Virus record (IMG/VR): IMGVR_UViG_2526164690_000052 | Length of the DNA: 37,501 nucleotides | Source of the DNA: a virus | Lineage: Duplodnaviria; Heunggongvirae; Uroviricota; Caudoviricetes | Direction: 5' to 3' (one strand) | Shown: positions 1 through 37,501 of the stretch, one piece after another | How the letters are laid out: each line of letters begins with the position of its first letter | How positions within the stretch are numbered: the first letter of the stretch is position 1 | Made by a program: the position numbers and the translations under genes | Notes under the pieces: generated by a model | The model's database searches: none | What the model was told of the DNA's origin: nothing | What the model saw: only the letters and a program-made list of their open reading frames with translations

Positions 1-1002
1 TTACCCTCTATTGTCAAAAGGGTTCAATTCAACAGCAGCCTCTAAATGACCTGGAGCAAAATGCGCATAACGCATAGTCATTTTTATATCGCTATGCCCC
101 AGTATTTTTTGCAACACAAGAATATTTCCGCCCCGCATCATAAAATGACTGGCAAACGTGTGACGTAGCACATGAGTTAATTGCCCATCAGGAAGCTCGA
201 TCTTCGCTCTCTTAATTGCAGCGTCAAAAGCCTCATAACATGGTGAAAATAGCGCTCCTCGTTTTTGAGGAAGCATAGCCTGCAATTGAGGTGAAATCGG
301 TACAGTGCGGTTCTTCTTTCCTTTAGTTTTAACAAATGTGATTCGACCGGGCAGTACTTGAGATTGCTTTAATCCTTCAGCTTCACTCCACCGAGCACCA
401 GTCGCAAGCCCAATACGGACAACACCCCCCAAATCTTTATTCCGTGACTCATCACACGCAATCAGAAGGCGTTCAATCTCATCTACATACAGAAACGCCA
501 GTTCCTTTTCTTCCTCACGAAACTTGCGAATACCAGTCAGGGGGTTTTCACCAGACCACTCCCCAAGGCGCTTCAGTTCGGCAAAAACAGCATGTAGATA
601 TGACTGCTCGCGATTAACGGTTGCTTCACTAAGTTTTTTCTTCCCCTTGGGATTCCATTCTCCTGATAGCCTTCTTTCCCGATAAGTAGCAAACATATTT
701 TTGTCAAACTGAGAAGCAAATGGATCCCCCAGCCTGGAACAAATCGCCTCAAGTTTGACTTTGCGCTCTGCACCAGAGGACAAGGTTTTACCGTACATCT
801 CAAACCAACGAGCAATCAACTCAGAAAGACGAGGACCAGAACCATCTTGAAACTCGTCTCCAACTCTACTATTCATTAAACGGCGCTCATAAGAGAGCGC
901 CTCACTTTTTGTCGCAAACTGTTTACGAATGCGTTTTCCCGATGCCCCGTAGGGATAACATTCGCAAAGCCATTTACCTGATGGAATCTTACGAACCGAC
1001 AT
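1..1002 (-). CDS. int: Tyrosine site-specific integrase (P2/186-type prophage integrase)
   Basis: 333-aa ORF; C-terminal tyrosine-recombinase signature HVLRHTFASHF...GHSDIKMTMRYAHF; sits at prophage edge, co-oriented with repressor; its stop codon is window bases 1-3. Confidence 0.9.
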   Translation of the reverse strand: MSVRKIPSGKWLCECYPYGASGKRIRKQFATKSEALSYERRLMNSRVGDEFQDGSGPRLSELIARWFEMYGKTLSSGAERKVKLEAICSRLGDPFASQFDKNMFATYRERRLSGEWNPKGKKKLSEATVNREQSYLHAVFAELKRLGEWSGENPLTGIRKFREEEKELAFLYVDEIERLLIACDESRNKDLGGVVRIGLATGARWSEAEGLKQSQVLPGRITFVKTKGKKNRTVPISPQLQAMLPQKRGALFSPCYEAFDAAIKRAKIELPDGQLTHVLRHTFASHFMMRGGNILVLQKILGHSDIKMTMRYAHFAPGHLEAAVELNPFDNRG

Positions 1003-1007
1003 TTTAG

Positions 1008-1355
1008 TTACTTATCACATAAATCAAATGCAGCCTTAGTGACATCCCCCAGACTCTTTTTTAACCCTGGGGCGGCATCATTATCTAGCCAAAATGGATT
1101 ATTGTTATCTAACGGTAACGCACCAAATGTTTTACCTTTTATTCGAGCTAAACCTGTAAGCGCATATAACTTATTATCGTCAAAATTCATCACATAAGGA
1201 TTACCATCAAGACACTGTAATTGAACCTCATCAGTATTAAATGGCCATACCCCATTGAAACTCTCACGTTCAATAGTTTTAAAAGGCATTGCGACGGCGG
1301 AAAAAGAAAACATAGATAAAAAAGTAACTAATAGTTGAACCTTTTTTACTTTCAT
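1008..1355 (-). CDS. Secreted/periplasmic protein of unknown function (cargo in lysogenic operon)
   Basis: 115-aa ORF; N-terminal signal peptide MKVKK + hydrophobic core + AVA cleavage motif; two Cys; GAGGT Shine-Dalgarno 5 nt upstream of ATG; AT-rich; 5 nt from int start. Confidence 0.6.
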   Translation of the reverse strand: MKVKKVQLLVTFLSMFSFSAVAMPFKTIERESFNGVWPFNTDEVQLQCLDGNPYVMNFDDNKLYALTGLARIKGKTFGALPLDNNNPFWLDNDAAPGLKKSLGDVTKAAFDLCDK

Positions 1356-1384
1356 ATCATTACCTCAATTTAGCTCAAGTAAGA

Positions 1385-2035
1385 TTACAAATTAAAAAAC
1401 ACCCTAGAAATGGCACCGCCTACCAAAACCCCTACGCAGATAAAGAATATTATTTCTTTTGGATAAAGTCGGATTAATTCTGAAGCACGAAGTCGAACTT
1501 CTGGTAAGGCCGAACTCTCTGTGTGACTTGATGCCGATTGTTGCTCTAACCACGACAATGCAGACTGTAACTGAGAACGAGTAAGATCGTTTAAACGTCC
1601 TGTACCGAAATTGATATGGCAATACCGCAGAAGTTTTTGTCGAAGTCCACAGTCTTCACTGTTACGTAGTAATAAACTTACAAGAGTCTTACAGGCATCA
1701 TGATCTTTACATCGCTCAAGCATTGCATGCAGAAAACTCTCCGCTGTTTTATATTGATTTACTGTCATATCATCAATACCAGCTACACCAATCTCCGCAT
1801 GTACTTTTTGCCAAATAATAAACGCTTCAGTATTGCTAGCTTCTGCAATAGCAGCAACCAAGCTATTTAGCTCCTTACGCTGAGCCTTAAGCAAAGGGCG
1901 ATCGTCATCATCATTATTCGAAGGGATTGCGATATTGACGGTATGAGAACCATCATATCGCTCTATCTGAATATTCTTTTCGTGAAAATCACGCCCAGCA
2001 ACGCGATTGTTTGAACCGTTTGAGTTGACGGCCAT
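1385..2035 (-). CDS. Membrane-anchored protein of unknown function (C-terminal hydrophobic segment)
   Basis: 216-aa ORF; GGAGGT RBS upstream of ATG; C-terminal hydrophobic stretch IIFFICVGVLVGGAI; N-terminal motif SNNRVAGRDFHE matches the C-terminus of the upstream repressor. Confidence 0.6.
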   Translation of the reverse strand: MAVNSNGSNNRVAGRDFHEKNIQIERYDGSHTVNIAIPSNNDDDDRPLLKAQRKELNSLVAAIAEASNTEAFIIWQKVHAEIGVAGIDDMTVNQYKTAESFLHAMLERCKDHDACKTLVSLLLRNSEDCGLRQKLLRYCHINFGTGRLNDLTRSQLQSALSWLEQQSASSHTESSALPEVRLRASELIRLYPKEIIFFICVGVLVGGAISRVFFNL

Positions 2036-2050
2036 GTCACCTCCCTACTA

Positions 2051-2455
2051 TCACCTACCCTTAGTTTCGTTATAGTCACGACCAGCGATACGGTTATTAC
2101 CACCAGAAATATTTAACTCACGTCCTGATGGCTGAGTTTCCTTTTCACTGATCGCACCTTTTAAAGCCCCGATCACCGCGTTTTTCACATCTAACGAAGC
2201 TGCTCGAAAGCGAGTAATCAACTCCTGCTCATCATCGTTATAAGTTTCAGGTGAGTGAATTCCCAACACAACATACTGAACATCAAGGCCAAAACGAGAC
2301 AGCGCTGCCAAATACGCAGCATCAGGAAAGCTATCTCCTTTCTCATATCTAAGCTGAGTTAGCTTTTTGACTCCACCAATGTCGCTCATGGCAACTTGAC
2401 TAAGTCCCAATCTTTCCCTTTCCTCACGCAACCGCTGACCAATATCATTTTTCAT
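2051..2455 (-). CDS. XRE-family helix-turn-helix transcriptional repressor (immunity repressor, functional analogue of P2 C / 186 CI)
   Basis: 134-aa ORF; N-terminal Cro/CI-type HTH (LREERERLGLSQVAMSDIGGVKKLTQLRYEKG); first leftward gene at the divergent switch region, upstream of int. Confidence 0.75.
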   Translation of the reverse strand: MKNDIGQRLREERERLGLSQVAMSDIGGVKKLTQLRYEKGDSFPDAAYLAALSRFGLDVQYVVLGIHSPETYNDDEQELITRFRAASLDVKNAVIGALKGAISEKETQPSGRELNISGGNNRIAGRDYNETKGR

Positions 2456-2530
2456 ACAAAAACCTTGACAGATATCTTTTTTGATACCAAAATGATTTCA
2501 CGAGCTATTAGATGATCACAATATACCACT
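2456..2530. promoter_or_regulatory. Divergent early/lysogenic switch region (promoter-operator)
   Basis: 75-bp AT-rich gap between divergent repressor and early genes; TTGACA at 2465-2470 with 17-bp spacer to CAAAAT on + strand; palindromes AGATATCT (2470-2477) and TGATCA (2513-2518). Confidence 0.5.
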
Positions 2531-2737
2531 ATGAAACAAGTTCTTCACGATACCAGATCACGCATTCCGCGTAACACCGCCACAGGTCCAAGACTGGCAC
2601 TTCGGCTGTCCCTCGAGGAGCGAGCCGTCATTGATGAAATGGCAGCTAAAGAACAACGCTCATCCTCTAACATGGCGCGCATGATCTTCCTTCGCGGCCT
2701 AGAGCTAACCCAGAAAGAACAAAACAAATCTTCCTGA
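2531..2737 (+). CDS. Small ribbon-helix-helix-like DNA-binding protein (Cox/Apl-position early regulator)
   Basis: 68-aa ORF, first rightward gene of early operon; beta-strand/helix pattern RLALRLSLEERAVIDEMAAKE typical of RHH proteins; function inferred from position. Confidence 0.5.
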   Translation: MKQVLHDTRSRIPRNTATGPRLALRLSLEERAVIDEMAAKEQRSSSNMARMIFLRGLELTQKEQNKSS

Positions 2738-2753
2738 TCAGGAGGCTAGTGGG

Positions 2754-2957
2754 ATGTCAGGTATAACCATCAATATCAATGTGAATGCCCCCTATGTATC
2801 CCTGCAGAAATATGCAGAGATAACAGGTATCCCTCTTAATACATGCAAAAAGATGTTGGCTGACGGTCGAATTATTATCCGCCCCAAACGCGCCAAAATG
2901 GAAAAGCCTGAAGTAAACCTTGTGGCGATGTTAAAAGACGCTTTGGCTAACAGCTAA
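2754..2957 (+). CDS. Small HTH DNA-binding protein (excisionase/regulator-like)
   Basis: 67-aa ORF with AGGAGG RBS; YVSLQKYAEITGIPLNTCKKMLADGRI resembles excisionase/AlpA-type HTH. Confidence 0.5.
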   Translation: MSGITININVNAPYVSLQKYAEITGIPLNTCKKMLADGRIIIRPKRAKMEKPEVNLVAMLKDALANS

Positions 2958-2978
2958 AACAATGAACAGAGCATCATC

Positions 2979-3329
2979 ATGAAAAAAAACACTAATAATC
3001 CATACTCCAAATTTCGTAATGGCGTAGAACGCCATGTACACCACGTCGCTACCAGTGCATCACGTAGTAACAGCCGCTATAACCTGAACGAGACGCACGC
3101 AACACCAGATGGGCACGCTGTAAAACAAATCGGCGAACACACCTGGCTGATTGAGAAAGCTGGAATCGTGGTTCACAGATGCCCACACAATCCGTTTACC
3201 GGAAACCGCATTTTTGCATTAAGCAGCGGCGATAATCAGTTCGGGCAGGATTTCACATTGTACGAAGCACTACGCACAGTCGATCGTCTGCTTCGCGGGC
3301 AAAGTTTTATTAAACAGGCTGCTTTATAA
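2979..3329 (+). CDS. Hypothetical early protein
   Basis: 116-aa ORF in early operon, co-oriented and tightly spaced. Confidence 0.45.
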   Translation: MKKNTNNPYSKFRNGVERHVHHVATSASRSNSRYNLNETHATPDGHAVKQIGEHTWLIEKAGIVVHRCPHNPFTGNRIFALSSGDNQFGQDFTLYEALRTVDRLLRGQSFIKQAAL

Positions 3330-3339
3330 CAGGTGCTTT

Positions 3340-3618
3340 ATGACTAAAGACCATGCACAAGGTGTATTTATCCGCTTTATTGATTTTCGCGGTGAACTGT
3401 TATTACGCGCATCAGCTATTGACGGAGTAGTTCCATCTGAAAAAAACGCAGCTACCTACGTTTATCTGAACGGTACACGCCTGACTGTAGAGCTTCCGTA
3501 CCAGATCATTCGCGAAATAATTAGCGAAGCCGAAAAATCTCGTCAGGTTAATGGCGATGAACCCTATATCGAGATTATCTGCATGGATTCAGAAGCTGAA
3601 ATTCAGAAAGCAGATTAA
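3340..3618 (+). CDS. Hypothetical early protein
   Basis: 92-aa ORF in early operon. Confidence 0.45.
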   Translation: MTKDHAQGVFIRFIDFRGELLLRASAIDGVVPSEKNAATYVYLNGTRLTVELPYQIIREIISEAEKSRQVNGDEPYIEIICMDSEAEIQKAD

Positions 3619-3629
3619 AGGGTGTTGCG

Positions 3630-3872
3630 ATGGATAAAGAATATAAAACTCTCATCAACAAAGCACTTGAGCGTTTTTATTTTCGTTTAAGCGCATCCGG
3701 CGCTCATTCAGAACGTGCAGCCCGTGACTCATTGACTAGGGCTATCCGGAGTCTGTATGACGTAGCTTTTTACGCTGACGATCTGGATGCACTTAATGAA
3801 CTTTCTGAGCTTATCTGCGCCGCAGAATGCGGGGAGCATATTGAGCCGTACAAACTGGGAAATATCGCATGA
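3630..3872 (+). CDS. Hypothetical early protein
   Basis: 80-aa ORF in early operon. Confidence 0.45.
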   Translation: MDKEYKTLINKALERFYFRLSASGAHSERAARDSLTRAIRSLYDVAFYADDLDALNELSELICAAECGEHIEPYKLGNIA

Positions 3873-3982
3873 GTATATTTATATCCTGGATTGTTCTTAT
3901 TATTTCGGTGGTTTGTGCAATTGGTATTATGCGAATTATTAATTCAGTAAAAAAGATTGAACGCTTTTTCACTGGCGAATAA
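3869..3982 (+). CDS. Small hydrophobic membrane peptide (37 aa)
   Basis: ATG at 3869 overlaps upstream stop (ATGA coupling); translation MSIFISWIVLIISVVCAIGIMRIINSVKKIERFFTGE is one predicted TM helix with a basic tail; below the 60-aa cutoff of the ORF track; very AT-rich. Confidence 0.35.
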   Translation: MSIFISWIVLIISVVCAIGIMRIINSVKKIERFFTGE

Positions 3983-4068
3983 CCGCATAAATAAAACCCC
4001 AGCTTAAATAAAAAAATGTGAACACAATCTGCATTCGCAGAGGTATTCACACACACCAAGGAGGCGTA

Positions 4069-4272
4069 ATGGCAATTAAGCATTTTCCTGTCGTTCGTTT
4101 CACCTCCAGAGGACGTGAATACGAAGTCGACGAACGTCTGATTACCACAATCGACAAACACCGCTCAGAAAAGGATGCACACCACATCTATCTCACTGAC
4201 GGCACTTACTTTTGCGCCACTAATGTGGCGCGGGTGAATCTTATCCGACAGGTACAGGATCCACGCAAATGA
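4069..4272 (+). CDS. Hypothetical early protein
   Basis: ORF-track frame 4018..4272; start placed at ATG 4069 which follows AAGGAGG (4058-4064). Confidence 0.4.
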   Translation: MAIKHFPVVRFTSRGREYEVDERLITTIDKHRSEKDAHHIYLTDGTYFCATNVARVNLIRQVQDPRK

Positions 4273-4487
4273 GTAGGAGAAGAATCACTCGCAGACATCA
4301 CCGAACACACCTGAGTTCCTCAGCAACGCTAAAGGCACTTATTCAAAGCGAGATCGGTGATTTCTTCGCGGGAGTTGGCTCACCAGGCGAACCAGAAACA
4401 CCAGAAGCGATGCAGCGTGAGCTCATGATACGCATAGATAACACTTTTGATTTCTTCTACAGCATGCACGGAATTAAACAGAAATGA
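4269..4487 (+). CDS. Hypothetical early protein
   Basis: 72-aa ORF, start overlaps previous stop. Confidence 0.4.
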   Translation: MSRRRITRRHHRTHLSSSATLKALIQSEIGDFFAGVGSPGEPETPEAMQRELMIRIDNTFDFFYSMHGIKQK

Positions 4488-4595
4488 ACCTCAAGCCAGC
4501 AATAACTACTCGTAGAACGTCAATTCCTGTAACCGACCGCTTCTGAGTTTTTTGGCAGGAAGCCTTCGCACATCTGTAGTAAAGAGAATTGCAGC

Positions 4596-4985
4596 ATGAT
4601 TGACGCTCATGACTTCACAAGATGGGTGCGCACACAGGACACCCGTCTGGCTCCCGTTCTTCAGGGATTATTTGATCTCTACATCCGTGGTCGTGACAAC
4701 AGAGCACGCACCACAAAACCGGAGAATGCAGACACCCTTTATTTCACAGTAGACGACTGCTACCGCGTGGACTTCACACCACACGGGCTGGCGTTGCACT
4801 GCCTGACACCACACGGCGAATCACTGCTGGCGTATTACGACTCCCCGGCCTCCATATTTGCGGCAATGCTGGCGCATCGCACTGCTGGCGGGTGTGCCTC
4901 GCTGAGTGAATACTCCGCTGAATTTAACCGCCTTTCCGCCCTCTTCTCACAGGAGTGGCAGCGCGTGACGGGATACCAGCCATGA
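4596..4985 (+). CDS. Hypothetical protein immediately upstream of replication gene A
   Basis: 129-aa ORF; stop overlaps start of A. Confidence 0.45.
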   Translation: MIDAHDFTRWVRTQDTRLAPVLQGLFDLYIRGRDNRARTTKPENADTLYFTVDDCYRVDFTPHGLALHCLTPHGESLLAYYDSPASIFAAMLAHRTAGGCASLSEYSAEFNRLSALFSQEWQRVTGYQP

Positions 4986-7822
4986 GTGCGTTTGCATGGA
5001 GCTGGAATGAACCACGGCCAGCCATTGATCCGGCCAGATTTACGGAGCGCAGGCAGGAAACTGAAACCGACCTGCAACGCGCCATCCGTTACTACCTTGA
5101 GGCAAACAAAAGGGCACAGGAAGAACAGGAAGCGAAGGAAGAAGCCTTTTTCGCACAATCCACCGTGGGTAAAAAACTCATGGCATCCCTTGAGGAAGCC
5201 GGACAGCGTGAAAAGCTGGCACAAAGCATCATCAGCAAGCGTCAGGCAACAGAACAAGACCCGGTGGCCCGTGCTTTTGCCACACTGAAGGTGCTTCCCG
5301 TTTATCTGCGTGAACCTCTGAGCCGCCACCTCTCTTTTCTGCGCAAGAAGCAGGAAGCCGATCGTCAGAAAGGCAAAAAGAGCTGGCAGGCTGAACGCTA
5401 CGCGCGCGGAACCCTGCGCAAAATATTCGAACGTCTGGACCGCACCGACAGCCGCTGGCTGACACCGGGCTATCGCTCCCTTGCCGGACGCGAACGCCTG
5501 GACGATTTGCTTTACCTGCCGCAGCTCAACAAACACCAGATACAGACGCTGGCCACCATGACGGCGGCGATGTTCAGTGGCACTTTTGAAAAACTCTGCG
5601 ATGGCTTTGGCGCGACCGATGGCGAGCTGACCATGGATGTAACGCTGAAGGCGTATCAGATGCTGGCCCGCATGGCGTTACACCTGCACGCTATGCCTCC
5701 ACATTATGACGCTCTGACAACAGACAAAGACCGGAGGAATGAACCGGACACGGAGCTGCTGCCGGGCGCAATCCTTCGCCTGACCTGTGCGGAATGGTGG
5801 AAACGCAAACTGTGGCTGTTACGTTGCGAGTGGAGAGAAGAACAACTCCGCGCCGCCTGTCTGGTTTCCAGAAAAACATCACCCTATCTGAGCCAGGACG
5901 CGTTAAGCGAGTTTCGCGCACAGCGCGAGAAAACACGCGATTTCCTGAAAAGTTTCATGCTGGAAAACGAAGACGGGTTCACGATTGATCTCGAGACAGT
6001 GTATTACGCGGGAGTAAGTAACCCGATTCACCGTAAGGCAGAAATGATGGCCACCATGAAGGGGCTGGAACTTCTGGCCGAAGCCCGTGGCGACAGAGCG
6101 GTGTTTCTGACTGTCACCTGCCCGTCAAAATACCACGCCACAACAGAGAACGGTCATCCGAATCCCAAATGGAACGGGGCCACCATGCGCGACTCCAGCG
6201 ATTACCTGGTTAACACGTTTTTTGCGGCGGTCCGCAAGAAACTGAACCGCGACGGCCTGCGCTGGTATGGCATCCGCACGGTGGAGCCTCACCATGACGG
6301 CACCGTGCACTGGCATATGATGGTCTTTGCTCATCCGGAAGAAATCGACACCATTGTGTCCCACACCCGCGATATTGCCATTCAGGAAGACCGCCACGAG
6401 CTGGGCAATGATATTACTCCGCGCTTTAAGGTGGAGTATGTCGACGGCTCAAAAGGCACGCCAACCAGCTACATCGCCACCTACATCGGAAAGAACCTGG
6501 ACAGCCGCGCCGTGGATGGCATCGACCCGAAAACGGGCAAGCCACGCGTTGACCACGAAACCGGAAAATCAATGGCCGAGAGCGTGGAACGCGCCATCGG
6601 CTGGGCACGCCTTCACCGGGTCCGCCAGTTCCAGTTCTTTGGCATCCCCTCCCGTCAGGTATGGCGTGAACTCCGCCGCCTTGCCAGCCAGATGGCACGC
6701 AACCCGGAAGGCCCACAACGGCTGAAGGATGATGCAATGGATGCGGTACTCGCTGCCGCTGATGCCGGGTGTTTTGCCACCTACATTGAGAAACAGGGCG
6801 GCGTACTTGTTCCACGCAAAGACTACCTGATTCGCACCGCCTACGACCTCGCAGATGAGCTGAACGATTACGGCGAACAGAGCGTACAGATTTACGGGAT
6901 CTGGTCACCACTCATCGGGGAATCCTCCCGTGTGTGCACGCACTCGGATAACTGGAAGCTGGTAAGACGTAAACCGGAAGCGGAAGACAGCACCCGCGAA
7001 AATGGTTTTGACCTTCAGGGCGGCCCTGCCGCCACTTGGACTCGTGGCAATAACTGTCCCCGTGTACAGGAAACGGACAACAACGGGACAGAACAGCCGG
7101 AAGAAAGGCCAGCACCGTGGCCGCAGCTTCCTGACGGCGTTGACGTGAATGAATGGATGCGCTCACTGAAACGGCACGAACGCCGGGCGCTGATGCGTTC
7201 GCTGCGTGACAAACAGGCAAAAAACAGCAGTGATGAAATGCAGAACTGGACACAGAGCCGCAAACAGCCACGGCCTTTGCCTGATAACCACGAGTTACTC
7301 GCTAAAGAATGGCGGGAGTCTGCTGAATCTCTCGGCCTGCATATCGGTGAACAGCAGATGCAGCACCTGTTACGGGGCGGCAGTCTGTACGTTGACGGCA
7401 GCATCATTGCACCGCAGGGATTTGAAATTGTACGCAAACCAGATACCCGCCCGGACAGCCGAATCACGCAACTCTGGCAGCGCCTGAGCCGTAATCACGG
7501 CGTAAGCAGCACGGAGATCCGCCATAACCCGGTCGCCAGCTATCTGGAACAGCTGGGGGCATCAGACCCCGAAGCCGCCGCACACCTGGCATCCACACTT
7601 CAGCAGGACCAGAACACCATGAAAACCCCCGTTACCGTGCTTTCTGACATGCTGCGCGCCATCCGTGACGCAGTGCACGCACAGAGAATCAGTGAAACCA
7701 CTGAACGCGCCCACCGCAAAGCAGACCTGCTGCGGGGTAGCCTGACCAGTGGAAACAAAAAACAGACAGAAACGGGACTCACAAATCCCGTAAATGAGCA
7801 AAAAACGTGCCGCGATATATGA
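4982..7822 (+). CDS. A: Replication initiation endonuclease gpA (rolling-circle HUH nickase)
   Basis: about 946 aa; HUH-type motif TVEPHHDGTVHWHMMVF; overall resemblance to P2/186 A proteins; start uncertain (ATG 4982 or GTG 4955). Confidence 0.85.
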   Translation: MSAFAWSWNEPRPAIDPARFTERRQETETDLQRAIRYYLEANKRAQEEQEAKEEAFFAQSTVGKKLMASLEEAGQREKLAQSIISKRQATEQDPVARAFATLKVLPVYLREPLSRHLSFLRKKQEADRQKGKKSWQAERYARGTLRKIFERLDRTDSRWLTPGYRSLAGRERLDDLLYLPQLNKHQIQTLATMTAAMFSGTFEKLCDGFGATDGELTMDVTLKAYQMLARMALHLHAMPPHYDALTTDKDRRNEPDTELLPGAILRLTCAEWWKRKLWLLRCEWREEQLRAACLVSRKTSPYLSQDALSEFRAQREKTRDFLKSFMLENEDGFTIDLETVYYAGVSNPIHRKAEMMATMKGLELLAEARGDRAVFLTVTCPSKYHATTENGHPNPKWNGATMRDSSDYLVNTFFAAVRKKLNRDGLRWYGIRTVEPHHDGTVHWHMMVFAHPEEIDTIVSHTRDIAIQEDRHELGNDITPRFKVEYVDGSKGTPTSYIATYIGKNLDSRAVDGIDPKTGKPRVDHETGKSMAESVERAIGWARLHRVRQFQFFGIPSRQVWRELRRLASQMARNPEGPQRLKDDAMDAVLAAADAGCFATYIEKQGGVLVPRKDYLIRTAYDLADELNDYGEQSVQIYGIWSPLIGESSRVCTHSDNWKLVRRKPEAEDSTRENGFDLQGGPAATWTRGNNCPRVQETDNNGTEQPEERPAPWPQLPDGVDVNEWMRSLKRHERRALMRSLRDKQAKNSSDEMQNWTQSRKQPRPLPDNHELLAKEWRESAESLGLHIGEQQMQHLLRGGSLYVDGSIIAPQGFEIVRKPDTRPDSRITQLWQRLSRNHGVSSTEIRHNPVASYLEQLGASDPEAAAHLASTLQQDQNTMKTPVTVLSDMLRAIRDAVHAQRISETTERAHRKADLLRGSLTSGNKKQTETGLTNPVNEQKTCRDI

Positions 7823-7898
7823 AGCGCGCACAAAACAGGCAAAAGCGGGATTTAAAAATCCTGTAACCGATTAATTAATCAACACAAGGAAAAGCGAC

Positions 7899-8858
7899 AT
7901 GAAAATTTGTATCGACGACGGCTCCACCAACATCAAGCTGGCATGGACTGAGAACGGCGAACGCCGCAACGCCATCAGCCCGAACAGCTTCAAGTCGGAA
8001 TGGTCTGCGCCGTTCGGTGGCACGCAGCCCGCGAACTACATGCTTGATGGCGTGCGCTATGGTTTTGATCCGGTCAGCGATCGCTTTGTCCAGACGACCG
8101 ACACGCAATACCAGTACAGCGATGTGAATATAATTGCCATTCATCACGCGCTGGTCAAATCAGGCATCACACCACAGGAAGTGGATGTGGTTGTCACCCT
8201 GCCACTGAGCGAGTATTTCGATACAAACGCACAGCCGGACATGGCCAACATCAACCGCAAAAAAGCGAACGTCATGCGCCCGGTGGAGTACCAGAACGGC
8301 GAAGCATTCACTATCCGTAACGTACGGGTTATGCCTGAATCCATTCCGGCTGGCTTTAAGGCACTGGCTGACATGAGTCCGTTTGAATCCCTGCTGATTG
8401 TGGATTTGGGCGGAACCACTCTGGATGTGGCAAAGGTTCAGGGGCAACTGGCAGGTATCAGCCAGGTGTTTTGCGATCCACACGTGGGCGTTTCTCTGAT
8501 GGCCGATGCCGTACTGTCGGTGATGGCCACTAACGGTATGCGCACCAGTCACCACATCGCCAATACCATTATCGAACATCGCCATGATGAAGCCTGGCTG
8601 CGCCAGCACATCCACAATGACGCGCATTACGCCAGCCTGATGGCGGTTATTCGTGAAAAGGAAGAAACACTGAAACAACGCGTGATCCGCGCGCTGGCGG
8701 GTTTTTCGGGTTACGGGCGGGTGATGGTTGTCGGTGGAGGGGCGGAGATTGTGGCACCCGCTATCCGCGAAGCCTGCGGAGTTAATGCGACTTTCATCGC
8801 GGACGGGGTGCCACAGTTTGCTCTGGTTAATGGGCTGTACGCAATGGACAAGGAGTAA
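7899..8858 (+). CDS. parM: ParM/StbA-like actin-family segregation ATPase
   Basis: 319 aa; N-terminus MKICIDDGSTNIKLAW...ISPNSFKSEW and internal blocks (YSDVNIIAIHHAL, VMPESIPAG, DLGGTTLD, VGGGAE) match plasmid R1 ParM as recalled. Confidence 0.8.
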   Translation: MKICIDDGSTNIKLAWTENGERRNAISPNSFKSEWSAPFGGTQPANYMLDGVRYGFDPVSDRFVQTTDTQYQYSDVNIIAIHHALVKSGITPQEVDVVVTLPLSEYFDTNAQPDMANINRKKANVMRPVEYQNGEAFTIRNVRVMPESIPAGFKALADMSPFESLLIVDLGGTTLDVAKVQGQLAGISQVFCDPHVGVSLMADAVLSVMATNGMRTSHHIANTIIEHRHDEAWLRQHIHNDAHYASLMAVIREKEETLKQRVIRALAGFSGYGRVMVVGGGAEIVAPAIREACGVNATFIADGVPQFALVNGLYAMDKE

Positions 8859-8862
8859 ACCA

Positions 8863-9174
8863 ATGACGACTCCAACCAGACGGATAAGTTTCTATCTGAA
8901 GCCCACCGCCGTCAAGAACGAAGGAGAAGCATGCGCCTGGCTGGACAGCCTTACACCAGAAGCCCGCAAAAGCGGCCAACGCGTGGCTTTTCTGGCCGGG
9001 CTGGCACTTCTGAAAATGAATCCGGCAGAGGCTTATCGACTGGCTGCATGGGCTGGTGATGAAGCGTTATCAGTGACACAAACCAGGACAGAACGCCCCG
9101 CATCACAGCCAGTATCAACCGCACAGATAACCAGTCAGATGGCCGGAAATATCCGGGCGTTATTTCCTGAATAA
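8863..9174 (+). CDS. parR: ParR/StbB-like partition adaptor
   Basis: 103 aa from ATG 8863 (AGGAG 7 nt upstream); RRISFYLKP...AWLDSLTP...RVAFLAGLALL pattern resembles R1 ParR N-terminal RHH region; directly downstream of parM. Confidence 0.6.
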   Translation: MTTPTRRISFYLKPTAVKNEGEACAWLDSLTPEARKSGQRVAFLAGLALLKMNPAEAYRLAAWAGDEALSVTQTRTERPASQPVSTAQITSQMAGNIRALFPE

Positions 9175-9182
9175 CACAACAT

Positions 9183-9200
9183 CAGGGCGAGTTCGCCCTG
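9183..9200. terminator. Hairpin CAGGGCGA-GT-TCGCCCTG after parR
   Basis: perfect 8-bp inverted repeat immediately after parR stop; no clear U-tract. Confidence 0.35.
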
Positions 9201-9237
9201 CTCTCCACCTCAGAACATAAACAAGGAGAACGACTTA

Positions 9238-9828
9238 ATGAGCGAAATCAACTATCAGGCATTACGTGAACGTTATTCACCTGTGCCAGTACCGAAATGC
9301 CCTATTTGCGGCGAGGAAATGTCAATTCAGCGAATATCTGGAGCACAGGTTGTTTATGCCTGCTCCGGTTATGGTGATGATGGAGATTTCAAAATTGGCC
9401 AAACTCTTGCCGACGAACATTATGAAAAATCACGCGTAACAGTGTTGGATGTCGGGGATCCTGAAGTATTGGCGCTACTTGATTGGCTGGAAACCAAAGA
9501 CAACCGAATCGCTGAACTGGAAAAAATCGCCACTGACTATGCACTTAAATTCCAGAAAGCACAGGACGCATTAAAGTATGCCGCTTTGCTGCATAGCAGG
9601 ACGGCGCAACAAACAAATAATTTTGCAGTATCGCTTCCGGACATAAGCGAATATTTCATTAATGACGTATTTCAGCCCTTGCGATACGAGCGGGATGTTG
9701 AAAGAGCCATCATAAAGGCTGGCGGAAAAGCATTGTGGCAGGAGAAACACGAGGACAGAACGCATCAGTCCTGCGATGTAAATCGTGGATGGTTTAGCCC
9801 ACTGACGACAGATAAAAATAACACCTGA
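9238..9828 (+). CDS. Hypothetical moron protein with N-terminal Cys-rich (zinc-ribbon-like) region
   Basis: 196 aa; KCPICGEEM...YACSGYG near N-terminus; AGGAG RBS; occupies the tin/old-equivalent variable locus between A and cos. Confidence 0.5.
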   Translation: MSEINYQALRERYSPVPVPKCPICGEEMSIQRISGAQVVYACSGYGDDGDFKIGQTLADEHYEKSRVTVLDVGDPEVLALLDWLETKDNRIAELEKIATDYALKFQKAQDALKYAALLHSRTAQQTNNFAVSLPDISEYFINDVFQPLRYERDVERAIIKAGGKALWQEKHEDRTHQSCDVNRGWFSPLTTDKNNT

Positions 9829-9840
9829 TCCCCCTCAAAC

Positions 9841-9866
9841 CAGGGCGATAATCGCGCATCGCCCTG
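9841..9866. terminator. Hairpin CAGGGCGAT-N8-ATCGCCCTG after the 196-aa gene
   Basis: 9-bp perfect inverted repeat; same stem core as hairpin at 9183-9200. Confidence 0.35.
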
Positions 9867-10317
9867 CTGCACAATAGTGCACAAGTTTGCACAATTTTTT
9901 TGAACGACTTTTTACCCTTCCGGCCCGCATGGCGGCTGGATCCGTCAAGGATCCGTGCGTGCACAAAAAAACGCGCTTTTTCTGCGCGCAGGTGACGGGG
10001 GAACAGCCCGCGTTTCAGGGGGTAAATAGCATCCCCTGAACGATGTCGCAGCGACACAACAGAATGGCTGTATTTCTCACGCTGAGCGTGAAAAAGACGT
10101 GAGGGCTTTTGATTTGATGGGTGGCAGATAAGGCCGTCAAAATCGCACTGAGGCGGCGAGAACATGCAGTCAACGCGGTGGGATTGCGTAAGAGTCTGAC
10201 CGCCGATGATGACAATAAGCAGAAAAGCGTCGTGAAATTATCTGATTGATACAGGAGCTGGAGAGTCGGGGCATAAATTTTTTATGCCCCGGCGAAGCAG
10301 CAGACAAGCGAAGCGCG
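9867..10317. other. cos / packaging-site region (candidate cohesive-end sequence near 9991-10009)
   Basis: non-coding stretch between accessory locus and 3' end of portal gene Q, the position of cos in P2-like genomes; dense in palindromes (CTGCGCGCAG 9982-9991) and phased repeats; GGTGACGGGGGAACAGCCC matches the P2 cohesive end as recalled at 13 of 19 positions. Confidence 0.4.
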
Positions 10318-11364
10318 TCAGGATGTGGGCTGGGTATCTAGCAGTGCGTAAGGGTTAAAGCGGATCACCTCTTCGCCAAGCCAGTCATTGATGTGCTTCA
10401 TGGCCTCCATGACGGGCATCAGCTCGTTAATTGCGTAAACCCGCGCGGCCTTCTCCACATCACCAAACGCACTTTTTTCGCCCGGCATCGCCCCCATCAG
10501 TTGCGGCGGAACGCGGTGCGCAGCCAGCACATCATCACGGGATGCCGCCTTAACATTCATGAACTCATCCTTTGCAGTGATCTGCTGGAACGGCAAAATT
10601 TGCACACCTTCTTTGCCCCCGTTGGGCGCATGGATGAGTACGTTTTTAAACGCACCACCACCACGCGCGCCCTGTAACGTTTCTTTCAGGGAGTCCATGC
10701 TTTCGCGGTTTACCTGCGCTGCACCGATGTAGATGATGCACCCGGCGTGGGATCCGTTGTCGTAGTACAGTTTTCTGAACATGTCCGCCGAATGAGAAAG
10801 GCTGGCCGAGAGTAATGCGCCAAGATATTCCGGCATGCCGTAGATTTCCTGGTTAATATCCGGATTCATCAGGTGGCACACTTTGCCAGGGCGAAACTGG
10901 AACGCGTCCTTGCCATCCTGCACATACCACCATGATTCAAGATCGCTTCCGCGTCGCATGTATTTCGCCAGGGCGTGCCGTAATTTAAGCGGTTCGCCGA
11001 GCATATTGCTTCTAAGCTCAAGGAATGCGTTACCGAACACAAACCAGTCCAGCGCCAGCGCCGAGAAATCCTGCCGGGAAAGCAGCGGGTGCGGGATGTA
11101 GCAACCGAGTAATACATTGCGCTTAAAGTAAAGCGCAGACTGATGCCAGGACGTTTGCCGGGCTGCTCTTGCCAGACCGTACCAGTCCACCGGGGTTTCA
11201 TACCACCGTCCGTTATCAGCACAGTACATATTGTCCAGCAGGTCATGCCCGGTCAGGCGATAAGGACCATCAAATGTGAATGCACTGAGCGATGATTCTT
11301 TCCTGAGCGCATCAGCGAGATCAATGCGTGAACTCATGCGCACTTTTTTATTTTTTCTGCTCAT
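10318..11364 (-). CDS. Q: Portal protein gpQ
   Basis: 348 aa; P2 Q-like sequence and synteny (Q-P leftward, overlapping P stop by ATGA). Confidence 0.9.
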   Translation of the reverse strand: MSRKNKKVRMSSRIDLADALRKESSLSAFTFDGPYRLTGHDLLDNMYCADNGRWYETPVDWYGLARAARQTSWHQSALYFKRNVLLGCYIPHPLLSRQDFSALALDWFVFGNAFLELRSNMLGEPLKLRHALAKYMRRGSDLESWWYVQDGKDAFQFRPGKVCHLMNPDINQEIYGMPEYLGALLSASLSHSADMFRKLYYDNGSHAGCIIYIGAAQVNRESMDSLKETLQGARGGGAFKNVLIHAPNGGKEGVQILPFQQITAKDEFMNVKAASRDDVLAAHRVPPQLMGAMPGEKSAFGDVEKAARVYAINELMPVMEAMKHINDWLGEEVIRFNPYALLDTQPTS

Positions 11365-13115
11365 CAGAACTCCATAACCGTGAAACGCTCGTTTTCTCCT
11401 TCGCCGCCAATCGGTTCGTTAATGACAGCAAGCATGGTTGCCCACGCAAGGTCGCCGTGGCTGATCCCCCTCGCGCGGTCCGTTTCGTAAGTGATAAAGC
11501 CGCCCGGTGTTTTCACCTTACGCACGGCGTTAAAGGCCGCGACCAGCTCGCGTTCGGCGCGATCGTATTCCCACCGCCCGGCACGCATTATTTGCAGCAT
11601 TTTCAGTACCAGCGACCGTTTTGATGACAGCGTGAAGGTGTACGGAATAGCAGCAGGGAAAAACCGTTTCACTATCTGATAAACAGCCTCCCCGTTCCCG
11701 CCCGTCACATCAATGCCGATGTGTTCCACGTTGTAGCGATACGTGAACTCTTCAATGACTCTGGCCTGTTCTTCAAACTCCAGCCCCTGAACGCGTCGCG
11801 TCTCCACCGTTCGAAAACGGCCACCAGGAACAGCCGGAGGAACCACCACGGACACAGCGCCGCTGTCGCCGTTGCCACTACTGCCGTTTGCGTCATACCC
11901 AATCCATACCGGACGATTCCCCATCGGGCGGGGAGCAAAAGGTTTCCAGTCTTTCCAGTCGTCGTATCCGTCAACACCGCAGCCAATCAGGATATTCAGG
12001 TTAAATGCCGATTCCCCTTCGCGGACAAACTCACACATATAGAGATTGAGGAACTCGTCTTCGGTGTTTTCATCACGAATTTCGTCGATATCGGTGTGTT
12101 TCCAGCCGTGATTGACCACATCTTCCAGCGTGACAATTTGCCGCCACGTCCGGTCAGGGCAGATAAGCCCGTTATGCAGCGTTTTCCAGTCCACAGAAAA
12201 ACGCTGGCGTTTATGCGTGGCCTTTTTCTCGTTCCAGCGGTCGCCGTTCCAGTAGGCGTATGCCTCGTGCGTTTCGGTGGATGGCGTGGAGAAGTAGGTG
12301 CGCCGCAGTCCGCTGAGGGTTGCCATAGCGCCAGCCACCTTGCGCAGTTCAGCAAAGCGACTGACCCAGAAAAATTCATCAAAATAAAAATTGCCCGTAT
12401 AGGACTGTGCCGACGCAGCAGAAGTGCCGAGAAAATGCAGCTCTGCGCCGTTGGAGAGGATGATTTTATCGCCCCCTTTCAGCTCCACATCAACTTCAGC
12501 CGCGGCCTTCTGAATAATGCTTTTAAACTGGAACGCCTGACGACGCGACGCAGACAAAAAAATCTGGTTACGCTGGTAAGGTTGCGCCACATCGTCACGC
12601 AGCGCCATCAGCAGAGCTTCCTGTGCAAAATACCAGGTCGCCCCAATCTGTCGGGATTTCAGGATCATCCTGTTACGTATCCCGGCTTCCCTGCAAAGGG
12701 TCAGGGAGTCAAACCAGCCCCGCTGATGCCACTCCAGCCTGCTGATGATTTTTTCCCGCAGTGCGGCAATCTGTTCCGGCGTGAAATGATTTTTGAGTTT
12801 TTTCGCCCGGCCTTTCTTTCCTGTGACCGTCGCATCCGGCTGGCCATCATGCAGTTTTTTAAGCTGCCGGGTCAGCAGGTCTATTTCCTTAAAGTCACCG
12901 CCTGTTTTATTCTGTTTTTCAGTAAGCTGGATGAGGCGCGCATCGATGGACTGCGTGACACGCTGCACGGGTGGCGTTTCATCCCACTGGTCGCGTTTTT
13001 TCCACGCATAAATCGTGTTCGGGTTTATTCCCATCAGACGTGATATTTCTGCGGGCGGATAACCCTGCCAGTAAAGTTGCCGCGCACGCTGGCGCACAAA
13101 AGCGTCCTGAATCAT
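11364..13115 (-). CDS. P: Terminase large (ATPase) subunit gpP
   Basis: 583 aa; P2 P-like; divergent from O across a 120-bp late promoter region. Confidence 0.9.
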   Translation of the reverse strand: MIQDAFVRQRARQLYWQGYPPAEISRLMGINPNTIYAWKKRDQWDETPPVQRVTQSIDARLIQLTEKQNKTGGDFKEIDLLTRQLKKLHDGQPDATVTGKKGRAKKLKNHFTPEQIAALREKIISRLEWHQRGWFDSLTLCREAGIRNRMILKSRQIGATWYFAQEALLMALRDDVAQPYQRNQIFLSASRRQAFQFKSIIQKAAAEVDVELKGGDKIILSNGAELHFLGTSAASAQSYTGNFYFDEFFWVSRFAELRKVAGAMATLSGLRRTYFSTPSTETHEAYAYWNGDRWNEKKATHKRQRFSVDWKTLHNGLICPDRTWRQIVTLEDVVNHGWKHTDIDEIRDENTEDEFLNLYMCEFVREGESAFNLNILIGCGVDGYDDWKDWKPFAPRPMGNRPVWIGYDANGSSGNGDSGAVSVVVPPAVPGGRFRTVETRRVQGLEFEEQARVIEEFTYRYNVEHIGIDVTGGNGEAVYQIVKRFFPAAIPYTFTLSSKRSLVLKMLQIMRAGRWEYDRAERELVAAFNAVRKVKTPGGFITYETDRARGISHGDLAWATMLAVINEPIGGEGENERFTVMEF

Positions 13116-13269
13116 TGCTCCCCCTGAGTAATTACAGGAAGATTACCCGCGCGCGAAACTGTTCTCCTTAACCCCCTGTTCTGGCCGTTTTCTTACAACA
13201 AAATCCCTTTGTATCAGCCTGTTACGCTTTGCCATCATGACTGAAGAACCAGTCAGAGGGGCAAAAACT
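13116..13269. promoter_or_regulatory. Divergent late promoter region (P and O operons)
   Basis: intergenic region between divergent P and O; contains TGT...ACA dyad (cctgttctggccgttttcttacaac); assignment by synteny with P2 late promoters. Confidence 0.4.
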
Positions 13270-14106
13270 ATGGCTAATGAAAAAAAGACATCCCGCAAAA
13301 AGTTTCGCGTGGCTGTCTCCGGATCAACTGTTGATGGCCGCGAAATCAGCCCGGTACATCTGCATGAAGCCGCCGAGAACTTCAACCCGGATGTTTACGC
13401 TGCCCGCGTGAACGTTGAGCACTATCTCTCGCCATGCCCGTCAAGCGAATTTTCCGCAATGGGCGATGTCACCGCGCTGAGTACGGAAGATATTACGGAA
13501 GGCCCGCTGGCCGGACGTACTGCGCTGTATGCAGAAATCGAACCGACCGAGCGCATGAAGCAGCTTGTCGCTGACGGCAAGAAAATCTATTCCAGTATCG
13601 AACTGCACCCGCAGTTCTCCGTTAACGGGCGTGCCTATCTGGTCGGGCTGGCGATGACCGACACCCCGGCAAGCCTGGGCACTGAGCGCCTGAAATTCAC
13701 GGCACAGCAGCGTCAGGCGGTGATGACGTTCAACAGTATCCAGGGTGAAGCACCGCTTATCTCCGAAGCCATCGAGTCTGAAATCATCGAAATGGCAGAA
13801 CAACGCCAGGAAGAAGGCACCCAGTGGTTTAACCGCGTAATGGGGATTATTGGTCGTGGCCGCAAAGCGGATGACGCCAGTTTCTCCCGTATTCAGGAAG
13901 CGGTGGAAGGCGTTGCAACATCACAGGCCGACATTATCGACCGTTTTAATGTGCTGGAAACCCGCCATCAGCAGGACCGCCAGAAAATCACGTCACTGAC
14001 CACAGAGCTGACAGCACTGAAGGAAAAACTGCGCACGCAGGACGGCGATCCGCAGAACCGCTTCACCGCAACGGGCGCAGCCTCCGACCAGCTGGCTGAC
14101 TTCTGA
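13270..14106 (+). CDS. O: Capsid scaffolding protein gpO
   Basis: MANEKKTSRKKFRVAVSGSTVDGREIS resembles P2 gpO N-terminus; ORF-track frame 13237..14106 with start moved to ATG 13270. Confidence 0.85.
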   Translation: MANEKKTSRKKFRVAVSGSTVDGREISPVHLHEAAENFNPDVYAARVNVEHYLSPCPSSEFSAMGDVTALSTEDITEGPLAGRTALYAEIEPTERMKQLVADGKKIYSSIELHPQFSVNGRAYLVGLAMTDTPASLGTERLKFTAQQRQAVMTFNSIQGEAPLISEAIESEIIEMAEQRQEEGTQWFNRVMGIIGRGRKADDASFSRIQEAVEGVATSQADIIDRFNVLETRHQQDRQKITSLTTELTALKEKLRTQDGDPQNRFTATGAASDQLADF

Positions 14107-14129
14107 TAAGACAAAGGAGCAAATTTTTT

Positions 14130-15182
14130 ATGAATCTGGTGATGTCAGATATTACCCGCAACAAGCTGGGTTGCTATATGGCGCAGCAGGCGTCGCTTAA
14201 CAATATCCCGGTATCTGCACTGGTATCGCGATTTACCGTGGAACCCGCGGTGCAGCAGCGTTTTGAAAACGCCTCAAAGGAAAGTACCGAATTTACGAAA
14301 AGAATTAACGTGATCGGCGTGACCGACCAGAAAGGCGAAAAAATCCTCCCGGACACCACCGGGCCAATTGCGCGCACGAATAGCAGTTATGACGGCATCA
14401 AACGCCGTAACCCGAATAACGTGATCGATATGAAGTCTCGTCAGTACCAGTGCGAACAGGTGAACTACGATACCTTTATTTCGTACCCACAGCTTGATAC
14501 CTGGGCGGCCCACAGCGATTTTCAGTCCCGTATCAGTACACAGATCGCCCGGCAGGTAGCGCTTGATCGCATCATGATTGGCTTTAACGGCACATCCCAC
14601 GCCTACGAGTCTGATTTTCACACCAACAAGCTGCTTCAGGACGTTAACGTGGGCTGGCTGGAGCACATCAGAACCGATGCCAGCAAGCGCGTAATGAATG
14701 ACGTGACGCTGACCTCCCGCAACATGGACAACACTGTGGCGCACGCGGGTAAGTATGCGAATGCCGATGCTCTGGTACAGGATGCGCGCTCATCCCTGCT
14801 GGATGAATGGCACAAGGAAGCTGACGACCTCGTGGTGATTATGGGGCGCAACCTGTTTAACTCGCTGCGTCTGCCCGTGCTGAACAGCATCAGCGGCCAG
14901 AATCCCAATGCGGAATTACTTGCCGGGCAGCTCATCCTGTCATCGCGCACCATTGGCGGGCTGGGCGTGTTCCTTGCGCCGTTCTTCCCGGATGCAACGA
15001 TGCTTATCACCTCGTTCAACAACCTGTCGATTTACTGGCAGAAAGGTTCAATGCGTCGTCTGATGAAAGACGAGCCGGAATACAACCGCATCGCCACCTA
15101 CCAGTCCATCAATGACGCTTATGTCGTTGAAGACTATGGCAAGTGCGCGATGGTCACTGGCCTGAAGTTCGCCGACAGCTAA
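14130..15182 (+). CDS. N: Major capsid protein gpN
   Basis: 350 aa; P2 N-like (FTVEPAVQQ..., FNGTSHAYESD..., VVEDYGK blocks); AAGGAG RBS. Confidence 0.9.
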   Translation: MNLVMSDITRNKLGCYMAQQASLNNIPVSALVSRFTVEPAVQQRFENASKESTEFTKRINVIGVTDQKGEKILPDTTGPIARTNSSYDGIKRRNPNNVIDMKSRQYQCEQVNYDTFISYPQLDTWAAHSDFQSRISTQIARQVALDRIMIGFNGTSHAYESDFHTNKLLQDVNVGWLEHIRTDASKRVMNDVTLTSRNMDNTVAHAGKYANADALVQDARSSLLDEWHKEADDLVVIMGRNLFNSLRLPVLNSISGQNPNAELLAGQLILSSRTIGGLGVFLAPFFPDATMLITSFNNLSIYWQKGSMRRLMKDEPEYNRIATYQSINDAYVVEDYGKCAMVTGLKFADS

Positions 15183-15227
15183 TCAACTCACGGCGGGCAT
15201 CATGCCCGCCTGTAACGGAGAGAAAAA

Positions 15228-16028
15228 ATGATTACTCCTGCACAACAACACTGGCAGAACGTGATGGCACAGCGCGCAGGCCGGGCGAATGAAGGTGTGG
15301 ACCACGCCGCGTGTACCGCGCATGAAGAAGTGCTGTATCGTCTGCGTCTGGCACAGGCCAGGCTAAAGGCCATACAGGCCAGAAGCGCGAAAGCCGCCAT
15401 CAAAAAAGAGTTGTTGCCGGACTTTTCCGGCTGGATTGAGGGAACGCTGGAGGCTGACGGCGGGCAACAGGACGAAGTAATTGCCACGCTGATGGTGTGG
15501 GCGATTGACTGCGGCGATCTTCCACTGGCGCTGCGTATTGGTGCATATGTGGTCCGTCACAACCTCATCATGCCGGATAACTTTGGCCGTACTGCTGCCA
15601 CGGTACTGACCGAAGAAATCTGCAACCCGGTACTGACGCAGGCTGGGACGGATGCCGACGCGGATTTATCCGCCTTTATCGAACCACTGGACACACTTTG
15701 GGAAATTGTCGCCAACCAGGACATTCCGGACGAAGTGCGCGCCAAATTATGCAAGGCGTGTGCCTTTGCCCGTCGTGGCCTGACCGATGCAGACAACATG
15801 GCCTCATCACTGAAGCTGCTGCGCGAAGCGATGCACCTGAACCCGAACGCAGGTGTGAAACGCGAGATTGCAACCCTTTCCCGCGCCCTGAAAAAAGCCG
15901 ATTCCGCAGCCGAACCAGAAGACGCCAGCGCACAGCAGGCGCAGGACGAAAGCAGCAAAAATAAAAAGACAACGCGGAAGCCTGCAACACGAAAAACCAC
16001 CGCGACGCAGAAGGCAAAGCGCGGTTAA
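15228..16028 (+). CDS. M: Terminase small (endonuclease) subunit gpM
   Basis: 266 aa; P2 M-like; synteny. Confidence 0.85.
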   Translation: MITPAQQHWQNVMAQRAGRANEGVDHAACTAHEEVLYRLRLAQARLKAIQARSAKAAIKKELLPDFSGWIEGTLEADGGQQDEVIATLMVWAIDCGDLPLALRIGAYVVRHNLIMPDNFGRTAATVLTEEICNPVLTQAGTDADADLSAFIEPLDTLWEIVANQDIPDEVRAKLCKACAFARRGLTDADNMASSLKLLREAMHLNPNAGVKREIATLSRALKKADSAAEPEDASAQQAQDESSKNKKTTRKPATRKTTATQKAKRG

Positions 16029-16045
16029 CGACTGACCCCGTCAGC

Positions 16046-16115
16046 GGGCGGCGTGCGCGGTGTTCCGGTTTGACTCCGTGACCGTTTACACCGCGCACCC
16101 ACCGCCCGATTTTTT
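16046..16115 (+). terminator. Intrinsic terminator/attenuator-like hairpin between M and L
   Basis: GGGCGGCGTGCGCGGTG (16046-16062) pairs with CACCGCGCACCCACCGCCC (16089-16107), followed by T6 run (16110-16115). Confidence 0.45.
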
Positions 16116-16120
16116 CAGGA

Positions 16121-16624
16121 GTGAACCCCATGAGTATGGTTGCCAGAACTAACCCCGGCCCCGCAGAGGACGACATCACCGATACCGATGATGGCGACAC
16201 TCGCATTTCAGCGGGTGCATTCTGGCCGGATATTGTGCTGCGTGAGCTGCGTCTGGCGGTACGACTGCCGGGCCGCGTGACCACCTCCCGCCTGCTGCAT
16301 ACCGCCACCGGGGCCATAGCACACGTTACCCGCGAGCTGGAAGCATGGCAGCAGGAACAACAGGCGGCTGGCTATCAGACGCTGGCCGATGTTCCGGCCC
16401 CTGTAATTAACGGAGAAAGCGTCAATCTCTGGCACTGGCGCAATGCTGTTTATACCGCCACACGCGCCCTGATTCTGGAGCGTTACCGCGATGCGGACAC
16501 AACGGACAAGGGCGACCGCCGGGCGGACGCACTGGATATACAGACATCGGATTTGTGGCGCGATGTGAGCTGGGCCATCTCTGACATTCTGGGACGACCG
16601 CGAATGTTTGCGGAGCTGTGCTGA
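16121..16624 (+). CDS. L: Head completion/stabilisation protein gpL
   Basis: 167 aa; synteny and P2 L-like sequence; GTG start. Confidence 0.85.
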   Translation: MNPMSMVARTNPGPAEDDITDTDDGDTRISAGAFWPDIVLRELRLAVRLPGRVTTSRLLHTATGAIAHVTRELEAWQQEQQAAGYQTLADVPAPVINGESVNLWHWRNAVYTATRALILERYRDADTTDKGDRRADALDIQTSDLWRDVSWAISDILGRPRMFAELC

Positions 16625-16824
16625 TGAAAGTGAAGGCACTGGAAGGCGACACCGTGGATTCGCTCTGTTTCCGGTACTACGGCACGACACGGGGCGTCAC
16701 CGAAAAGGTGCTGGATGCCAACCCCGGACTCTGTCAGCAGGTATTTCTGGACGCCGGGCAGGAAGTGGAGATGCCGGAGCCGGAGAAGAAGAAACGAGAA
16801 ATGATTCAGTTGTGGGGGGAGTAG
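16624..16824 (+). CDS. X: Tail protein gpX
   Basis: MKVKALEGDTVDSLCFRYYG... P2 X-like; ATG overlaps L stop. Confidence 0.8.
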   Translation: MKVKALEGDTVDSLCFRYYGTTRGVTEKVLDANPGLCQQVFLDAGQEVEMPEPEKKKREMIQLWGE

Positions 16825-16826
16825 CA

Positions 16827-17150
16827 GTGAGCACCATTCAAACAGGGATCACAGAGCAGGTTATTGCGTGGCTCTTTGACCACCTGCCAACGGTGTATGC
16901 AGTAGGCGCGGCTGTCAGCATTTCCGCGCTGATGAGTCTTTATGACGGACGAACACTGGTTCAGACCGTAACGGGATCGCTGGCGTGCGGCGTTCTTGCC
17001 ATGGCCGTGGCCGGGTCGCTGCGCTTCTTCGGGATCCCTGAGGATGCAGTGACGTTTTTTGGTGCCTCAATCGGTTTTATGGGCGCAGAGAAAGCACGCG
17101 ACAAGGTTATTGCAATATTTGATCGCAGGGTGAAGGAGAGGAACGAATGA
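16827..17150 (+). CDS. Holin (class with 2-3 TM segments)
   Basis: about 107 aa from GTG 16827 preceded by GGGGGGA; hydrophobic segments; position equals P2 gene Y. Confidence 0.55.
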   Translation: MSTIQTGITEQVIAWLFDHLPTVYAVGAAVSISALMSLYDGRTLVQTVTGSLACGVLAMAVAGSLRFFGIPEDAVTFFGASIGFMGAEKARDKVIAIFDRRVKERNE

Positions 17151-17539
17151 GCAACACATTTAAATTCAGCAGCCGAAGCGAAAAGAATTTGCAGGGTGTA
17201 AATCCTGATCTGGTGAAAGTGACCCGACGGGCGCTGGAAATCTCGGAAGTGGATTTTGGTATCACCGAAGGATTGCGCAGTCGTTATCGTCAGAAGCAGC
17301 TCGTGACCACAGGCAAGAGCCAGACCATGAACAGTCGCCATCTCAAAGGGCATGCCGTGGATGTTGTGGCTTATGTTGGCAGCCAGGTGTCATGGGAATG
17401 GCCGCTGTACGAAAAAATCGCAGCAGCATTCAGACAGGCCAGCCGGGAACTGAATATTCCGGTGGAATGGGGCGGCGACTGGAAGACCCTGAAAGACGGA
17501 CCGCATTTTCAGTTACCACACGGAGCCTATCCGGCATGA
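17147..17539 (+). CDS. Endolysin, peptidase M15 (L-Ala-D-Glu peptidase / VanY-like) family
   Basis: 130 aa; motifs SRHLKGHAVDV and WGGDW...PHFQ typical of zinc D,D/L,D-peptidases; this is not the lysozyme-type P2 K. Confidence 0.7.
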   Translation: MSNTFKFSSRSEKNLQGVNPDLVKVTRRALEISEVDFGITEGLRSRYRQKQLVTTGKSQTMNSRHLKGHAVDVVAYVGSQVSWEWPLYEKIAAAFRQASRELNIPVEWGGDWKTLKDGPHFQLPHGAYPA

Positions 17540-17943
17540 AGCTCTGGCCCACGCTTGGCGTCGCTTTCCTTCTGATTGCCGCATGGGGAACATCCATGCG
17601 TCTGTCGTGGTCGCTGGGCCGGGAGAACGCCAGAAACGAAGCGCAGGCCAGCACCCTGAAAAGTACCGTCGACACACTGAATATCATCAGCGCCGGGGTA
17701 CAGGATATGCAGCAGGTGCTGGCTCAACTCCGCGCGGACAATCAGCAACGCAATCAGGACGGAGAGGTAAGACGTGAACAGCTACGCAACGATATTGCAA
17801 AAGATGAATGCGCCCACGCTTTGCCTGACGCTCGTTTTACTGACAGGTTGCGCAGGCACGCAGAACGCGCCACGGCCAGCGCCGTCAGTCCGGCTTATAC
17901 CGCAGACGCTGACCATGCCGGTAACGCCTCCCCCCTTCCCTGA
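17536..17943 (+). CDS. Inner-membrane spanin (Rz/LysB-like)
   Basis: ATG 17536 overlaps endolysin stop; N-terminal TM (LWPTLGVAFLLIAAWG) then coiled-coil-like region. Confidence 0.6.
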   Translation: MKLWPTLGVAFLLIAAWGTSMRLSWSLGRENARNEAQASTLKSTVDTLNIISAGVQDMQQVLAQLRADNQQRNQDGEVRREQLRNDIAKDECAHALPDARFTDRLRRHAERATASAVSPAYTADADHAGNASPLP

Positions 17944-27411: not shown

Positions 27412-30255
27412 TCAATCTTTATCGTAAAAACTGCCACGCCCGGCACGGGCGCGCCGTTCCATTTCTGCCCTGACCATTTCACCGACCAGTTTCGCCAGTT
27501 CGCGGGGATTCTGCGTAACAACGTTATGCAGATGAACATGAATTTCACCGCCAAATCTGGAGACAGCAGGCTCCCGATTACGGGAAGCTGCAGGAACTGA
27601 TGCCACTGGCGATCGTATGGCCTCCGCCACCGGGCGGGAGCTGGCCGCAACAACAGGGACCAGCGCCGGAGGCAGCGGAGCCGGGACTACGGGTGTGATA
27701 TTAATTGCGGGGGCAGGCTTACTGACCTGCGCAATCTTCCGCTCCTGCCACTCCCCACGAACAGCAAGTGCGCGGGGCAGGTTCTTAAAGACAATATCGC
27801 CAGGGCCAATGCGTTTTTTCGTCTCATCAACCAGCTTACCTGTGTTATCAGCAATTTTGCTGAGTCTGCGTAGCGTCCCGGTATTGCTGTCTGTGAGCGG
27901 TTTGTTGTCTTTGGGTTTATCACCTCCGGTGCCATTGCCATTTTCCACAGGCTTCGGCGGATTGATTTTCGCCAGGTCCCCCTGAAGTAAGGCAACCTTA
28001 TCCTGAAGAATGGCCGCACGCTGTGCGTCTTCGATTTTCTTGCGCGCCCTTTCCGCTTCATCCGGAAGGACGCCAAGTTTTTCAAGTATCCACGCCAGCG
28101 TATCCAGTAGCATTTTTGCAGGTGTCAGAACAAGTTGTAACGCACCGCCAAGAACGTTACCGAATATCTCGCCAGCACTGGTACATTTATCCAGCGTTTC
28201 CTTGCTGGACTCCATCGGTGACAGCAGCGATTTAAACCAGTTAAACACCTGGCTGATCCCGCTTCCGATTGCGTCAAAAACAGGGCCAAACCGTTCAAAG
28301 GTTTCACGCAACGGGTTCAGCCTTTCCATAATCCCGCTGAACACCCCGGCAAAAAATGCCCTGATGGGATCCCAGTATTTCCAGATAAGGACGGCAGCTC
28401 CGGCAAGCGCAGCCACGATAAGACCAACCGGACTGAACAGCGCCCCGATAGCGCCTCCCAGTAAAGAAACGGAACCCGTCACCATTCCCCATAGTGCTGG
28501 CAGGACCCTGACAGCATTCATTGATCCGGTCAGGAGAGAAAAACCAAGACGCAGTTTTGCCAGCGGACCAGCAAGCACACCAATAGCCAGCGACAACGAG
28601 CCAACCGTTGCAGTCATTGCCAGCAACGCACCGCCTGCTATCAGTAGCTGGCGCGTCAGTGCCGGATGGGCCTGCGCCAGCGCCGTCACCCTTGATACCA
28701 CCCGCGTGAGCCACTGCGTGACAGAACGCAGCGGACCGTCAATCAGATCTGCAATGCGGATGCGCAACCCTTCCCATGCACTGCCGAGTGATTTCAGATC
28801 GCCGTCAAGGTTGTTGGCCATAACCTTTGCTGTGCGTTCAGCCTCACCGCGCGCGCCTTCAAGTTCTTTTCTCAGTTTGGGTAAGGAACCGTCACCCACT
28901 GCATCAACGAGCGCCATAAACGATGTGAAAGCCTCTTCTCCGGCAATGTCCTTAAAGAACGATACCCGGTCAACTTCCCCGTATTTGCGGGTGGCTTTAT
29001 AAAGGTCGGCCAGCACATCCTCCATCGGGCGCATTTTACCCCCGGCATCCGAGACGGACACGCCCAGCTCTTTCAGAGCTTCTGCCGCCGCCTTTGGCGG
29101 TGATGCCAGACGAGCCAGGCTGGCACGCATTGCCGTCCCGGCATCACTCCCTCTGATGCCCATATTCGCCAGCACACCAGCCATCGCTGCGGCCTGCTCC
29201 AGCGATATTCCCAGCTTACCCGCCACCGGACCTGCATATTTCATGGTTTCGCCCAGTGCGCGAAGGTCAGTGTTGGTACGGGTAAACGCTGCGGTGAGTG
29301 TGTCACCGACCCGGTCCATCTGGTCAGCAGAAAGGCCGAACTGCGTCAGGATATTTGAGCCAATATCTGCCGTCTCGCCGAGATCCATACCGTCAGCCGT
29401 TGCCATGCTCAGCACTCCGGGAAGCGCAGCCTGAATGGCCTGCGGTGTGAAGCCTGCCATTGCAAGAAATGCCTGCCCACTGGCGGCATCGCCTGCGGTG
29501 AACTGCGTTTCAGAGCCAAGTTTTAACGCCTGCTCACGCAGCGCCTTAAACTGCGGGCTGTTCTGGTCGATTCGCGTCAGCGCCTGAACGCGGGACATCT
29601 CTTTGCCGAACCCGATCGCGGGCTGCAAAAAACGCCCGGCAGCATAGCCGCCCGCCGCTGCCGCACCAATTGCCAGCGCACCACCTGTTTTCAGTTTTCC
29701 CGCGGTTTCCTGCGCGCGCGAATACCACTCACGCGCCCGCGTTACACGCGCAAGCGCCTGCCGTTCGCGTTCAAGCTGGTTGTTGTACTGTTCGGTGCGT
29801 CTGATGGCCTGCTGGATGGTGTTATCGCTGCCTGTCAGGGAAATGCCGTGGCGTTTCAGCTCTCCGCCAAGCTCCCGCATTTTCTGAATTTCCCGTGTGC
29901 GCGATTCATTCAGGCGTTCAAGCCGGGTGCTTAACTGCTGCATCAGCTTTTGTTGTTTTTCGCTGAGCACTGTACCCGTGCGTTGTAACTGATTAAGGGC
30001 GTTAAGCTGGCGTCGTGCTTTCACGATACCCGCATCCGCTTTACTGACAGCGTCGCGGGCGCGCTCAAATGAACGAGCCTGACGCTCGAGATTTTTAATC
30101 GCCCCCTGCGTTCGCTGGATGGAGTCACCAAACTGCCCCATCAGGCGGCGGGCGTTTTCGGCAGGCCGGGTCAGCCTGTCAACGGCGCTGAAAGCGACCC
30201 GGATATCAAGAGTCTTCATTGTCTGCATTCCCGCTGCGAAGTGCCGCCCGCTCAC
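27412..30255 (-). CDS. T: Tail tape measure protein gpT
   Basis: 947 aa; long helical/Ala-Gly-rich protein between E/E' and U. Confidence 0.9.
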   Translation of the reverse strand: MSGRHFAAGMQTMKTLDIRVAFSAVDRLTRPAENARRLMGQFGDSIQRTQGAIKNLERQARSFERARDAVSKADAGIVKARRQLNALNQLQRTGTVLSEKQQKLMQQLSTRLERLNESRTREIQKMRELGGELKRHGISLTGSDNTIQQAIRRTEQYNNQLERERQALARVTRAREWYSRAQETAGKLKTGGALAIGAAAAGGYAAGRFLQPAIGFGKEMSRVQALTRIDQNSPQFKALREQALKLGSETQFTAGDAASGQAFLAMAGFTPQAIQAALPGVLSMATADGMDLGETADIGSNILTQFGLSADQMDRVGDTLTAAFTRTNTDLRALGETMKYAGPVAGKLGISLEQAAAMAGVLANMGIRGSDAGTAMRASLARLASPPKAAAEALKELGVSVSDAGGKMRPMEDVLADLYKATRKYGEVDRVSFFKDIAGEEAFTSFMALVDAVGDGSLPKLRKELEGARGEAERTAKVMANNLDGDLKSLGSAWEGLRIRIADLIDGPLRSVTQWLTRVVSRVTALAQAHPALTRQLLIAGGALLAMTATVGSLSLAIGVLAGPLAKLRLGFSLLTGSMNAVRVLPALWGMVTGSVSLLGGAIGALFSPVGLIVAALAGAAVLIWKYWDPIRAFFAGVFSGIMERLNPLRETFERFGPVFDAIGSGISQVFNWFKSLLSPMESSKETLDKCTSAGEIFGNVLGGALQLVLTPAKMLLDTLAWILEKLGVLPDEAERARKKIEDAQRAAILQDKVALLQGDLAKINPPKPVENGNGTGGDKPKDNKPLTDSNTGTLRRLSKIADNTGKLVDETKKRIGPGDIVFKNLPRALAVRGEWQERKIAQVSKPAPAINITPVVPAPLPPALVPVVAASSRPVAEAIRSPVASVPAASRNREPAVSRFGGEIHVHLHNVVTQNPRELAKLVGEMVRAEMERRARAGRGSFYDKD

Positions 30256-30735
30256 GCCAGCTAACCACTTCGCCGGGCGTCATCATGAAGATTTCGGCGG
30301 GCGACCAGTTAAAAATAACGGCAATATCTGCCACAAAGTCTTCTATGTGCTCAAAGCACACAACCGTGATCAGGCTTCCGTCGCCTGTTCGTTCTTCCCG
30401 CCAGAGTCCGCACCGCTCAAAAAATTTACGGCAACCACACATAACTGAATAAAGTCACGGGATGCCATTTTTTTGATCGTCACTTCATCCAGTCGCGGTG
30501 ATGTCACGCGTGACAGCAGCGTAAACATGGATTCCGCTTTCAGATTCAGCACATCAGACAGCGACAAATCTCGCAGAGATCCAGCCTGCTCAATAGCCCC
30601 GGTGATCTCCACATACGTGATTTTTTCGCCGCCTCGCTCAATTGGTTGGGTAAGTTTTACACCACGCTCACTGGTTTCTTTCACAGTGTCAGCAACTACC
30701 GTGTTTTCGGTATCGATGTTTTTCGTCTCTTTCAT
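30206..30735 (-). CDS. E': gpE+E' fusion product made by programmed -1 ribosomal frameshift
   Basis: -1 frame ORF 30206..30442 overlaps the end of E; slippery site T_TTT_TTG on minus strand at 30424-30418 sits in the XXXYYYZ register of the E frame. Confidence 0.7.
30370..30735 (-). CDS. E: Tail assembly chaperone gpE
   Basis: 121-aa ORF between tail tube and tape measure; contains slippery heptamer near its 3' end. Confidence 0.8.
   Translation of the reverse strand: MKETKNIDTENTVVADTVKETSERGVKLTQPIERGGEKITYVEITGAIEQAGSLRDLSLSDVLNLKAESMFTLLSRVTSPRLDEVTIKKMASRDFIQLCVVAVNFLSGADSGGKNEQATEA
30418..30424 (-). promoter_or_regulatory. Programmed -1 frameshift slippery heptamer TTTTTTG
   Basis: minus-strand AAT TTT TTG in E frame; -1 frame continues as FFERCGLW... 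to 30206. Confidence 0.7.
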
Positions 30736-30789
30736 CAGGAAACTCCTTTCAGTCAGAGGCGACGCACTGCGCCGCCTGCATATTACTTA

Positions 30790-31302
30790 TCAGCCAAGCC
30801 CGAGCGCGGAACGGATGCGATCGGGCACAATGTCCTTGCCGTCCTTCCGGTAAATGAAGTTCAGCAGGTCAATCTCCCACAACGGGCGATCGTTAACACT
30901 CAGCTTGTAGTAGGTGTTTTTAATGGCGTAAGTGTGTGATGTGGCTTCGCCCTGTTTGGCTTCCCCCATATCAATTTCCGTCACACGTCCGCGCATTTCG
31001 ACTTCATACAGGTCGCTTTCTGCATCGGTGTAATATTCACCCGCAAAACGCAGCAGCGTGCCGTCAATCGTGCCGCCATACTTAAGGAACAGCTCACGAA
31101 CTGCGCCCCCCATGACAAAGCTCGCATCAAGCGCGGAGTCGTCCAGACCGAGATCAATACTTACCGCACCCATCATGCCACCACCCCGGTAGCTGTCGGT
31201 TTTGCGCGTCAGCTTAGGCAGAGTGACGGACGTCACCTTACCCACTTCGTTTTCACCATCCACAAACAGCGTAAAAAAGCGAAGATGTTTTGGTACAGCC
31301 AT
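30790..31302 (-). CDS. FII: Major tail tube protein FII
   Basis: 170 aa; P2 FII-like. Confidence 0.9.
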   Translation of the reverse strand: MAVPKHLRFFTLFVDGENEVGKVTSVTLPKLTRKTDSYRGGGMMGAVSIDLGLDDSALDASFVMGGAVRELFLKYGGTIDGTLLRFAGEYYTDAESDLYEVEMRGRVTEIDMGEAKQGEATSHTYAIKNTYYKLSVNDRPLWEIDLLNFIYRKDGKDIVPDRIRSALGLG

Positions 31303-32486
31303 CAGGCACCTCCCAGCACCGCAAATGCGGGTTCAAAGTATTCATCAGTAAACGTCTGGTAAAGCTCCATGTCTTCCAGTGGCGGAACGGGCGTATATTT
31401 GTAGCGAATACGCACACGCCCCTGACGTAAATCCGTGGTGCTGTTATCCACCACGTCATACCAGCACTCCGCGCCAATCAGTTTCCCGGCAGTAACCAGC
31501 GAATCCAGTTTTGCCCTGATGGCACTGATAACATCCTTCACGTTCGCAGGCGTCAGTGGACTGTCGATGGTTTCAAACTGCGCTTCCGCAATTGAATCAG
31601 CCAGCACCTGTGCGGTTCGGGTATACACCTCAAAGATGTAGGCGTTCGTTTCCGGTGTGCGGTTGCCCCAGAAGCGGAACCCGTTGCGACGAATAATGGT
31701 CGTGATTTCTTTGTTGTTGAGGCTGTTGGCATCACTGTCTTCGGCCTGCAACGACCAGAAAACATGCCTGGACATCCCCAGCACATTTTTAACAGGAACG
31801 TTGGACAGCGATTTGTGCCAGCCCTGCTCATGGTCAATGTACGCACGAAGGCCGCACGCATAGGCAGGCGCGGGGAACGTTTCGTTTTTGCCACTTTTCG
31901 GGTTGTAGGCGATGAAGTCCGGCCATAAGAGCATCACCTCACGTTCGTTGAATTTCTGGCGGTAGGTAATTGCCTCAGCCATCGTGTTACAGTCATGACA
32001 TGAGGCATACACAAACGCGCGCAGTTTACCCGCAATCACGCACAGGGATTTTGTCACCGCCTCCGTGTCCAGCTCCGGCGCGGCCAGAATACGCGGACGG
32101 TATCCGATGCTTTCATCCTGCTCTGCAACAAGCAGCGCATACATCCCCGTATAGCTGCCGTCAGATTCAGAACCACCGATAACCAGTTGATCCTGCGTCT
32201 TACCGCCTTCTTCTTTGTGTTCAGCCACGCGAACGACGATCACTTTTGTGCTCACCTGGTCTGCAATAGCCTTAAGCGCACGATAAAGCGTCCCCGTAGT
32301 CCCGCATTTTCCCAGCACGTCATTGACGCGGGTCAGCAGTGTGGGCTTGTTCAGCGGGAACAGCTCCGCGTCCGCATCATCCGCCGTTGCCACGATACCG
32401 ATAACACTGGAATCAACATCATTAATCGCTGTTACCAGGTCGGTACTTTCCGTAACACGGGCACCATGAAAACGAGTTTCACTCAT
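31302..32486 (-). CDS. FI: Tail sheath protein FI
   Basis: 394 aa; blocks KLRAF.YAS, RQKF..RE.M..WPDF, EQGWHKSLSNV, RRNGFRFWGNRT, YKYTPVPPLE match P2 FI as recalled. Confidence 0.9.
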   Translation of the reverse strand: MSETRFHGARVTESTDLVTAINDVDSSVIGIVATADDADAELFPLNKPTLLTRVNDVLGKCGTTGTLYRALKAIADQVSTKVIVVRVAEHKEEGGKTQDQLVIGGSESDGSYTGMYALLVAEQDESIGYRPRILAAPELDTEAVTKSLCVIAGKLRAFVYASCHDCNTMAEAITYRQKFNEREVMLLWPDFIAYNPKSGKNETFPAPAYACGLRAYIDHEQGWHKSLSNVPVKNVLGMSRHVFWSLQAEDSDANSLNNKEITTIIRRNGFRFWGNRTPETNAYIFEVYTRTAQVLADSIAEAQFETIDSPLTPANVKDVISAIRAKLDSLVTAGKLIGAECWYDVVDNSTTDLRQGRVRIRYKYTPVPPLEDMELYQTFTDEYFEPAFAVLGGA

Positions 32487-32643
32487 AGCTTCAGCCCCTT
32501 GTATCCGTTAAATGATTCGGCAACAATCATCACCCACCACGCGCGTAATCTCACCCCTGCGCCGTTCTCCCGCCACGGCGACAACAAAAAGCAGTAACCC
32601 CCTATGCACGCACATGCGACCATGCCGCACAGGGAGGGAACAG

Positions 32644-33744
32644 ATGACCGATACCACCATGCAATTGCTCAGTCAGAGCACAGACCCCGTGAAAATGCCG
32701 GATTTTGATATTCTCGCGGAGGGGGAAACACTGTCCGGCGTGGCAGAGCGCCTGATGAGCCTGTCACTGACCGACAACCGGGGATTTGAAGCGGACCTGC
32801 TCACCATCACGCTGGATGATGCGGATGGTCAGTTGCAGCTACCGCCACGGGGCGCGCGCCTGACGGTTCTCATTGGCTGGAAAGGAGAACCGCTGACAGA
32901 AAAAGGCACTTACATTGTTGATGAAATCGCTCACGAAGGACCGCCGGACAGGCTGACTGTTTCAGCCAGAAGCGCAGATTTTCGGGATGAATTTAACGTT
33001 AAACGTGAGGTGTCCTGGCATGATGTGACCGTTGAGCGCGTGGTATCCGCCATCGCTCATCGGTACGGTCTGAAACCACAAATCAGCGAAATGCTGATGG
33101 ATATTGAAATCGACCACGCCGACCAGACCGAAGAAAGCGACATGTCCTTCCTTACGCGCATGGCGGAAATGCTGGGCGCAATCACTACGGTAAAAAGCAG
33201 TAATCTGTTATTCATCATGCCAGGCGGTGGCGTGAACGCACAGGGCCAGCCGTTGCCATCGTTCGCCATCACGCGCAGCAGTGGCGATCGCCATCAGTTC
33301 CGCATTGCTGACCGCGAAGCGTATACGGGGGTACGTGCTTACTGGCTTGATCTTAATTACGGGAAAAAGAAAAAAGTCAGCGTGAAACGCCGCAAACCGA
33401 AAAAGGAGAAAAGCAGCAGCCGTGAAGGTGACTATATGGAAGGTGCGGAAGGCAACGTGTTTGTGTTACGCAAGACTTATCAGAACGAGCAGGCAGCAAG
33501 ACGTGCAGCGGCGGCAAAGTGGCAGCAGCTACAACGCGGAGCCGCATCATTCTCCATCACGCTGGCGCGTGGACGCGCAGAACTCTATCCCGAAATGCAT
33601 GGCACGGTGACAGGCTTCAAAAGTGACATCGATAATCAGGACTGGATTATTGCAAAAGCCGAGCACACCATTGATAACAGCGGCTTTACCACACAGCTTG
33701 AGCTTGAAGCAAAAATCCCGGAATGGATAGCAGAAACAGAATGA
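32644..33744 (+). CDS. D: Tail protein / late control protein gpD
   Basis: start ATG 32644 after AGGGAGGG RBS; LTDNRGFEAD, RSADFR, SWHD, GDRHQFRIADREAYTGV, DNSGFTTQLELE blocks are P2 D-like; divergent from FI. Confidence 0.85.
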   Translation: MTDTTMQLLSQSTDPVKMPDFDILAEGETLSGVAERLMSLSLTDNRGFEADLLTITLDDADGQLQLPPRGARLTVLIGWKGEPLTEKGTYIVDEIAHEGPPDRLTVSARSADFRDEFNVKREVSWHDVTVERVVSAIAHRYGLKPQISEMLMDIEIDHADQTEESDMSFLTRMAEMLGAITTVKSSNLLFIMPGGGVNAQGQPLPSFAITRSSGDRHQFRIADREAYTGVRAYWLDLNYGKKKKVSVKRRKPKKEKSSSREGDYMEGAEGNVFVLRKTYQNEQAARRAAAAKWQQLQRGAASFSITLARGRAELYPEMHGTVTGFKSDIDNQDWIIAKAEHTIDNSGFTTQLELEAKIPEWIAETE

Positions 33745-34143
33745 GCAAATTAGATGTATTGACTCAAACCAGAACTGACACACTCACAGCACAGTGCCAG
33801 ACCCAATCTGGCAGCCCGCTTTGTGCCTAGAGCAGGTGTTGCTTATGTAACAGTTAATCCACGGATAGTGGTCATGAATGCTGGTTGAAGTTGTATTGCC
33901 ATGAGTGGTCAATTAGGGACTCACTTATTATCGCGTGCTCACCATTGATGGGTAAGATCATGCATTTCGGCTACTGTACTTCGCGAATCCTCCGCACACA
34001 GGCAACACCTGATTTAAGAACAGAGGGAGATGATGACGCAAGGAAGATTTATTATCGTGCATGTGGCAGATGATCTTTTAGCTGCCGGAGTGATAAATTA
34101 CACCTATTTTCGATAAGTGTTTTTGTTATAGAACATTAATTTC

Positions 34144-34795
34144 GTGGGAAACAATAAAGTGAAATTAGGAAGAAATGATAAGTGCTGGTGTAATTCAGGA
34201 CTTAAGTATAAAAAGTGCCATCTTGGTCGAGATCGTGAAACTCCGGTATCCAAAGCCGAGGCACTGAAATTTTCAAAGTCTCTCTCGCAGAGAAAGGCAT
34301 GTTATGCGCCAGCATCCATGCACGAAGATTGTGATAAACGCATCGTTCAGGCGCATACGATATCTAAGAGCAGTAGCCTTAAGGCGATCGCCGACTCCAG
34401 CAATCACGTCATGGGGGTGATAATGAACTTAGCAAGCCTGATGAGAAACAACGGAAAATGGCTTCCCGAGAAGATCGGTATCAATCAGGCATCCACTTTT
34501 ACAGGATTTTGTGCAGTTCATGACAGAATCTTATTTTCATGCCTAGAGAACGAAAAATTTACAGGCACGGACGAGCAGTGCTTTGCCTTAATGTTTCGTT
34601 CATTGTCTAAAGAAATTTATGCCAAAGAAGGGGGAGTGCTATCTTCTGATTTTGCTAAAAATGCCGATAAAGGAAAGCTACAAGTTGAACAGTATTATAT
34701 TCAGAAATTAATCGACCAGCACCAAAGTGGCTTAAATGCAGCAATAATTGAATTAAATAATCTTAAAACTAGCCTCGACCGCATCCTACTTAGCA
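34144..34795 (+). pseudogene. N-terminal part of an IS10-disrupted cargo gene (SEC-C zinc-motif protein)
   Basis: ORF with N-terminal CWCNSGLKYKKCH (SEC-C-type metal-binding motif); reading frame runs into IS10 end at 34796 and stops 11 codons inside the IS; AT-rich. Confidence 0.6.
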
Positions 34796-36124
34796 CTGAG
34801 AGATCCCCTCATAATTTCCCCAAAGCGTAACCATGTGTGAATAAATTTTGAGCTAGTAGGGTTGCAGCCACGAGTAAGTCTTCCCTTGTTATTGTGTAGC
34901 CAGAATGCCGCAAAACTTCCATGCCTAAGCGAACTGTTGAGAGTACGTTTCGATTTCTGACTGTGTTAGCCTGGAAGTGCTTGTCCCAACCTTGTTTCTG
35001 AGCATGAACGCCCGCAAGCCAACATGTTAGTTGAAGCATCAGGGCGATTAGCAGCATGATATCAAAACGCTCTGAGCTGCTCGTTCGGCTATGGCGTAGG
35101 CCTAGTCCGTAGGCAGGACTTTTCAAGTCTCGGAAGGTTTCTTCAATCTGCATTCGCTTCGAATAGATATTAACAAGTTGTTTGGGTGTTCGAATTTCAA
35201 CAGGTAAGTTAGTTGCTAGAACCCATGGCTCCTTTGCCGACGCTGAGTAGATTTTAGGTGACGGGTGGTGACAATGAGTCCGTGTCGAGCGCTGATTTTT
35301 TCGGCCTTTAGAGCGAGATTTATACAATAGAATTTGGCATGAGATTGGATTGCTTTTAGTCAGCCTCTTATAGCCTAAAGTCTTTGAGTGACTAGATGAC
35401 ATATCATGTAAGTTGCTGATAGGTTTCCAGTTTTCCGCTCCTAGGTCTGCATATTGTACTTTTCCTCTTACTCGACTTAACCAGTACCAACCCAGCTTCT
35501 CAACGGATTTATACCATGGCACTTTAAAGCCAGCATCACTGACAATGAGCGGTGTGGTGTTACTCGGTAGAATGCTCGCAAGGTCGGCTAGAAATTGGTC
35601 ATGAGCTTTCTTTGAACATTGCTCTGAAAGCGGGAACGCTTTCTCATAAAGAGTAACAGAACGACCGTGTAGTGCGACTGAAGCTCGCAATACCATAAGT
35701 CGTTTTTGCTCACGAATATCAGACCAGTCAACAAGTACAATGGGCATCGTATTGCCCGAACAGATAAAGCTAGCATGCCAACGGTATACAGCGAGTCGCT
35801 CTTTGTGGAGGTGACGATTACCTAACAATCGGTCGATTCGTTTGATGTTATGTTTTGTTCTCGCTTTGGTTGGCAGGTTACGGCCAAGTTCGGTAAGAGT
35901 GAGAGTTTTACAGTCAAGTAATGCGTGGCAAGCCAACGTTAAGCTGTTGAGTCGTTTTAAGTGTAATTCGGGGCAGAATTGGTAAAGAGAGTCGTGTAAA
36001 ATATCGAGTTCGCACATCTTGTTGTCTGATTATTGATTTTTCGCGAAACCATTTGATCATATGACAAGATGTGTATCCACCTTAACTTAATGATTTTTAC
36101 CAAAATCATTAGGGGATTCATCAG
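34796..36124 (-). mobile_element. IS10 insertion sequence (IS4 family), complete 1329 bp, flanked by 9-bp target duplication TACTTAGCA
   Basis: terminal sequences CTGAGAGATCCCCTCATAATTTCCCC (34796 onward) and ...AATCATTAGGGGATTCATCAG (ending 36124) match IS10 inside and outside ends as recalled; direct repeats at 34787-34795 and 36125-36133 fit the IS10 target consensus. Confidence 0.9.
34809..36017 (-). CDS. IS10 transposase
   Basis: 402 aa beginning MCELDILHDSLYQFCPELHLKRLNSLTLACHALLDCKTLTLTELGRNLPTKARTKHNIKRIDRLLGNRHLHKE, recognised as Tn10/IS10 transposase. Confidence 0.9.
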   Translation of the reverse strand: MCELDILHDSLYQFCPELHLKRLNSLTLACHALLDCKTLTLTELGRNLPTKARTKHNIKRIDRLLGNRHLHKERLAVYRWHASFICSGNTMPIVLVDWSDIREQKRLMVLRASVALHGRSVTLYEKAFPLSEQCSKKAHDQFLADLASILPSNTTPLIVSDAGFKVPWYKSVEKLGWYWLSRVRGKVQYADLGAENWKPISNLHDMSSSHSKTLGYKRLTKSNPISCQILLYKSRSKGRKNQRSTRTHCHHPSPKIYSASAKEPWVLATNLPVEIRTPKQLVNIYSKRMQIEETFRDLKSPAYGLGLRHSRTSSSERFDIMLLIALMLQLTCWLAGVHAQKQGWDKHFQANTVRNRNVLSTVRLGMEVLRHSGYTITREDLLVAATLLAQNLFTHGYALGKL

Positions 36125-36621
36125 TACTTAGCAGGCAATTTTCAGAAATTGAAAGTGTTATCTTCACTTTTGCAGAGCCTTTACCAATTGTAGTTTCGTC
36201 AATTCTTTCACCGGAGAGGGATTTCGATGGGACCAAAATTCAGGATTTGAGCGATCTTACAGTGTCGGCGGAACAAGTATGTTTCAATGCTTTTTCCTGC
36301 GGAGGTAAGGGATATGTAGTGTTCAGTTGGCTGAGAACTTCAACAATTATCAGACGTTTTATACGGACACTAATTAAGATCCCAGCTAACAGGATGTTCA
36401 ATACCCTTCTGTATTTTTTCTTCACAAAGGCCGAAAATACATATTCATCCCCTGAGTGGTGGGACAGGCTCAGTGATAAACAGCGAGAGAATATCGGCAA
36501 CATGATTATGTCAGGGGTTGAATTTTTTGGCAGACCTACATCACAGGTTGATCATTCCGTTGATTATAACGCCGCTGCACTTGAAGAGATAACATGCAGC
36601 AACAACGAAATTTGCAGCTGA
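36125..36621 (+). pseudogene. C-terminal part of the IS10-disrupted cargo gene
   Basis: after removing IS10 and one TSD copy the upstream frame continues without stops (..ILLS-RQFSEIESVIF..) to stop at 36619-36621, giving a 379-aa ORF. Confidence 0.55.
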
Positions 36622-36910
36622 ATGTTTACATGCTGTTAGAAAAAGCGGGCTGAACAATCATTTCGGGATTGTAACAGATAAGATGGCACTGCCCGCTTGC
36701 TTCCCGATATGCACCTCAGCCAATAAACTTATGTAAGCAACCGATTTCCATTTATGCGGAGGTTATCAAAGTTGTTGGAGTTGCGAACTTCCGCTCTTCG
36801 CACAAAGCGTACCGCTAGGTTTGATTGTATTCTGGCTGCGCAAACTGTCAGTTGGAGTCTGAGCTATTACAACTTAGAATAGCGGCAGCACCACGTTAAG
36901 GGAGGTCGCT

Positions 36911-37171
36911 ATGTTCCGTTGTCCGCTTTGTGGCGCATCTGCCCGAATCCGCACCAGTCGTCCGGAAAACGATTCAAACACTGTGCGGCAAAAGTATTAC
37001 CAGTGTAACAACCTGGAATGCGGCGTATGCTTCTCAACACTGGAAGCTTTCCATAAATTCACATCAAAACACGCCTCCGGCGTTCACTCTTCGGAAGGTA
37101 TCCCGTGGCATGAGCTGCCAGCTTCACACAGGGGAAACAATCAGATGAGTTTGCCTTTACCTCAGAATTAA
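36911..37171 (+). CDS. ogr: Late gene transcriptional activator, Ogr/Delta zinc-finger family
   Basis: 86 aa; MFRCPLCGASARIRTSRPENDSNTVRQKYYQCNNLECG has the C-x2-C...C-x4-C pattern of P2 Ogr; located downstream of D. Confidence 0.85.
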   Translation: MFRCPLCGASARIRTSRPENDSNTVRQKYYQCNNLECGVCFSTLEAFHKFTSKHASGVHSSEGIPWHELPASHRGNNQMSLPLPQN

Positions 37172-37360
37172 CAGGCAGAATTGCCGGAGTAACAAAAAAC
37201 GATAGATTACCCGCGGGTGCCTTTCGGCTGATGGTCGGAGGAATACCCGAAGGCCGGATGTGGAAAGGCCCCGGAAAACATTTCTGTTTAACCGAGGCCC
37301 TAACATATCTACCTTAAGCAAGTGATAGGTTAGCGCCTCTCCAACAAAGGAGCAAGCGCT

Positions 37361-37501
37361 ATGTCGCAAAAATCGCTTACAGCCATCACGTTCTGCGTGA
37401 CGGTAATCCTCATCATCTGGATGCTACACGGTTCGCTGTGTGAAATACGGATGAGCTTCTGGGGAGCGGAGTTTGCGGCGTTCTTACAGTGTAAGCAGTA
37501 A
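37361..37501 (+). CDS. Hok/Gef-family type I toxin (small membrane peptide)
   Basis: 46-aa ORF MSQKSLTAITFCVTVILIIWMLHGSLCEIRMSFWGAEFAAFLQCKQ; TM helix followed by SLCE(I/L) and (E)xAAFL motifs shared with HokA/Hok as recalled; below ORF-track cutoff; stop codon is the last 3 bases of the window. Confidence 0.65.
   Translation: MSQKSLTAITFCVTVILIIWMLHGSLCEIRMSFWGAEFAAFLQCKQ

Follow-up and report, generated by a model that had tools for sequence, protein, structure and literature searches.

In phage lambda, the exclusion genes rexA and rexB lie beside the repressor gene cI and are expressed in the lysogen. Ltp of phage TP-J34 is encoded in the lysogeny module, and in the record of Vibrio phage K139 the genes cI-orf2-glo-int are annotated as a lysogenic operon read from PL. 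Two other kinds of system bear on the locus described here. The first comprises amyloid-signalling gene pairs, whose defining feature is a paired motif: at least 15 residues shared between the C-terminal end of one gene product and the N-terminal end of the protein encoded by its collinear neighbor (10.1101/2020.01.06.895854). The second comprises two envelope proteins of enteric bacteria. Flk (also Fluke or RflH) of Salmonella and E. coli is anchored in the membrane by its C-terminus, and most of the protein lies in the cytoplasm (PMC13344023). The YebY family is periplasmic, and in Enterobacteriaceae YebY homologues have been noted earlier at a position between the genes for a XerD-like recombinase and for an HTH protein of the phage CI type (PMC8689200). 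Residues C48 and C113 of YebY form a stabilizing disulfide. As for function, the characterized DUF2511 relatives are MlbQ, which binds a lantibiotic, and YebY, which modulates copper import.

We analyzed a window of 37,501 nucleotides of viral DNA (IMG/VR record IMGVR_UViG_2526164690_000052), in which two genes stand between a phage repressor gene and int. On balance, we consider it probable that the repressor gene, the 216-aa gene, the 115-aa gene, and int together make up the lysogeny operon of a P2-family prophage of the P88-like group (Xuanwuvirus), and that this operon has two functionally separate layers: a Flk_N partner of the repressor and a YebY-fold cargo protein.

Layout of the repressor-integrase block

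All four genes lie on the minus strand. Reading leftward, they encode an XRE-type HTH repressor (2051..2455; 134 aa with a C-terminal tail; Pfam HTH_31/HTH_3 and PHROG transcriptional-repressor families), a 216-aa protein (1385..2035), a 115-aa protein (1008..1355), and the tyrosine integrase Int (1..1002; 333 aa; Pfam Int_N and Phage_integrase), which is the last gene of the leftward block. The open reading frame list and the sequence agree with the initial annotation of these genes, both in their placement as a minus-strand block with gaps of 15, 29, and 5 nt and in the separate ribosome-binding sites, GGAGGT 5 nt before the ATG of the 216-aa gene and GAGGT 8 nt before that of the 115-aa gene. 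The position suits accessory genes expressed in the lysogen, as had been claimed, with K139 cI-orf2-glo-int and the TP-J34 ltp lysogeny module as precedents. The description of an AT-rich pair was accurate for the 115-aa gene (GC 0.353) and inaccurate for the 216-aa gene, which at 0.410 is near the repressor (0.442) and int (0.452).

The repressor and the 216-aa open reading frame share a frame, and the bases between them read TGA TAG TAG GGA GGT GAC. The 15-nt spacer (2036..2050, minus strand) thus holds two in-frame TAG codons after the repressor stop, then the GGAGGT ribosome-binding site. A readthrough fusion of the two proteins was considered and rejected because three consecutive stops part them. 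On the other side of the repressor gene, a divergent control region (2456..2530, assigned to neither strand) separates it from the early rightward genes; it carries a promoter-like site on the plus strand (2465-2493, 10 of 12 matches) and an inverted repeat (2444-2462 / 2478-2496). No terminator-like site was found on the minus strand from 2455 to 1008, which is compatible with, and no proof of, a single transcript from the repressor to int, and we infer co-transcription.

The element is 97% identical to Escherichia phage 520873. Compared with the prophage beside yecA in E. coli O26:H11 11368, identity is 100% over the 1008-2455 block and about 99.9% over the window. The block was matched in 521 of 5426 complete E. 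coli genomes, so the module is a common one, present in roughly 1 in 10 of them, with O26 and O103 STEC strains among the carriers.

The membrane protein and the motif it has in common with the repressor

The 216-aa protein is a tail-anchored inner-membrane protein with a helical Flk_N domain, and it is the fixed partner of repressors of this kind. Neither this protein nor the 115-aa one had been thought to resemble a nameable family, but profile and structure searches assigned them to Flk_N/phrog_5825 and DUF2511/YebY, respectively. The match of the 216-aa protein to phrog_5825 had an E value of 4e-102. Pfam PF27202 (Flk_N) is recorded for P0001, which is 99% identical to it, for its neighbors, and in 118 of the 119 other listed homologues. 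The domain occupies aa 45-175 (1511..1903, minus strand), and the NCBIfam Flk profile matched aa 37-166 to Flk positions 20-149 (E 9e-16). The C-terminal hydrophobic segment that had been noted is indeed present, with a Kyte-Doolittle maximum of 2.36 at residues 195-213; together with the AF2 helix at aa 192-215 (1391..1462, minus strand), it gives the protein a single C-terminal membrane anchor, as in Flk. Such a hydrophobic segment was found across members of the Flk_N family. The N-terminal 40 residues have no fold in the AF2 monomer model (pLDDT ~55). Searching the PDB with the sequence returned chance matches to the transmembrane segment only, and a BFVD fold search returned only weak matches (E ≥ 0.017). 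A literature search on a repressor with a Flk-like membrane partner found no relevant description.

Since it is homologous to residues 20-149 of Flk and is tail-anchored in the same way, the protein could be a mimic of Flk, which holds the flagellar export gate in its early mode. In that case it would target the flagellar export apparatus in the lysogen and alter flagellation, a form of lysogenic conversion. We consider this extremely unlikely. The match to the full-length Flk equivalog (NCBIfam PRK10715, ~333 aa) reached 58 bits, far under the cut-off of 353, and Flk proteins lack the N-terminal motif described below. The Flk_N family is also abundant in prophages of Klebsiella, which is normally non-flagellate, and mimicry would leave the link to the repressor unexplained.

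That link takes the form of a motif. Sequence comparison showed that one motif of 17-29 residues occurs both in the C-terminal tail of the repressor and at the N-terminus of the membrane protein. In the window, the repressor tail LNISGGNNRIAGRDYNE (aa 114-130; 2066..2116, minus strand) is mirrored by VNSNGSNNRVAGRDFHE at the N-terminus of the 216-aa protein (aa 3-19; 1979..2029, minus strand), a stretch modeled at pLDDT ~55 in the monomer. The tail aligned to the N-terminus with a score of 62 (z = 10, 2000 shuffles), and the core motif pattern occurred only twice in a six-frame translation of the whole window. All 79 of 79 distinct pairs scored at least 33, and the 99th percentile of the shuffled null was 31. 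Cognate alignments of tail and N-terminus scored 37-67 (z 5-12), versus 13-32 across motif classes; the alignments spanned 10-34 columns, with 17 in this window.

The class of the motif varies by phage lineage yet matches inside each gene pair, as seen for NRxAGRD, FHGxVGQ, QQFNG, GQFAG, and GQIAGG. The repressor and Flk_N genes themselves range from a 4-nt overlap to 32 nt apart. Repressor homologues with other HTH domains retain the tail, and in Gilliamella the motif-bearing partner can be another, non-Flk_N membrane protein. Two tail-less repressor types were found without a Flk_N gene downstream. None of the distant members P0157, P0168, and P0162 gave a hit in scans of the viral contigs. 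Because the motif is shared with the repressor and co-varies with it, we place the 216-aa gene in the immunity module and not among the cargo.

At identical motif residues, only ~20-50% of the codons are the same, so the likeness is kept at the protein level; on this ground, recent duplication or gene conversion was rejected as its source. Inside the NRxAGRD class, cognate pairs scored no better than non-cognate ones. Residue covariation appeared there only at the RD[F/Y/L] position, where 19 of 30 pairs were identical against 12.1 expected, a figure not corrected for relatedness; this one position excepted, fine-scale cognate specificity was not found within the class. For an amyloid core, the motif is short, and it contains charged residues. 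It also bears a likeness to VAAG|E, and we considered whether it was a LexA-type Ala-Gly cleavage site. This was rejected because the repressor has no S24 peptidase domain and the A-G is not conserved across motif classes, as in GQVSAEN and VGQYIHGS.

Based on the matching motifs, we propose that the repressor is coupled to the inner membrane through contact of one motif with the other. The two copies would pair by strand-to-strand contact or cross-beta stacking, with the cytoplasmic orientation of the membrane protein taken from Flk. Such pairing would tether some of the repressor molecules to the membrane protein, and repressor availability, which sets the maintenance of lysogeny or its induction, would become coupled to a membrane-located signal. 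If it occurs, the pairing shows in what way a large set of phage repressors that are not SOS-cleavable is wired to the cell envelope, and it bears on how P2-type prophages come to be induced. Paired-motif signalling of the amyloid type would then span gene regulation as well as immune receptors.

The pairing might go as far as prion-like or cross-beta templating in these temperate-phage repressors, a widespread class found in P2-like phages and in phages with a transposase, whose hosts are Enterobacterales, Gilliamella, and bacteria of the Pseudomonas type. The N-terminal motif of the membrane protein would act as a nucleus and capture or inactivate the repressor, or the repressor would trigger the membrane protein. 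We regard templating as unlikely, if conceivable. Were it true, it would constitute a membrane-to-genome lysogeny switch that works without LexA-type cleavage or a soluble antirepressor, and the first amyloid-signalling pair to include a transcription factor.

In the sequence alignment, the repressor and Flk_N genes have the motif and layout of an amyloid-signalling pair, namely C-terminal and N-terminal motifs, collinear adjacent genes, and at least 15 aligned residues. The Bab/Agp pair of an E. coli prophage works in this way, and an HTH gene upstream of a translationally coupled partner recalls type II toxin-antitoxin operons. The two proteins could thus form an amyloid-signalling or toxin-antitoxin-like pair whose latent effector, by membrane damage or growth arrest, is activated through motif templating when the repressor changes (e.g. 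on arrival of an antirepressor or on repressor loss), with abortive infection or prophage addiction as the outcome. However, the Flk_N domain is unlike known pore-forming or toxin domains, and Flk, its relative in the host, regulates without being toxic. The pair also holds the core immunity position in P2-like and transposase-carrying phages and not a place in defense islands. A killing function of this kind therefore seems distinctly unlikely to us.

The same pattern of motifs would be expected if both tails bound a common third site. A third factor might recognize both motifs, for instance an antirepressor, a protease or adaptor, or even the helical domain of the Flk_N protein, with the membrane protein competing with the repressor tail and setting repressor stability or the threshold of induction; lambda CIII, which protects CII from FtsH, is the model for such a decoy. 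Consistent with it are the match between the motifs of the two proteins and the presence of a "Derepression" family gene in related prophages. The best structural relatives of a Flk_N subdomain include the Red-beta C-terminal domain, which has been solved with the SSB C-terminal peptide. We judge competition for a third factor to be improbable to the same degree as a killing function, and we retain direct pairing of the motifs as the working proposal.

The variable slot and its YebY-family occupant

Gene order was surveyed in Klebsiella, E. coli, 11 further species, and 80 viral contigs. Across many enterobacterial genera, P2-like prophages keep one fixed order: repressor, Flk_N protein, variable slot, and int. 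The occupants of the slot cluster into at least nine unrelated families, including DUF2511, and the Flk_N gene follows the repressor even where the slot is empty. Other slot proteins are BRCT-WYL, TerB-like-BRCT, and DUF8087. At the pgsA-uvrC attachment site of Klebsiella, the cargo is BRCT-WYL or YebY, and at the yecA site of E. coli it is DUF2511 or DUF8087. The interval between the partner gene and int is thus a hotspot, and its YebY-like, BRCT-WYL, TerB-BRCT, DUF8087, and other proteins are candidates for new exclusion or conversion functions.

These observations change how the two genes should be read. The term "two cargo genes" holds for the 115-aa gene, which occupies the variable slot, and fails for the 216-aa gene, which is fixed beside the repressor. 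The two are also not a pair, as the 216-aa gene is kept next to the repressor whatever the slot holds and its motif co-varies with that of the repressor. It had been suggested to check whether the pair travels with P2-like repressors; the Flk_N gene does always adjoin the repressor, whereas DUF2511 is one occupant among several. For annotation, the lesson is that a gene beside a repressor is not automatically cargo.

The occupant of the slot in the window is a secreted protein with the YebY/MlbQ fold and the two cysteines of that family. It matched phrog_2950 (E 9e-40) and Pfam PF10709 (28.4 bits against a cut-off of 21; full-length profile, positions 2-87 of 87). As had been described, it has an n-h-c signal peptide and exactly two cysteines, at residues 48 and 113. 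Read from the sequence, the signal peptide (aa 1-22; 1290..1355, minus strand) is MKVKKVQLLVTFLSMFSFSAVA, with regions MKVKK, LLVTFLSMFSFS, and AVA, and cleavage would fall between AVA and M. The two cysteines align to those of YebY, including in a phmmer match to PDB 7n0j (E 0.003), and they are invariant in 13 phage homologues. A structure model with a mean pLDDT of 75.8 has the four-stranded sheet with helices of the YebY/MlbQ fold. With this model, Foldseek gave a probability of 1.00 and a target-normalized TM of 0.73-0.80 to YebY 7n0j, and also matched MlbQ (2mvo/6qfp). The neighbors of the gene are the Flk_N gene and int, and not the yobA (CopC) and yebZ (CopD) genes that make up the AZY-operon context of YebY. 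Phage-type DUF2511 is a narrow subfamily (18 clusters, phrog_2950), and at every site examined its gene followed a Flk_N gene.

In the lysogen, the 115-aa protein may act in the periplasm as an envelope-protecting binding protein. By analogy to K139 Glo, which is encoded at the same position, it would most likely block the entry of DNA from superinfecting phages; alternatively, it may neutralize an agent that acts on the envelope. Points that weigh against an exclusion role are that the characterized DUF2511 relatives act on a lantibiotic or copper, that Glo is no homologue, and that no PADLOC model was matched. In the latter search, PADLOC-DB 2.0 defense models matched neither the 115-aa nor the 216-aa protein, with 0 families at E up to 1.

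The initial annotation had treated both genes as one accessory system, inserted as cargo between the repressor and int, with a role like that of lambda rexAB in exclusion, abortive infection, or conversion. The tight spacing and the position in the lysogeny block fit such a system, as do a membrane component alongside a periplasmic one and the constant placement of phage-type DUF2511 after a Flk_N gene. The dependence, however, is one-way, with Flk_N also found next to at least nine other cargo families or an empty slot, and the motif of the Flk_N protein is common to the repressor and not to the DUF2511 protein. The two genes also differ in GC (0.41 vs 0.35), and the PADLOC result counts against a joint defense role. 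We therefore find a single system very unlikely and keep to the reading of two separate layers.

Comparison with described phage and host systems

The closest overall arrangement is that of Vibrio phage K139, a member of the P2-family Peduoviridae, which likewise has leftward accessory genes between repressor and int. Its Glo resembles the 115-aa protein in being a small periplasmic protein encoded next to int in the same orientation, and it acts in phage exclusion. Descent of the two from a common protein was rejected (BLASTP E 9.1), and Glo belongs to no Pfam family. The orf2 product (BRCT) is 32% identical (E 3e-47) to one slot cargo family of the enterobacterial relatives. K139 differs at the repressor, where its CI is of the 186 type (Phage_CI_repr and CI_C) and lacks the tail motif; a Flk_N partner is absent as well.

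Among host proteins, YebY (PDB 7n0j) and Microbispora MlbQ (2mvo) share with the 115-aa protein the fold, the signal peptide, and two equivalently placed cysteines. The phage protein is ~30% identical to YebY and is encoded outside a yobA-yebZ-yebY operon. A copper or lantibiotic role is not implied. Flk shares with the 216-aa protein a homologous N-terminal helical domain and the C-terminal anchor, but it is longer (330-416 aa, with a long linker), has no N-terminal motif, is encoded on the chromosome, and works at the flagellar export switch. The small helical domains of Red-beta (C-terminal domain), lambda Orf (NinB), and ORF6C resemble Flk_N with modest scores and 10-19% identity, which we take as a hint of a peptide- or protein-binding fold and not of family membership.

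Fungal HET-S/NWD2, bacterial BASS, and the Bab/Agp prophage pair of E. coli all have a short G/N/Q-rich motif that varies by lineage, matches within the pair, and has one membrane-directed partner, as in the locus here. These known amyloid pairs use a Bell or HeLo effector with an NLR or TPR sensor, whereas the partners here are an XRE HTH repressor and a Flk_N protein; the NRxAGRD version of the motif is charged, and amyloid formation is putative. Finally, lambda rexAB and TP-J34 ltp resemble the present locus as accessory envelope proteins of the lysogeny module that are expressed by the prophage. They have no sequence relation to the genes described here, one of which would be coupled to the repressor instead of being an independent exclusion factor.

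Lysogeny block of the prophage

The element is a P88-like prophage of the Peduoviridae (Xuanwuvirus). Escherichia phage 520873 is 97% identical to the window over positions 1-3298, and the prophage beside yecA in E. coli O26:H11 11368 is ~99.9% identical, with the block at 1008-2455 matching at 100%. Of 5426 complete E. coli genomes, 521 contain a match to this block.

Four ORFs are tightly packed on the minus strand of window 1-2455: an HTH repressor (2051-2455, 134 aa), ORFs of 216 aa (1385-2035) and 115 aa (1008-1355), and int (1-1002, 333 aa). The intergenic gaps of 15, 29, and 5 nt, and the ribosome-binding sites of the two middle genes, agree with the initial annotation, and a scan of the minus strand from 2455 to 1008 found no terminator-like site. 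The canonical layout used there as a baseline, with the repressor gene directly beside int, is indeed that of P88, whose 93-aa C gene lies immediately beside int. The description of the middle genes as an AT-rich pair holds for the 115-aa gene (GC 0.353) but not for the 216-aa gene (0.410), the values for the repressor and int genes being 0.442 and 0.452.

Annotations conflict just beyond the repressor gene, where the phage 520873 record has a 68-aa “Arc-like repressor” (2531-2737, plus strand) and RefSeq O26 has a 45-aa hypothetical protein (~2545-2682, minus strand); ribbon-helix-helix Pfam support reaches only E = 0.075. Further accessory genes were named from the collinear NC_013361 prophage as annotated in RefSeq, namely ParM and a partition protein (7899-9174), a DUF6645 protein between the lysis and tail genes (18082-19959), a serine O-acetyltransferase after the tail-fibre assembly gene (26183-26755, minus strand), and Hok/Gef at the window end (37359-37499). 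Between gpD and ogr, a gene for a “YecA family protein” with an N-terminal SEC-C-type Cys motif is broken by a 1329-bp IS10-like element (34796-36124), which is absent from the otherwise ~99.9%-identical O26:H11 11368 prophage. The element encodes a 402-aa transposase (34809-36017, minus strand) and is flanked by a 9-bp duplication (34787-34795 and 36125-36133); from its transposase and end sequences, we take it to be IS10.

A fixed partner gene and a variable cargo slot

The 216-aa protein matched phrog_5825 (E = 4e-102), and a near-identical database copy is annotated with Pfam PF27202 (Flk_N). The NCBIfam Flk model also matched residues 37-166, with a score far under its equivalog cut-off. 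In the AlphaFold model, the first 40 residues are unfolded, followed by a helical domain (aa 45-175, pLDDT above 95) and, at the C-terminus, a transmembrane helix (aa 192-215). The structural similarities seen for Flk_N are weak. Flk itself keeps the flagellar export gate in early mode (PMC13344023).

The initial annotation treated the 216-aa and 115-aa genes as a cargo pair inserted between repressor and int. Across Klebsiella, other E. coli lineages, 11 further species representatives, and 80 viral contigs, the gene order was always repressor, Flk_N protein, variable slot, and int. That pairing is not upheld, as the Flk_N gene stays beside the repressor whatever occupies the slot; it is this gene that travels with this type of repressor, while DUF2511 is one occupant among several and is replaced elsewhere by other cargo. 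The alternatives were proteins of the BRCT-WYL (288-295 aa) or TerB-like-BRCT (291-298 aa) kind, acidic DUF8087 proteins, a protein of 242-244 aa with a TM segment at its N-terminus, a set of two genes (117-120 aa plus 135-163 aa), a signal-peptide protein (126-137 aa), a 113-aa protein, a 440-459-aa protein, or nothing at all. Contents differed even at the same attachment site, with BRCT-WYL or YebY cargo at pgsA-uvrC in Klebsiella and DUF2511 or DUF8087 cargo at yecA in E. coli. Therefore, of the two genes only the 115-aa one is cargo, and its slot is a cargo hotspot. At five related loci, a long interval separates the Flk_N gene from int (903 nt in L076, L078, and L079; 489 nt in L081 and L082) and contains no plus-strand ORF of at least 60 aa; it may hold a gene on the minus strand or the remains of a cargo gene, or encode an RNA.

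The 115-aa protein matched Pfam DUF2511 over threshold as well as phrog_2950, and carries a signal peptide and two cysteines, Cys48 and Cys113. It also matched the sequence of the solved E. coli YebY, with both cysteines aligned at the positions of the YebY disulfide (PMC8689200). Its AlphaFold model (mean pLDDT 75.8) matched YebY with probability 1.00 and TM 0.73-0.80, and the lantibiotic-binding MlbQ was matched as well. The phage-type subfamily is narrow (18 clusters), and at every place examined its gene lies between the Flk_N gene and int. Some YebY homologues had already been remarked between a recombinase gene and a phage CI-type HTH gene (PMC8689200). In one E. coli strain (NZ_AP042519.1, 2612371-2614595, hit H8), the features listed under the match include an IS1A inside the block, with the DUF2511 gene split.

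A motif shared by repressor tail and partner N-terminus

The repressor ends in ...LNISGGNNRIAGRDYNETKGR and the 216-aa protein begins with MAVNSNGSNNRVAGRDFHE...; in a six-frame translation of the whole window, the core motif pattern occurred at these two sites only. The tail is retained by repressors with quite different HTH domains. Other phage lineages carry a differing motif, yet it again matches inside each gene pair: TFHGSVGQSVAGNVTNKSGVTFNVG in the repressor tail and DFHGDVGQAAAGDINNYGVSISL in the partner N-terminus for loci of the L112 type, QQFNGPVGGVTSGDVVN and QQFNGAVKQVAAGDIKN for locus L107, FNGDISGQFAGNQIINN and FNGTAQGQFSSRDIINI in Pectobacterium, and NTIRGEGQIAGGNIY and NTAEQIAGRDIY in Gilliamella. 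Cognate tails and N-termini aligned with scores of 37-67 (z 5-12), compared with 13-32 for pairs of different classes. All 79 distinct repressor/partner pairs, drawn from 147 loci, scored at least 33, with the 99th percentile of the shuffled null at 31. Spacing of the repressor stop and the partner start varied between a 4-nt overlap and a gap of 32 nt.

A duplication of DNA as the source of this similarity is ruled out by codon usage, as only ~20-50% of identical motif residues share the same codon; the similarity is therefore maintained by selection on the peptides. Within the NRxAGRD class, which includes the window's pair, no cognate-specific signal was found except at the aromatic residue that follows RD; it agreed in 19 of 30 pairs, where 12.1 were expected by a statistic that ignores relatedness.

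One Gilliamella phage has another kind of downstream partner, a two-TM protein in which the matching motif is still present. Downstream of two tail-less repressor types, in P2-like prophages that are similar in other respects, there is no Flk_N gene, and in the L135/L136 lineage the motif is absent from both genes. At locus L109, a second, unrelated 130-aa membrane protein (4004-4396) opens with the motif of its lineage (MEFNGNVGQVAGGDIHNY), so the motif may connect the repressor with two or more membrane proteins. A Salmonella contig (ABCTBU010000011.1; L162, 767-2801) has three tandem HTH repressor genes ahead of the Flk_N gene, with NRVAGRDYNEKK tails intact in two and degenerate in the third, and a decayed motif remnant in the spacer.

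Comparison with known lysogeny modules and signalling pairs

The annotation of Vibrio phage K139 (Peduoviridae) describes cI-orf2-glo-int as a lysogenic operon, in which Glo is periplasmic and involved in exclusion; Ltp of TP-J34 is another exclusion protein of a lysogeny module. There is thus precedent for cargo placed between repressor and int. K139 orf2 (BRCT; L160, 2194-3099) is homologous to the TerB-like/BRCT cargo (L101, 4551-5447; 32% identity, E = 3e-47), which occurs in Kosakonia and Enterobacter prophages and also matches PADLOC candidate PDC-S48. Glo has no similarity to the DUF2511 protein. By analogy, DUF2511 cargo would be a periplasmic binding protein that shields the lysogen's envelope, most likely through exclusion as for Glo; we hold this with low confidence because characterised DUF2511/YebY relatives bind a lantibiotic or modulate copper import.

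We infer that the repressor tail contacts the N-terminus of the membrane protein, a contact that would couple the amount of available repressor to a state located at the membrane. Capture of the repressor by the membrane protein is one possibility, and activation of a membrane effector by the repressor is a second. Another reading is that tail and N-terminus may compete for a third site. A literature search of limited scope found no description of this repressor-partner pairing. The layout is that of amyloid-signalling pairs, which are defined by a motif shared by the C-terminus of one product and the N-terminus of the product of the adjacent collinear gene; as in those pairs, the motif varies across lineages and matches within pairs. 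One of them, Bab/Agp, functions in an E. coli prophage.

Follow-up and report, generated by a model that had tools for sequence, protein, structure and literature searches.

The parM-parR cassette described here raises a question about its carrier: why would an integrating, rolling-circle phage of the P2 family, found in about one-quarter of E. coli genomes, keep a segregation machine of the plasmid type? We analyzed a 37,501-nucleotide stretch of DNA (the window), which is a P88-like prophage (genus Xuanwuvirus, family Peduoviridae; the P2 family) of an E. coli O111-type chromosome. From left to right, it carries int, the immunity genes, the early rightward genes, gene A, parM, parR, an Ead/Ea22-like gene, and the portal gene Q (Table 1). 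The chromosomes of STEC O26, O103, and O111 strains contain copies of the cassette that are 100% identical to that of the window. A collinear genome shows the prophage integrated with yecA on one side and the tRNA Leu-Cys-Gly cluster on the other. At its right end, the window has full-length matches in O111:H11 strains and contains an IS10-type insertion.

The cassette itself is already known. RefSeq genomes and phage records annotate its products as "plasmid segregation protein ParM / partition protein," both genes have PHROG families, and the cassette has been listed as a "fitness" gene (PMC6456863). Rousset et al. 2022 remarked on it and speculated about plasmid maintenance (PMC9122126). 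Thus, neither the finding nor its main interpretation is new to the literature, and nothing is added here beyond the existing annotation and that published remark. A functional study of the P88-like parMR cassette was not found in the searchable literature.

Table 1. Coordinates of the cassette, its candidate cis site, and neighboring features in the window
Feature	Position	Strand	Basis or remark
Tyrosine integrase, left prophage end	1..1002	-	RefSeq annotation of identical prophage; ORF call
Replication gene A, rolling-circle initiator	4982..7822	+	PF05840, 8.9e-130; RefSeq "replication endonuclease"
Repeat copy 1 (38 nt), with palindrome ACGGGACTCACAAATCCCGT (7772-7791)	7756..7793	.	Within the 3'-terminal 22 codons of gene A
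Repeat copy 2, with palindrome GCGGGATTTAAAAATCCTGT (7845-7864)	7829..7866	.	A-parM intergenic region
parM, predicted actin-like segregation ATPase, 319 aa	7899..8858	+	Pfam, R1 ParM alignment, dN/dS, intactness
AGGAG ribosome-binding site of parR	8851..8855	+	Read directly from the sequence
parR, predicted ParR/StbB-family adaptor, 103 aa	8863..9174	+	PF10784, PHROG 2515, 2JD3 profile match
Ead/Ea22-like gene, first of the variable hotspot (parR to portal gene Q)	9238..9828	+	PF13935, 2.4e-31
Portal gene Q	10318..11364	-	
ogr	36911..37171		Upstream of hok
hok (Hok/Gef toxin), truncated at the end of the window	37361..37501	+	PF01848, 3.7e-7, above cut-off; downstream of ogr

A sequence-only reading of this DNA had described the parM product as an actin-like ATPase resembling ParM of plasmid R1, and domain and structure matches bear this out. 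Both Pfam domains match at full length (StbA_N, 3.7e-82, residues 1 to 157; ParM C-terminal domain, 1.3e-68, residues 159 to 316), and the R1 ParM structures 1MWK and 4A62 align with residues 2 to 316 at E=1e-92 (1.2e-92 for 1MWK). That reading had staked the assignment on the actin-fold ATPase motifs, and all of them are present on alignment to R1 ParM. The nucleotide-binding motifs (phosphate-1, IDDGSTNIK; phosphate-2, DLGGTTLD; adenosine, GGGAE) and the catalytic motif MPESIPAG (PES) are identical or conserved. Identity is 47.6% to an R1-type ParM (about 48 to 50% for R1) and reaches 53%, over the full length, with the closest plasmid ParM, that of p19-7P3 (IncFIA/FIC). These matches place the predicted protein in the ParM family, far beyond chance.

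The gene appears well maintained in phages. parM is under strong purifying selection, with a dN/dS of about 0.065 over 10 loci, and 82 of the 85 phage or prophage loci compared have an intact copy. In GC and GC3 content, parM (55% and 65%) matches gene A (57% and 63%), whereas plasmid parM genes have a GC content of 39 to 47%. A composition that follows gene A rather than plasmid parM indicates that the module has long been resident in the phage.

The small protein encoded next was read as ParR-like, an assignment that is upheld by its matches to PF10784 Plasmid_stab_B (3.1e-23) and PHROG 2515 "partition protein" (1.7e-57). A single-sequence search of the PDB with ParR gave no direct match, and a profile built from 25 relatives gave as its best PDB match the ParR/StbB of pB171 (2JD3), with a marginal E value of 0.015 over residues 8 to 69. 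The AlphaFold2 monomer is of low confidence (mean pLDDT of 56), with helices at residues 20 to 29, 32 to 52, and 54 to 61 that are compatible with a ribbon-helix-helix (RHH) fold and with the N-terminal strand unmodelled; a Foldseek search with this low-confidence model returned no significant match.

Based on its relatives, ParR can be divided into an N-terminal RHH-like domain (residues 1 to 64), a variable linker (65 to 92), and a C-terminal NIRALFPE motif. The relatives, nearly all from Escherichia, are 52 to 100% identical. Residues 6 to 14 (RRISFYLKP) are nearly invariant among them, the helical region is conserved up to residue 64, residues 65 to 92 are hypervariable, and the C-terminal NIRALFPE is again conserved. 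The domain-wise pN/pS values run in parallel: 0.09 for the N-terminal domain, 0.69 for the linker, and 0.0 for the C-terminal part, where the 11 last residues give 0.0 although pS is 0.32. The length of the protein is 102 to 104 aa in 83 of the 85 loci. A C-terminal motif, N-[IA]-x-x-L-[FI] (N-I-x-x-L-F-P), is common to the window ParR and the ParRs of R1-type plasmids and p19-7P3. Overall identity to plasmid ParRs is just 28 to 29%, and tblastn with the window ParR found no plasmid ParR at E<=1e-3. In ParMRC systems, the C-terminal peptide of ParR binds ParM, and 4A62, one of the ParM matches given above, is the structure of such a complex. This pattern of constraint, with both ends held and the linker free, is what would be expected of a working adaptor.

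The cassette sits, as proposed, directly after gene A, with 76 bp between the end of A and the start of parM on the same strand. The ribosome-binding site assigned to parR was also confirmed: its AGGAG immediately precedes the TAA that ends parM (8856 to 8858) and is located 7 nt ahead of the parR ATG, a placement that indicates translational coupling of parR to parM. On the + strand, no consensus sigma-70 promoter and no terminator were predicted between A and parM, or between the early region and parM. In the P2 record, orf91 directly follows A on the same strand and overlaps its end. Based on the shared strand, the lack of a predicted promoter or terminator, and the P2 orf91 parallel, the cassette is likely co-transcribed with the replication genes. 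Expression of parMR would then follow infection or induction, with the genes silent in a repressed lysogen, and the geometry is compatible with an early-induced actin-like system of the AlpAC kind.

A partition system of this type needs a cis site, and the search for ParR-binding iterons suggested by the earlier reading turned up no R1-like array. An R1-type parC is an A/C-rich array of ~11-bp repeats flanking the promoter; autocorrelation of positions 7740 to 7900 at lags of 5 to 39 gave no significant period of that sort. We also considered an A-rich "AAARCRG" motif, which is densest in the region upstream of parM, and rejected it as an iteron because it had been derived from that region itself, which makes the result circular.

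Instead of iterons, the region contains two 38-nt repeats, 73 bp apart, each with one 20-bp palindrome. With up to three mismatches allowed, close matches to the palindrome are confined to three sites in the window (six counting both strands), versus ~0.5 expected by chance. Conservation of the repeats extends over 58 different haplotypes of the upstream region, and the 8-bp palindrome arms, ACGGGATT-TCAG-AATCCCGT (spacer N4), are perfect in most relatives. Loci L068 and L081 differ from the others in the 3' region of gene A, and in both the similarity returns shortly before repeat 1. Locus L081 has an identical G-to-A change in both repeat copies, one other locus has different changes in the two copies at one arm position, and in L047 a deletion of ~73 bp between the repeats has removed one copy. 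Palindrome variants showed no clear pattern of covariation with ParR N-terminal variants.

Other roles for the palindromes were tried and set aside. They do not resemble an Ogr late-promoter dyad, as there is no TGT-N12-ACA near parM. They are not the replication origin, since the position in gene A homologous to the P2 ori nick (~7020 to 7060, located by aligning P2 A, with its annotated nick site) lies ~0.75 kb upstream. Nor are they intrinsic terminators; they can fold as RNA hairpins of -9 to -11 kcal/mol (-9 for copy 1) with no U-run on the + strand. Palindrome 2 overlaps a weak -35-like TTTAAA (TTTAAA-N17-ATTAAT, by reading of the sequence). Conservation does not extend downstream of parR, which excludes a ParR site there. 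The two palindromes are the best candidate for a parC or operator and constitute a putative ParR site; RNA hairpins, or a duplication of the gene A 3' end, would account for them equally well.

The sequence-only reading had assigned the cassette to the variable cargo position where P2 carries tin and old. This did not hold when we compared the distribution of the cassette with that of gene A. A parMR probe matched the same 14 of 14 phage records as a probe for the P88-type gene A. In a set of 5426 complete genomes of E. coli, the parMR probe matched 1455 places in 1307 genomes (24%) and the gene A probe matched 1602 places in 1424 genomes, so that there are ~91% as many parMR places as gene A places. 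The order A, parM, parR, differing genes, and Q is found in P88, Chuche, 520873, 503458, PhiSM, 569R5, and a 34.5-kb circular record, with different genes in the slot after parR in P88, Chuche, 569R5, 520873, and PhiSM. Likeness between two parR alleles stops right after the parR stop codon, and thus the variable hotspot, which is the equivalent of the P2 tin/old position, begins after parR. In the window it opens with the Ead/Ea22-like gene, whose GC content is low (45%).

Phage 500465-2 has the ogr-hok end common to P88-like phages and is missing from the gene A and parM match lists. Together with the linkage to gene A, this pattern indicates that the cassette travels with the replication module. 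At the left, locus L035 was considered as a module boundary and rejected: a 34-nt probe from its upstream side occurs on 23 viral contigs, one of which has it twice, in opposite orientations, so this sequence is most likely the end of an insertion sequence, and L035 would be an insertion rather than a different backbone. Defence cargo is recognized by variable presence and likeness to defence proteins; parMR shows neither, and the PADLOC defence models gave no match to the cassette. Judged from this distribution, parMR is a conserved core module of the P88-like phages, not hotspot cargo.

The same cassette is present in P88 (NC_026014, gp17/gp18), in Xuanwuvirus P884B11, in PhiSM (as parM/parP), and in phages 520873 and 503458. 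These published P88-like copies are 94 to 99.7% identical at the nucleotide level and 95.6 to 100% identical in ParM, with no material difference from the window. The ParMRC systems (parA/stb) of R1/NR1 and IncF plasmids have the same parM-parR order, the same tight coupling, and all of the ATPase motifs, with a ParR of the same Pfam family (PF10784) and the same layout of N-terminal domain, linker, and C-terminal ParM-binding motif. Compared to those plasmid systems, the window cassette resides in an integrating phage, has a much higher GC content, lacks a recognizable sigma-70 promoter, and has two 20-bp palindromes in place of the ~11-bp iteron array that flanks the R1 promoter. Among the other phage records, just one, D6, has a close homologue of ParM, with a StbA-type locus and 47.5% identity. 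This 91-kb record is of a P1-like phage-plasmid, maintained as a plasmid prophage, whereas the P88-like elements are integrase bearing and more than 99.8% chromosomal.

A partition pair had been considered anomalous for integrase-bearing P2-like phages, a view that two published observations overturn. About one-quarter of E. coli P2-like prophages carry the cassette (PMC9122126), and there is a precedent in CGP3, an integrated prophage of Corynebacterium glutamicum (PMC4446434). CGP3 likewise combines an actin-like ATPase (AlpC) and a DNA-binding adaptor (AlpA) with a site, alpS (PMC4446434, PMC5539076). There, the adaptor binds its own upstream region, and the system is induced early and needed for efficient phage DNA replication (PMC4446434). 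The two systems differ in host and phage type, and the P88-like ParM is a close relative of R1-type ParM instead of a distant member of the Alp family.

Segregation of replicating phage DNA, which the earlier reading had offered as one alternative, is the reading we favor. We propose, with confidence that is about evenly balanced, that the cassette encodes a ParMRC-type machine that would act on the phage genome while it is circular and extrachromosomal, moving or partitioning it either early in replication or in a passing episomal phase. In this mechanism, parM and parR would be transcribed as the tail of an early replication operon (cox ... A - parM - parR). ParR dimers would bind a cis site beside parM and parR, for which the palindromic repeat pair at 7772 to 7864 is the most plausible choice, and the conserved C-terminal ParR peptide would then capture the ends of ParM filaments. 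ATP-driven polymerization of ParM would push apart or position copies of the circular phage genome. Such circles would exist after infection or excision, while A-dependent replication makes monomeric circles. The inferred benefit to the phage DNA would be better replication and packaging, or the inheritance by both daughter cells of circles that are not yet integrated or just excised. The mechanism would be analogous to that of AlpAC in the Corynebacterium prophage CGP3.

The in silico analysis establishes the gene identities, the intact motifs, the constraint on both genes, the domain pattern of ParR, the linkage to gene A, the operon geometry, and the chromosomal residence of the element. 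Against the mechanism are the lack of a canonical centromere, as there are two palindromes instead of an iteron array, and the loss of one repeat copy in the natural variant L047.

An alternative that we consider unlikely is that the element is a facultative phage-plasmid: a low-copy circular episome partitioned by ParMR and secured by Hok-mediated post-segregational killing, with integration dispensable. The same idea was raised by Rousset et al. 2022 (PMC9122126), and an episomal lifestyle had also been suggested by the sequence-only reading. Where the cassette resides argues otherwise. Type II partition belongs to low-copy autonomous replicons, and 1453 of the 1455 cassette places in the 5426 complete E. 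coli genomes are chromosomal (>99.8%). Phage-plasmids are extrachromosomal and typically have no integrase, and this element is integrated and carries int. To our knowledge, no copy-control system has been described for A-type rolling-circle replicons, which also counts against this alternative.

We examined the PLSDB "plasmid" matches as possible evidence for an episome and rejected them as such. Five of the seven matching records are of 228 kb to 1.4 Mb, far above the size of a phage genome, so that the cassette there presumably lies inside a large replicon. A sixth is a linear 26.7-kb record whose phage structural genes are interrupted by IS1 copies. The only phage-sized circular record, of 34,461 bp, is a complete P88-like genome, which would favor an episome; however, it keeps its integrase, and a phage 99.9% identical to it is chromosomal in a sister strain (apparently of the same collection, judging by its name). 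The kept integrase and the integrated twin fit an excised replicative form. In addition, PhiSM, which belongs to the same genus and has a ParM 99.4% identical to that of the window, forms integrated lysogens in K-12, at attB (PMC6456863). Together, the chromosomal counts, the PLSDB records, and the integration of PhiSM leave a stable plasmid lifestyle poorly supported; the one possible substrate for partition would be a short-lived circular form of the phage.

The earlier reading further noted that the element carries both R1-type stability modules. Both parMR and hok are indeed present and conserved in P88-like phages, with hok located after ogr, and RefSeq annotates the locus in P88 as "MokW-like host killing." An Rfam scan of the window, in which hok is cut at the window end, found no Sok or hok RNA. 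Similar hok loci (80 to 90% nucleotide identity) occur in ~180 other phage records, mostly of Stx-converting phages. Because hok is so widespread in other phages, the pairing of parMR with hok is real but is not diagnostic of a plasmid state.

A narrower form of the episomal idea, which we regard as quite unlikely, is a dual integrated and episomal lifestyle. Here, ParMR acting on a two-palindrome centromere, together with Hok addiction, would maintain the circle as a low-copy episome when integration is blocked or delayed, as with no attB, an occupied site, or spontaneous excision.

Very doubtful is the proposal that the cassette is an interference module, in which ParR and ParM would act in trans on incoming related phages or plasmids, causing incompatibility or mis-segregation and thereby exclusion. 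Its location between gpA and gpQ, adjoining a known defence hotspot (PMC9122126), fits such a role, as do the diverged ParR alleles joined to near-identical ParM and the presence of up to 3 cassette copies in some E. coli genomes. However, the cassette is fixed rather than variable in the genus, and it lacks a match among the defence models. The low likeness of ParR to plasmid ParRs makes cross-binding to plasmid centromeres unlikely, the DNA-contacting N-terminal strand of ParR is invariant across alleles, and no promoter was predicted that would drive expression in the lysogen.

Finally, the cassette could be a relic of plasmid origin that has no present function and is passed on with the replication module, as the absence of a canonical parC and the element's rest in the chromosome, where partition is unnecessary, might suggest. 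This is extremely unlikely given that parM and the two functional ends of parR are under strong purifying selection, and given the intact ORFs in ~97% of the 85 loci, and a base composition fully ameliorated to that of the phage.

If the cassette organizes replicating phage circles, it would extend the AlpAC paradigm of CGP3 to phages of Gram-negative bacteria, and would do so via an R1-type ParM, the best-understood bacterial actin. A role in an episomal phase would instead make the distinction between phage-plasmids and integrative prophages less sharp. Should the dual lifestyle be true, one-quarter of E. coli strains would carry a P2-family element that can be either integrated or episomal.

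Several natural variants alter the junction between the replication gene A and parM, where two 38-nt repeats each contain a 20-bp palindrome that is a candidate ParR site. In the locus L047 (IMGVR_UViG_2657245439_000011), approximately 73 bp are deleted between the two repeats, leaving repeat 2 joined directly to the gene A end. Two further phage loci, L068 and L081, have a different gene A 3' region, and similarity picks up again just upstream of repeat 1; L081 additionally has the identical G-to-A change in both palindromes.

We found a phage-sized circular record, NZ_CP148288.1 (34,461 bp, an E. coli isolate from a cat), which is deposited as a plasmid and holds a complete P88-like phage genome, including int. 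Strain Z1323HEC0067 has a chromosomal phage that is 99.9% identical to it. The hok/mok locus downstream of ogr is kept in P88-like phages at 93-98% identity, and copies with 80-90% identity occur in approximately 180 other phage records, mostly of Stx-converting phages.

Near the right end, an IS10/ISVsa5-type element interrupts a cargo gene of the SEC-C/YecA family between gpD and ogr, leaving a truncated open reading frame (ORF). Prophages of O103 and O26 strains are otherwise identical to the window and are without this insertion. The non-coding stretch between the hotspot, a variable gene slot following parR, and the portal gene Q has a TGT-N12-ACA dyad. Dyads of this form are the P2 Ogr-box type, and this one may be part of the Q-P operon's late promoter. 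An Rfam match to RF02111 ("IS009"; 185.8 bits, E = 8e-45) spans the 3' end of an ORF, the counterpart of a tail-fibre assembly gene in a collinear genome, and the spacer preceding the O-acetyltransferase gene. The DUF6645, serine O-acetyltransferase, and DUF2511 and membrane protein genes were named through their correspondence with the RefSeq annotation of a collinear genome.

Coordinates of cargo, RNA, and possible regulatory features in the window
Feature	Position	Strand	Remarks
DUF2511 protein and membrane protein	1008-2035	-	apparent cargo, between int and repressor
TGT-N12-ACA dyad	10044-10061
DUF6645 protein, 625 aa	18082-19959	+	apparent cargo, between lysis and tail genes
ORF overlapped by RF02111	25561-25968
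RF02111 match	25904-26101	+
Serine O-acetyltransferase	26182-26787	-	apparent cargo, adjoins tail-fibre genes
Truncated SEC-C/YecA-family ORF	34144-34830
IS10/ISVsa5-type element	34809-36079		transposase ORF 34809-36017 (-); RNA-OUT 36010-36079
hok/mok locus	37361-37501		plus flanks

The parR gene exists as sharply diverged alleles, approximately 55% identical (window 8863-9174; phage loci L006, 3965-4279, and L009). The parM to which these alleles are linked is near-identical, and the region upstream is identical. Divergence of parR starts near codon 18, and the final 8 codons are again conserved. The parM-parR cassette probe matched 1308 records from E. coli genomes and was covered to at least 80% in only 744 of them, a proportion that would fit alternative parR alleles in a large share of these records. 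Co-resident prophages reach up to three copies per genome, and parR diversification may serve to avoid cross-talk among them.

Follow-up and report, generated by a model that had tools for sequence, protein, structure and literature searches.

In an Escherichia coli prophage of the P2 family, an open reading frame (ORF) of 196 amino acids lies between two perfect hairpins built on a common stem, and this arrangement raises the question of whether the gene and its hairpins form one self-contained unit, moving and being expressed on its own, or whether the hairpins belong to the place in which the gene has landed. An earlier note on this DNA had taken the matching stems as the boundaries of a cassette, possibly acting as terminators or recombination sites, and had considered the gene a moron encoding a candidate anti-phage or anti-defence effector. 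The analysis reported here was made on the window (the whole stretch of 37,501 nucleotides) and on related loci. The explanation that we consider best, and reasonably likely to be correct, is that the ORF is an Ead/Ea22 gene carried as exchangeable cargo in the gpA-gpQ hotspot, that the stem-loops mark the edges of the slot receiving this cargo, that transcription would enter the gene by read-through from parMR, and that the protein would have a role similar to that of other Ea22 proteins.

The window is a P88-like prophage of E. coli (Xuanwuvirus, Peduoviridae, P2 family), and the region is 100% identical to chromosomes of O103, O111, and O26 E. coli. The order of elements is gpA, parM, parR, the ORF, a conserved block starting at 9867, the portal gene, and the terminase gene, the last two being read leftward:

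4955-7822: gpA (Pfam Phage_GPA, E 9e-130).
7899..8858, + strand: parM, an actin-like segregation ATPase and the first of the partition pair upstream of the slot (Pfam StbA_N, E 3.7e-82; ParM C-terminal domain, E 1.3e-68; PHROG 691, partition protein).
8863..9174, + strand: parR, a parR/StbB-type partition adaptor (Pfam Plasmid_stab_B, E 3.2e-23).
9238-9828, + strand: the 196-aa Ead/Ea22-like ORF, with an ATG start, a Cys-containing beta-rich N-module, a coiled-coil helix, a small C-terminal domain, and a disordered tail.
9971..9989, - strand: a hairpin plus T-run that resembles a strong terminator and lies downstream of the portal/terminase operon (GCGCGCAGAAAAAGCGCGT then TTTTTTGTGC).
10318..11364, - strand: the portal gene (gpQ), the right-hand core gene beside the hotspot (portal annotation in relatives).
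11364-13115, leftward: the terminase gene.

The gpA-gpQ interval beside cos is a hotspot of P2-like phages and corresponds to the tin/old site in P2 (PMC9122126; see also PMC13586616), so the placement of the ORF in a tin/old-equivalent hotspot near cos holds. This interval has been documented as a defence hotspot (PMC9122126, PMC13586616), although non-defence cargo has also been reported from it, and a partition system is found there in about a quarter of E. coli P2-like phages (PMC9122126).

The ORF is an Ead/Ea22-family accessory gene, and it has been annotated as such already. The remote-homology search that had been suggested for its product gives a match to Pfam Ead_Ea22 (PF13935) with an E-value of 2.4e-31 and 109.6 bits (cut-off 27), spanning positions 1-134 of the 139 of the model, and the RefSeq name in the 100%-identical genomes is 'ead/Ea22-like family protein'. 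The product also matches several PHROGs of unknown function. A large protein collection yielded 531 homologues; among the matches listed, all 120 contain PF13935, and the names given by their sources are almost all ead/Ea22-like. The description of the protein as Cys-containing and partly coiled-coil is also sound, with Cys residues at positions 21, 24, 42, and 178 and a helix predicted at 75-123. The N-module carries a CxxC...C zinc-ribbon-like cluster, and the AF2 model, whose confidence is modest (pLDDT 64), shows a beta-rich N-module at this cluster, a single long helix (75-123), an alpha/beta domain (130-167), and a disordered tail. In the alignment of homologues, at least four N-modules and several C-terminal domains are combined with an invariant coiled-coil core, LL...I..LE, and mosaicism is evident in the DNA too, since many genomes share just the first 434 nt of the cassette and others share it from the ATG onward. 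The GC content of the ORF is 45%, against 54-57% in the flanks. No match was obtained for the product in a PDB sequence search, nor did Foldseek of the AF2 model (pLDDT 64) against PDB return anything at E <= 0.001, the C-terminal domain of lambda Ea22 included.

The Ea22 members that have been tested, from lambdoid phages (lambda/Stx), bias these phages toward lysogeny, and the Ea22 proteins of lambda and Stx phages form tetramers whose partner is unknown (PMC7093339, PMC10834534); their architecture is mosaic and consists of three parts (PMC10834534). The protein analysed here resembles lambda Ea22, Stx-phage Ea22, and P22 Ead (PF13935, IPR025153) in its strong match to the family HMM, and shares with Ea22 its mosaic evolution and the arrangement of a central coiled coil between an N-terminal part that varies and a C-terminal domain that can be exchanged (PMC10834534). 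It differs from them in that its gene is found in a P2-family phage, after parMR, whereas lambdoid ea22 is located in the exo-xis early-left region, in the CxxC...C zinc-ribbon-like cluster of its N-module, and in a C-terminal domain with no detectable sequence or fold match to the solved C-terminal domain of lambda Ea22. By analogy, the product probably acts as other Ea22 proteins do: it would be a coiled-coil oligomer, whose variable end domains would contact a partner from the host or the phage, biasing the choice between lysis and lysogeny. It has to be kept in mind that this role is extrapolated from lambdoid Ea22, with different end domains and a different genomic context.

The surroundings of the gene support its description as variable cargo. 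In five related phage records, parR and the cos-side block are 91-96% identical, and the DNA between them is unrelated, with the differences confined to the segment between ~9174 and 9866/9867. Homology ends on the left at 9169-9177 in four of these five records and at 9226 in P88, the parR stop codon (9172-9174) being the leftmost homology breakpoint of the slot; on the right, it resumes at 9867/9868, or at 9822 in Chuche. A ParR-anchored search of a viral collection provided 80 further loci, to which other loci fetched later were added, and a ParR scan of genome contigs gave three loci. Among 71 loci, 25 cargo clusters were distinguished, and the final parR-to-cos-block set comprises 62 distinct cargos of ~0.5-1.9 kb, with 31 protein clusters. 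Roughly 1,500 E. coli genomes have this slot. Genes of the Ead type lead the list of cargos (27/62); a ClpX-type zinc-finger gene comes second (22/62), and several unknowns follow. Matches to defence models were obtained for a few cargos, namely an AbiLi/AbiLii-like pair, RmrA, PDC-M04A/DUF3800, and DUF4760 proteins. In longer cargos, the Ead gene can also occupy the second or third place; its start then overlaps the stop of the gene before it, with no hairpin 1 directly ahead.

This slot is similar to the P2-like gpA-gpQ (tin/old) hotspot (Rousset et al. 2022, PMC9122126; PMC13586616) in its position between replication and portal genes beside cos, in its high cargo turnover, and in the presence of a partition system. 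It departs from it in two respects: in the parMR lineage the variable slot is narrowed to the interval from parR to cos, and its commonest cargos are Ead-like and ClpX-zinc-finger genes rather than recognised defence systems. Taking into account that the flanks are long and 91-96% identical, exchange of the cargo needs nothing beyond them, and it probably takes place by homologous recombination between these conserved flanks. Cargo would thus be swapped through ordinary recombination within parR on the left and within the cos-proximal block from 9867 on the right.

The elements at the edges of the slot are the following:

9183-9200: hairpin 1, CAGGGCG-AGTT-CGCCCTG (stem 9183-9189/9194-9200, 7 bp, 4-nt loop).
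9213..9228, + strand: GAACATAAACAAGGAG, a conserved block for translation initiation (Shine-Dalgarno) that the slot provides for whichever gene comes first in the cargo.
9841-9866: hairpin 2, CAGGGCGAT-AATCGCGC-ATCGCCCTG (stem 9841-9849/9858-9866, 9 bp, 8-nt loop).
9868..9901, + strand: the start of the cos-proximal block, with three TGCACAA heptamers in exact 10-bp phase (9868, 9878, 9888), then a T7 run.

The two hairpins around the 196-aa ORF, with their common stem (CAGGGCGA/TCGCCCTG), are present at 9183-9200 and 9841-9866 as had been described. For hairpin 1, an eighth pair would leave an impossible 2-nt loop, and the real structure has 7 bp and a 4-nt loop. The CTGCT reported after each hairpin is found if it is allowed to overlap the last three bases of the stem (CCCTG/CT), but it is not conserved, since hairpin 1 of relatives is usually followed by AT.

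Hairpin 1 ends the P88-type parMR module and is not tied to Ead: it sits 9 nt past the parR stop in 48 of the 62 distinct cargos, many of them without Ead. Its predicted RNA energy is -13.0 kcal/mol (z -2.9 vs shuffles). Conservation reaches at least 90% at each of the 14 stem positions, against ~50-60% at three of the four in the loop; most of the 3' flank falls in the range of ~50-70%. The stem variants consist of one compensatory change from G-C to A-U (L044), one G.U wobble, and one mismatch. In the covariation analysis, 98.6% of cells are paired, and the observed covariation is suggestive but not significant, being reached by 47 of 500 shuffles. In one lineage (L053), the same stem carries a 5-nt loop and stands between different flanks. 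An origin of hairpin 1 in plasmid parMR operons was considered and rejected, as all the parR relatives found in the plasmid collection sit inside P2-like elements, and a divergent parR allele has no hairpin 1.

Downstream of hairpin 1, the left module occurs as two haplotypes. In haplotype A, the loop AGTT is followed by a 12-nt spacer, the block GAACATAAACAAGG, and an Ead start; in haplotype B, the loop CATC or TATC is followed by a 15-nt spacer, the same block, and the ClpX-zinc-finger gene. Between them, the stem and the ribosome-binding block are kept, and the loop and the spacer are unalignable. The block lies 12 or 15 nt after hairpin 1 in 41 of the 62 cargos, before the unrelated Ead (MSEINY) and ClpX-zinc-finger (MQHIDR) genes. 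A weak pairing of CUCUC (9201-9205) with the Shine-Dalgarno GGAGA is predicted, to which little weight is given.

On the opposite side, hairpin 2 forms the stem-loop at the right end of the cargo, immediately next to the cos-side block. Its predicted energy is -15.6 kcal/mol (z -3.7 vs shuffles). In the viral collection, 23 of its 24 matches are in P88-like sequences, all 23 being followed by the CTGCACAATAG anchor, and the remaining one is unrelated. At least four gene ends precede it, i.e., three Ead C-terminal variants and one two-gene non-Ead cargo, and the CAAAC directly upstream is invariant across them. Thus, hairpin 2 and ~17 nt upstream of it persist when the cargo is replaced. A strict association of hairpin 2 with the Ead C-terminal module was also considered, and it was rejected when a pattern scan found the non-Ead cargo ahead of it. 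Hairpin 2 was recovered in 14 distinct contexts with five loop variants, and its stem is altered at the terminal pair alone, one of the changes being U.G.

The T-run at 9895-9901 belongs to the conserved backbone, and GTGCA-N6-TGCAC together with this T-run was flagged as terminator-like on the + strand (~9877-9901). The TGCACAA array was examined as a possible parC centromere; this was rejected on finding the array in 21 gpA-portal loci that lack parMR, which indicates that it goes with the cos/portal side. As many as 64 distinct 45-nt contexts abut the array, and about half of them are classic terminators made of a hairpin and a T-run, such as the P88-type AAACGCCCT-N5-AGGGCGTTTATTT. Stem-loops abutting the anchor are therefore the norm in the hotspot, and hairpin 2 is one of many cargo-terminal stem-loops, unusual just in having no U-tract.

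When the two hairpins are considered together, they appear as the left and right edges of the slot and not as the ends of an Ead cassette. Among the 62 cargos, 34 have hairpin 1 only, four have hairpin 2 only, and 14 have both. The interpretation of the matching stems as the boundaries of one cassette fails on these grounds, hairpin 1 being present in 48/62 cargos, many of them non-Ead, and hairpin 2 closing a non-Ead cargo as well; the comparison of relatives for the exact hairpin-to-hairpin segment, which had been proposed as a check, finds the segment variable but the hairpins segregating independently. Nor are the hairpins canonical terminators in the direction of the gene, as no U-tract follows either of them on the + strand. 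A terminator scan passes hairpin 1 on the minus strand only, with the tail ATGTTGTGTT, and the minus-strand tails of the hairpins are more U-rich (AUGUUGUGUU and GUUUG). A search of Rfam with positions 7700-10400, on both strands, gave no match at E <= 1.

Both hairpins are probably functional stem-loops, judging from stems that are conserved while the loops vary and from one compensatory change; any function at the RNA level is likewise inferred from the sequence. They resemble intrinsic terminators and REP-type stabilisers in being short, GC-rich, perfect stems that closely follow a stop codon or lie where a transcription unit ends, and whose loops vary freely while the stem is conserved, and they differ from intrinsic terminators in having no U-tract in the sense direction. 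They are not known to resemble the E. coli REP consensus. It can also be observed that a near-invariant stem across unalignable flanks could instead reflect sequence-specific recognition.

How the gene would be expressed can be proposed from these elements. A simple consensus scan, from which a weak or non-sigma-70 site could escape, detected no sigma-70-like promoter on the + strand between 7500 and 10500. Taking into account that there is no promoter-like site, that hairpin 1 has no U-tract, that it is separated from the ATG by 37 nt, and that the ribosome-binding block is supplied by the slot, the Ead gene is probably read through from parMR, as the distal cistron of the parMR (or an early) transcript. 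Hairpin 1 would then be a 3' or intercistronic stem-loop of parMR, functioning as an attenuator or as a 3'-end stabiliser of parMR mRNA, and transcription would pass it into the first cargo gene, which would use the ribosome-binding block provided by the slot. Hairpin 2 would close the rightward cargo transcript, with the weak T-run terminator of the backbone 30 nt further on. The more U-rich minus-strand tails of both hairpins suggest that they may, in addition, hold back antisense transcription originating in leftward cargo genes or in the late portal/terminase operon.

The term moron is therefore only partly appropriate for this gene: it is variable in presence or absence at the same position (five phage records, 62 cargos), but the consensus scan finds no sigma-70-like promoter upstream of it. 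The gene is comparable with phage morons in its presence/absence variability among close relatives, its lower GC content, and its 3' stem-loop, and it differs from them in that it has no recognisable promoter of its own, in that the upstream hairpin and the ribosome-binding site are owned by the slot and common to other cargo, and in that its 3' stem-loop (9841-9866, 9 bp) has no U-tract. The stronger version of this interpretation, in which the ORF would be a self-contained moron, expressed from the prophage as an anti-phage or anti-defence effector and insulated by the hairpins as terminators, finds some support in the documented defence role of the hotspot (PMC9122126, PMC13586616), in the AbiL-like, RmrA-like, and PDC-M04A/DUF3800 genes that occupy the slot of relatives, in the GC content of the ORF, which is below that of its flanks, and in the stable stem-loops on both sides. 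However, PADLOC-DB gave no family for the product at E <= 0.01, and the protein is a member of Ead/Ea22, a family in which the proteins that have been tested act on lysogeny (PMC7093339); moreover, a self-contained unit insulated by terminators is at odds with the absence of a promoter-like site upstream and of a sense U-tract in either hairpin, unrelated genes are also preceded by hairpin 1, and the hotspot holds non-defence cargo as well (PMC9122126). A role as effector thus has positional support only, and the proposal as a whole is, in our opinion, quite improbable. Rather unlikely, too, is the idea that the hairpins are conserved linker sequences, possibly fragile palindromes, acting as favoured joints of modules between diverged P88-like genomes and helping to generate the diversity of cargos. 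Several facts would fit it: identical stems flank unalignable segments, with loop and spacer wholly different between haplotypes, several cargos diverge directly after the 3' arm of hairpin 1, hairpin 2 and the ~17 nt upstream survive the replacement of cargo, and in one locus the loop of hairpin 1 is inverted (AACT vs AGTT), as expected of exchange or template switching within an inverted repeat. The pairing of the hairpins is, besides, rare by chance, two perfect hairpins of at least 7 bp sharing an arm within 1 kb being obtained in just 2 of 300 dinucleotide shuffles. Nevertheless, at 7-9 bp the arms are very short substrates for RecA- or Red-type exchange, when hundreds of bp of 91-96% identity are available to it in parR and the cos block; 14 of the 62 cargos diverge at the parR stop, ahead of hairpin 1; what the compensatory and wobble variants suggest is selection on pairing rather than on sequence identity; and the ribosome-binding block is the same kind of conserved island in diverged DNA, explained by ordinary purifying selection.

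Other explanations would assign the hairpins a part in mobility, as the suggestion of recombination sites had done. The pair could mark a mobile unit, moved by a hairpin-recognising enzyme (integron attC-like, IS200/IS605-like, or REP/RAYT-like) or by a secondary action of gpA on single-stranded DNA. The replication of P2-family phages involves gpA and proceeds via single-stranded DNA, and gpA is present here, as indicated by the Pfam Phage_GPA match; furthermore, the same stem is found on both sides of the ORF and is kept across different flanks. Against this, no integrase, TnpA, or RAYT was recognised among the 31 clusters of the slot (ten representatives scanned with Pfam, the rest judged by eye), and no internal copy of the hairpin lies between genes in any of the 62 cargos, 34 of them being longer than 1 kb. 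An empty site, in which hairpin 1 would be fused to the TGCACAA anchor, was searched for too: in the viral collection, the pattern scan retrieved just unrelated GC-rich phages and the L031-type cargo, no record among 5,426 complete E. coli genomes matched a 102-nt junction probe at >=80% coverage, and the matches of a 505-nt synthetic junction query were swamped by occupied sites. The hairpins segregate independently (34, 4, and 14 cargos, as above), and outside P88-like phages the pattern of hairpin 2 has a single, unrelated match. Independent segregation, together with the facts that neither internal copies nor an empty site were found and that no cognate enzyme was recognised in the slot, largely excludes a mobile-element mechanism, whose probability we place close to nil, and no sign of site-specific recombination was seen. 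Only a very small probability is given to a related proposal, in which the CAGGGCG stem-loops would be sequence-specific boundary elements that some factor of the phage or the host recognises in their folded form, as single-stranded DNA or RNA (e.g., in the rolling-circle replication by gpA), and that actively promote the capture or exchange of cargo; if true, it would offer a mechanistic handle on the fast turnover of the hotspot.

Returning to the explanation by slot edges and read-through, part of what it describes is known already: the Ead/Ea22 gene is annotated in hundreds of E. coli genomes, and the hotspot has been published. The conserved stem-loops at the slot edges and the shared ribosome-binding block are small new details. 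The position of Ead/Ea22-like genes as the top cargo of the slot (27/62) extends this family beyond the lambdoid exo-xis region, and the parR-to-cos slot constitutes a second genomic context in which the molecular function of Ead/Ea22 could be tested. Since the slot supplies a stem-loop and a ribosome-binding block to the first gene that lands in it, cargo would be expressed at the tail end of the partition operon rather than as a moron in its own right, a point to be considered when genes from the hotspot are cloned 'with their native promoter' for defence screens.

A last observation concerns the sequence common to both stems. The octamer CAGGGCGA occurs eight times in the window, against 1.4 expected, a number that none of 100 shuffles reaches, and four of the eight copies are arms of the hairpins. 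For this shared 8-nt arm, the slot-edge explanation offers just common descent or convergence on a GC-rich stem. Common descent of the identical stems is plausible, both hairpins being linked to the lineage that carries Ead, and the AGTT loop going with Ead.

Several side observations concern the slot between parR and the conserved cos-side block, and its surroundings. The following features of the window are relevant here:

4955-7822, gpA replication initiator ORF, 955 aa when counted from the first GTG
7899-9174, ParM/ParR partition pair, carried here by a P2-family prophage
9213-9228, conserved ribosome-binding block GAACATAAACAAGGRG (in P88, locus L001, at about 2020-2035)
9868-9901, three TGCACAA heptamers phased at exactly 10 bp, with a T7 run after them
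9960-9966, a fourth TGCACAA copy, 66 nt beyond the array

The GAACATAAACAAGGRG block lies at a constant spacing 3' of hairpin 1, the stem-loop that follows parR, and is common to two unrelated first cargo genes, one Ead-like and the other encoding a ClpX-zinc-finger protein. Thus, the translation signals for any cargo gene landing first are supplied by the slot itself. In the related locus L077, the first 30 nt after parR contain hairpin 1 with the same stem and an inverted loop (AACT versus AGTT), the outcome that would be expected if exchange or template switching had taken place inside the inverted repeat.

The same slot contains recognisable defence candidates in relatives (L037, L053/L063 and L081; in L037, as the cargo between parR and the TGCACAA anchor), namely an AbiLi/AbiLii-like pair formed by an ATPase and a TOPRIM-like protein, an RmrA-like HTH-peptidase with its partner gene, and a DUF3800/PDC-M04A protein. 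Across cos, some relatives (L089 and L090) carry an additional 525-nt gene, annotated FIG00643476, that separates gpQ, the portal gene, from the cos-proximal block, indicating a putative second, smaller variable site.

The conserved cos-proximal block begins at the TGCACAA array. A role of these repeats as the par centromere has been ruled out, since the array is also present in P2-like loci lacking parMR; it may instead be a site for terminase or for a bending protein, or belong to a terminator. In three Ead variants (P0013, P0021 and P0029) the stop codon is missing, and reading runs through hairpin 2 and the array, giving a tail of ...CSPSNQGDNRASPFCTIVHKFAQFF; this C-terminal extension is probably harmless.

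With regard to gpA, the protein is annotated at about 940 aa (2,823-2,841 nt) in relatives, compared with 955 aa here, and therefore its true start probably lies slightly downstream of the first GTG. Small circular deposits labelled as plasmids, NZ_CP148288.1 (34.5 kb) and NZ_CP049283.1 (26.8 kb), are near-identical to the prophage, which suggests that P88-like phages could persist extrachromosomally. A gpA-parMR element (L124) is also located inside the conjugative IncC KPC plasmid pC-Ec2-KPC. Finally, ParR and the slot appear at 91-94% identity in two assemblies labelled as Gram-positive, L086 (NZ_JBQPOM010000071.1, Vagococcus sp.) and L088 (Fredinandcohnia humi), for which contamination or mislabelling is a more likely origin than real transfer.

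Follow-up and report, generated by a model that had tools for sequence, protein, structure and literature searches.

A probable P2-type cos site with four TGCACAA words in a P88-like prophage

The 37,501-nucleotide stretch of viral DNA analysed here (the window) is a P2-family prophage of the P88-like (Xuanwuvirus) kind, and roughly every fifth complete E. coli genome carries a prophage of this family. The intergenic block of the window at 9868-10009 is very probably cos, the packaging recognition and cutting site. This reading of the region, with the phased repeats as terminase-binding sites, had been given by a first-pass annotation and is supported by the position of the block, a word geometry as in P2, 186 and P4, its conservation, intermediate sequences and satellites that share only this block. 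Because its four TGCACAA copies keep fixed spacings to a G-rich cutting site, in the manner of the words in P2, 186 and P4, the feature is an ordinary one, although the word array itself is little described. The site appears to add one more example to the P2-type cos sites already known, with an upstream word array that extends beyond the published 55-bp core. A literature search on the cos of P88-like phages found no paper. Nick positions, overhang length, binding protein and packaging direction are given here as predictions from the sequence.

The layout of the window is that annotated for P2 and 186, in which a hotspot after gene A is followed by cos and the 3' end of portal gene Q: gpA (4955-7822) precedes variable cargo (7899-9828; ParMR and Ead/Ea22), followed by the block, a terminator-like hairpin and the portal gene (Table 1). 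The block is bounded by this cargo and by the portal 3' end and lies upstream of the Q terminator, which is the location of cos in P2, and the hairpin is the counterpart of P2 tQ and 186 tW in the annotation of these phages. The cognate two-subunit terminase, of the gpM and gpP type as for the cos sites of P2, 186 and P4, is encoded in the window near the block. Alignments with other P88-like phages begin at 9867/9868, right after the stem-loop that closes Ead/Ea22 and at the first word, which fits the published description of the cargo hotspot as 'directly adjacent to cos' (PMC9122126). Over 9868-10318, the chromosome of E. coli strain E2865 is 100% identical to the window. On the other side, similarity to distant phages and satellites stops before or within the stem-loop to the right of the predicted end. 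No known RNA family was detected in 9700-10400 at E ≤ 1, and scanning the region for sigma-70-like promoters found none.

Table 1. Features of the predicted cos region and neighbouring genes in the window.
Feature	Position	Strand	Remarks
ParM	7899-8858		Upstream of the repeats
ParR/StbB-like gene	8728-9174		Upstream of the repeats
Ead/Ea22 cargo gene	9238-9828		Last cargo gene ahead of the stem-loop at 9841-9866
Stem-loop (CAGGGCGAT..ATCGCCCTG) closing Ead/Ea22	9841-9866	+	-15.6 kcal/mol, z = -4.1; final element of the variable hotspot
Words R1, R2, R3 (TGCACAA)	9868-9894 (9868-9874, 9878-9884, 9888-9894)	+	Candidate distal recognition array; sole triple of its kind; conservation of 90-98% over 100 distinct sequences
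T7 tract adjoining R3	9895-9901	+	Kept within the TGCACAA class
R3-R4 spacer	9902-9959	+	Length fixed, sequence variable; holds imperfect palindrome CCGGCCCGCATGGCGGCTGG (9920-9939) and two copies of GGATCCGT
Word R4 (TGCACAA) and A-run	9960-9971	+	72 bp after R3; counterpart of TGCATTAAAA, which opens the published 55-bp P2/P4 cos core
Self-complementary segment (CGCGC / T-run / CTGCGCGCA)	9972-9990	+	From R4 to the predicted nick; not significant as RNA hairpin, z = -1.4
Predicted cohesive end GGTGACGGGGGAACAGCCC	9991-10009	+	From sequence comparison; near invariant among relatives
Stem-loop right of the predicted end	10011-10042	+	-16.7 kcal/mol, z = -3.7; E. coli clade only
Terminator-like hairpin (CGGGGCATAAA..TTTATGCCCCG) 3' of the portal gene	10267-10291	-	-17.6 kcal/mol, z = -4.9
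Portal protein (gpQ homologue)	10318-11364	-	PF04860; 45% identity to P2 Q
Terminase large subunit (gpP homologue)	11364-13115	-	PF03237, PF17289, PF06056; N-terminal helix-turn-helix HTH_23, residues 6-63
Terminase small subunit (gpM homologue)	15228-16028	+	PF05944, E = 7e-37

Across the window TGCACAA is not enriched (nine copies, 9.4 expected), and four of the nine cluster inside 99 bp. The first-pass annotation had described three copies at exact 10-bp spacing followed by a T-run, which we confirm; R1-R3 are the sole exact 7-mer triple with 10-bp phasing in the window, and none was found in 200 shuffles. It had missed the fourth copy (9960-9966), which lies exactly 72 bp past the third and is followed by an A-run. 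As 72 bp corresponds to 6.9 turns at 10.5 bp per turn, a location of all four words on the same DNA face is approximate. With the nick placed 29 nt after R4, the first three words stand at -121, -111 and -101; counted from 9991, they stand at -123, -113 and -103. Among 100 distinct sequences of the TGCACAA class, conservation (mostly ≥ 90%) is concentrated in blocks, namely the words with the T-run, R4 with its A-run, and GCGCGCAGGTGACGGGGGAACAGCCC, and the distant Enterobacter phage phiT5282H retains solely those blocks. The T7 tract may act as an intrinsic bend; it is not a family-wide element, as P2 and 186 have none at that place.

Two further elements had been singled out in the earlier annotation. 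The palindrome CTGCGCGCAG is indeed present at 9982-9991, overlapping a self-complementary segment that is replaced in P2, P4 and 186 by a different palindrome (CCGCCCC..GGGCGG; GACCCA..TGGGCA). The direct repeat of GGATCCGT also exists, but at 9938-9945 and 9949-9956 with a start-to-start distance of 11 bp, instead of at 9929-9948 with 12 bp. As a functional repeat it was rejected, since the first copy is poorly conserved and both are absent from phiT5282H-type phages (Enterobacter clade) and from capsid-encoding satellites. Judged from these comparisons, it is clade-specific filler and not a conserved element.

The annotation had proposed an alignment against the cos of P2, 186 and their relatives as a check, and this comparison reveals a shared geometry with a different word. 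P2, P4 and 186 carry TGCAT at -123/-124, -111, -101 and -29 from the top-strand nick, which is annotated or defines the start of the record. The window matches these experimentally defined sites in the words at -111, -101 and -29, in the 72 bp between the third and fourth word, in the order of cargo hotspot, cos and portal 3' end, in a palindrome between the fourth word and the nick, in the G-rich end (GGYGA..CGGGG(G)AA.AGC) and in a GCGCGC flanking the cut. It differs in the word itself (TGCACAA versus TGCAT(G/T)), in the R1-R2 spacing (10 bp versus 12-13 in P2/186/P4), in the start of the 19-mer (31 nt after the fourth word versus 29) and in the side of GCGCGC, which stands left of the end in the window and right of it in P2/186/P4. 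The 19-nt 5' cohesive ends of P2, 186 and P4 are known, whereas that of the window is predicted. The '55-bp core' of P2/P4 cos is attributed to Ziermann & Calendar (1990) where it is cited in PMC9594776, PMC3931495 and PMC5694545. Counted from the P2 and P4 sequences, this core runs from R4 through 7 nt beyond the cohesive end. The same architecture is present in the window, with R4 and the A-run (9960-9971), a palindromic stretch (9972-9990) with CTGCGCGCA on the left, and the 19-mer at +31, i.e. with a 2-nt offset. The three additional copies at about -121/-124, -111 and -101 are derived here from P2, 186, P4 and 76 satellites and fall outside the definition as cited in those papers.

An unbiased search for repeated words downstream of portal genes was performed in 78 diverse genomes and compared with 1560 shuffles. 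A word present three times together with a fourth copy was found at 18 loci, versus one of the 1560 shuffles, and the fourth copy lay at a distance of 72 bp in 22 of 32 word hits; a mismatch-tolerant scan agrees with this result.

The sequence GGTGACGGGGGAACAGCCC, which the annotation had likened to the P2/186 cohesive end, is a G-rich end of about 19 nt related to GGCGAGGCGGGGAAAGCAC of P2, with 13 of 19 positions identical in an ungapped alignment; it aligns better when a 2-nt gap is allowed (GGYGA(GG)CGGGG(G)AA.AGC). In the P2-family Ralstonia phage phiRSA1 the end was experimentally determined as GGTGAGGCGGGGTCCAAC (PMC5694545). It begins with GGTGAGGCGGGG, close to GGTGACGGGGG of the window, although this phage belongs to another host group. 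Intermediates (L140, L144, L148 and L046) combine TGCACAA words with GGCGAGGCGGGGGAGCAAG, a P2-like end, at +29. Since the 19-mer of the window begins 31 nt past R4, compared to 29 in P2, 186, P4 and these intermediates, a 2-nt uncertainty attaches to the position of the nick. On the top strand, the nick is predicted at 9990/9991 (context GCGCGCA^GG) or, following the R4+29 rule, at 9988/9989; on the bottom strand, it would fall near 10009/10010 given a 19-nt overhang, each within ±2-3 nt.

When the 65-nt core was searched with BLAST against 50,697 phage records, none started or stopped at the predicted nick, and neither did any viral contig in a scan of IMG/VR for the triple repeat. Among metagenome contigs scanned for the 19-mer, two stop nearby, L376 at 3 nt and L392 at 22 nt beyond the 19-mer; these are most likely assembly breaks, as they stop where the similarity between phages and satellites ends. 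Three phage records have indels inside 9990-10011, namely Chuche (-7 nt), P88_4B11 (-5 nt) and 500465-2 (+1 G). If real, they would imply a cohesive end more permissive than a strict cos allows; alternatively, they may be artefacts of assembly at termini.

Two unrelated kinds of satellites keep exactly the block from R1 to the core. P4-like elements resemble one another from R1 through the cohesive end and for 7 nt further, and directly beyond that point they diverge. The words stand at -124, -111, -101 and -29 in 69 of 76 P4-like satellites, and the 76 carry 37 distinct R3-R4 spacers, all of the same length. The second kind is a capsid-encoding island, which has only R1 to the core (+18 nt) in common with P88-like phages. 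Its genes include those for an integrase, a Toprim primase, a P2-family capsid protein of its own and an Ogr/Delta-like factor, whereas portal and terminase are missing. One example is NZ_CP080233.1 927251-939800.

These satellites also bear on the alternative that only the core (9960-10009) is cos, with R1-R3 outside the packaging signal as an operator or promoter element or as a recombination boundary of the cargo hotspot. The hotspot boundary does fall at R1 and the published core comprises only 55 bp; in P2, the corresponding words share sequence with the old promoter (its -26 to -54 region), and the old transcript starts are 26-28 nt from R1. However, R1-R3 retain both the word and its distances to the nick whatever the neighbouring cargo, in either cargo orientation and across many phage genera; the same holds next to psu in P4-like satellites and next to a recombinase in capsid-encoding ones. 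Moreover, the word of R1-R3 is always that of R4, which lies inside the accepted core, and this argues for one reader of all four. We therefore regard a separate role of R1-R3 as unlikely.

In the preferred reading as a single packaging signal, the site would consist of two parts. The first comprises the four direct TGCACAA copies, three phased at 10 bp and a fourth 72 bp on, connected by a spacer of fixed length and free sequence. The second is the G-rich site about 30 bp past the fourth word, where the terminase nuclease would stagger its nicks to yield a cohesive end of about 19 nt. The phage terminase would bind all four words from approximately the same side of the helix, with gpM and/or the N-terminal helix-turn-helix of gpP as putative reader, and this binding probably bends or wraps the spacer such that the nuclease is set at a measured distance. 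As each lineage has a word of its own (TGCACAA here, TGCAT(G) in P2/186/P4), the word could serve as an address by which the terminase distinguishes the DNA of its phage from other P2-like phage DNA, and satellites would copy the word address of the phage.

A hint at the reader comes from the large terminase subunit. Within a word class, its N-terminal helix-turn-helix is better conserved than the remainder of the protein. The recognition helix reads N-T-[ILV]-Y-[AS]-W in phages with a GCACA word, including distant Xenorhabdus and Morganella loci, and [AP]-T-V-[HQ]-S-W in phages with a TGCATG word; loci with a GTTAC word also have H. This co-variation is suggestive of the large subunit as reader, but it is confounded by phylogeny.

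The placement of the nuclease in this model is comparable to lambda, where the terminase measures its cut from the R sites of cosB. In lambda cos (cosQ-cosN-I2-cosB with R3, I1, R2 and R1), a triple repeat is bound by terminase beside the nicking site, the spacing between binding and nicking is critical, and the enzyme cuts 47±2 bp from an R site to give cohesive ends (PMC4856287). The systems share neither sequence homology nor protein homology in the DNA-binding parts, and the small terminase of the window is of the gpM type (PF05944) and not gpNu1, which has a winged helix-turn-helix. We take the words of the window to be unrelated to the lambda R-site consensus. Lambda R sites vary in orientation and depend on a bend made by IHF, in contrast to the four direct words of the window with a 72-bp gap and, in 9860-10020, no match to the IHF consensus WATCAANNNNTTR at ≤ 1 mismatch. 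HK97 is likewise a cos phage, and its small terminase recognises a short, specific stretch near the cut; it differs in having a single minimal site, read as the DNA leaves the tunnel of the terminase ring (PMC11331095). Four spaced words instead of one suggest multi-point binding or wrapping.

The example of IHF between the R sites of lambda cosB (PMC4856287), together with the T7 and A7 tracts on both sides of the spacer, could also suggest a host architectural protein (IHF, Fis or similar) as reader of the array, or an action by intrinsic curvature alone. Next to the missing IHF site, the A/T tracts are not family-wide and the word varies with the packaging lineage of the phage (TGCACAA, TGCATG, possibly GTTAC) even though the hosts belong to one family. 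This is not how a host-factor site would behave and makes this explanation very improbable.

A role in transcription was considered as well, in which rightward transcripts of the cargo would end at R2-R3 with T7, those running leftward from the portal operon would end at the GCGCGC hairpin with the A-run (a T-run on the minus strand), and the repeats would be no more than stems. A consensus scan flags both 9877-9892 plus T7 (+ strand) and 9989-9971 plus T7 (- strand), and neighbouring words are able to pair because TGCA is self-complementary. Folding controls reject both as intrinsic terminators: neither the R2/R3 stem (-6.1 kcal/mol, z = +0.34) nor the minus-strand hairpin (9958-9995, z = -1.4) beats its shuffles, whereas the true terminators flanking the block do (Table 1). 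In addition, P2 and 186 have the words without a T-run after R3, and terminators leave three words, the fixed 72-bp spacing over unrelated spacers and the retention in satellites unexplained. We consider this role highly improbable.

Finally, the first-pass annotation had offered a centromere as an alternative, in view of a partition locus nearby. A ParR-bound, parC-like centromere would fit with ParM and a ParR/StbB-like gene 0.7-2 kb upstream of the repeats and with iterated short words on a single helix face, which are typical of centromeres. The repeats are independent of ParMR, which rules out this explanation for all practical purposes: among 67 related loci that combine the triple repeat with gpA upstream, 21 are devoid of ParM, equivalent arrays occur without ParMR in P2, 186, P4 and the 76 satellites, the array of phiT5282H directly follows the gpA-side gene with no annotated gene in between, and a portal gene follows the repeats wherever the downstream sequence suffices, except in L112. 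The repeats also lie 0.7 kb downstream of parR and behind another gene, unlike a type II parC, and the par locus has a candidate of its own in two 38-nt repeats (7756-7793 and 7829-7866) at the canonical place just upstream of parM.

With the preferred reading as cos, an intergenic block is annotated as a packaging site and the virion ends are thereby predicted. Beyond this, we tentatively propose, as quite possible though somewhat short of probable, that the 55-bp core is half of the P2-family signal. The full signal would be a rigid array of four words (-124/-121, -111, -101 and -29), in which the word is a lineage address (TGCACAA in P88-like phages, TGCATG in P2/186/P4 and possibly GTTAC in betaproteobacterial relatives) that sets the specificity between helper and satellite. 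This address would be exploited by a so far undescribed class of P4-sized E. coli satellites with their own P2-family capsid protein and Ogr/Delta-like activator, and without portal or terminase. P2/P4 cosmids are under construction as antimicrobial delivery vehicles, and, according to a published report, longer flanks around the '55-bp cos' might help to improve transduction (PMC9594776); the word array, located 72-95 bp outside the core, is an obvious candidate for the missing cosmid part. If the word is the determinant of specificity, a cosmid or satellite that depends on a P2/186 helper should switch to a P88-like helper once its word is exchanged, and this would also explain which prophages a given satellite can use.

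A Psu-based search for P4-like satellites of the TGCACAA type returned TGCAT-type elements only; the TGCACAA-type satellites surfaced through the scan with the 19-mer.

The block at 9868-10009 is very probably the P2-type cos site of the P88-like prophage, judged from sequence comparison; as such, it would be ordinary in kind and new as a member only. The proposal of a P2-type cos region in the first-pass annotation is supported by its position, by the geometry of the cos sites of P2, P4 and 186, by its conservation and by its occurrence in satellites. What it adds is a four-word geometry that is fixed across the family, a lineage-specific word (the short repeat upstream of the cut) and reuse by two kinds of satellites.

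The prophage belongs to the P2 family, more specifically to the P88-like group (Xuanwuvirus), and the block separates its cargo from the portal gene (see table). P2 and 186 have their annotated cos at the same place, just past the 3' end of the portal gene and its terminator. Similarity with other P88-like phages starts where the first word begins (9867/9868), and upstream of this point the cargo differs from phage to phage, which agrees with the published cargo hotspot between gpA and gpQ, "directly adjacent to cos" (PMC9122126). The segment 9868-10318 is present in 1,142 of 5,426 complete E. coli genomes.

Coordinates of the predicted cos region and its surroundings in the window
Feature	Position	Remark
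gpA-type replication protein	4955-7822	
ParM	7899-8858	
ParR/StbB-like	8728-9174	
Ead/Ea22	9238-9828	last gene before the block
Hairpin	9841-9866	flanks the block; folds better than shuffles
Words R1-R3 and T-run	9868-9902	conserved block
Word R4 and A-run	9960-9971	conserved block
GCGCGCAGGTGACGGGGGAACAGCCC	9984-10009	conserved block
Hairpin	10011-10042	right of the predicted end; folds better than shuffles (z = -3.7)
Terminator-like hairpin	10267-10291	between block and portal; folds better than shuffles
Portal	10318-11364 (-)	
Large terminase	11364-13115 (-)	
Scaffold, capsid		after large terminase
Small terminase gpM	15228-16028	after large terminase
gpL		after large terminase

The three TGCACAA words that had been noted at 10-bp spacing are found at 9868, 9878 and 9888 (R1, R2 and R3), followed by T7. 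TGCACAA is not over-represented across the window (9 observed vs 9.4 expected); an exact 7-mer triple at 10-bp phasing occurs only once in 37.5 kb and in 0 of 200 shuffles. A fourth TGCACAA (R4), unlisted in the first-pass annotation, lies at 9960, exactly 72 bp beyond the third, and precedes an A-run. The palindrome CTGCGCGCAG (9982-9991) and the 19-mer GGTGACGGGGGAACAGCCC (9991-10009), the predicted cohesive end, are located as described, while the two copies of GGATCCGT, reported 12 bp apart at 9929-9948, actually start at 9938 and 9949, 11 bp apart. 

P2, P4 and 186, whose cos ends are known, served as reference and were read at their right ends. Each contains TGCAT four times, at -123, -111, -101 and -29 relative to the top-strand nick in P2 and at -124, -111, -101 and -29 in P4 and 186, with 72 bp between the third and fourth word in all three and spacers that are mutually unalignable. 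The window keeps this layout with a different word, spaced by 10, 10 and 72 bp. From the fourth word to 7 nt beyond the cohesive end, the distance is 29 + 19 + 7 = 55 bp, the size of the "highly conserved 55-bp cos" credited to Ziermann & Calendar 1990 as quoted in PMC9594776, PMC3931495 and PMC5694545; the fourth word thus opens the known core, and the three phased words sit 72-95 bp outside it.

A scan of IMG/VR for the triple repeat matched at least 120 contigs. Among the matches listed with enough downstream sequence, a portal gene follows the block in all but L112. In both L112 and L372, the P88-like cos block and downstream terminator are intact and no portal gene lies within 2-7 kb downstream; these are probably decayed or rearranged prophages. 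An assembly labelled as the Gram-positive Vagococcus sp. WN89Y (NZ_JBQPOM010000071.1) carries the same cos block and a portal 100% identical to that of the window; E. coli E2865, RM6927 and others likewise contain the 451-nt block with 100% identity, and the assembly is probably contaminated or mislabelled. Additionally, 80 diverse P2-like prophage loci were collected via the portal protein. Their sequence downstream of the portal was scanned, with no word specified in advance, for 5-mers that occur three times 9-13 bp apart and once more after another 55-95 bp. This retrieved 18 of 78 loci vs 1 of 1560 shuffles, the fourth copy being at 72 bp in 22 of 32 word hits; a mismatch-tolerant scan had the same outcome. 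Two word classes emerged, namely TGCACAA (10, 10, 72) with portals at least 54% identical to that of the window, and TGCATG (13, 10, 72) in P2/186-like loci. A tentative third class, GTTAC (12, 10, 67/76), comprises three betaproteobacterial or unclassified loci (L151, L163 and L194, from Rhodocyclaceae, Paracandidimonas and a groundwater gammaproteobacterial MAG), where three copies of GTTAC(C)/TTACG, spaced by 12 and 10 bp, lie downstream of P2-like portals and more copies lie 67/76 bp further; a G-rich core of recognisable P2 type is missing after these words.

Across 100 distinct TGCACAA-class sequences, the three conserved blocks of the table are mostly ≥ 90% conserved and the spacer is variable. 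Enterobacter phage phiT5282H (Novemvirus) has only these blocks in common with the window, and its similarity ends at ~10012. The first copy of GGATCCGT is poorly conserved and the second retains little beyond GATC; it was therefore rejected as a conserved element and is regarded as clade-specific spacer sequence. The ~250 nt from the predicted end to the portal terminator (10011-10266) are conserved in E. coli P88-like phages and missing from P2, 186 and phiT5282H-type phages. The counterpart in the P88 record has two small annotated ORFs (gp21, gp22), and the stretch gave no Rfam match and no promoter-like site.

The suggested resemblance of the 19-mer to the P2/186 cohesive end is supported by several loci (L046, L140 from Yokenella, L144 from Klebsiella michiganensis and L148 from Morganella) that combine TGCACAA-type words with GGCGAGGCGGGGGAGCAAG (or ..GCAAT) 29 nt past the fourth word and bridge the P2 and window sequences in the same register, and by the experimentally determined phiRSA1 end, which begins GGTGAGGCGGGG (PMC5694545). 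The central CGGGGG begins 36 nt past the fourth word in both end types. Word type and end type can thus change independently, and the GGTGAC... end of the window appears to have been derived within the TGCACAA lineage. In the window, the G-rich 19-mer begins 31 nt after R4; the +29 rule predicts a nick at 9988/9989 and the context common with the intermediates (GCGCGCA^GG) one at 9990/9991, the favoured prediction (± 2-3 nt).

None of the phage records and viral contigs searched ends at the predicted site; two metagenome contigs end 3 and 22 nt beyond the 19-mer, which look like assembly breaks. Private indels within 9990-10011 are limited to phage-derived records (-7 nt in Chuche; -5 nt and A>G in P88_4B11; +1 G in 500465-2, a low-quality record with the portal split into three CDS) and are absent from all compared prophage, viral and metagenome-contig sequences. 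They may be assembly artefacts at the virion ends, which would speak for the placement, or genuine cos variants, which would sit uneasily with a strict 19-nt end.

Satellites reuse the array. TGCAT occurs at exactly -124, -111, -101 and -29 in 69 of 76 P4-like satellites fetched via Psu, with 37 different spacers. The satellites cease to resemble one another 7 nt beyond the cohesive end, at the start of their own cargo hotspot, placing the terminase requirements on the word-bearing side of the cut. A metagenome scan with the 19-mer gave 115 loci, ~100 of which have the array (83 at -123, -113, -103 and -31; 9 at one base less) and ~10 of which are chance matches within unrelated GC-rich genes. 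Five (L318, L346, L354; L326, L385) have the full array and core with neither portal nor terminase. These islands encode a P4-type integrase, an Icd-like protein, an 889-aa Toprim primase and a second recombinase, then the cos block. Beyond it lie genes for an Ogr/Delta-like zinc finger, a coiled-coil protein of 236-240 aa and a major capsid protein of the P2 family (PF05125), which shares 35-37% identity with gpN of the window. The E. coli island (NZ_CP080233.1 927251-939800) is P4-sized (~12.5 kb), includes the zinc-finger gene and is found at ≥ 80% coverage in 57 of 5,426 complete genomes. The only stretch in common with P88-like phages runs from R1 to ~18 nt beyond the 19-mer, and GGATCCGT is missing from the island; this independently supports array and core as packaging address. 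By gene content, the islands seem to be satellites of P88-like phages equipped with a capsid protein of their own; no description was found in the literature searched, which is not proof of novelty.

Of two candidate readers of the words, small terminase gpM is the conventional one. The other, the large terminase, carries an N-terminal helix-turn-helix (PF06056/HTH_23, residues 6-63), 75-87% conserved within the TGCACAA class vs 62-78% for the rest of TerL. In loci L131-L210 (residues 1-70), GCACA-word phages have N-T-[ILV]-Y-[AS]-W as the putative recognition helix of this domain and TGCATG-word phages have [AP]-T-V-[HQ]-S-W, a correlation with word class that is confounded by descent.

R1-R3 could instead be a cargo promoter or operator, as their P2 equivalents overlap the old promoter region; this is unlikely, since word and nick distance are kept beside any cargo, and beside psu or a recombinase in satellites. 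The distal triple of P2 (33452-33478) overlaps positions -26 to -54 of the old/tin promoter (old transcript starts at 33424/33426), a cargo promoter built atop the packaging array. Reading of the array by a host bending protein is very unlikely, as the block lacks an IHF consensus and the word tracks phage lineage, not host. A consensus scan flags R2-R3 with T7 and the R4-side hairpin as transcription terminators, but these fold no better than shuffles (z = +0.34 and -1.4), whereas the three flanking hairpins do, making this reading most unlikely. The centromere that had been offered as alternative is hardly conceivable: ParM is absent from 21 of 67 related loci with repeats and upstream gpA, the equivalent arrays of P2, 186 and P4 lack ParMR, and the par locus has its own repeats at the canonical place upstream of parM. 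These are two 38-nt direct repeats 73 bp apart at the gpA end (7756-7793 and 7829-7866), each with an inverted repeat (CGGGAyT..AAATCCyG), and form a candidate parC/operator of the ParMR locus.

What the first reader, a model, noticed from the sequence alone, without database searches (positions are those of the whole stretch)
34144..36621. IS10 insertion splitting a 379-aa SEC-C-motif cargo gene between D and ogr
A complete 1329-bp IS10 (34796-36124) is flanked by a perfect 9-bp direct repeat TACTTAGCA that fits the IS10 target consensus. Removing the IS and one repeat copy fuses ORF 34144.. in frame to the ORF ending at 36621, reconstructing a 379-aa AT-rich protein with an N-terminal CWCNSGLKYKKCH zinc motif and no other recognisable domain. 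P2 has no gene between D and ogr, so this is an accessory gene at a known cargo position that has been knocked out. That fits a costly defence or toxin-like gene, and the intact ancestral protein can be reconstructed for testing.
Basis: seen in the sequence. Interest (0 to 1): 0.65.

Follow-up and report, generated by a model that had tools for sequence, protein, structure and literature searches.

The report
IS10-broken Rugutis-like phage-defence gene
A mobile element (IS10) has split a prophage cargo gene that is a distant E. coli relative of Rugutis, a single-gene anti-phage system so far tested only in dairy lactococci; intact copies exist, so the E. coli gene can be tested directly.

Summary
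A complete 1329-bp IS10 (34796-36124) is flanked by the 9-bp duplication TACTTAGCA. Removing it restores a 379-aa ORF identical to an intact annotated E. coli protein (WP_001317900.1), and the uninterrupted locus has one TACTTAGCA.

The gene is real and belongs to a very large family (4604 clusters at 50% identity). Its RefSeq name, "YecA family", is a misnomer: only the 18-aa SEC-C zinc motif is shared.

It is a full-length homologue of 359-aa SEC-C proteins on lactococcal plasmids (BLASTP 4e-38; hhalign probability 100%, E 6e-59). These match the published Rugutis system, which blocks phage after DNA injection, was grouped with abortive-infection-like systems, and becomes toxic when phage c2 large terminase is expressed. 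As reported for Rugutis, a confident AF2 model has no PDB match.

The D-ogr gap is a variable single-gene cargo slot. It is empty in 720 of 1202 E. coli genomes and holds at least six different cargos.

"Knocked out because costly" is not shown. 89 of 92 carriers have an uninterrupted copy, and the IS10 strains carry at least 40 IS10 copies. However, IS600 hit the same gene independently, right next to the IS10 target.

Verdict: a new member of a known kind, of moderate interest.

The parts
32644..33744 (+). P2 gene D homologue (tail/baseplate hub), the left border of the cargo slot
   Evidence: Pfam PF05954 Phage_GPD. RefSeq calls it 'phage late control D family protein' at the equivalent L001 2900-4000.
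33755..36869 (.). Cargo cassette, defined against P2-like prophages with an empty D-ogr site. It is 3115 bp here and 1777 bp without IS10 and one repeat copy. Short imperfect repeats flank it: GCAAATTAGA on the left and ACAACTTAGA on the right.
   Evidence: BLAST of the window against the empty site L015 (strain M00057): homology ends at 33754 and resumes at 36870.
33816..34143 (+). Conserved non-coding leader, about 330 nt, that travels with the gene
   Evidence: About 81-83% nucleotide identity to the region upstream of the homologues in a Salmonella island and in the Pantoea chromosome. No ORF is conserved among them. The test for RNA structure was inconclusive.
34144..34795 (+). 5' part of the Rugutis-like gene: codons 1-217 plus the first base of codon 218. 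As it stands it reads on into IS10 and stops at 34830 (228-aa ORF).
   Evidence: RefSeq marks it as a pseudogene, 'YecA family protein, missing C-terminus'.
34171..34224 (+). SEC-C zinc-binding motif, aa 10-27 (RNDKCWCNSGLKYKKCHL)
   Evidence: Pfam PF02810, E 2e-08. A PDB profile search hits only SecA C-terminal peptides and YchJ-C.
34300..34548 (+). Conserved Cys/His core, aa 53-135: C53, C63, A70-H71, GFC123xxH126-D127, F131, E135. These residues are invariant from Gammaproteobacteria to Firmicutes.
   Evidence: Alignments A1 and A5 and the hhalign comparison.
34787..34795 (.). Left copy of the 9-bp target-site duplication, TACTTAGCA
   Evidence: The intact locus L001 has a single copy.
34796..36124 (-). 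IS10, 1329 bp, complete. The inside end is on the left and the outside end on the right.
   Evidence: Length and terminal repeats; RNA-OUT; 100% identical copies on plasmids; RefSeq annotation of the transposase.
34809..36017 (-). IS10 transposase CDS, 402 aa, intact
   Evidence: WP_001339197.1.
36010..36079 (+). RNA-OUT, the IS10 antisense RNA. It is transcribed outward, towards the 3' gene fragment and ogr.
   Evidence: Rfam RF00240, 98.8 bits, E 1.2e-20.
36125..36133 (.). Right copy of the target-site duplication, TACTTAGCA
36134..36621 (+). 3' part of the gene: the rest of codon 218 through codon 379, plus the stop codon. It encodes the C-terminal alpha/beta domain.
   Evidence: RefSeq pseudogene 'hypothetical protein, missing N-terminus'.
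36911..37171 (+). ogr (late-gene activator), the right border of the cargo slot
   Evidence: Pfam PF04606 Ogr_Delta; RefSeq annotation.
37215..37501 (+). hok/sok-type toxin-antitoxin module at the right end of the prophage
   Evidence: Pfam HOK_GEF for 37361-37501. Rfam sok match at 37215-37371, 46.7 bits, below the gathering score of 59.

Best explanation
The split ORF is an IS10-inactivated copy of a single-gene anti-phage defence gene of the Rugutis family. A P2-like prophage of E. coli O111:H11 carries it as an optional cassette, about 1.8 kb with its own roughly 330-nt leader, in the gap between tail gene D and ogr.

Shown here:
- The gene is real, and intact copies of identical sequence exist.
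- It always occurs alone, in mobile or variable DNA.
- It is homologous over its full length to the lactococcal 359-aa SEC-C proteins that correspond to Rugutis.

Taken from the Rugutis papers and inferred for this gene: in a lysogen the intact protein would sit idle. When a superinfecting phage reaches its late stage and makes its large terminase, the protein would be activated and would arrest or kill the cell before progeny are released (abortive-infection type).

Inferred from the model and the alignments:
- The architecture is an N-terminal SEC-C zinc knuckle, a Cys/His core, a 75-residue antiparallel helical hairpin, and a C-terminal alpha/beta domain.
- The SEC-C knuckle is an optional targeting or tethering module, because some family members lack it.
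- C53, C63, C123 and H126 may form a second metal site, with H71, D127 and E135 as candidate catalytic residues. This is my speculation.
- The effector chemistry is unknown. My best guess, at low confidence, is a metal-dependent hydrolase or nuclease-like activity.

In this window the IS10 insertion at codon 218 removes the C-terminal domain, so the system is almost certainly dead. The insertion is most simply a by-product of an IS10 burst in this lineage.
For: Reality of the gene:
- The reconstruction is identical to the intact E. coli protein.
- 92 complete E. coli genomes carry it, and 89 have it uninterrupted.
- The family numbers 4604 clusters at 50% identity with E <= 1e-3, and 1456 with E <= 1e-30.

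Homology to Rugutis:
- tblastn finds 5 Lactococcus plasmids.
- L007 encodes a 359-aa SEC-C protein on a dairy plasmid from Ireland.
- BLASTP gives 26% identity over 358 aa, E 4e-38.
- hhalign of the proteobacterial profile against the Firmicutes profile gives probability 100%, E 6e-59, over 326 columns.
- The L007 protein retrieves Pontibacillus litoralis and Clostridia homologues, the same taxa the Rugutis paper lists.

Context:
- The gene is solo in a Salmonella integrase/AlpA island next to PARIS-like genes (AAA_15 + DUF4435).
- It is solo in a Pseudomonas island with an integrase and a zeta toxin.
- It is solo in an E. coli island with H-NS paralogues and AlpA.
- It lies in a Pantoea chromosomal region and between housekeeping genes in Psychrobacter.
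- It is on alphaproteobacterial plasmids next to VapBC or ABC-3C-type genes.

Cargo slot: D and ogr are adjacent in 720 of 1202 genomes, and other genomes carry different single genes there.

Against: - No experiment exists for the E. coli protein. Identity to the lactococcal protein is only 26%, so the trigger and the outcome may differ.
- I could not confirm residue by residue that L007's protein is the published Rugutis (pUCCL633_059), because no supplementary sequences are held.
- The mutated c2 TerL variants were still toxic with Rugutis, so the sensing model is itself incomplete (PMC12184496).
- PADLOC 2023 does not recognise the protein beyond the SEC-C motif. PADLOC predates Rugutis and does not recognise the lactococcal protein either.
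- A prophage that has its own large terminase and carries a terminase-triggered suicide gene needs some self-tolerance, which is unexplained.
Confidence: 0.7

Rival explanations
1. The IS insertion was selected because the gene is costly or auto-toxic, for example through self-triggering by terminases of the many resident EHEC prophages. The gene would still be a defence or toxin gene, but its loss would be adaptive rather than incidental.
For: - Two different IS elements hit the same 1140-bp gene independently. One is IS10 in O111:H11. The other is IS600 in strain CFSAN027346, with the duplication TCC immediately 5' of the IS10 target 9-mer.
- Rugutis constructs could not be introduced into, or were unstable in, two lactococcal hosts (PMC11381338).
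- The same IS10 allele also appears in an IMG/VR contig.
Against: - 89 of 92 carriers have an uninterrupted copy, and 80 of them are at least 99% identical to the query, so there is no general decay.
- The IS10 strains hold at least 40 IS10 copies.
- The target resembles the IS10 hot-spot consensus.
- Two insertions so close together fit a local transposition hot spot as well as they fit selection.
Confidence: 0.2
2. The gene is prophage cargo with a role other than defence. It could be a SecB- or ribosome-associated factor, as the RefSeq name 'YecA family protein' suggests, a lysogenic-conversion or virulence factor, or a plain toxin.
For: - The only recognisable motif is SEC-C, known from SecA, YecA and YchJ.
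- There is no functional test in E. coli.
- The alternative cargos in the same slot match no PADLOC model.
Against: - Similarity to YecA is limited to 18-24 residues. NCBIfam NF007704 scores 17.9 bits against a cut-off of 149, and only profile positions 197-220 match.
- The SEC-C motif is N-terminal here, and some family members lack it.
- The rest of the protein is homologous to the lactococcal SEC-C proteins that correspond to the experimentally validated Rugutis.
- The patchy, solo distribution across mobile elements is typical of defence genes.
Confidence: 0.1
3. The reconstructed ORF is a chance open frame and the 9-bp repeat is a coincidence.
For: None found.
Against: - An exactly identical intact protein is annotated in dozens of genomes, and the empty site has a single copy of the 9-mer.
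- The family is conserved over its full length from Firmicutes to Proteobacteria.
- A specific 9-mer repeats at a given position by chance about once in 260,000.
Confidence: 0.01

Closest known systems
Rugutis (Lactococcus plasmid pUCCL633_059; NAR 2024, PMC11381338; PNAS 2025, PMC12184496)
   Same: - Both are single genes of about 360-380 aa with an N-terminal SEC-C motif.
- Homology runs the full length (BLASTP 4e-38; hhalign probability 100%).
- The C..C..AH and GFCxxHD motifs are conserved.
- Both give a confident AF2 model with no PDB match.
- Both are carried on mobile DNA.
   Different: - Identity is only 26%.
- The host is Gram-negative and the carrier is a P2-like prophage, not a plasmid.
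- The residues H88 and N114, invariant in the proteobacterial clade, are not conserved in the lactococcal clade.
- Activity, phage range and trigger are untested for the E. coli protein.
- I could not check the exact published sequence.
YecA, YchJ and the SecA C-terminal metal-binding domain (SEC-C motif, PF02810)
   Same: They share the 18-aa CxC...C(H/C) zinc knuckle.
   Different: Nothing else is shared. There is no UPF0149 or SecA domain, and the motif is at the N-terminus rather than the C-terminus. The RefSeq label 'YecA family protein' is therefore misleading.
Terminase-sensing defence systems such as Avs2 (a 'works like' comparison only)
   Same: If the Rugutis trigger carries over, both detect the phage large terminase late in infection and respond with cell death or growth arrest (PMC12184496; PMC13601566 abstract).
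   Different: No STAND NTPase domain was detected, the protein is much smaller, the fold is unrelated, and the effector is unknown.
Single-gene defences in the P2 Q-A hotspot (old, tin, the DUF4238 protein; Rousset et al. 2022, PMC9122126)
   Same: All are AT-rich accessory genes that sit between conserved P2 genes and are swapped between otherwise similar prophages.
   Different: The slot is different: D-ogr rather than Q-A. There is no detectable sequence relationship; no DUF4238 hit appeared for any of 36 family members even at E <= 10.
IS10 (the flanking element of Tn10)
   Same: It has the same 1329-bp length, a 9-bp target duplication, a 402-aa transposase and RNA-OUT.
   Different: Nothing notable. 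I did not align it to a named Tn10 IS10R or IS10L reference. RefSeq labels the transposase as ISVsa5 family.

Membership tests
Rugutis family (single-gene SEC-C anti-phage system) | Full-length sequence homology to the lactococcal 359-aa protein | tested here: met
   BLASTP gives 26% identity over 358 aa, E 4e-38. hhalign gives probability 100%, E 6e-59, over 326 columns. Caveat: the link between L007's protein and the published Rugutis rests on its length, host, plasmid origin, SEC-C motif and the shared list of distant homologues, not on a sequence check.
Rugutis family (single-gene SEC-C anti-phage system) | N-terminal SEC-C zinc motif | tested here: met
   PF02810 at aa 10-27, E 2e-08. The motif is present in all 36 aligned relatives, but a few family members lack it.
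Rugutis family (single-gene SEC-C anti-phage system) | Stand-alone gene with no conserved partner | tested here: met
   The neighbours differ in every context examined.
Rugutis family (single-gene SEC-C anti-phage system) | Confidently predicted fold without a match in the PDB | tested here: met
Rugutis family (single-gene SEC-C anti-phage system) | Protects against phage after DNA injection, with an abortive-infection-like phenotype | not testable with these tools
   Known only for the lactococcal protein (PMC11381338).
Rugutis family (single-gene SEC-C anti-phage system) | Toxicity triggered by the phage large terminase | not testable with these tools
   Known only for phage c2 TerL and lactococcal Rugutis (PMC12184496).
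YecA family (the RefSeq name for this protein) | YecA-type architecture over the whole protein: a UPF0149 domain with a C-terminal SEC-C motif (architecture from my own knowledge) | tested here: not met
   Pfam finds only SEC-C, and at the N-terminus. NCBIfam NF007704 scores 17.9 bits against a cut-off of 149 and matches only profile positions 197-220.
HNH / His-Me finger nucleases (my own hypothesis for the Cys/His core) | beta-beta-alpha metal fold with a conserved catalytic His and Asn or His | tested here: inconclusive
IS10 | About 1.33 kb, a 9-bp target duplication, a DDE transposase of 402 aa, and RNA-OUT | tested here: met
P2-like prophage cargo (moron) in a variable slot | Present or absent, or replaced by unrelated genes, between the same conserved flanking genes in related prophages | tested here: met
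   D and ogr are adjacent in 720 genomes. Six different cargos were seen in the others. P2 itself has an 81-bp gap.

The most novel reading that the evidence does not exclude
The D-ogr gap of P2-like prophages may be a third hotspot of single-gene defence cargo that has not been described. I saw at least six alternative genes there, and none is recognised by PADLOC. Two different IS elements landing next to each other at codon 218 of the Rugutis-like gene may reflect selection. That selection could act to disable a terminase-sensing suicide gene that clashes with the many resident prophages of EHEC, or to truncate the protein just after its helical hairpin.
Probability: 0.2. Interest if true: 0.6.

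Novelty: new member of a known kind. Interest (0 to 1): 0.4.

Why it matters
Rugutis is an experimentally validated defence system with an unknown fold and unknown chemistry. It has been studied only in Lactococcus.

This work shows that a full-length relative sits intact in the P2-like prophages of about 90 complete E. coli genomes, including O26, O111 and O103 strains. That gives a genetically tractable model for asking how a SEC-C protein senses a terminase and what it does next.

It also corrects a misleading database name ("YecA family protein").

Finally, it points to the D-ogr gap as an unexplored place to look for new single-gene defence systems.

The IS10 event itself is ordinary pseudogenisation in an IS-rich lineage.

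Tried and rejected

2. Relationship to DUF4238, the single-gene T7 defence of the P2 Q-A hotspot. No DUF4238 hit appeared for any of 36 members even at E <= 10.

4. PADLOC, NCBIfam and PHROGs. Only the SEC-C motif matched.

5. Promoter and terminator scan of the intact locus. Nothing exceeded the shuffled expectation.

6. Conserved ORF or RNA structure in the 330-nt leader. No ORF is shared. RNAalifold on 3 distinct sequences was inconclusive. Rfam had no match there.

7. The published Rugutis sequence. No supplementary files are held.

8. Literature on a D-ogr hotspot, or on WP_001317900. Nothing was found.

9. The Listeria 'phage' hits come from an unverified, unannotated record. I did not use them.
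Full report
1. The observation

The window is a complete P2-like prophage. It runs from the integrase at the left end (1-1002, - strand) to ogr and hok at the right end. It lies next to tRNA-Leu/Cys/Gly, pgsA and uvrC in bovine E. coli O111:H11 strains 88.0502 and 88-19539.

Positions 34796-36124 are a complete 1329-bp IS10:
- It has the expected terminal repeats.
- It has an intact 402-aa transposase on the - strand.
- It carries the IS10-specific antisense RNA-OUT (Rfam, 98.8 bits).
- Identical copies occur on many plasmids.

The element is flanked by TACTTAGCA at 34787-34795 and at 36125-36133. Removing the IS and one repeat copy gives an in-frame 1140-nt ORF. The uninterrupted locus of E. 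coli O26:H11 11368 encodes exactly this 379-aa protein (WP_001317900.1). It has a single TACTTAGCA, and its flanks are 100% and 99.6% identical to the window.

Two small corrections apply. The IS splits codon 218, leaving a 228-aa ORF made of 217 native and 11 IS-encoded residues. The real start may be the GTG at 34159, where many homologues begin.

2. What the gene is

Pfam, NCBIfam, PHROGs and PADLOC recognise only an 18-residue SEC-C zinc motif, at aa 10-27. The RefSeq name 'YecA family protein' rests on that motif alone. The YecA model scores 17.9 bits against a cut-off of 149.

The protein nevertheless belongs to a very large family. A profile of the region after the SEC-C motif finds 4604 cluster representatives at E <= 1e-3 and 1456 at E <= 1e-30. 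Most are 360-380 aa and carry the N-terminal SEC-C motif, although a few lack it.

A tblastn search of plasmids found Lactococcus plasmids. One is pLLF72B, from an Irish dairy isolate, and it encodes a 359-aa 'SEC-C domain-containing protein'. The homology evidence is:
- BLASTP against the E. coli protein gives 26% identity over 358 residues, E 4e-38.
- A profile-profile comparison of the proteobacterial and Firmicutes clades gives probability 100%, E 6e-59, over 326 columns.

This lactococcal protein matches the published Rugutis system in several ways: 359 aa, a single gene, an N-terminal SEC-C motif, and a lactococcal plasmid from the same country. Its distant homologues (Pontibacillus litoralis, Clostridia) are the ones the paper lists. 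I could not compare it with the deposited sequence itself.

3. What is known about Rugutis (from the papers)

- It is one of seven new lactococcal plasmid systems and it acts after phage DNA injection. The paper reports that all but one of its systems behave like abortive infection (PMC11381338).
[quoted passage not shown] Expressing c2 TerL lowers viability specifically in cells that carry Rugutis. However, the mutated TerL was still toxic, so the sensing step is not fully understood (PMC12184496).

4. Anatomy of the E. coli protein

AF2 with 36 homologues gives pLDDT 87.9 and pTM 0.86. The parts are:
- a SEC-C knuckle (aa 10-27);
- a helix (aa 37-48);
- a mixed alpha/beta core (aa 50-135);
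- a 75-residue antiparallel helical hairpin (aa 143-217);
- a C-terminal alpha/beta domain (aa 223-345);
- a variable tail.

The residues invariant from Firmicutes to Proteobacteria include the SEC-C cysteines, C53, C63, A70-H71, G121-F122-C123, H126-D127, F131, E135, R152, E157, K161, Q187, D247, Q254, W283 and N319.

IS10 sits between the hairpin and the C-terminal domain.

5. Context

The gene is always solo and lies in mobile or variable DNA:
- the P2-like prophage studied here;
- a Salmonella integrase/AlpA/DUF927 island, next to AAA_15 + DUF4435 (PARIS-type) genes;
- an E. coli island with H-NS paralogues and AlpA;
- a Pantoea chromosomal region;
- a Pseudomonas island with an integrase and a zeta toxin;
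- a site between parC and a hydrolase gene in Psychrobacter;
- alphaproteobacterial plasmids, next to VapBC or ABC-three-component genes;
- IS-rich lactococcal plasmids.

A cassette of about 1.6 kb, which includes roughly 330 nt of non-coding leader, is about 83% identical between the E. coli prophage, the Salmonella island and Pantoea.

6. The D-ogr slot

In P2, D and ogr are 81 bp apart. Of 1202 E. coli genomes that match a D-end plus ogr probe, 720 have the two genes adjacent (42 bp apart in strain M00057). The others carry different single genes in the slot:
- the Rugutis-like gene (92 genomes);
- a 384-aa hypothetical protein;
- a 500-aa PIN_4 protein;
- a 389-aa DUF3800 protein;
- a 465-aa hypothetical protein;
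- a 221-aa hypothetical protein.

None of these matches PADLOC. The papers I read describe the Q-A and Z/fun loci, not this one.

7. Why the gene is broken here

- 89 of 92 carriers have the gene uninterrupted, and 80 copies are at least 99% identical.
- The IS10 allele occurs in two complete genomes, both bovine O111:H11 strains, each with at least 40 IS10 copies against a median of 2. It also occurs in one IMG/VR contig that breaks off inside the IS.
- The target resembles the IS10 hot-spot consensus.

An incidental hit during an IS burst is therefore the simplest reading.

One observation argues the other way. Strain CFSAN027346 has an independent IS600 insertion, with the duplication TCC, immediately 5' of the IS10 target 9-mer. 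Two insertions within about 10 bp in a 1140-bp gene would happen by chance roughly 1-2% of the time. This could be a local transposition hot spot or selection; I cannot tell which.

8. Verdict

- The finding is real.
- The gene is a new, untested E. coli member of a recently described defence family whose mechanism is unknown.
- The IS10 event is ordinary pseudogenisation.
- The slot and the intact orthologue are the useful leads.

Noticed in passing
window 33745-36910 (the D-ogr gap); loci L013, L014, L021-L024: The D-ogr gap of E. coli P2-like prophages is a variable single-gene cargo slot. It is empty in 720 of 1202 genomes. Besides the SEC-C gene it can hold a 384-aa, a 465-aa or a 221-aa hypothetical protein, a 500-aa PIN_4 protein, or a 389-aa DUF3800 protein. 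None matches PADLOC 2023.
   Followed up: partly
L025 5145-6404 (E. coli CFSAN027346); equivalent to window ~34784-34786: An independent IS600 insertion (duplication TCC) disrupts the same gene immediately 5' of the IS10 target 9-mer. Two different IS elements have landed within about 10 bp of each other. Whether this is a transposition hot spot or selection is unresolved.
   Followed up: partly
window 33816-34143: A non-coding leader of about 330 nt is conserved at about 81-83% and travels with the gene into a Salmonella island and the Pantoea chromosome. No ORF is shared among them. It may be a regulatory 5' region; the test for RNA structure was inconclusive.
   Followed up: partly
window 36010-36124: IS10 RNA-OUT and its promoter pOUT point outward, towards the 3' gene fragment and towards ogr about 790 bp downstream. 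Read-through could in principle affect expression of the late-gene activator. This was not tested.
   Followed up: no
window 33745-33765 and 36855-36875: The cassette junctions carry a short imperfect direct repeat (GCAAATTAGA on the left, ACAACTTAGA on the right). It overlaps the single GCAACTTAGA of empty sites, which suggests cassette exchange by recombination at microhomology.
   Followed up: partly
window 37215-37501: A hok/gef toxin gene (Pfam HOK_GEF) with a sok-like antisense RNA (Rfam 46.7 bits, below the gathering score) lies at the right end of the prophage. It is present in every related prophage examined.
   Followed up: partly
window 7899-9828: The classical Q-A hotspot of this prophage holds a ParM/StbA-type plasmid-segregation protein (7899-8858) and an Ead/Ea22-like protein (9238-9828), not a recognisable defence system.
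   Followed up: partly
window 26182-26787 (- strand): A 201-aa ORF with a weak hexapeptide-repeat (acetyltransferase-like) match lies on the opposite strand, just after the tail-fibre assembly gene. It may be another cargo gene.
   Followed up: no
window 34144-34161: The start codon is ambiguous. RefSeq uses the GTG at 34144 (379 aa), but many homologues begin at the equivalent of the GTG at 34159 (MKLGRN..., 374 aa).
   Followed up: partly
database annotation of WP_001317900.1 and its relatives: The RefSeq name 'YecA family protein' is based only on the SEC-C motif and is misleading. PADLOC 2023 E2, E1-E2 and PDC-S12 models also hit only this motif.
   Followed up: yes
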